From assembly GCA_010093815.1 (NCBI GenBank), contig ML996574.1: a stretch of DNA of 30,163 bases. One strand, 5' to 3'. The notes under the pieces are model-generated. The model was not told where the DNA came from, ran no database searches, and saw only the letters and a program-made list of their open reading frames with translations. How positions within the stretch are numbered: position 1 is the first letter of the stretch; each line of letters starts with the position of its first letter. This document shows, piece by piece, positions 1 through 30,163 of this stretch. The DNA is from Pseudovirgaria hyperparasitica. Taxonomy: Eukaryota. The position numbers and the translations under genes are program-made.

Positions 1-1
1 T

Positions 2-3000
2 GATCGCGATATGCTTTTTAAACCTACGAAAGAGTACCTCTCCGCTACCGGGAAGCGATAAGCCGTAATTTATACGGTAGTTATCGACTCTAGTAGTGGA
101 GGAATCGTAATTAAGAATGACAGAAACGAGACACTCGTAATTCCGAGGAATACGGTGCTCGGTAAAATCCGCGAACTAGACATTATAGAATGCTACTAAA
201 TCTCTAATGCTAACGTAGATCTCGCTACCCTTCCTCCCTTAGAAGCCGTAAATATTAACCCTAAGCTCGAGACTCGTCTCCTAAACGGAATAATGCTCTA
301 TGGTAGGGAAGAGAAGGCTATAAAATATAAAGAACTCATTAAAGAGTTTATAGAGTTATAGCGAGATAAAAAATCTATTATAAACTCTAGGGAAGTAAAG
401 CTTATCCTTATGAAGGACTGGCGCGAACTTAAGAAGTTATATACTAGAGTATATAACGTCGGCCCTCGGGACCGTAAAGCAATTAATAAAACCTTTGACG
501 GGCTTTATAACGACGATAAAATAGGTTAGAGTAAAAAGCCTACCTAATTCGGCTCCCTAGTTTTTATTATCTAGAGAGAGGTCTATGATCCAAAGATAAA
601 TGGGCTGATATGGAAACCACGCGTAGTGATTAACATTAGAGGCCTTAATATAATTACCGTTAAAGATTCCTACCCGTTAATAAGAATGGATGACATACTC
701 TAGGCTAGCCGAGATTGCCACTATATCATAACAATGGACGCTATAAGTATATTCTACTAATGGTTAGTATAAGAAGAAGATCGTGAGTAATTCATGGTAA
801 ACACCTATAGGGGTTAAGAATACCTAAAAGTTCTTACCATAGGCTACGTTAATTTAGTCCAGCACGTGTAACGGGAACTTGATAATCTCCTACGAGAGTT
901 CCCATAGGCGAAAGCCTATATAGACGATATAGTAGTTTTCTCTAAGATATTCGAAGAGTATATTTATCATTTACGGTAACTATAGAGTATACTATTAAAC
1001 TTTAATATGTCTCTCGCCGTAACCAAGACGTTCGTCGGGTATCCAAGTACTATAATCCTTAGAAAAAGAGTTAACGCCTTCGAACTATCTTTAAAGGTAG
1101 AAAGAATTATAGCTCTAAAAGAAATATAGTTTCTAAAAGATACTATAGCGCTTAAACGATACCTAGGAATGGCGGGATATCTACGAGGATAGTTACTATA
1201 CTATACATAGTTAGTCTTACCGTTACTAAAAGCTAGTACTAAGCTCTTCCGCTATGCCCCTCGTAAAAAGACTTAGCGAAAAGTATAGGCCTCGAAAAGG
1301 CCAGTTCCATAGACTAAAGTACTTATCGAATCATTTTAAGCTATATAAGGACTATGGGATAACCCGATCTTCTATTATTACTATAAGCCGGTAAGATATA
1401 CGTTCCTAGACGTCGACGCTTTAAAAGAGTATAGCTTTAGAGTCTTTATGTACCATGTTCGCGGGGACCTAGATCTAGTAATATCGTTAGTTCCGGTTAA
1501 CGATCCTATCGATCCTAACGAGACTAATCTTAATCTACTTAACCCCCTAAGAATATCGTGGCTACGTTAGGTAGAATTATTCCTAAAGGAAGTAATATAA
1601 CTAATATTGTTTCTTAGTAAAGCTATCACGGTAACTAAACGAAACTATTGGCCCATAGAACTTGAAATGGCTGGTCTGGTTTAGTTAGTAACTAAACTTC
1701 GACACTTTATTAAATTATTAGTATAGTTTATTATATTCACGGACCATACCGTAATAACGGCTATTATATATCAGACGAAGCTCTCTAGCATAGCCGCCGA
1801 CTATAAGAATATCCGTCTTATCCGAGTAGCTTAATATCTCTTATAATATAAGCTCGATATCCGATACCGCCCTAGTAGGAACTATATTATGCTAGACGCT
1901 CTTAGTAGGCTTATAAGTACGGCGCCAGCCGTAGAAGGTAATATGCTAGATAAGATCGCATAGGCTTTTACGATCGGTAGCGATAAAGGGATAATTACTA
2001 AACTCACCTACGTCTATTACGTAGTCTTGATTAAAATGGTAGATAAATTCAAGGATCGCCTATAAAAAGCCTATAAAGACGACGAGGCATGGAATAAAGT
2101 ACGCGAAGTACTAATTAAGGAAGATACTCTACGACATGGAGACGAGAACGTACTAATACACGTTAACTTCTCCAAAGGGGAATTGCTACTAAAAGGGAAA
2201 TCACAACCCCTAAATGGACTGAAATTCTTTATAAAAGACGGCATGATTTATAATATCGATCGTGGCAACGATCGTAAGAGGCTATGTATTCCCCATGCCC
2301 TTCTTGGCGAGATCTTTAACGCACTTTACGATCATAGTTTCTATTAAGGCGAGAATAGACTCTATAAGAGAGTGTCTATATCTTTCTACGTACGACATCT
2401 TTCGAAAGAAGTCAAGGCCTATATTAAATATTATAAGTAATGTAATAAGGCGAGGACCTCTCGGTAACAGCTATACGGGAGTTTTACTCCCATCGCGACT
2501 TAGTACGTACTATTTAGAACCATATACCTCGATCTTATCACCGCCCTACCTAAAATAGTAACCGGTTACGACGCTCTAGCGCCTATCATCTATAAAGCTA
2601 CTAAACGAGTGCTGCTCGTTCTAGGACGCACTGACTAGGGCGCTAAAGAATAGGCTAGTCTAATTCTACCAAACCTCGTTAAACACGATTAGGGAATTCC
2701 GGCTAAAATCATTTTAGATAGGGATGCGAGATAGCTTTTAGCCTTCTAGTAAAAGGTCTTTAGCATGCTAGGAGTTAAATTCCTAATGTCCGCCGTATAT
2801 CGTCTATAAATAGACGGCTAGGTAGAGAGAATAAACCAATCTATAGAGATCGGAATTCGTTTCGTGGTTACCGAGAATCCCGACGAAGATTAGGATACCT
2901 ACTTACTATTTCTATAAGGCTTCATGAATAACGCTACGAATGAAACTACTAGCATGTCTCTAAACGAGTAATTATACGGTTTTAAAGTTAAAGATAGCGC

Positions 3001-3633
3001 GGACGTACTACATGAATTGCCTCCTAAAGATTATGAATCGCTCCGTTTAAAGAATAGAGAAATAGCTACCGAAGCTACTAGCTTCGTAGCGGTTATAATA
3101 AAGTACCGATATAATAAGAAGTATAAGCCTCTTCGTCTAAAACCCGGAGCCGAAGTATATCTACGATTATACTACGGTTACCGCGTACACGGGCACGTAA
3201 ATAGGAAGTTCGATATTTAGAGAACCGGTCCGTTTAAAATTTTATAACGTATTAAGGAATAACACGTACGAACTCGACCTTCCGGAGAGCGTGAAAATCC
3301 ACCTAGTAGTATTAGTTAGCTAGCTAGTACTATACCCGCCCGGCACGGATCTATTCGGACGTAACTAGGGCACTAACGAACTACCTAGCGTTTTCGCCGA
3401 AGACGATCTAGACGAATATCCATCTTATGAAATTAAAAGGTTTCTCGACCGACGCTAGAATTAGAATATAAAGAAGAAACAGTACCTAGTTAAATGGAAG
3501 GGCTAGGGTCTAATTTATAACTAATAGTATAATAAAGAAGACCTTGGAGATGCCCGCGAACTTCGAGAGAAATTTAATATAATATATCTAACCTTAAAAA
3601 CGGAGATGAGAAACCGTAAAAGAGGACCTAGAT
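2..3633 (+). pseudogene. pol: Element A pol (RT, RNase H, integrase, chromodomain), RIP-mutated
   Basis: Frame +2: RVVI(D)IRGLN (~620), FY(Q)WLV (~752), YIDDIVVFS (YIDD at 917-928), LDVDA(S)KEY (~1405), NYWP(T)ELEMAGLV (~1643), IFTDH (~1733), DLITALP (~2531), SDRD (~2715), GPFKI (~3226). A +1 frameshift near 3255 is followed by YELDLPESVKIH and the chromodomain YEIKRFLDRR..YLVKWKG(W)G (3426-3530). Track ORF 3017-3220 is an in-frame fragment. Confidence 0.93.
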
Positions 3634-3726
3634 AAAAGGAATTCACAGCCTTAAGTACTAAGAGGCGTTTCTTGCATAGCGTTGAAATCCTAGCTTAGGT
3701 TAGAAACCGAAAGGTTCCTACCTAAG

Positions 3727-4484
3727 ATGGATATAATTCCGAATTATCATTAATTGCATGTATACGTTTCTTTTCGCGTTTACCCTTTAGAAGTACTACC
3801 GTGTAATAAAAGAATTATATTAATAAAAGAATTATATCTAATGTTAAACGTATAATAGTATCAAAGCATTATATCTAATATTAGATACGTCTCTAACCTA
3901 AAAAACACACTTTACCGAAACTACGCCCATGTGTATAACTATTCCAATAATTATATTCCCTAAACATTCGTAGTAATAGTGAGCGAAATAGTATAACGGT
4001 CTAAGAGGAATAGAATCCGTGAACAAAAACACAGCGATATTAATTATTACCGCATACCTACGAGCTTAAATAAATTCTTAACGCATTATAACACGAATTC
4101 CGTGAGGACGATGAAGGAGTAATCTTATAGCACTACATCTATATAGATTAATACTAGGATCTGAGAATGCCCTACTTACTACGCATGTCTCGATCGGCCA
4201 TTAAGTACACGCTATAGACTACCGTTTAGTATCCGTTAGTAGAAATATATTACTATACACGACGACGATAACGAACACGATACTATTTAGTAGTCGAGAA
4301 TATTATCGCTATACTTACTACTATTAGTCCTCTTAATAACGTAAACCTAGTACTAGTAGATATAATCTTAGTAAAAGGAGAATTTACCCTACCGTTAAAG
4401 GAAGGTAGTAATAGTAACGTCACGCTCGCGAACACTCTTACCGCCGAGCTCGATTTACCTTCTACTTACTTATCCTTAACTTAA
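3727..4484 (+). pseudogene. Putative extra ORF2 of element A (~245 codons), unknown function
   Basis: ATG at 3727 in frame 1. Removing the perfect 17-bp tandem duplication (3804-3820/3821-3837) joins it to a protein-like frame-3 reading (TYELK(Q)ILNAL(Q)HEFREDDEGVIL...). One TGA at 4020. The 3' end is uncertain. Confidence 0.45.
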
Positions 4485-4605
4485 CGCGTAACTTATCTTT
4501 CTATCCTCCACCTTAACCTCATAGAGACTCTAGCTTAATAAGTTTTATCTATAATCTTAAATAGTTATTAATTCCTCCTTACTCTTATATCTATAGTATA
4601 TAAAG

Positions 4606-7600
4606 ATAGTACGGAGTAAAGATAATAAAGCTAAAGTCACCTCGGATAAGGAAAACGCCTTAACCCCGCTAAAAACAGTTACTAAGAGAGGTCGTAAGCG
4701 AAAGCCGAAAGGAAATAAAGGTAACGGAGGTTATTTAGCGAGCGAAATTAATAAAGGAAAGACTATAAAGAGTAAGAAGTTACTGATTAAGAAGCCTACC
4801 GCCTTAAAATATAATATAGTTCCTATTATAACTCGAGTGGTATATGGAAAGCACCCTCGCGTAAAAGGAATAATAAGCGGTATTATCGGAACTACATAAT
4901 TAGAAACCTTCCTATTCTATAAAGCGTGTATTAGAATCGACGTAGAATAAAAAGGAAGCTTTAATAGAAGATACAACGAACGAAAACTAGTCTATGATTA
5001 TCCTACCTTAGGAATTATGGTTAAGGGCCTCCGATTTACGATGCTAACTCACGGTATCTACCTTTCTAATAAGTATAAACTCGAGATTTACGTGGTATTG
5101 ATATTCCATAGGAAACTCGATAACATCTTTTACTAGAAGGATATTATAAATAGATTTATAGCGTTATTTTAAGTATTAAAGACTTAGTCTTTAAAGAAAG
5201 TATTGCCTTTTATAACGAAGGAAGGCGATAATTTCTATATTCTACCGCGAAAGCTAGACCCTCCCTATAAAGATAGATGCTTATACTACGATGATAAAGG
5301 AAAGCCGGTTACGGTTAATAGAAAGTTCTACTATCTTACTATCGGTTAGTACGTGCTCTATGAGGAGCGACCGATTCTTACCGACACCAATATTAAGAAT
5401 TCTACCTAGTAGGACCCTTCTCTTCTAAAGTACGGGGTTTATCGTTCGAACATAGAGGTGTCGTAAATAGTATTATATAAGCTTTAATGGATTAACCTCC
5501 TATATAAGGAAGATAAGGGAGTTACGTAGGATCTAAAAGGTCTAACCATGCTACTAAATGTCGCCGTGCTATATCATATTATAATCGAGATAAAAAATAA
5601 GCTTAAGATTATAAGGAAGGGCGAATAAAAGGCGCATAATAAGTATAGTATAAGGCACGGTACTATGCGTTATAATATTCTCGACGGTAGTATAATCTCT
5701 AACTCTAACTATAAATATGAGCCGCCCATGATAGAAGAGAAGGAACCAGTCGTTACATGGTAATATTAGTTAGAATTTTCGGACCTAGGAGCAAATCTAC
5801 ACCGCCTCCGCCTAGGTTTGCTCGCTCTAGTACCTATAGACGAAATTAGATATATTCTAAAGTAAAAAGAATTCTTTATAAAGATTCTAGCTACGGTTTC
5901 TAACGAAGAACTCGAGGAGAGTATAATATCCGCGGACGAGAAATGGAACTTTACCGTCATACTTCTAAAAGGCACGAGATTCGAGGTAGAGTAATCGTCT
6001 AAGAGTAGTATTATCGCGTAGCTCTTAAAACTAGGTAATAGATACTCTATAAAGGAAATAGCTTAAGTAGAATATACGTAGATTCCGGCACGATACTTCG
6101 TAATAGATACCATAGAGGAAATCCGGAGCTACTATAGTCACGCGTGGAATATACTAGTATCTTAGCTATAAGATTTAAATAGTAAGAATATTCGGTACTA
6201 CGCCGTATAGCGAAGGAGGGACGGATTAGTTCAGGTTACTATCGTAGCTTAGTAGTAAAGAGATATCGCCTAGGAATAGGTAATAGAATCTCTAGACTTA
6301 ATCATATAGTAATTATAACATGATTAAGAAGCGACGCTCGTAGCGTACGAATACTAATGATATATCCTCTATAGACACGTAAGATCCTAGCACGTTATAT
6401 AGCGCCTTAAAGGACTTAACGGCAACCATATAATAGTACTATAATCGTCTAGATACTAGTTCTAGTTAATCTACCATCTAAGTTCTCTAGAAGATAAGAC
6501 TAGAATTATAAAAAACGTCCGTGAAGTGCACTTATAGATACTATTAAATAAGGTTATACTCTAAGACTTAGTTTAAAAATAGGGCCTAATAGAGAGCGTA
6601 ATAGTAGACTAGCGTCGAGGAGTAGAAGAAAAGCTACTTAAAGAAGTCCACGCGCTATATATAGAAGATATAGCGCGTATATAGCTAATCTCGGTAGTCT
6701 CTCTTAAAGACCTCGCACGGAAATTCGCCACGGCCTATAAAAAGATGCTATAGTTTATAGATCCTTTGAATTACGGTACCATGAACGACTAGGTAACCAT
6801 GCCGATAATTATTCGAGACGGTTCCCGCGAAGATTAAATTATATAGGGTAGGAAAATTAATAAACTCCTACCACGACACCTGCTTAGTAGATATACTTTA
6901 ACCCTGCCCGAAACCTCTACGTAAACTATCTCTATATAAACTATTACTATAAGCTCACTACCTAGTTTTAATAAAATAGATAACTTTTTCGTGATCGAAG
7001 GATTCACGAATACTAACGAGGTATAGCCAATTATTTTAGTAAGAGAGATCGCTAAGGGACTAAAGGCCGGAGTGTCTATCTTAAACGTCCTGATAAACCT
7101 AACCGAAGGCGTTATTAAATTAAGGATACTGGAAGAAATATAGGCTCTAGTCACGAAGGTAATAGAGGTAATTAAGGTCCTACTCTCTATTATAAAACCT
7201 ATACTAGCTACCGCCGCGAAGAAAGCTAAAATAGTAAAGAAGGCAAAGTTAATTACCGCTAAAATAATAGTATCTAAGGTAGCTTCTATGTTATTAGAAC
7301 TTCCGCCTACCCTAATAGAGCTAACGGAGCTATAATCTACCTTAATTCCCGCGACCTTACCTACCTTAATTCCCGCCGCGTTAACCGCAAACGCTATTAG
7401 TTAATAAGAGGCGGAAATAAACACGCTTATCTTGGCCTACGAGAAAGAGATAAAAGCTTAGATAAAAGATATTATAAGGGAGGCTCTAAAAAGGTTTATA
7501 GTAGAAGTATAAAAGATCGCTGCGTAGAAGATAGCTACGATAGTAGAAACAGCTACGCCCGTAGTAATAGCTACGCCCGCGGTAACTACTACGCCCATAG

Positions 7601-8784
7601 TAGATACTTTATCTAGGAAAGAATTAATTAGGCAAATACTAAGAATCACCGGCTGGATACGAAGATTCATAGAGATAATTATAAACCTATAATATCCTAA
7701 TAGCGTGACGAAAACCATGGAGCGTGCTATGAAAGTAGGCGTATAAGATATTAAAGAAATTATTAGAAGGTACTAGTAATATATCCAAGATAGCTTTAAG
7801 CACCTACTTACTATAAAAGAAGATAAACTATATAAAGCTTCTAACGGAAACGGAATACCCTTTAAAACGCTCTTCGACGAAGTAGCGGCCGCTAGTACTT
7901 ATAATTACTATTCTAAACTTAATAATATTTAGATGGAGATACTAGTTTCTAGAATTCCTACGCTAGAGCATTAGTTTAAGAAACTCCTAGAACGAAACGC
8001 CTAGGAGCTCTTAGACGACAAGGGATCGAGCTTAGATATTAAGCTACTCGAAGTTAGGGAATTAGATACTAATATAAATGACGACCTAATGGAAGTTATA
8101 CACGAAGAAGTAGTCTCGGATAAGTTTAAGAAACAAAGGTAGTAATTTGCAAAGCTCGCGAATACCGACGACTCGGAGTCGGTAAACGAATTCCATGATA
8201 TAGAAGACTCCTAAATGGAAGAAGCCGCTACTAAAACCATGCTACTAGTAGAAACTAATGCCGTAACCGACGTAGATATTAACGTTATTATAAGTGCCGT
8301 AGCCGACGTAGAGATTGACGTTATTACTAGTGCTACGGCCGCTACCGTCGTCGCAAGCGCCGCCGCGGCTATAAATATAGAAACCGTTATTACTCCGATA
8401 CCTATAGTTCCTACTCCTACTAAATCTACTTACTCGAATTAGCTAAGAAAAGACGACGATACGTACGAATGGTCTTAGATCCCTATAGCTATACTAATAC
8501 TATAAATAGATTAAATGAATATAAAAGAAATAAGAGTAATAAGAATAGTACTAAATCGTATATTCGAATACCCTAATAACTAATTCGAAGCTTTCCTCGA
8601 GGTTCACGATAGGCTTTAGACAGTTACTATAAATCTAAAGGTAATAGAAGCTATCCTTACGTAAGAACCGGAGAAACGTAGAGCTATATTATAATAATAC
8701 TATTAATACTTCTACCGACACTTGGGAAGTGACCTCGCGTAGTATCTACGCGAGTATCTAATTAAAGCAAGCCTACTAGAGTGA
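4606..8784 (+). pseudogene. Large extra ORF3 of element A (~1390 codons), unknown function, RIP-mutated
   Basis: A single frame (+1) runs from ATA (probable ATG) at 4606 to TGA at 8782-8784 with no frameshift or intron needed. Internal stops are TAA/TAG except one TGA at 6358. It has a basic N-terminus (KRGRKRKPK), A/T/P-rich linkers and in-frame 18-nt (~7552-7600) and 36-nt (~8260-8331) repeats. Track ORF 8215-8442 is in this frame. Confidence 0.75.
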
Positions 8785-8857
8785 CGGACTTTAGCATCGT
8801 TATAGAAGATATTATCGTTTCGAGTTGATTTATCGTTTCGATTTGATTAGGGGCAGC

Positions 8858-8995
8858 TATTACAGAAAGTGATAAGGAGACGAATAACGGTAAGAACTAT
8901 GGACTAAAGGTCCGATATAGATAGCCGTAGATTCTATGAAGTAGCTAGCAATTAATTTAATACTTGACTAAGACTTAACATCTCTGTCCTTAACA
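8858..8995 (+). repeat. 3' LTR of element A (~138 bp)
   Basis: Begins TATTAC (RIP of TGTTAC) just after AGGGGCAGC and ends CTTAACA. The next base resumes B integrase (AAGTCTATCT, matching element C at 16111). The partner LTR is outside the window. Confidence 0.7.
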
Positions 8996-11710
8996 AAGTC
9001 TATCTACGATAATAAGAATTAAATTATAACTTATTCTAAGTATCTCGCTTAGAGATAAGTTAACTATAAAATCTATAGTAATATCTTCCTATATAAAGAG
9101 GGGGACTAGTAGAGGCTATAAGTTCCTATATAGCTTATATCTAGATGCCTTTATTCTTTAATAAATCGGATAAGTAGCTATCTATTCTTTAATATACTTA
9201 GGTATATCTTCCTAAAAATAGTACTAATAAATTAAGCTTAGGGTGCGTATATACCCGAAATATCCTACTAGGTTAGCGTTATAGTATCGGCTAACTACGG
9301 TAAATCGTGCGTTACCCGTCGGTATATAGTACTTTCTATTATAGTAGAGTAAGCCGTCTATGAAGGTCTACTTATAGTCTACTTTAGTCTATAATAACCT
9401 ATCTTACTATATTTTATATAACTTTAAAACTATTAGGTCTATCTTTTATAGATCTATGATTAACTAGACGAGGTCTACTTAATATATATACTAGGTACTA
9501 TCGCCCTCCTTAATAGCGCTAATAAATAGCTTACTAGGGACTTCGGTACCGCGTCTTTAGTTACCGGCTTCGGTCTTATAAATTTAATTACTAGTATTGG
9601 CGTTAGTATCTTGCTAATTATCGGATAACTTATTATCTAACCTCGTCCTTAAGAGTTAGGCCTATAGCTACTCTAGGACCCTATAGCTACTATAAATCTA
9701 GGCGCCTTCTTTATAGTTAGATCTTCTTAATATTCTATTAGCTAGGTTTATACTTCTAGGTTAATAGTAGATTATAAAGTAGAAATTTATAAGCTACTTA
9801 GTCTATTAAATCTATCGATGATTTAAAACTATCGTACTTATAAACCCCTTTAAGTTATAGTAATTAGTTAGTAACTTAACGTTATATATAGTACCTTTAA
9901 GATAATATCGCTACTACTTAAACGACTCTACTATTACTAGTAGCTCTTAGTTATAAATAGTATATCTAGTCTTAACGTCGGCTATCTTACGCGAGAAGAA
10001 CGTAACTAGATACTATTAGATCTTTTTAGACTCTATTAGTCTAGGCTAGGAGAGTATACCCGAGATTATAAATTCTAATATATTAGTTTCGACGTAAATA
10101 GGTTTAGTTAGATCGAAGTATACTAGTAATAGGATAGTTATAAATGCTTCTTTAATCTTCTTAAAGGATATTCTTTTAACCTTAGTTAATTTAATAGGTT
10201 ATAATTTAATATTATACTATTTCTATCTACTACGGACCGTAATAGATAAGTTAGTAGTAGTAGTACGTGTATTAAGTAGTGCGGCTAAACGGGAGAAGTG
10301 TTTAATAAATTTTTAGTAGTAGTTAGCGAAGCTAATAAAGACACGTATATCTCGAACGGATTTTAGTTTAGGCTAGTCTATAATAGTAGTAACTCTATCT
10401 CTCTCTATAGTTATACCTTAATTAGTAATAACGAAGCTAAGAAAGTTAATATAGTTCTAATAGAACTTATATTTAGATAGCTTAATATATAGCTTATACT
10501 TTTCTAGTCTATCTAGAACTATACGTACGTACTAGATATACTCCTCCTCGTTATCTAAGAAGATAAGAATATTATCTAGATATATAATATATATCGTGTT
10601 AAGTAGGCCTACTAGCGCGTTATTAATATACGCTTAGAAGGTATCTAGCGTGTTAGTTAGTCTAAAAGAGACTATAGTATACTTAAAGTATCTATAACGG
10701 GTTCTAAAAGCCGTTTTCTATTCGTCGCCTTCCTTAATATAAAGGTAATAGTAGGTGTTACGTAGATTAAGCTTAGTAAAGATCTTTATATATTCTAGTC
10801 TATTAATAGACTCGGAGATAAGAGATAGTAGGTAATAATTCTTTCGCGTAATATTATTTAGGCTATAGTAGTTAATATATAGACGGAGACTCCTATCCTT
10901 CTTCTTTATAAAGAGGATTAGAGCTCCGGCTAGAGATATACTAGGCCTAATCTATTCTTATATAAGGTTCTTTTCGATATATTCTCGAAGGGCTTATAAC
11001 TTAGGTTCTAAAAGAGGGTAGATAGGTCTATATAGAGGTTACTAGCCGTCTTCAAGATTAATAGTAAGGTCAGTAGATTAGTATTAAGGTAGTTCAGAGG
11101 AATCGATCGCTAACGCGATATATTAGTATATTTTATACTAATATAGTAGGTTTTCATCTACTTTAATACTAAGCTTACTATTTTACATAAGTAAGAGTAC
11201 ATAGATAGTAGAGATCGCCTTCTCGTAATCTTTCTAGAATTATTCATTATTAATAAGCTATACTAGTTCCTATTAAGGTGGGTTTATACGCTAGCCAGCT
11301 ATCTTCTTAAGGAAGTCTAGTTTTAGGTTATATTTCTTAAGCCACAGTATACCTAGAATTATATTAAAGGGACTATCTACCACGATAAAGGTTAAGTAGT
11401 AGAGTTTCTATTTCCCTCCGCTATCCTAGATACTATATTTAATAGTATAGGTACTATATAACTTAATAGGACCGTCAATACCATAGAATATAGTATCTAT
11501 TAGAGCTTAGATATTAACATTAAGTTCTTATACTTATTAGATCAATATAACATTAGTAGCCAAACTACTATTAAGTATTATAGTCTAATATTATCCACGA
11601 GGGACCTTAATAGATCTAGTCTATAGTTTAATATACTATTTAGTAGATTACCCCTCTATTATAATCGCGTCTATAAGTCGCGAGGGTTTCTTATAGACTA
11701 TTAGTTTTTT
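8996..11710 (-). pseudogene. pol: Element B pol (protease, RT, RNase H, N-terminal integrase), truncated by the A insertion
   Basis: Minus strand gives GLL(D)TI(C)I(V)YLD(D)ILIF (~10560-10610) and ..ILIIVDRL at the 8996 junction. It aligns by eye with C 16111-18825. Confidence 0.92.
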
Positions 11711-12434
11711 ATATTCTATACTAGATAGTTAGGCGCGATATGTCCTAGCTACTAGTACTTATAGTATATAACTAGTTAGTTAGTTATATTAGTACTTAGT
11801 AGCTTCCCTAAACGGTACTTAGGTACTATATAGTCTATTCTACTATAGGTATAGTAAGTAACTTTAGGTTGTTTATATAAGTCGGTCCTTATATCTTAAT
11901 ATATTAATTAGTAGGGAGACCCACGATACGATCTACGTGGTTTTAAATTTAAGGTATAGTAGTAGCCTCGTAACGTCCCGCGAGATCTATTACTAAATCG
12001 GTTTTAGTTAGACGATTTTACATTAGATTAGATCGTTAGGGATAGTCGTGCACTAGCACGGCGTTAATTATTTATTATACGCTAGTATTACTCCGCGAGG
12101 TTTATAAGAGCTTAGAGGTCTATAGGGATTATTATTATAAGGTTAAGACGGTCCTTTATATTTAGGGTAAGAGACCGTTTAAAGTCGTCGTACTATTAAA
12201 TTATATAATCTTCTTCGGGTTCTCTCTAGAGGGGCCGAAGGTATTTAAGAAGTTATAATAGTAACTAATTATCTCGTTATTAAGTCTTAAAGATATAGCC
12301 CTAGGCCTAGTCGCGTCGTTTAGCCCTATCGCTAAAATATTAAAGGATAAATTTAGTAAACGTGTCCTAGTTATAGGCATCCTTAGAATATTTAATTCGG
12401 TGTACTATCTAACGTTCTAAAGGCGTCGGGTTAA
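11701..12434 (-). pseudogene. gag: Element B gag, C-terminal part with CCHC zinc knuckle
   Basis: De-RIP reading CYKCQQPGHIAPNC at ~11725-11768, followed by AAAAAAC-TAA at 11710-11701. Confidence 0.85.
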
Positions 12435-12672
12435 TGTAAAGAGTGAAGACGTGGGATAGTAGTCTAACAGTTTATAGAGAGATATAGGAATGTATTTATA
12501 GAGTAATCTCACTCTTATACGAGGTTGATTTCTAACGAGTAGGAATCGGTTTATACGGTCTACTTATATAGTAACCTCGCTTAACTTAGCTAACTTAACC
12601 TAGCTCTGGCCACTACGTGGCTACATGGATTAGAATAGTCTATATAGATCTATTATAGTTCCCGTCCTAATA
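12435..12672 (-). repeat. Element C 3' LTR
   Basis: TGTAAAGAGTG...CCCGTCCTAATA, a direct repeat of 20240-20477 differing by RIP-type transitions. Confidence 0.96.
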
Positions 12673-12689
12673 ATATCCTTCTTCTTTTT
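12673..12689 (-). promoter_or_regulatory. Polypurine tract of element C
   Basis: Minus strand AAAAAGAAGAAGGATAT immediately precedes the 3' LTR. Confidence 0.8.
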
Positions 12690-13016
12690 ATACTTCGCCC
12701 CGAAGTACTTAAGTATATATAATTCTAAGTCTCTATAATCTATCGTGTACCTATATATCCGTAACTAAGTTCCTATAACGTTATAACCATCCTTAATATA
12801 GGTGAACTCGAGATTCTAGTTTACTTTTACTAGTTTATGCACGCGCTTATCCCTTACTTTATAGCTACTACCTAGGACACGTAATTACTACTTTAGTCGA
12901 GCATATATTTAGCTTCGCTCGCCTTTAATTTTATTCTCTAGTATATCCACCTTACTCTTAAGGTAAGTCGTTAATTTATATACTATCTTCCCTAGTCTAG
13001 GTTTAGAAGGGTCTAT
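12673..13016 (-). pseudogene. Putative small sense ORF (~115 codons) upstream of the C 3' LTR
   Basis: ACC-ATA(ATG)-GAC start at 13016, reading MDPSKPRLGKIVYKLTTYLKSKVDILENKIKGERS...YFGAKYKKKKD with only TAA/TAG stops. No recognisable domain. Confidence 0.4.
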
Positions 13017-13151
13017 GGTAGTCTATTCTTATTAGAACCGGTCTAATATAACCTATTCGCGTTGTTACGGTCACTGATTTAGCTTTATTAATCGCCGTTA
13101 AGGGTGGACGAATATTCCTTCCTTAGATCTCTAGCTAACGTGTATATATAG

Positions 13152-14464
13152 ATATCTAATACTAGTTCTATCTCTAAGCCTACCTCCTTCTCTCGTAAGA
13201 CTTACTCTAAAGGCATCGCCGCCTCCCTAGCTACGCCGGCTAAGAAGCCTACCTATCGCGGTAGCACGAAGGCGCGCTCTAAGTCGGAGAAGAGAGTAGC
13301 TAGGGCTACTACTACTACTGCCTCTACTACTAATATAGCTACTAGTCGCTCTAATCTAGGTAATTCTAGTACTAAACTTATGGATAAAGTGGTTATAGGT
13401 TCTCCTCTCACTCTAAAGCGTACGCCGCCTACTCTACCTCCTCTAGAGGATAAAGAAGATCTCGTTATAGACGATGATCGTAAGCCCTCGCGCTTACCTA
13501 CGCCACCGCCTCGCCGCTCTTTCTTCCGGTCTAATATAGACTAATTTAGTCGCTCTAGGTCCTTTTAGGACCTTAATATTCGCTCTAAACCCTAGCCTAC
13601 TAATAATAAGGCCTAGGTCGCTAAGAATACTAAACCTAGTCGCGGTTTACGCTATAGAAAAACGGCGAACTACGGTTTAATATACTATAAGTATATTAAG
13701 AGCTATACGGCCGGCTCTAAATATCTCTTTCGCTCTAACTCTAGTATTAGCTACTACTCTACTAACCGCGACGGGCCTATACGCCCTATCTTTACTCTAC
13801 CTACCCGCTACCGCCGCTATACCGTGACTAGTAAGACTTATCTATAGGTAAGTATAATAGGCTATCTTAATCTAGTATAATCTAAAGTGGTCCGTACTAA
13901 TATATTCTTAGGTTCCTATACGTATATAAGATATATATAATAACCTTCGTGTCTATAAGACCCTCGGGGGTTCTTATAGCCGCCTATCTACTATATAGAG
14001 GGAGTTTAGGGAGCGCTATAAGCTCTTCCTAGAGGTTATTAAAGTATAAGTTACGAGTACGTTAATTGTTTTTAACACCTATTGATTTTTCTAGCCGCCG
14101 CGAGATCCCTAGCGCCTAGGCTACCTATTCTAGGGAGTCTATTCTAGCTATAGAGGCCGTAGAGAGGATTTACTCTATCTCCCCCTATCCGTCTTACGCT
14201 ACTAATAGATCTTATAAGAGGTCTACTATTTCTCCCTCTAAGTCGCCTCGTAAGAGGGTATATATTCCCTTCTAGATTATTCTAGATTATATTAGCTAAC
14301 TTTAGACCTAGTCGCTACGCTCCGGCGCTTAAGGCTCTTCCCTCTAGGCTCTAACGGATCGGGTTATTACTCTAGAGGCTAAGGTTATTATCCTCCGCCG
14401 CTATATCGTGTAGTTAGAGAGGACTATACTAGAGATTAGAACGGATAATAAGATAGAGGAGTAG
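13152..14464 (+). pseudogene. Antisense four-exon gene inside element C, Cys-rich Zn-cluster-like protein with C-terminal coiled coil (~383 aa de-RIPed)
   Basis: Exons 13152-13847, 13912-14045, 14095-14257 and 14306-14464 total 1152 nt and stay in frame. Introns: GTAAGT..TACTAAT..TTAG (64 nt), (G>A)TAAGT..CTAG (49 nt), GTATAT..GCTAAC..TTTAG (48 nt). De-RIP motif MCHKCVKSY..EC..RCRRCTVTGKTCLQ|VP. Confidence 0.8.
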
Positions 14465-15068
14465 CTCTATGGTTCTGGCTCTATGTGTTGGCTCTATGCC
14501 TAGCTCTATGTATTCTAGATCTACTATAGGTGGTGCGCGCCGGCTCTATTTACCTGGCTTTTATCTATTTTAGTCCTTTTTAGACCGTTTAGATACCCAT
14601 CGGCTAGTTTCTAGTAATTTAATTCTTAACTTAATGATATTATATGTGCGCTCGCTTAGCTTATGACTATTAGTTTCTATATTCTAATTTTCCTTGAGTT
14701 ACCTAAGTGTAGGCACCGTATATAAATTAGTTTATCTCTATGAATTCTATTAGAGTACCTAAACTAGTAGTCTAGTAGTTATTGGTTCGGGTACTCTAAC
14801 CTTTTATGTTTCGTATTAAGAGTTTAATTCTATAGTAGGGTACCTTTTTTTAGGTTCTTAGTCCCATGTTTTTCTCGTGTATAATAGTCTATATTAGTCT
14901 ATTCTAGACTCTTCTATATTATTCTATTATAGTATGTCGCGTCGCGTTTCTAAAATGGTTATTTACGCTTTCTTTGCGTCTAGTAACCGTATAATACTTA
15001 AATTATAGGGCTACTATATAGAGTTTTCCTAGTGCGCGTCTGGATTTCCTAGTTTAGTACTTCATTCT

Positions 15069-18000
15069 CTACGGTATCCTTCTTCTTTTTACGATAACCG
15101 CGACGTCGCTATACTTATATTAATAATATACTATTCTATATCTTTTACTTATACGTAGCCATTATAGAACTTAAGATATATACCGCTAGTTTCTAGGTGT
15201 TCTTATTCTTAGTATAGTTCTTCTAACGGATTCTATATTTCTAAACACCGTCTTCATCGATCCTATATTCGATAATATGGTCTACTTCGAACACGTCTAG
15301 TCTATCTTAGGGTATAATAGAGTGTAACTACACGTTCGTGCGGCTATACACGTTAGGTCGAAATCTTTTAAGTAGTAAGACGTGGAATATATTATAGATT
15401 CTTATATTACTTTCTAAGTCGAGCTCGTAGGCTCTTATACTAATGCGACGTTTGATTCGGAAGGGACTAGCCATTTTATAATTAAGCTTCTTATTTACTC
15501 GCGACGTTTATATATTATAGATATTAAGAAGAACCTCGTCGCCCTTCTCGTACGTCTAATCCTTAGCTAATCTATTATAGTACTTTATATACGAGTTATT
15601 TACTTATTAGATTATAGCGTGATAGTTATATATAGTTTCGAAGATTTTAATCGCTAATTCCTAAGCGTAGACGTTCACGTCTATTATTCGATTAAATTAG
15701 ACCGTCTAAGGCTTAAAACCTATCCTTAGACTACGTCCGAGGTTCGCCTAGAAAGGTGTAATATCTATTATACTATAACGACTATTATTATATATAAACT
15801 CTACTATGCTTAGTAGGGAGGCCTAGTCGTCCTACTCGAAATTATAGAATACGTGTAGGTAGGCCTCGAGCGTCTAGTTCTATCGCTCTATCTAGCTATC
15901 TATCTAAGGATAAAATACTATAGATATGTTCCTATTTATACTTACCATTTTATAGAATAACGTCTAGAATTTAGATATGAAGGTACTTCCTCGGTCCGTA
16001 ATAATCCTTTTTAGTATACTATAGACCTTAATAATCTCGTTCTAGAACACCTACGCTAGTTTTTTAGATGTAATCGTCTTCTACACCGGGATATACCTAG
16101 ATATCTTTATAAGTCTATCTATAATAATAAGAATAGAATTATAACTTATTCTAAGCATCTCGCTTAGAGATAAGTTAACTATAAAGTCTATAGTAATATC
16201 TTTCTATATAAAGAGGGGGGCTAAAAGAGGCTATAAATTCCTATATGGCTTATGCCTAGGGGCCTTCGTTCTTTAATAAATCGGATAAGTAGCTATCTAT
16301 TCTTCGACGTACTTGGGTATATCTTCCTAAAAATAGTACTAACGAATTAAGCTTAGGGTACGTATATACCTAAAGTATCCTACTAGGTTAGCGTCATAGT
16401 ATTAGCTAACTATATTAAATCGCGCGTTACCTATCGGTATATAGTACTTTCTATTATAGTAAAGTAAGCCGTCTATAAAGGTCTACTTATAGTCTACTTT
16501 AGTCCGTAATAACCTATCTTACTATATTTTATATAACTTTAAAACTATCGGGTCTATCTTCTATAGATCCACGATTAACTAGGCGAGGTTAATTAGATAT
16601 TCATGCTAGGCATTATCGCCCTTCCCGATAGCGCTAATAAACGGCCTACTAGGGACTTTAGTACCGCGTCTTTAGTTACCGGCTTCGGTCTTAGAGATTT
16701 AATTACTAGTATCGACGTTAGTATCTTACTAATCGCCTAATAACTTAAAATCTAACCTCATCCTTAAGAGTTGGGTCTATAGCTACTCTAGGACCCTATA
16801 GCTACTATAATTCTAGGCGCCTTCTTTATAGTTAGGTCTTCTTAATATTCTATTAGCTAGGTTTATACTTCTAGGTTAATAGTAGATTATAAAGTAAAAG
16901 TTCGTAAGCTACTTAGTCTATCGGACCTATTAACGGTTTAAAACCGTCGTGCTTATAAACCCCTTTAAGTTATGGTAATTAGTTAGTAACTCGACGTTAT
17001 ATATAGTATCTTTAAGATAATATCGCCACTATTTAAACGACTCTACTATTACTAGTAGCTCTTGGTTATAGATAGTATATCTAGTCTTAATATCGACTAT
17101 TTTGCGTGAGAAGAATATAACTAGATACTATTAGACCTTTTTAGACTTAGTTAGTCTAGGCTAGAAGAGAATACCTAAGATTATAAATCCTAACGCGTCG
17201 GTTTCGACGCGGATAGGTTTAGTTAGATCGAAGTGTACTAGTAATAGGGCAGTTATAAATGCCTCTTTAATTTTCTTAAAGGAGGCCCTTTCGCCTTCTA
17301 ATAATTCTATAGGCTACGATTTAATATTACGCTATTTCTATCTACCGCGGACTATAATAGACGAATCTATAGTAGTAGTACGCGCGTTAAGCGGTGCTAC
17401 TAGCCGGGAGAAATGCTTAATAAATTTTTAGTAGTAATTAGTGAATCCGATGAAGACACGTATATCTTAAACCGATTTTAGTTTAGGCTAGTCCACGATA
17501 GTAGCGACTCTATCCCTTTCTATAGTTATACCTTAATTAGTAATAACGAAGCTAAGGAAGTTAACGTGGTCCTAGTGGAACTTATATTTAGATAGCTTAA
17601 TATATAGCTTATATTTTTCTAGCCTATCTAGGACTACGCGTACGTGCTAGATATATTCTTCTTTATTATTAGAGAAGATAAGGATGTTATCGAGGTATAC
17701 GATGCACGTTATATCGAGTAGGCCTACTAGCGCGTTATTAATATACGCTTAGAAGGTTCCTAGCGCGTTAGTTAGTCTAAAAGGGACTACTATATACTTA
17801 AAGTATCTATAACGGGTTCTAAACGCCGTTTTCCACTTATCGCCCTTCTTAATATATAGGCGGTAGTAGACGTCGCGTAGATTAAGCTTAGTAAAGATCT
17901 TCATGCGCTCTAGTCTATTAATAGACTCGGAGATAAGAGGTAGTAGGTAATGATTCTTTCGTATAATATTATTTAGGCTATAGTAGTCGATATATAGATA

Positions 18001-18825
18001 GAGACTCCTATTCTTCTTCTTTATAAAGAGGATTAGAGCTCCGGCTAGGGATATACTAGGCCTAATCTATTCTTATATAAGGTTCTTTTTAATGTATTCT
18101 CGGAGGACCTATAGCTCGGGTTCTAATAGAGGGTATATGGGTCCGTGTAGGGGTTATTAACCGTCTTCGAGGTTAATAGTAAGGTCGGTAGGTTAGTATT
18201 AAGGTAATTCGGACGAGTCGATTACTAACGCGATATATTAGTATATTTTATACTAATATAGTAGGTTTTCGTCTACTTTAATACTAAGCTCTCTATTTTA
18301 AGTAAGTAAGAGGACGTAGATAGCGGAGATTGCCTTTTTATAGTTCTTCTAGAATTATTCGTCGTCGACTAGCTATACTAGGTTCTATTATAGTAGGTAT
18401 ATGCGCTAGCCAGCTATTTTCTAGATAAAGTCTAGTTTCGGGTTATATTTTTCGAGCTACGGTATACCGAGGATCATATTAAAGGGACTATCTACCACGA
18501 TAAAGGTTAAGTAATAGGGTTTCTACTTCCCCCCGCTATCCTAGATACTATATTTAATAGTGTAGGTACCCTACGATTTAATGGGACCATCGATACCATA
18601 GAAGGTAGCACCTATTAGTACTTAAATATCGACGTTAAGTTCTCGTGCTTATTAAGTCGATATAACGTTAGTAGCTAAACCGCTATTAAGTATTACGGTC
18701 TAATATTATCTATAAGGGACCTCGATAGGCCTAGCCTATAGTTTAATATACTAGTTAGCTAGTTATCCCTCTATTTTAGTTACGCCTACGAGTCGTGAGG
18801 GTTCCTTATAGATAGTTAGTTTTTT
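15069..18825 (-). pseudogene. pol: Element C pol (PR, RT, RNase H, IN, chromodomain)
   Basis: LLDITCIVYLD(D)ILIFS (~17670-17722), an integrase core, and the chromodomain DVFEVDHIIE..KYRIR(W)KNY..T(W)(E)(P) at ~15200-15297. The true stop is uncertain and may lie further on. Confidence 0.93.
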
Positions 18826-20222
18826 ATATTATATACCGGGTAGTTAGACGCGATGTGTCCTAGCTACTAGCACTTATAGTATATAACTAACTTAGTATCT
18901 ATATTAGTATTCGGTGGTTTCCCTAAGCGGCATTCGGGTACTATATGGCCTATCCTACTATAGGTGTAGTAGGTGACTTTAGGTCGTTTATACGAGTCGT
19001 TTCTCGCGTCTTAATATATCGACTAGTAGAAAGATCCGCGGTATAGGCCTCGTCTTCTCGAGTTCGTAGAGTGGTAGCGCCCACGAGGTGTTCCGTGCGA
19101 TCTATTACTAAACCGGTCCTCTTTAGACGATTTCGTATCGGATTAGATTAATAGGGATAGTCGTGCGCCTATATAACGTTAGTTATTTATTATACGCTAA
19201 TGTCATTCTATAAGATTCGCGAGTGCCTAAAGGTTAGTAGGGATAGACATTATAAGGTCGATACGTTCCTTTATACTTAGGTTAAGGGACCTTTTAAAGT
19301 CGTCGTATTATCGAACCATATAATCTTCCTCGGCTTCTCTCTAAAGAGATTAGAGGTATTTAAGGAGTTGTAACGGGGATTATCTCTCTCGCTATTAAGT
19401 CTTAAAGATATGGCTCTAAGTCTATTCGCGTCGCTCGGCTCTGTCGCCGAAGTATTAAAGAAGGAATTCGGTGAACGTGTCCTAGTTATACGTATCCTTA
19501 GGGTGTTTAATTCGATGTACTATCTAACGTTTAGATAGCGTTAGGTCTAGGTAGTTCTATACGAACCTAATCTTATTACTATCGTTCGTGAATAGGTAGA
19601 AGAATTAGCTATACTAGTAAGCCTATTCGTGAAAGCTCCTCCTGGTTTTACCGTCGAAGTAAGGTAGTTTCTTAGGCTAAGGTAACTAGAATAGTAATGG
19701 ACTTGGTTGGACTGTTTCGGCTTAAGTTAGTCTATATTAGTATAGGTTAGTTACTACTAGTACTAAAGCGCGTAGTGCGGCTTCGAGTCTAGCGGTTCGT
19801 TCTTACGCTTTGTCGAGTTTACGAAGTTACTACTCGAGCTAAGCCTAACGCTACCTCTCCGCGTATAGCTTAGTATATACATTATTATAAGGCGTAGTTA
19901 ACGTTAGTCGGTTCTAACGAATTAATTCGTTAACGTTAATAGGGTCTAGTCTTATAGTAAGGATAGGTCTAGTATAGTATAAACTAGACCGCGATGGAGT
20001 ATAATAGACTCCTTCCTTATTATCTAGGTAATCTTCCACGGTTATACGGAATGCCATACTAGTTATTAGTATAATAGCCTATAGGGTATACTTATCGGTA
20101 GAGGTGGTCGTAGGGAGACTATTCTCTTTATTTAGATTTAGAGAGAGTCTCTCGTATAAGGTAGTACCACGGGTATTATAGCGTATAGTAGAAGCTATCT
20201 CTATAAGCTACCGTCGTGCTAT
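18816..20222 (-). pseudogene. gag: Element C gag with CCHC zinc knuckle
   Basis: ATA(ATG)-GCA-CGA-CGG start 18 nt from the 5' LTR, knuckle CYKC..PGHIASNC at ~18840-18883, and AAAAAAC-TAA at 18825-18816. Confidence 0.88.
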
Positions 20223-20239
20223 ATAGAGAGGAATTAAAA

Positions 20240-20477
20240 TGTAAAGAGTAAAGACGTAGGATAGTAGTCTAATAGTTCATAGAGAGACATAGGAATGTAT
20301 TTATAGAGTAATCTTACTCTTATACAAGGTTGATTCCTAACGAGTAGGAATCGGTTTATGCGGTCTACTTATATAGTAACCTCGCTTAACTTAGCTGACT
20401 TAACCCAGCTCTGGCCACTACGTGGCTACATGGATTAGAATGGTCTATATAGGTCTATTGTGGTTCCCGTCCTAATA
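20240..20477 (-). repeat. Element C 5' LTR
   Basis: Direct repeat of 12435-12672, with a minus-strand TATATAAG box at 20375-20368. Confidence 0.96.
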
Positions 20478-21156
20478 GTTAAGGTAGTTCTAGACGAATC
20501 TAATTTTATCGCTATTATTTATAAATAGATAGAAGAATTAGCTATATTAGTAAGCCTATACGTGGAAACTCTTTCTACTTTTACTATTGAAGTAAGGTAG
20601 TTTCTTAGGTTAGAGTAATTGGGATAGTAGTAGACTAGAATGGATCGTTTTAGTTAGTATAGGTCTATATAAATATAGATTAGTTATTACTAGAACTAAA
20701 GCGCGTAATATAGCTTTAAGTCTCGTAGTATATTCTTAAGCTTTATCGAGTTCGCGTAGTTATTACTTAAGTTAAACCTATTATTACCTCTCTTCGTATA
20801 GTCTAGTATATACGTTATTATAAGATATAGTTAACGTTAGGCGATTCTAACGGATTAACTCGTTAACGTTAATAAGGTCTAGCCTTATATTAAGGTTAGA
20901 TCTAGTATAGTTTAAACTAGACCGAGATAGAGTATAATAGACTCTATCCTTATATTTCTATAATATCTTCTATAGTTATATAGAATATTATATAAGTTAT
21001 CGGTGCGATAGTCTATAAGGTATAGTTATTAGTAGGGGTAGTTATAGATAGACTATTCTCCTCGTTTAGGTTGGGAGAAGGTCTACTATAAGAGGCGGTA
21101 CTATGAGTATTATAATAAGTGGTTAGAGCTATTTTTATAAACTACCGTCGTGCTAT
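20478..21156 (-). pseudogene. gag: Element B gag, N-terminal part
   Basis: Colinear with C ~19545-20222, with the same ATA-GCA-CGA-CGG start at 21156. Confidence 0.88.
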
Positions 21157-21173
21157 ATAAAGAGAAATTAAAA

Positions 21174-21659
21174 TATAAGGATTATAGACGTAGAATAGTA
21201 GTCTAATAGGTCATAGAAGGATTCGGGAATATATTTAAAAGTGTAGTCTACTCTTCTAATAAGGTTAATTTCTAAAGAGTAGGAATTAAGTGTATACGGC
21301 CTACTTATATAGTGGTCTCGCTTATTCTAGCTAGCTTAACCTAGGTCTATGTCAGGGCTAACACCAGGATAGACTCAACTATAATACTATGGTCTAGTAC
21401 GGTCCGTAACAGGACGGACCCAGGGTGAGTTAGCTAGAATAAGCGAGACCACTATATAAGTAGGCCGCACACACTTGATTCCTACTCTTTAGGAATTAAC
21501 CTCGTTAGGAGAGTAGACTACCCTTTGAAATATATTCCCGAATCCTCCTATAACCTGTTAGACTACTATCCTACGTCTACAATCCTTATAGTCCACCTAT
21601 TACGGACCGTACTAGACTATAGTAGTCTAGTTAAGTCCATCCTAGTGTTAGCCCTAATA
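21174..21659 (-). repeat. Element B 5' LTR, split by an inverted solo LTR (pieces 21174-21349 and 21591-21659)
   Basis: TATAAGG(TGTAAGG)...GCCCTAATA. The two pieces together are the reverse complement of 21350-21590. Confidence 0.9.
21350..21590 (+). mobile_element. Solo LTR of the B family (241 bp), opposite orientation
   Basis: TGTCAGGGC...AATCCTTATA flanked by GTCTA (21345-21349) and GTCCA (21591-21595), a 5-bp TSD differing by one RIP change. Confidence 0.9.
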
Positions 21660-22669
21660 GTAGAATAGCTTGTCGCTCGAAGTACACTACGTCGGGATAT
21701 TATTAGTATATACTAGGTAAATATTAGTATACTTACTAAGGCTATGGCTGGCGTACTATTAAGGATATATATCTCCTTTAATAGCTAGACGACACGATAG
21801 TAGAGATTTACCCTAATAGGGTATTTTATTTATTTTATAGGCGTAGAAGGTAAGACTATTATATCGTGAAGTTTAGCTACTAAGGAATAAGTCTACTAAT
21901 AAATATTACTACTATAGGCGAATTCCACGACTTTCTACTTAACCTACCAGAGATAATAGGTGCCTATATAGGCTTAAATTACGCTAAACTTACTCTCTCT
22001 ATACTTAATTAATATAACCTTATAGTAAAGAATATTAGCTACTTTATACTCGACTCTACTTTAAATAATAATACTACTATAGAGTATATTTATAAGGAAC
22101 TCTAGCTAGGAGTTAGCTCCGGAGACGATTAGCACCTAAATCTTTATATTCGGTACTTCTACTATATGATTAACCTTATTATAAAGAGTATCCTATTTAG
22201 GAAGGATAAGCTCGCTTATAAAGACGTACTAGATTCTAAAGATAAGGATATATTAATTAAGGAATGGCGTAGATTTAGGCCTCTTAGTACTCTTTTTACT
22301 ATTATCTAGTATATTAATACTCTAGAACGCTTACGGCGATTCCACGATATTTAGAGAGATATTAATAATAGTCTTCCTACGCTAGGTACGTTACCCTATA
22401 GTATATATCCTATTACTTACCTCTATAGACCCTAATTTTAAGCTACTAGATGTTATTACACCTATGAAGACATGATAGAATAGCTATATCTCCGCGATTA
22501 AGTAAGTAATCGAGCTTAGAGAAGCTCTCTACTAGTTCTCTTAATACTATATTAACATAGTTATATAATATAAGAGAGTAAAAGAGATAGAGATAAAGCG
22601 TAAGAAAGCTACGCGTATAAAGGCAGCCCGTGAGAGAAATAGGTATACTTAATTAAGTTACCTACCTAG
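21660..22669 (+). pseudogene. Fragment of a fungal hAT-superfamily (Restless/Tfo1-like) transposase with introns
   Basis: De-RIP motifs IHISFDGWTT (~21766), AHTG.NYA, GYF.LDSASNNDT (~22037), IRCFCHMINL (~22148), EWRRFGPLG (~22262) and KTRWNS (~22467). Introns at 21850-21917 (GTAAGA..TACTAAT..TAG) and 22386-22428. Confidence 0.88.
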
Positions 22670-22897
22670 TGTAAGAATAGGGTTATTGGATAGTAGTATA
22701 GTTAGATAGAACAATAGGGTATATTCTATTATAGAACGAATTACTACCGAACCCTTTCGGTAGGAATCCGAGAGTATATACATAAAGGGACGCCGATCTA
22801 TCTAGCATGTAACTATTTACTACCCTTTACGTTACCTCCTAACCCTATTAGCTAAGGTATATATAGGTTAGGTCCTACCTAAGGCTAAGTCCTAATA
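22670..22897 (-). repeat. Element D 3' LTR
   Basis: TGTAAGAATAGG...GTCCTAATA, preceded on the minus strand by the PPT AGAGGGAAGGGATAAT. Confidence 0.95.
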
Positions 22898-23349
22898 ATT
22901 ATCCCTTCCCTCTAGGAAGCTACCCTTAGCGACCTAGATTATTATCTATCTCTATATCCCTATCCTAAGTCTCGTAAGATCTTAGTTATTCTCTACGCTT
23001 CGTCTTAGATACTTACTAATATTTACTAATCTAAGATTTATATAAGCGTTTTCCTAATAAACTAGATTTTATCTATCTTAACTTCTTATATAGGTAAGAT
23101 TACCTAATTAGGCCTAGCGTATCACGTAATATAATTAGGTAAGCCCGGGTACTACCTATATTAAAATCTTTTCTTAGAAATATTCCTTTCTTTAAAAAAC
23201 TTCTTAACTCTTTATAGAGTTTTTTAGATTATTAGATATATTACCCGATCCTTATAGATATAGATTTATATAATTTACTAATTTTTATACCGTCCTTAGC
23301 TAGTAATAATATAATTCATAATAATCCGTATAAATTAATAATAATTATA

Positions 23350-24333
23350 ATATAGTTTCCTAAAATCTCGACGCTCTAAAGTAATTAGCGCGGAAATAGG
23401 CGTCTTTAAATAATCCCTATCTCGTATATATTACCGATATATTAAAAGCTATTAATCTACCCTAACCTAGGCCGGGCTCTAATAATCTAGCTATATATTA
23501 TTATAGTTATCGCTTTCTATTATATATTACTTACGGTAGTACTAAATCTATAATATACGGTACTTATATAACTAAGAAGCGTTATTACTTATAGATATTT
23601 AAGTAAGTTCGAAGAACTTTACGTAGATTTACTTATATTAGTATAGATTACTACTAGGCCTCTAGTAACCCCTACTAATAAGGAGTATAGTACTACCGAT
23701 CGTAACGCCTTAGAGAAGGCTTTCTACGAGCTATATATCTAAGGTAAGGATTACGCCTAGGAGTACGATTCTAATAAGATCCGTAAGGATTTATCGGAAT
23801 CTACTATAGCTATTATTACCGCGATTACTAGGTAATATCATTTTTCTCGAATCGTTATAGATTCTTACTAATATATATTAATCTCTATAATAGTGCTAAA
23901 ATCTCTACTACTTCGGACTTCTTTCTATATACTAGCGATATTAAAATTCCTAGAAAAGGTTCTAGTAAAAAGGCTAAGGTTCCTTCCTCGCGTGTGCTAA
24001 AGAGCTATAAATTTAGGGAAGATAGCTCTAATCTAGAAGTTTCTATACTAAAGGTATGTGGTTCTATACCGATCGTTAAATCTTTTTACTAATTTATATA
24101 ATTCTTAGCGTGCCCACGCCGGTCCGTCCCTCTCCGTCCCGGGTCCCGCCGCTCTATAGGTTTCTATAGAGGAGTTTATAGCTATAAGGCGCGCTATATA
24201 GAATTTATAGCGTCGGAACGAAAGGCTAGAGACTTATATTATAAAGCTCTATACTATACTAAATAAGAACTAGCGGAAGGAATCAGATATAACCATCACG
24301 GTAATTAGTACTTCTACTCCTACTCCGACTTAA
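23350..24333 (+). pseudogene. Antisense spliced gene inside element D, putative homolog of the element C antisense gene
   Basis: De-RIP RMCHRCVKSY (23423-23452) and CGTC.TKKRHCLQ (23556-23594), with one +1 frameshift near 23460. Introns at ~23595-23646 (donor mutated or uncertain), 23832-23893 (GTAATA..TACTAAT..TAG) and 24054-24108 (GTATGT..TACTAAT..TTAG). The last exon is coiled-coil-like (EEF.A.RRA.(Q)NL(Q)RRNERLE). Start codon not defined. Confidence 0.72.
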
Positions 24334-24689
24334 TCGGTTTAGATCTATACTAATTAGTGCTAATATATCTCTTTTATCTAGCGTTTTTAGTTTTTCGGTT
24401 TTAATTTTAAAGCGATCTTACTTCTTCTAGATAGATTAGTACGAGTTTATATAGATCTATATAGATCTTTATATTTTCTTTTAGCTTTCTTAATTTTATC
24501 TTTCTTTAATAATAACTTCTTTAATCTCTTTAGTAATCTATACCGATCTATACTAATCGGCACCGATTTTCGATGTCCATTCCTCTTAGTAAATTATTTT
24601 TCTAAGTCTCTTTTTTAGTTAAATTTTTTAAAGTTCTAAGTTCGAACTTTCTAAGGAAGTTCCTTAATTCCTTAGAATATTTTAAAGAT

Positions 24690-27600
24690 CTATATCTCTT
24701 TCACCTTCTTCCTTTTAGACGGCCGTTCTTAGCGCTAAACTATACTAAAAAACGTCGAATCGCCGTACTTTAGTATAATTCTCTATGATTCCACGGCTTC
24801 CTTTACTAATCGCTACTTATATACTAACATCGCTACTTTACTAATGTTTATTATAGGTTTCTAAGTATCTTTATTAGGATTATATCCTCTCTAACGAATC
24901 TTATATAGCCACGTACTATCTTTAGCGCGTTACTAGCTAAGTATCTACTTAACTTTATAGATATCTATACCTTCTTACGTAACTACTTTATATAGTATCT
25001 ATTTAGAATGATCCGGTAATGATAAGGTATAAAATGGCTCGAGAAGCGTAATATAGAATATATTATATATCTTTAATATAGGAGGGAGTTATAACTCGTA
25101 CGCCTAGTTATTAATTACACGAGTAATCTTATATAGATCTATTATTATATAGTTAAGCTTCTTCTTTAGCCTAATACTACGAATATTCTTACTATTTAGT
25201 AAAACTTTATCCCTAATATTAAAGATTATAGGTTTTCTACCCTTATTATAGTGCGATTTACTATAATCTATAGTATCTTATAGTAACTTTATAACGCTTC
25301 TTTACGTTTGGAATAGTTCTATAGTAATTTCTATTACTTTAACGTTAGGTCGTTCTACTTTAAACTAAGTCCCTAAGAACTATATATTATGGTTCCGACC
25401 GAAGTTTACTTTAAATAGACTTATGTAGGTTAACGTATGTCGGCTGTTATTATACGCGAATTCCGCGATATAGACTAACCTTACCTAGTTATCCTACTTA
25501 TAGTTATAATATGCGCGTAAATACGCCTCGACTATCTAGTTCTACCGCTCCGTCTATCTATCTATTTATAGATGGAACGTAGTACTAAGTTTCTACTTAA
25601 TTCCCAGCGTATAGTAGAAATCCTTCTAAAATTTAGATGTTATCTACGGACCTCTATCCGAAACTATACCATTTAGTATACTATAGAGCCGAACTACGTC
25701 ACGGAGTAGTATATCTATAAGATCCGGTACTTAGATTATCTTCCTTATAGGGATATAGTATAATATCTTTATAAATCTATCTAGAACTACAAGTAAACTA
25801 TTATAAATATACCTAGAATACTCACTTAGGGGTAGATCTATGATAAAATCCATCGATAATTCCTTCTATGCCTCCTTTAGCATAGGTAATAGCCTTAATT
25901 CACTATATAGTAAGTGTCTATATACTTTCGTATGCTGGTAAACGTTATACGTTTTTACGTAGTCTTTTATATATTTATAAAGACCCGGCTAGTCGTACGT
26001 CCTTCGGATTAAATCGACTATCCTTATAACGCTAAAGTGCCCTACTAACGTATAATCGTACTATTCCCTTAAAACATTAATTTATAAGCCGTCTTCTAGC
26101 ACGTAGAGTCGGCCTTAGAAGTAGATTACGTCCGATCGTCGTTCCTACCTTAATAACTATAGTAGATCTATAGTGCTTCCTTTTATACTTATAACTTTCT
26201 TTACTAATATATTAGAATTCTAGGTAGATTTAATTAAGTCTTTAAGGGTTTTCTTAGTTTCTTAGACGTTTATTTAGATTACTTAATACCCGCTCTAATT
26301 CCCGCGGAGAATCGCCGAAAGTATCCTAGCTTCTAGCATTCTATTAGATAACTAGTCTTATAGTATCTAAAGTATAGCATAGTCTAAATTACACCGATTA
26401 TCTACGTTATTCTATAACGATTTCTTATAATCTTTACGCCGCGATAGAGGATTAGCTTTATTCTCTCTTCTAGCTTTATATAAGATTTTAAAGTTAAATA
26501 TTAATATCTACTTAGCCTAACGTACTTATTAGCGATTAAGGACCTTAGTCGATATAAAGTAACGTAGATTTACGTAATCTAATAATAATTCGATCTAATA
26601 TATAGAGCCTTCTAAATAATATCGCTATTGCTTAAAACTCTTAATAATTATAAGTAGTTCCTAGTCGTACGTGTTATAACACGTCTCTATATCCGCCATT
26701 TTATAGGAAAAGAAGGCGACCGGGTGCTATTACACCTTATCTTTCGTATCTTTATACGGTTAACTAATAATTCTAGTAATTATAAATTCTAACGCGTTAG
26801 TTTTAACCCGAATATGCTTCTTAGAATCGAAATACCTAAGAATCGGCGTAGTTATAAAGTAATTCTTTAACGATTGGAACGTATCTTACGCTTCCGGCGT
26901 TAACTATATCTTAACCGACTTAGCTTTACACTATACTCGCCTACCTATAGGGATTTTACCGCCATTCTCTATAAGTTTATTAAGCGGCGCCGTAATTCAT
27001 AAGAAGCCTATAATGAATTTACGATAATAGTTCACGAAACCTATAAACGTTCTAATTTAATATATAGTAGTAGGTTCTAGCTATTCTATGATGGTCTTTA
27101 TACGCTCCGGCTCTATTTTTAGGCCGCCATGTGTTATAATAAAGCCGAGAAACCCAACTTCTTATTAGTGAAACTCGTATTTAGATAATTTTACGTAGAG
27201 TTTATACTGCCTTAGACGATTTAGTACCGATTTCACGTGTTCTTTATAATTCTATATGCTATCGGAGTAAATTAGTATATTATCGAGATAAACTATGTAA
27301 ATCACGTTAAGTAATCCTACGAGTATAGTATTAATATATCCTTAGAACGCTCCTAGCGCATTTATTAGCCCGAATGATATAATAGTATACTTAAAATAAC
27401 TATATCTAGTCCGAAATGCGGTTTTCTACTTATCTCCGCGACGAATTTAAAGCCGGTAATATATATCTCGTAAATCTAGCTTCGTAAAGTACTTTACCTT
27501 TATTAATTAGTATAAAGATTTACTAACTAGCGGTAATAGATAACGATTCTTCTTAGTTACTATATTTAGTGCCCGATAGTCGACGTATAGATATAAACTT

Positions 27601-28460
27601 CCGTCTTTCTTCTTTACGAAGAGAATAGGTACGCCGGCTAATAATATACTATAACGTATCTAGCCTCTTTTAAGGTATTCTTTAATATATTTACGAAGAA
27701 CTTCGAGTTCTAGTCTTAAAAGTAGGTAAAGTAGGCTATAAGGGACGTCTACTCTCTCTTCGAGCTCGATCTTTAGCTTATACGGCCCGTGATTAGGGAG
27801 AAGTAACATATCTCCTACCGAAAACACATCCGTATACTACGAATATACGTTAGATAGTATATCTTCGCCCTGATTATTACTATTATTCTCGTCTTTATTA
27901 ATAATTAATAAGGACGTAAGATAGATTAGCAACGATCGGGTCCGCACGGTAAGGTTCCATGCCTCCTTACTAATAGTTACGACTTACTAGTATAATTTAC
28001 TACGGTATTGTCGGAACGTTAATGTCTCCTTCTAAAAATTAAGGATAGGGTTTAGGCGTCTAAGCTAAGGCATCCCTAGAATTATATTCTATTAGCTAAT
28101 ATTAGCCATGATAAATTTATTAGACATCTACTATTTTATTATCTTCGAGTTATGAACTTTATAATTTATTATAGCTTTACCTAAAGTTCTAACTTCATGT
28201 CTATTAACTATAATAGTTTAGCTAACTTTACCGAGATCGTACGATAATCTATACTCCTTTATAAGAATTAATAAAATATAGTTATCTTCTATACTAGTAT
28301 CCACGAGGGCCTATATAGTTTTATTACTATTTACTATAGGTAACGATACTTTTAGTAATATTAGGTCTTTACTCGCCGGAAGGCGCTACGGCTCCTCCTA
28401 AGTATATATAATTTAGCTAAGAACGCGGTTAGGTCTTATATACTAGTCTATTCTTTTTTT
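24690..28460 (-). pseudogene. pol: Element D pol (PR, RT, RNase H, IN, chromodomain)
   Basis: ALVDT(G) protease (~28295-28311), VYLD(D)ILIYS (~27262-27293), V(E)T(D)A(S)EF RNase H (~26785-26808), LSTTFH(P)(Q).D(G) integrase (~25560-25590), and chromodomain WLYKIR(W)RGY..DT(W)(E)P (~24845-24960). Confidence 0.93.
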
Positions 28461-29699
28461 AGATTCTTATAGTTAGGCGAAATATATCCTATTTCTCTAT
28501 ACTTATAGTAACGAAGTACGCTATAATCCTACTATTTTACGATAGGCGTTATATTTAAGCCTATGCCTTATTCTTTTCCGCGTTAAGAAGCACCGCCTCG
28601 ATTGTTTTAGTATCCTCTTAACGTGTTTCTACCCCGATTTACACTCTTCTAGCGCTAATTATAGTAAGGTTACTCTTAATCGAACGTATTTAATCGACCT
28701 CGTTTCTAACCCGTATAGGGTTCGTCGGTTTTACCTAGAGAGCCGCGTTCCTTAAGGATGCGGTAGTATTTATTAGCTTTCTCCTCTAATTCGTGTAGAT
28801 AGTTAAAACTTAATAATACTATTCCTAGTCTTTTATGGATTAACGGAAGTAGTACTTCGCGAAACTAGAATATACGAATATTTTCCTATAGCGTAGGGAT
28901 ATTATCCTATAGGTTTTAGAGGTATTATAGTAGTTAAGTAGGTGTCTAGTTCGGTCGTTATGCCACGCTTCTTAACTTAGTTAGTGCCTTTCTTTCACGT
29001 TCTCTATCCGTTCCGAGGGTGTTTAGTATAAATATAGCTAAATATTCCTAGGTTGTCGTAGATAGTAGCTGTACTTTCTTCTATTTCAGTAGAAAAGAGT
29101 AGAGGGTTGTTAAGGAAGTACTTTTCGTAGTCTCTCTTCTAGTCTTTCTACTCCTTTTAGTTCTTCTCTATAAATATAGTTAGGTCTTTAGGTTTCGGTA
29201 TACCTAGGGAAGGAGTAGGGTAAATCGGTAACGAAGCGGCCGGGTATACGGTGGATTATTACAACTCTAATAGTAGATGAACTAATTCCGCCTAAATTAG
29301 TATAGGAAGTCGTCCACCTACTATCGTTCGGCGTAGTTCTTTAAGAGACTCCTTAAGTTCTCGTCTCTTTACGAGGAGTTTCATGTATTCTACCTATTCT
29401 TTAAGGGTTTAAATCTCTCGAGCCTAATTCGCGACGTATTCCTAAAGTTCGGCAATGGTTTATTATAACATCTCGTGTGGCTCCGCCACGACTCGTTATC
29501 GGGCTTTATATTATTAGAAGTTACTCGGCGTATCTACTATTTCTTCGTCTGAAAGCTCCGTAATTTAGTCTAACATTTCTACTTCTTAGTTAGAAACGGC
29601 CGGGATTAATACCGATTATAGAGGATCCCTATTATTTAATATAGTATTACTTATCCCTATAGTAGATCGTGTCGACCTTCTCGGTTCTAGTTAGACTAT
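28448..29699 (-). pseudogene. gag: Element D gag with CCHC zinc knuckle
   Basis: De-RIP LRCYKCGE.GHISPNC at ~28468-28516, an A7G run before the TAG at 28450-28448, and a probable start MV(Q)PEPRRSTRS at 29699. Confidence 0.82.
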
Positions 29700-29733
29700 C
29701 TTAACTATAGTACTATATAGGGAGTAATTCGAA

Positions 29734-29961
29734 TATAAGAATAGGGTTATTAGATAGTAGTATAGTTAGATAGAATAATAGGGTGTATTCTATTATAGAA
29801 CGAATTACTACCAAACCCTTTCAGTAGAAATCCAAGAGTATATATATAAAGGGACGCCGATCTATCTAGCACGTGACTATTTACCGCCCTTCACGTCACC
29901 TTCTAACCCTGTTAGCTAAGGTACGTGTAGGTCGGGTCCTACCTAAGGCTAAGTCCTAACA
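29734..29961 (-). repeat. Element D 5' LTR
   Basis: Direct repeat of 22670-22897, ending in an intact CTAACA. Confidence 0.95.
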
Positions 29962-30163
29962 ATAGTACTAAAATCTCTACCACTTCGGACTTCTTTCTAT
30001 ATACTAGTAATATTAAAATTCCTAGAAAAGGTTCTAGTAAAAAGGCTAAGGTTCCTTCCTCGCGTATACTAAAGAGCTATAAATTTAGGGAAGATAGCTC
30101 TAATCTAGAAGTTTCTATACTAAAGGTATATGGTTCTATACCGATCGTTAAATCTTTTTACTA
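29962..30163 (-). mobile_element. Internal fragment of a second D-family copy (D'), within the antisense gene
   Basis: Near-identical direct repeat of 23890-24091, running off the window end. Confidence 0.92.

Follow-up and report, generated by a model that had tools for sequence, protein, structure and literature searches.

The window analysed here, by which we mean the whole 30,163-nucleotide stretch of Pseudovirgaria hyperparasitica DNA (contig ML996574.1), opens inside the pol gene of a retrotransposon that we call element A. In tblastn its first positions correspond to residue 854 of the related protein P0001, and the 5' part of the element lies beyond the window edge. We think it probable that positions 1-8995 all belong to a single long LTR retrotransposon, a Ty3/Gypsy element of the chromovirus type of which they are the 3' part, and that this element carries an extra coding region in addition to pol (Table 1).

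Table 1. Features of element A and its junction with element B, in window coordinates.
Feature	Position	Strand	Evidence
RIP-degraded pol of element A (RT, RNase H, integrase), cut at its 5' side by the window edge	2..3259	+	Pfam, tblastn, phmmer
C-terminal end of pol with chromodomain, in a frame different from the rest of pol	3267..3584	+	tblastn, weak Pfam
Spacer of ~1 kb, no coding signal	3650..4596	.	periodicity, codon models, stop counts, Pfam
Extra ORF, first coding-like block, basic N-terminus	4606..5950	+	codon log-odds, K+R count
Stop-dense stretch in the same phase as the ORF	5956..6400	+	negative codon log-odds, stop density
Extra ORF, second coding-like block, short in-frame tandem repeats	6400..8500	+	codon log-odds, periodicity
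18-nt (6-codon) tandem repeat, 3-4 copies	7524..7608	+	repeat search
36-nt (12-codon) tandem repeat, 2 copies, 86-87% alike	8259..8333	+	repeat search
Nominal stop TGA	8782..8784	+	stop listing
3' terminal non-coding stretch, possible 3' LTR, ending ...CCTTAACA	8785..8995	+	element B junction alignment
Element B, another Gypsy, cut within integrase	8996..12274	-	tblastn, repeat and junction alignment

An earlier note on this DNA had assigned element A to Ty3/Gypsy, with a chromodomain ending its pol, and Pfam, phmmer and tblastn all uphold that assignment. Residues 854-1948 of P0001 align to positions 2-3259 (E=4e-126), and phmmer matches the RIPed pol to a Gypsy gag-pol protein at E=2.5e-135, with 91% query coverage and 29% identity. 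Pfam recovers RT_RNaseH (37.9 bits, cutoff 24.8) and Integrase_H2C2 (26.0 bits, cutoff 25.5), together with RVT_1 at 25.4 bits, below its 29.6-bit cutoff; the order of these domains is the RT - RNase H - integrase order of Ty3/Gypsy elements. The final 104 residues of P0001 (1951-2054) match positions 3267-3584, and Chromo (PF00385) stands in the precomputed Pfam list of that protein. The chromodomain at the integrase C-terminus is recognised through this alignment; the direct Chromo match at the end of element A pol is weak and, at 14.5 bits (E=0.035), stays below the cutoff of 25.1. We place the end of pol at about 3590-3630.

The same note placed a long frame between the pol chromodomain and the PPT/3' LTR. 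Such a frame does lie downstream of pol and on the same strand, but a spacer of about 1 kb (3650-4600), devoid of coding signal, separates the two. Over 3650-4596 three-base periodicity is absent (p=0.4), all six frames score negatively under both codon models described below, stop counts match those of shuffled sequence, and Pfam returns no match in the three forward frames to E=10 or in the three reverse frames to E=1.

Beyond the spacer, 4606-8784 had been read as 4.2 kb of a single intronless frame. Its statistics are those of a coding frame in decay; the frame is not open, however, since it contains 80 stops in 1393 codons (40 TAG, 38 TAA and 2 TGA). Its longest run without a stop is 97 codons, and the whole window holds no ORF of 150 aa or more. 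We compared the number of stops with that in 1000 dinucleotide-preserving shuffles, which gave 131.6 +/- 10.4 for this frame. The observed count is thus 5 SD below expectation, as is also seen in element A pol, where 48 stops occur in 1086 codons against 91.8 +/- 8.5 in shuffles. Just 0.5% of the shuffles reach 80 stops or fewer in any of the six frames.

The ORF frame shows strong three-base periodicity (chi2=153, p=1.9e-30), with a phase that remains constant from 4606 to 8400. As in pol, purines prevail at the first codon position (A.38, G.27), and G is scarce at the second (.11). A codon log-odds model derived from the RIPed pol of element A gives the ORF frame +132.7 bits and the other five frames -121 to -356; an independent model, derived from the pol of the other Gypsy element, gives +49 and -56 to -299, respectively. 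Under these models, trained on RIPed pol, the ORF frame is the only one of the six with a positive score.

The stops themselves resemble those of a gene damaged by RIP. Stops, Q and W make up 5.7%, 0.3% and 0.4% of the ORF, and 4.4%, 0.5% and 0.6% of the RIPed pol; in an un-RIPed relative, Q and W account for 3.7% and 1.0% of pol and for 5.9% and 0.8% of gag. Moreover, Q or W stands opposite 14 of the 45 aligned pol stops. Since the composition of the ORF is like that of RIPed pol, and since part of the pol stops fall opposite Q or W, the stop load is that expected from an ordinary ORF after RIP. We conclude that the phase running from 4606 to about 8500 is a decayed coding frame, a relic. There is no ATG at its start; the two ATA codons that stand there, at 4600 and 4606, may once have been ATG.

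One could argue instead that there was never a gene here, and that base composition, together with short tandem repeats, produced the frame as a by-product in non-coding, RIPed DNA. The 80 stops, the lack of a start codon, a homologue or a confident fold, and the existence of another frame with few stops, on the minus strand, would all agree with such an argument. We nevertheless regard it as very improbable, because it must contend with the 5 SD depletion of stops, with a periodicity (p=2e-30) that reaches far beyond the repeats along the sequence, with the rejection of five of six frames by codon models from two independent RIPed pol genes, and with the spacer and the 3' end, which have equal composition and show no such signals. 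The minus-strand frame, with 69 stops, scores -329.8 bits. We also considered a gene on that strand, where 6834-7400 includes a 188-codon open stretch, and rejected it: the codon model is negative for the minus frames (-121 to -356 bits), and pol has the same antisense depletion of stops.

The coding signal is not even along the region. Codon log-odds are negative in the 300-nt window starting at 4456 and positive in all such windows across 4606-5806, then turn negative at about 5956-6400, where the periodicity still keeps its phase (6001-6900). Of the 100 codons in 6163-6463, 21 are stops; three of these are consecutive (6250-6258), and one, at 6358, is a TGA. This stretch may be a linker rich in Q and W, the boundary of two ORFs, or decayed non-coding DNA. 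The extra region may comprise a pair of ORFs or a single one that includes a Q-rich linker. Log-odds under the element A pol model are positive again in windows 6406 to 8356, and periodicity is pronounced over 6901-8400 (chi2=148). The signal fades after about 8500-8650, and the original stop codon may have preceded the nominal TGA.

In-frame repeats, which had been noticed from the letters alone, are confirmed: besides the two tandem repeats of Table 1, there are units spaced 24 nt apart at 7337-7383. Other genomic copies differ from the window at 7524-7608 by gaps of 18 nt and 36 nt. The repeat units (18, 24 and 36 nt) and the length differences among copies (6, 18 and 36 nt) are all multiples of three.

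The translation of the frame does contain the NLS-like stretch KRGRKRKPK near its N-terminus, and its first 100 residues include 26 K+R against 5 D+E. To call the product a nuclear accessory protein, as had been done, goes too far: the sole basis is this basic N-terminus, which may be inflated because RIP converts E to K (GAA to AAA). The expectation that the product would not be a classical Env, by comparison, fares well. No signal peptide is found in the translation, whose N-terminus is highly basic, and 19-residue windows reveal no credible membrane span in its 1393 residues, despite the inflation of I, L and V by RIP; a single window reaches 1.6 on the Kyte-Doolittle scale, and it has charged residues inside. 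Nor is there any similarity to env or fusion glycoprotein families, either in Pfam to E=10 or among PDB sequences to E=1. Judged from its predicted sequence, the product is unlikely to be a classical Env. AlphaFold2, run without an alignment, gives no usable fold, with a mean pLDDT of 32.5 for 4606-5949 and 37.1 for 6901-8400, the latter all helix; the second block (6400-8500) is therefore predicted to be helical with low confidence.

Both the pol and the extra region bear the marks of RIP. The usual RIP thresholds are about 0.89 for TA/AT and about 1.03 for (CA+TG)/(AC+GT). Across 1-9000, TA/AT ranges from 1.42 to 1.76 and the second index from 0.28 to 0.48, values that place the stretch among RIP-affected repeats; the second index drops to 0.07-0.31 in a step at 9001. 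Its uniformity over 1-8995 agrees with the earlier claim that the ORF was RIPed like pol.

The region had also been taken to be multicopy, and this too is borne out: in assembled sequencing runs, contigs 80-99% alike stack over pol, spacer and ORF, and the differences among them are nearly all transitions. In run X1, for example, we count 358 C>T, 379 G>A, 239 A>G and 311 T>C, and only 2-20 of each type of transversion. The stacking comes from two run entries, both from one sample, which is possibly the source of the assembly. Two further runs labelled with that species contain almost none of the stretch, and no RNA dataset was found among the listed sequencing runs that contain it. Summed contig depth in X1 is flat, at about 1,700-3,000 over 1-8800, and reaches 42,000-98,000 beyond; the argument for equal copy number is only a moderate one, because contig depth cannot rank the parts of one stretch. 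Contigs from other copies bridge 4604-4728 and 8782-8850, and the contig over 8782-8850 continues for 95 nt or more on the shorter of its two sides.

The position of the 3' end of element A at 8995 is supported by the sequence of the junction. Similarity to a second copy of element B starts exactly at 8996, and block A ends in CA at 8995, at the point where the integrase of element B is interrupted. In tblastn, residues 1619-1721 of P0001 match 9337-9008, and P0002 and P0003 match 10951-9764. The segment 8996-12274 recurs at 16111-19389, and element B is far more abundant than element A, with depth rising 20-40 fold past block A. The 3' LTR of element A might start at 8687, 8810 or 8858, candidates that were judged with the 5' LTR lying outside the window; nothing within the window matches 8500-8995. 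The 138-nt LTR at 8858-8995 of the earlier note, and its PPT, are accordingly candidates, and only the end at 8995 has support. The earlier note had named terminal inverted repeats around the ORF as a sign of an independent insertion, and we find neither TIRs, nor an LTR pair, nor terminal repeats bracketing it; the repeat search for TIRs and nested LTRs returned just short, AT-rich chance matches around the ORF.

In an ordinary Gypsy element the PPT and 3' LTR come straight after pol. A rival reading is that element A already ends, via an LTR, inside 3640-4600, in which case 4606-8995 would be a different multicopy sequence that adjoins it, for example a gene duplicate or a further degenerate element, co-amplified or co-assembled with it. 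The relative P0001 stops just past the chromodomain, at about 3584; the spacer 3650-4600 is LTR-like in its lack of coding signal and could conceal an LTR; and the candidate LTR at 8858-8995 lacks a partner in the window. Set against these points, depth stays level over 3600-4800, the RIP index is uniform over 1-9000, a contig from another copy connects 4604 to 4728, transposon Pfam domains are absent from 3600-8995 and gag-pol tblastn matches from 3585-8995, and no repeat shared by the spacer and 8500-8995 indicates a nested LTR element. Such a composite origin is thus unlikely, and the evidence favours pol, spacer and ORF as a single repeat unit, whose LTR is a candidate only.

Searches for homologues of the extra region were uniformly negative. 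The translation of 4606-8205 has no phmmer match at E<=0.001 among 1.84 billion representative proteins; a word-indexed search with all 1393 residues left none of 7999 candidates at E<=0.1; and a sequence search of the PDB with the ORF translation found nothing. Pfam, compared with both strands and, to E=10, with six separate segments, gave nothing outside pol, and in particular no transposon-class domain in 3600-8995 on either strand. Four Gypsy gag-pol proteins have no tblastn match within 3585-8995 at E<=1, and Rfam has none in the whole window at its gathering thresholds. The idea that the ORF is the gag/PR of a following tandem copy was rejected, given the lack of matches to those four proteins; moreover, no RT follows.

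These searches bear on the possibility that the region derives from a cellular mRNA that the element gained through a template switch in reverse transcription and that was carried and RIPed with it afterwards. An mRNA origin would account for the intronless frame. The long sense frame lies at the 3' end of the internal region, the usual place of retroelement transductions, and its copy number and RIP level equal those of pol. A conserved host gene, however, should remain detectable, because the equally RIPed pol still gives E=2.5e-135 at 29% identity, and no match appears among the 1.84 billion proteins or in Pfam. We therefore consider a captured host gene quite improbable.

In the explanation that we prefer, the element carried a further coding region on the sense strand, some 1,150-1,390 codons long and situated 3' of pol after a spacer of about 1 kb. 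The whole of element A, including this ORF, would once have been present in roughly ten copies and would have been inactivated by RIP, which would have made TAA and TAG from Q and W codons and probably ATA from ATG. We infer that it encoded an accessory protein specific to the element, rather than an Env. This protein would have had a strongly basic N-terminus, possibly nucleic-acid-binding or nuclear-targeting, followed by a mixed alpha/beta region and then by a long, helical, repeat-bearing C-terminal half. Expression may have proceeded from a sub-genomic RNA, spliced or internally initiated, that made use of the spacer. The extra gene of this copy is non-functional today. Adding an LTR and about 2.6 kb of gag-PR, as judged from P0001, we extrapolate a full length of about 12 kb. 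We can propose, tentatively, that element A represents a ~12 kb ascomycete chromovirus family in which a lineage-specific sense gene, 1,150 codons or more in length, is integral; its product would be a non-Env protein of the kind just outlined, basic at the N-terminus and helical, with repeats, in the C-terminal half.

Plant Tat/Ogre and Athila elements, as well as errantiviruses, have a large additional ORF between pol and the 3' LTR, often past a non-coding stretch. Tat/Ogre and Athila, however, belong to another kingdom and to other pol clades than element A, and env-like ORFs have signal or transmembrane features, whereas the ORF of element A has neither these nor Pfam similarity to env. 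To our knowledge, extra genes of fungal LTR retrotransposons are rare and almost never characterised.

A huge second gene 3' of pol is an uncommon, though previously published, arrangement. The earlier statement that fungal Gypsy elements normally encode gag and pol only holds broadly, but there are published exceptions (PMC2864245, PMC8365987). Novikova et al. (2010, PMC2864245), who also mention the env-like ORF of Athila, describe fungal chromodomain Gypsy elements of 4.4 to more than 13 kb, some with an 'add. ORF' of unknown function. Like element A as we interpret it, these are fungal Ty3/Gypsy elements with an extra ORF; their organisation is PR-RT-RH-Int-chromo, which element A matches from RT to the chromodomain, the part inside the window. 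Set beside them by description only, element A has an extra region that is pol-sized and RIP-dead. Similarly, Boty / BcGypsy1 of Botrytis cinerea, an ascomycete Gypsy with a gene beyond gag-pol as proposed for element A, has brtn as its additional gene (Zhao et al. 2011, cited in PMC8365987), and brtn and further additional ORFs are reported in Botrytis Gypsy families (PMC8365987). Compared by description, brtn is antisense according to the cited title, whereas the ORF of element A is sense. RLG_Rolly of Leptosphaeria maculans (Rouxel et al. 2011, PMC3105345) is an uncommonly long Ty3/Gypsy element of 11,875 bp with short, 235-bp LTRs; it is RIP-affected, lies in AT-rich isochores and is reported in 594 copies. 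It resembles element A in size alone, the ~12 kb of the latter being extrapolated, and its copies appear more numerous than the roughly ten-fold contig stacking of element A.

This copy is dead, and the worth of the finding lies in flagging the family for a search for an intact relative. If our interpretation is true, the extra gene would define a new family of retroelement accessory proteins, on a par with pol in size, and would partly account for RIP-affected fungal Gypsy families of nearly twice the normal length. A pol-sized accessory gene would point, in turn, to an undescribed function in the life cycle of such elements, for example in nuclear entry, chromatin targeting or anti-silencing.

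The earlier note had described 4606-8784 (+), which lies 3' of the pol of element A (a chromodomain-bearing Ty3/Gypsy element in block A, 1-8995), as a single 4.2-kb orphan frame in the env position. The frame is closed, with 80 stops in 1393 codons (40 TAG, 38 TAA and 2 TGA) and a longest stop-free run of 97 codons. Although it is not open, its statistics are coding-like, and by four tests (stops, periodicity, codon scores and composition) it behaves like a decayed gene. The stops are depleted relative to 1000 dinucleotide shuffles, which yield 131.6 +/- 10.4; a frame with no more than 80 stops occurs in just 0.5% of them. The pol of A, known to be coding, is similarly depleted (48 stops versus 91.8 +/- 8.5), and the spacer at 3650-4605 shows no depletion against shuffles. 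Three-base periodicity is present in the extra frame (chi2=153, p=1.9e-30), with constant phase across 4606-6000, 6001-6900 and 6901-8400, and absent from the spacer (p=0.4). As in pol, codon position 1 is rich in purine and position 2 poor in G.

A codon table derived from the RIPed pol of A assigns +132.7 bits to the extra frame and -121 to -356 to the remaining five frames; a table derived only from the pol copies of the other Gypsy family, element B, gives +49 versus -56 to -299. The conceptual product and the RIPed pol have a skewed composition in common (stops 5.7 and 4.4%, Q 0.3 and 0.5%, W 0.4 and 0.6%, respectively). Stops, Q and W together make up 6.4% of the extra frame, matching the Q+W of un-RIPed segments of P0001, a database Gypsy protein (4.7% and 6.7%); in A pol, 14 of 45 aligned stops stand opposite Q or W. 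For all its stops, we therefore regard it as very improbable that the frame is not a gene. On the minus strand, a frame that has just 69 stops was rejected as a by-product: the same stop-poor frame occurs in pol, and the codon-model score of this candidate is -329.8 bits.

Scoring codons in 300-nt windows, we find that the coding signal begins at 4606 (the window from 4456 is negative, that from 4606 scores +11.6) and persists to about 5950. It turns negative over 5956-6400, comes back at about 6400, lasts until about 8500 and is lost by 8650. The gap is dense in stops (21 per 100 codons at 6163-6463, with three in a row at 6250-6258), and one of just two in-frame TGA codons lies at 6358. It fits either a Q/W-rich linker made into stops by RIP or the boundary of two consecutive ORFs in a common phase. 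The start of the frame has no ATG; ATA stands at both 4600 and 4606, perhaps as former ATG codons changed by RIP. In-frame repeats had also been claimed, and the tandem units indeed measure 18, 24 and 36 nt, each a multiple of three; at these repeats, other genomic copies differ by gaps of 6, 18 and 36 nt.

AT-rich repeat DNA of the RIP type makes up all 30,163 bases of the window. In each 1-kb bin, TA/AT is 1.4-2.1 and the RIP index, (CA+TG)/(AC+GT), is 0.07-0.48, the usual thresholds being about 0.89 and 1.03, respectively, and no ORF of at least 150 aa was found in the entire window. Over 1-9000 the index is even (0.28-0.48), so that the extra frame is RIPed like pol, as first proposed; it falls to 0.08 at 9001.

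The Pfam domains of A pol stand in Gypsy order in the translation of 1-3600, in which stops were replaced by X. Searching 5.8 billion proteins with A pol, we scored 7996 candidates and obtained 9 hits, the best being P0001 (E=2.5e-135, 29% identity, 91% query coverage), a 2056-aa gag-pol-chromodomain protein with the species label Chlorociboria aeruginascens. By tblastn, 2-3259 corresponds to its residues 854-1948 and 3267-3584 to its last 104 residues; this placement ends pol at about 3590-3630 and leaves gag, protease and the 5' LTR outside the window. At 3259-3267 pol switches from frame 2, which holds the integrase, to frame 3, which holds the chromodomain. A copy-specific indel is the probable cause, since 1-nt gaps occur in other genomic copies at 3253 and 3255.

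Does the extra frame belong to element A? Our evidence is indirect, since neither a second copy of any part of 1-9000 nor an LTR pair was found within the window: blastn at word size 7 returned only chance matches (at most 35 nt, E>=0.005), and a sensitive repeat search only short AT-rich ones. One line of it is the even RIP index over 1-9000. Another comes from the contigs of one sample (sequencing runs X1 and X2) aligned to the window at 80% likeness or more. Their summed depth is flat over pol, spacer and ORF in 22 of 22 bins to 8800 (about 1,700-3,000 in X1, about 2,900-6,000 in X2), beyond which it leaps to 42,000-98,000 (X1). Set against this, single-contig depths of about 170-250 suggest some ten diverged copies of A, in keeping with the multicopy status proposed earlier; nearly all differences among copies are transitions. 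The flat depth supports pol and ORF as one unit only moderately, because contig depth cannot rank the parts of a stretch. Single contigs of other copies also bridge 4604-4728 as well as 8782-8850, in the latter case running on for 95 nt. The frame is probably an accessory ORF carried by the element, and a composite of two repeats is unlikely.

The product has no detectable relative. With phmmer, 4606-8205 gave no match at E<=0.001 among 1.84 billion representatives; a word-indexed search with all 1393 residues gave none at E<=0.1 among 7999 scored candidates; PDB sequences gave none at E<=1, Pfam, in three segments, none up to E=10, and Rfam none. A captured host gene is improbable: a conserved one should be detectable, as the equally RIPed pol is at E=2.5e-135. 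AlphaFold2 models made without an alignment (4606-5949, mixed strands and helices, mean pLDDT 32.5; 6901-8400, helices throughout, 37.1) are too poor for a fold search. The picture suggests a fast-evolving, lineage-restricted product, possibly mostly non-globular. It has no signal peptide or membrane span, and so a classical Env, doubted from the outset, does seem unlikely. Residues 1-100 are strongly basic (26 K+R versus 5 D+E), yet a nucleic-acid-binding or nuclear role is only a guess, because RIP itself makes GAA into AAA. Of the earlier interpretation, then, an element-borne frame probably stands; the large nuclear protein is a guess, and a single ORF is one of two readings.

Block A terminates at 8995 (...CCTTAACA), in the canonical CA. 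From 8996 the window is co-linear with a second B copy, whose integrase runs on unbroken, and A therefore lies inside, or adjoins, a broken B integrase. This position agrees with A being the less RIPed and hence the younger of the two. B is RIPed harder (index 0.07-0.25), and its summed contig depth is 20-40 times that of A. TRTTA candidates for the start of the 3' LTR occur at 8687, 8810 and 8858, none preceded by a clear polypurine tract; 8858-8995, as proposed earlier, is a possible 3' LTR.

Features of element A pol, element B and other repeats in the window (P0002, P0003 and P0006 are database Gypsy proteins)
Feature	Position	Strand	Evidence
RVT_1	1-3600	+	Pfam E=1.4e-05
RT_RNaseH	1-3600	+	Pfam E=2.1e-09
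Integrase_H2C2	1-3600	+	Pfam E=9.9e-06
Chromo	1-3600, different frame from other domains	+	Pfam E=0.035, under its cutoff
Element B, at least 3 copies	8996-12700, 15214-20480, 24867-27917	-	RT and integrase matches to P0002, P0003, P0006
Two co-linear B copies	8996-12274 / 16111-19389	-	constant offset 7115 nt; 89% and 73% identity (300-nt pieces)
Repeat pair	12433-12672 / 20238-20477		94%; offset 7805 nt
Tandem duplication	19549-21237		period ~933 nt, 74-76% identity
Units of the duplication	19549-19848 / 20482-20781; 20031-20303 / 20965-21237
Large near-perfect inverted repeat	21174-21655		arms 21174-21347 / 21417-21590, 174 nt, 90% complementary, 69 nt apart
Direct-repeat pair, near window 3' end	22672-22899 / 29736-29963		90% identity
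Direct-repeat pair, near window 3' end	23889-24091 / 29961-30163		97% identity

The difference between the two offsets implies about 690 nt extra in the second B copy, or LTR-like ends in common. The direct-repeat pairs may be LTRs, either those of the third copy of B type or those belonging to a different element. The arms of the inverted repeat at 21174-21590, which a 60-nt inverted pair adjoins, match 12437-12611 and 20242-20416 in inverted orientation. Between two B copies, 13001-14000 has a GC bump (0.42, versus 0.30-0.38 around it), a strongly negative GC skew (-0.16) and the window maximum of TA/AT (2.13).

Passages of Novikova et al. 2010 (PMC2864245), a survey of 25 fungal genomes, give Gypsy elements lengths from 4.4 to >13 kb; the drawings of some include an 'add. 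ORF' whose function is unknown. Passages of Porquier et al. 2021 (PMC8365987) credit BcGypsy1 with an extra gene, brtn (citing Zhao et al. 2011), and annotate further additional ORFs in other Botrytis Gypsy families. The premise that fungal Gypsy elements normally encode only gag and pol thus needs softening, additional ORFs being in print in these sources. Table 4 of Rouxel et al. 2011 (PMC3105345) lists RLG_Rolly, a RIP-affected Gypsy of 11,875 bp. Its likeness to element A would be in size only. As for brtn, the title of Zhao et al. 2011 terms it antisense. The copy of A in the window is dead; access to the function of its extra frame would need an intact relative. Element A is unusual in that no relative of its extra coding region was found and in the length of that region; it is a further example of a rare but known arrangement.

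Follow-up and report, generated by a model that had tools for sequence, protein, structure and literature searches.

A probable relic of a spliced gene lying antisense between pol and the 3′ LTR in a RIP-degraded Ty3/gypsy element of Pseudovirgaria hyperparasitica, and its intact counterparts in related fungal elements

Does the DNA that separates pol from the 3′ LTR in a heavily degraded Ty3/gypsy element hold the remains of a gene, and is that gene the one carried in the same place by a second, diverged family? The question is raised by positions 23350–24333 of a 30,163 nt stretch of contig ML996574.1 from Pseudovirgaria hyperparasitica (GCA_010093815.1), the whole of which is referred to here as the window. 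An earlier note on this DNA had proposed that the element containing this feature, element D, carries the same spliced antisense gene as element C of the same window, and that this is an old, vertically inherited and selected third gene of the lineage and not a one-off capture. Comparison with un-RIPed relatives suggests that the feature is very probably what RIP has left of a real protein-coding gene with introns, one that corresponds to the gene in C and to the intact genes in those relatives.

The window is AT-rich, with a GC content of 29–42 %, and has a strong RIP signature (TA/AT 1.66, (CA+TG)/(AC+GT) 0.24). Families C and D are both very abundant in the genome sequencing runs (four runs; 39,214 contig pieces in run X1), and among the differences listed between their copies in the genome reads there are 170–216 transitions per type, compared with 4–11 transversions. 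In both elements, a single frame of the minus strand matches the Pfam families RVT_1, RT_RNaseH(_2), Integrase_H2C2 and SH3_Tf2-1, in D with E-values of 8e-21 (RVT_1), 5e-16 (RT_RNaseH_2), 2e-7 (Integrase_H2C2) and 8e-9 (SH3_Tf2-1), and both have the Ty3/gypsy domain order of RT, RNase H and integrase. No Pfam match to the chromodomain (PF00385) was obtained in the RIPed translations of C and D; a chromodomain-like stretch can be recognized by eye at 24792–24959 in D, and almost all of the top-scoring Pol matches from fungi and metagenomes contain PF00385. The two elements are made up as follows.

22672–29963, minus strand: element D, a RIP-degraded Ty3/gypsy element with a 230-bp LTR at each end
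22672–22901, minus strand: 3′ LTR of D, 230 bp, its TG...CA ends degraded to TA; a 90 % repeat with 29736–29963
22902–22913, minus strand: polypurine tract (PPT) of D, TCCCTTCCCTCT on the plus strand, directly inside the LTR
24792–29733, minus strand: gag-pol of D, with RT, RNase H, integrase, SH3_Tf2-1 and a chromodomain-like end; pol ends at about 24792
29734–29963, minus strand: next D LTR, part of 29734–30163, joined directly to a second copy of 23889–24091
about 12673–19548, pol on the minus strand: internal region of element C, with a 933-bp LTR at 19549–20481 and a truncated LTR at 12433–12672
12675–12688: PPT of C, TCCTTCTTCTTTTT, in the same arrangement at the LTR as in D

Over 1052 residues, the identity of the two pol proteins is 41 %, and the LTRs of the two elements have in common only the terminus GTCCTAATAAT, present in the 3′ LTR of D and at the LTR end of C at 12672; in both elements a polypurine tract then follows. 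The spacer between the pol end and the PPT is unusually long, about 2.4 kb in C, where pol ends at about 15142, and 1.9 kb in D. The feature in D runs from 23351 to 24333 on the plus strand, between the pol end and the PPT and 3′ LTR, and the feature in C has the same place and orientation; both are antisense, since the pol of both elements is on the minus strand. The gene relics can be read as follows.

13380–13847, plus strand: antisense exon 1 of C, with an ATG at 13380; 156 codons with five TAA/TAG stops, including the TAG at the exon end
13683–13706, plus strand: motif 1 of C, within the 27-nt string at 13680–13706, read directly
13809–13847, plus strand: motif 2 of C, Y-R-R-Y-x6-Y-L-stop, followed by GTAAGT
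13848–13911, plus strand: intron 1 of C, GTAAGT...GTACTAAT...CTTAG, 64 nt, phase 0
23351–23602, plus strand: exon 1 of D, its 5′ limit undefined; a +1 frameshift is needed near 23460–23471
23429–23452, plus strand: motif 1 of D, within the 27-nt string at 23426–23452, read directly
23556–23594, plus strand: motif 2 of D, Y-x2-Y-x6-Y-L-stop, with Tyr in place of Cys
23603–23657, plus strand: intron 1 of D in the present model, GTAAGT...CTAG, 55 nt, phase 2, donor intact
23658–23831, plus strand: exon 2 of D, 174 nt, open except for two TAA/TAG stops
23832–23893, plus strand: intron 2 of D, GTAATA...TACTAAT...ATAG, 62 nt, phase 2
23894–24053, plus strand: exon 3 of D, 160 nt, no stops in 53 codons
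24054–24108, plus strand: intron 3 of D, GTATGT...TACTAAT...CTTAG, 55 nt, phase 0
24109–24333, plus strand: exon 4 of D, a heptad-like, coiled-coil-like helix with four internal TAG stops, ending in TAA

Both of the 27-nt strings from which the earlier note had argued are present on the plus strand. From the first Tyr codon of motif 1, motif 2 is 127 nt away in D and 126 nt away in C, and D therefore requires a +1 frameshift between the motifs, as had been suggested (at about 23460). The ATA at the head of the strings is unlikely to be a start and is probably internal: in C, the frame is open for 100 more codons upstream of it, to the ATG at 13380, and the relatives described below have roughly 24–65 codons ahead of their first Cys.

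The first donor site of D does not hold as it had been given. The second motif was said to end at intron 1, which is so in C, where the donor, GTAAGT, lies in phase 0 two codons past the third Tyr(Cys) of the motif; a phase-0 GT donor has this position in five relatives too. In D, the donor is better placed at 23603. The first donor of D was thought to be mutated, yet an intact GTAAGT is present at 23603. The acceptor AG at 23656–23657 is the sole one, and only the donor at 23603 joins exon 2 in frame, which the phase-0 donor at 23595 does not do, therefore no donor mutation is required. Likewise, of the intron phases 0,2,0 proposed for D, those of introns 2 (phase 2) and 3 (phase 0) hold, whereas intron 1 has phase 2 in the better model. 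Intron 3 was found with a strict intron pattern that has 11 matches on both strands across the whole window.

Spliced in this way, the reading of D has seven internal stops in 230 codons, all TAA or TAG. This is a density of 0.037, compared with 0.068–0.123 in the unspliced frames and 0.063 in the D pol frame, for a splice model that was chosen to avoid stops. In the part that can be read, the relic has at least ten premature TAA/TAG stops and one frameshift, and all of its candidate Cys codons are Tyr. The D copy is a dead relic and is unable to make protein. A Pfam search of the plus-strand frames of both the C and the D spacers returned no family at E-values of up to 10.

A second, shorter copy of this region is present in the window. 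At 29734–30163, the D LTR is joined directly, at 29963/29964, to the equivalent of 23889, and the PPT, exons 1 and 2 and most of intron 2 are missing (989 bp). The two copies overlap over 203 nt with seven differences, all of them transitions; exon 3 recurs at 29966–30125, where transitions are again the only differences. Such a junction would also be expected if 22902–23888 (989 bp, D exons 1 and 2) were a foreign insertion, either a C-like fragment or a captured host gene, in a family that never owned the gene, and the segment is flanked by a 4–5 bp repeat (ATAAT), as it would be by a target-site duplication. However, the first bases of the segment, right where the LTR ends, are a polypurine tract, which is also the arrangement of C; exons 3 and 4 lie outside it and continue the same gene; and nucleotide comparison within the window found nothing similar to it, in C or elsewhere. 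Based on the PPT at the LTR edge, the long form of D is therefore the functional one and the short form is a deletion between the ATAAT microhomologies that are found at both edges of the missing 989 bp. It is very improbable that the first two exons came to D as an insertion.

If the relic belongs to D, the next consideration is whether it resembles the gene in C beyond what RIPed DNA would give by chance. By itself, the likeness of the strings does not. A match at 21 of 27 nt is at chance level, with three such clusters between C and D on the plus strand and none to two in each of ten controls. The pattern [CY]x[KR][CY]xK[SG][YC] does stand out, occurring only twice in the six frames of the window, exactly at the C and D sites, although it was written post hoc. 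BLOSUM local protein alignments of C against D score 35–47 on the plus strand and 31–46 on the opposite strand, with no excess, and RIP-tolerant DNA alignment of the two spacers gave no significance. RIP-saturated blastp of C and D produced noise. C exon 1 ranks third of 1992 windows in a RIP-tolerant matrix scan and C ranks 15th of 56 with a RIP-space HMM, neither with significance. A codon-usage log-odds score trained on the RIPed pol frames did not separate the strands (0.04–0.05 bit per codon on true pol). The loose architecture pattern, with a bare GT donor, is matched twice in the real sequence; 200 simulations average 0.49 matches, and 37.5 % of them have at least one.

Searches outside the window were no more productive. 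With all six frames of the C and D spacers, tblastn against 0.5 Mb of relatives' loci gave a best E-value of 0.014, at an unrelated place. A word-index protein search returned 249 candidates for C exon 1 and 12 for C exons 3–4, none of which scored. Exhaustive phmmer with the C exons found one match (E 7e-4), to a 548-aa internally repetitive protein, which was taken as spurious. A MAFFT alignment that combined the RIPed rows and intact exon 1 sequences was rejected: with Tyr in the place of Cys, the RIPed rows were misplaced. In none of these comparisons did a significant similarity, of sequence or of profile, emerge between C and D, or between either of them and any relative.

These results bear on the reading that D has no gene: RIP makes TA-rich DNA, so that Tyr ‘zinc fingers’, GTAAGT donors and TACTAAT sites could always be assembled from it. 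It agrees with the background frequency of the 21/27 match, with a Tyr plus Cys content of 8–9 % of codons in every frame, with the 35 occurrences of the half motif in the window, and with the lack of significance in the loose architecture test and in all of the alignment methods. It does not readily explain why both motifs are found with equal spacing, strand and place in elements as far apart as C and D are in pol, nor the kind of change seen between them. The six differences between the 27-mers are three synonymous third positions and three in one K/R codon, and the sole codons retained in motif 2 are those for Tyr(Cys), Leu and stop(Gln). In addition, the half motif with a strict donor occurs only twice in 60,000 codon positions of the window, once at the C site, and gene models derived independently for two intact relatives, L005 and L011, show the predicted phases. 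Chance assembly is therefore considered improbable, and the reading of the feature as the remnant of a real gene is preferred.

The intact relatives were reached from the pol of C through intact Pol proteins on 6–8 kb metagenome contigs, and an alignment of ten of these led to 72 loci. At least 900 nt follow pol in 32 of the 72, and in 18 of these 32 there is an antisense ORF with C-x2-C-x5-8-C within 2.5 kb, compared with 2 of the 32 in the sense-strand control. All-against-all clustering of the antisense ORFs was swamped by frames opposite pol. By exact look-ups, antisense ORFs of the relatives have been called as genes in JGI, ENA and Logan, where they are unnamed or ‘hypothetical’.

Three forms of the gene are found among these antisense ORFs. 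In type B there is one exon, with a contiguous C-x2-C-x6-C-x9-11-C-x2-C-x6-C in which four Cys are invariant and two nearly so. In type C an intron splits the two Cys halves. In type A all of the Cys are in exon 1, with 24–52 residues between the two C-x2-C and an intron directly after. Type A is the type of D. In the five type A loci (L003, L005, L007, L011 and L045), exon 1 ends exactly two codons past C-x2-C-x5-7-C, at a phase-0 donor GT[AG][AG]G[TC]; the place and phase of intron 1 of C are therefore shared with all five of these clade relatives. At each of its positions, motif 1 in C and D (Y-Y-K/R-Y-I-K-S-Y) agrees with C-x-[KRSA]-C-[LAFI]-[KNQV]-[GSHD]-[YFL], the consensus of type A. 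The motif spacing is 42 residues in C and D, compared with 41 in L005 and L045, with about 38 residues between the C/D halves.

The closest agreement is with L005 and its sister L011. The ORF of L005 is clean and 267 codons long; its four exons are separated by introns of 44, 47 and 51 nt (phases 0,2,0), and the last exon is helical. L011 likewise has a clean ORF, four exons, phases 0,2,0 and a helical last exon. Exon 2 is 164 nt in L005 and 197 nt in L011, ending in phase 2 in both, and 174 nt in D. The phases of introns 2 and 3 of D are those of L005 and L011. The four-exon 0,2,0 architecture that the earlier note had derived from RIPed DNA is thus matched by two intact genes, and its description of the last exon as coiled-coil-like agrees both with the heptad-like exon 4 of D and with the helical last exons of these relatives.

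The phylogeny of the elements was examined in a quick IQ-TREE analysis of RT/RNase H with 71 rows. In this tree, C and D form one clade with a support of 100, a grouping that may be inflated because of their shared RIP-biased composition, which was flagged by the tree tool. This clade is sister (98) to L005+(L011,L039), and an 11-row clade (98) contains C, D and all five type A loci. The antisense gene is present in all five clade members with enough 3′ sequence. The three gene types require four changes on the tree, compared with 12.5 with shuffled labels.

The sequences of the antisense proteins diverge quickly. Those of L007 and L045 are 26–33 % identical (E 1e-10 to 1e-16) despite short RT branches, and the L005 protein has no match at E ≤ 0.01 among the other loci, L011 included. 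On these comparisons, the antisense gene is a fast-evolving one, and a lack of detectable similarity among C, D and the relatives is expected and carries little weight against homology for that reason. Profile similarity between C and D had been named as the check on their homology, and none of significance was found by alignment, RIP-saturated blastp or RIP-space HMM; since the intact sisters L005 and L011 do not find each other at E ≤ 0.01, this test is judged too strict.

Selection could be measured in un-RIPed copies, as had been suggested, although in other subtypes. In the antisense frame, dN/dS is 0.11–0.36 in six closer pairs and 0.60 in a seventh, more distant pair, two other pairs being saturated; the pairs are type B and type C loci, and not type A loci or elements C and D. 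Together with the presence of the gene in all five clade relatives and in 18 of the 32 loci, these values show that related elements conserve it strongly enough to imply selection, the pairs all belonging to subtypes other than that of D. These values also bear on the suggestion that the conserved islands are cis-acting 3′ UTR signals, for packaging, export or plus-strand priming, and not parts of a protein-coding gene. The region adjoins the PPT and belongs to the stretch of the transcript in which packaging, export or priming signals are located, and the conservation between C and D is confined to short islands. However, this conservation follows the codons of the antisense strand, the long intact antisense ORFs of the relatives are open only once GT-AG introns are removed, and their dN/dS is below 1 in the antisense frame. 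Signals of this kind are extremely improbable as the explanation for the feature. With the tree, the shared intron 1, the architecture of L005 and L011 and the dN/dS values taken together, the sequence evidence supports the earlier view of an old, vertically inherited and selected third gene of the lineage, as opposed to a one-off capture, with the selection measured in other subtypes.

The product of the intact relatives would be a protein of about 180–270 aa in which an N-terminal six-Cys cluster is followed by an extended helix or coiled coil; in many cases there is an acidic tail as well. The best ORF scores 17.0 bits (E 0.006) against the Pfam family Zn_clus (PF00172) and the second has an E-value of 0.057; 13 of the 15 ORFs have no match, none of the 15 reaches the gathering threshold of 21 bits, and there is no match in the frames of the window. 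A profile of 11 type B proteins searched against the PDB gave 19 weak matches, of which six are Zn2Cys6 structures (E 0.3–6.6). The AF2 model of a type B relative (pLDDT 78) has a small Cys domain and one 87-residue helix. With this model, the top ten Foldseek matches are all Zn2Cys6 DNA-binding domains (E 0.37–7.2), and VIA superposition gave Z values of 2.1–2.8, with an rmsd of 1.7 over 34 aa for GAL4 and 2.0 over 35 aa for Pho7; for HAP1, the rmsd is 8–9 over about 66 aa. In the ESM Atlas, the type B protein is placed beside unnamed Ascomycota clusters with a score of 0.93. These matches weakly suggest that the relatives’ proteins are Zn2Cys6-like with a long helix, all of the matches being below the usual thresholds.

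For the subtype of D, the case is less direct. The AF2 model of type A exon 1 has a pLDDT of 44 and is unusable, and hhalign of type A exon 1 against the type B profile aligned only a 13-column Cys motif, with a probability of 2.3 %. The type B proteins resemble Gal4-type Zn2Cys6 factors that have a coiled-coil dimerisation element (GAL4, PPR1, PUT3, HAP1, Pho7) in having C-x2-C-x6-C-x9-11-C-x2-C-x6-C followed by a long helix, and differ from these host factors in being without a large regulatory domain. The spacing of Zn2Cys6 is thus fitted by type B, whereas the 24–52 residues between the two C-x2-C make the Cys spacing of D’s subtype much wider, and C and D themselves show only Tyr codons, Y-x2-Y ... 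Y-x2-Y-x6-Y. Because homology between types A and B is unproven and the type A model is unusable, a Gal4-like nature is a lead for the subtype of D and not a result.

Antisense genes in this position have been described before. The brtn gene of Boty, an element found in Botrytis cinerea and in Sclerotinia, is a published antisense gene that a fungal chromovirus carries between its pol and its 3′ LTR (PMC8365987, PMC7264820, PMC4227169, PMC5987419). As the passages of these papers that concern the element describe it, brtn resembles the D gene in being an extra gene of a chromodomain-bearing Ty3/gypsy element, placed antisense between pol and the 3′ LTR, and in having been missed by genome annotation. 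C and D differ from it in that they are two further families, and the copies are RIP-dead; the likeness established is one of place and orientation. The original paper on brtn is said to be that of Zhao et al. of 2011, in Virology 417:248. No match named BRTN was present among the protein-search matches of the Pol and antisense ORFs.

In plants, antisense ORFs are likewise found between pol and the 3′ LTR of the Ty3/gypsy elements Grande1, RIRE2, Retand and PvRetro13, where they are conserved within families and have no assigned function (PMC7264820, PMC11963269). As outlined in the relevant passages of these papers, their place and orientation are the same as those of the D gene; they differ in belonging to plants and mostly to non-chromovirus lineages, and those passages do not mention a zinc-cluster domain, the comparison being one of descriptions only. 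A link between the antisense gene of fungal gypsy elements and a binuclear cluster was not found among the papers listed in a full-text literature search, although it may still be published. Extra genes of this kind thus have a precedent; any novelty may lie in the breadth of the family, the conserved intron and the possible Zn2Cys6 nature.

For the action of such a product, a retrovirus offers an analogy. HBZ of HTLV-1 is the product of a spliced antisense gene at the 3′ end of a retroelement and is a small dimerising bZIP transcription factor. The proposed product would be similar in coming from a spliced antisense gene at the 3′ end of a retroelement and in being a small, dimerising factor of DNA-binding type; it differs in that HBZ is a bZIP protein of a human retrovirus with an unrelated sequence, and the analogy is functional. 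In the most likely mode of action, transcription would start at the element’s 3′ end and run opposite to the sense transcript, and the product would enter the nucleus, probably dimerise through its helix, and bind DNA, so modulating the transcription of the element much as HBZ does for HTLV-1. It is possible, if rather doubtful, that a large ascomycete chromovirus clade has long maintained a spliced antisense gene for a minimal Gal4-like factor, in which a cluster of Zn2Cys6 type would be combined with a helix for dimerisation and an acidic tail. This factor would act on the LTR of the element itself or on host promoters, as a fungal counterpart of HBZ. The brtn gene would perhaps be one member of this family, the nature and breadth of which would have gone unrecognised.

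Extra genes are rare in LTR retrotransposons and almost all of their functions are unassigned. Here, a dead, RIPed copy pointed to intact relatives, which show that across an entire clade of fungal gypsy elements a gene with introns is regularly carried in antisense and maintained by purifying selection. The 1.5–2.5 kb ‘spacer’ after pol in this clade should therefore not be annotated as non-coding. Should the gene encode a DNA-binding factor, to which the weak likeness to Zn2Cys6 domains points, it would provide a testable handle on the control by a fungal retrotransposon of its own expression or that of its host.

At the right end of the window, the Ty3/gypsy element D is followed by part of a second copy of itself, from which 989 bp are missing, comprising the PPT, exons 1-2 of the antisense gene, and most of intron 2. 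This gap is flanked by ATAAT microhomologies, one on each side, and the stretch resembles a D-LTR-D tandem array whose second member has undergone an internal deletion. The other element with an antisense gene, C, likewise forms a tandem array (8996-12672 and 16111-20481), and further C-type LTR sequence lies beyond it.

Repeated copies and LTRs of D and C in the window.
29734-30163: D LTR and partial second D copy, the LTR directly abutting a second copy of 23889-24091
8996-12416: partial C copy, 83% identity to 16111-19531
12433-12672: 240-bp LTR remnant common to both C copies, adjoining the partial copy; about 690 bp lost
19549-20481 and 20482-21348: two C-type LTRs, head to tail, 77% identity to each other
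21422-21588: inverted LTR fragment, beyond the two head-to-tail LTRs
21354-21413 and 21596-21655: short inverted repeat, likewise beyond the two LTRs

Within 1-8995, the + strand carries a third Ty3/gypsy element, with RVT_1, RNase H, and integrase within approximately 600-2460. Downstream of these domains, the same strand has a very long frame that contains few stops (approximately 4750-8600) and has no Pfam match; this could be a large extra ORF on the sense strand or, alternatively, an unrelated RIPed gene.

Within the open frame of C antisense exon 1 there is a well-formed intron-like stretch of 70 nt (13480-13549; GTAAGC...GACTAAT...TTTAG). Were it used, the part of the exon upstream of it would be read in a different frame.

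In several relatives with antisense genes of type B (Cys cluster in one exon) or type C (cluster split by an intron), the zinc-cluster exon has no Met, and upstream of it stands a further antisense ORF with many K/E/R heptads. These genes therefore contain a coiled-coil exon upstream as well.

Metagenome loci with this arrangement, all on the antisense strand.
L036: 7375-8049
L056: 12772-13365
L010: 5296-5766
L035: 5179-5718

In the Logan and ENA data, the relatives' antisense ORFs in the clusters of P0125, P0132, and P0145 are found on numerous short contigs (1-2 kb) without pol, which might be assembled antisense transcripts. In sequencing run X3, made from a different sample labelled as the same species, one end of a 2840-nt contig of high depth (approximately 2600) matches the D LTR (22764-22859) and the remainder is un-RIPed sequence. 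This contig hints at an unmutated D-like copy elsewhere in the species, perhaps expressed.
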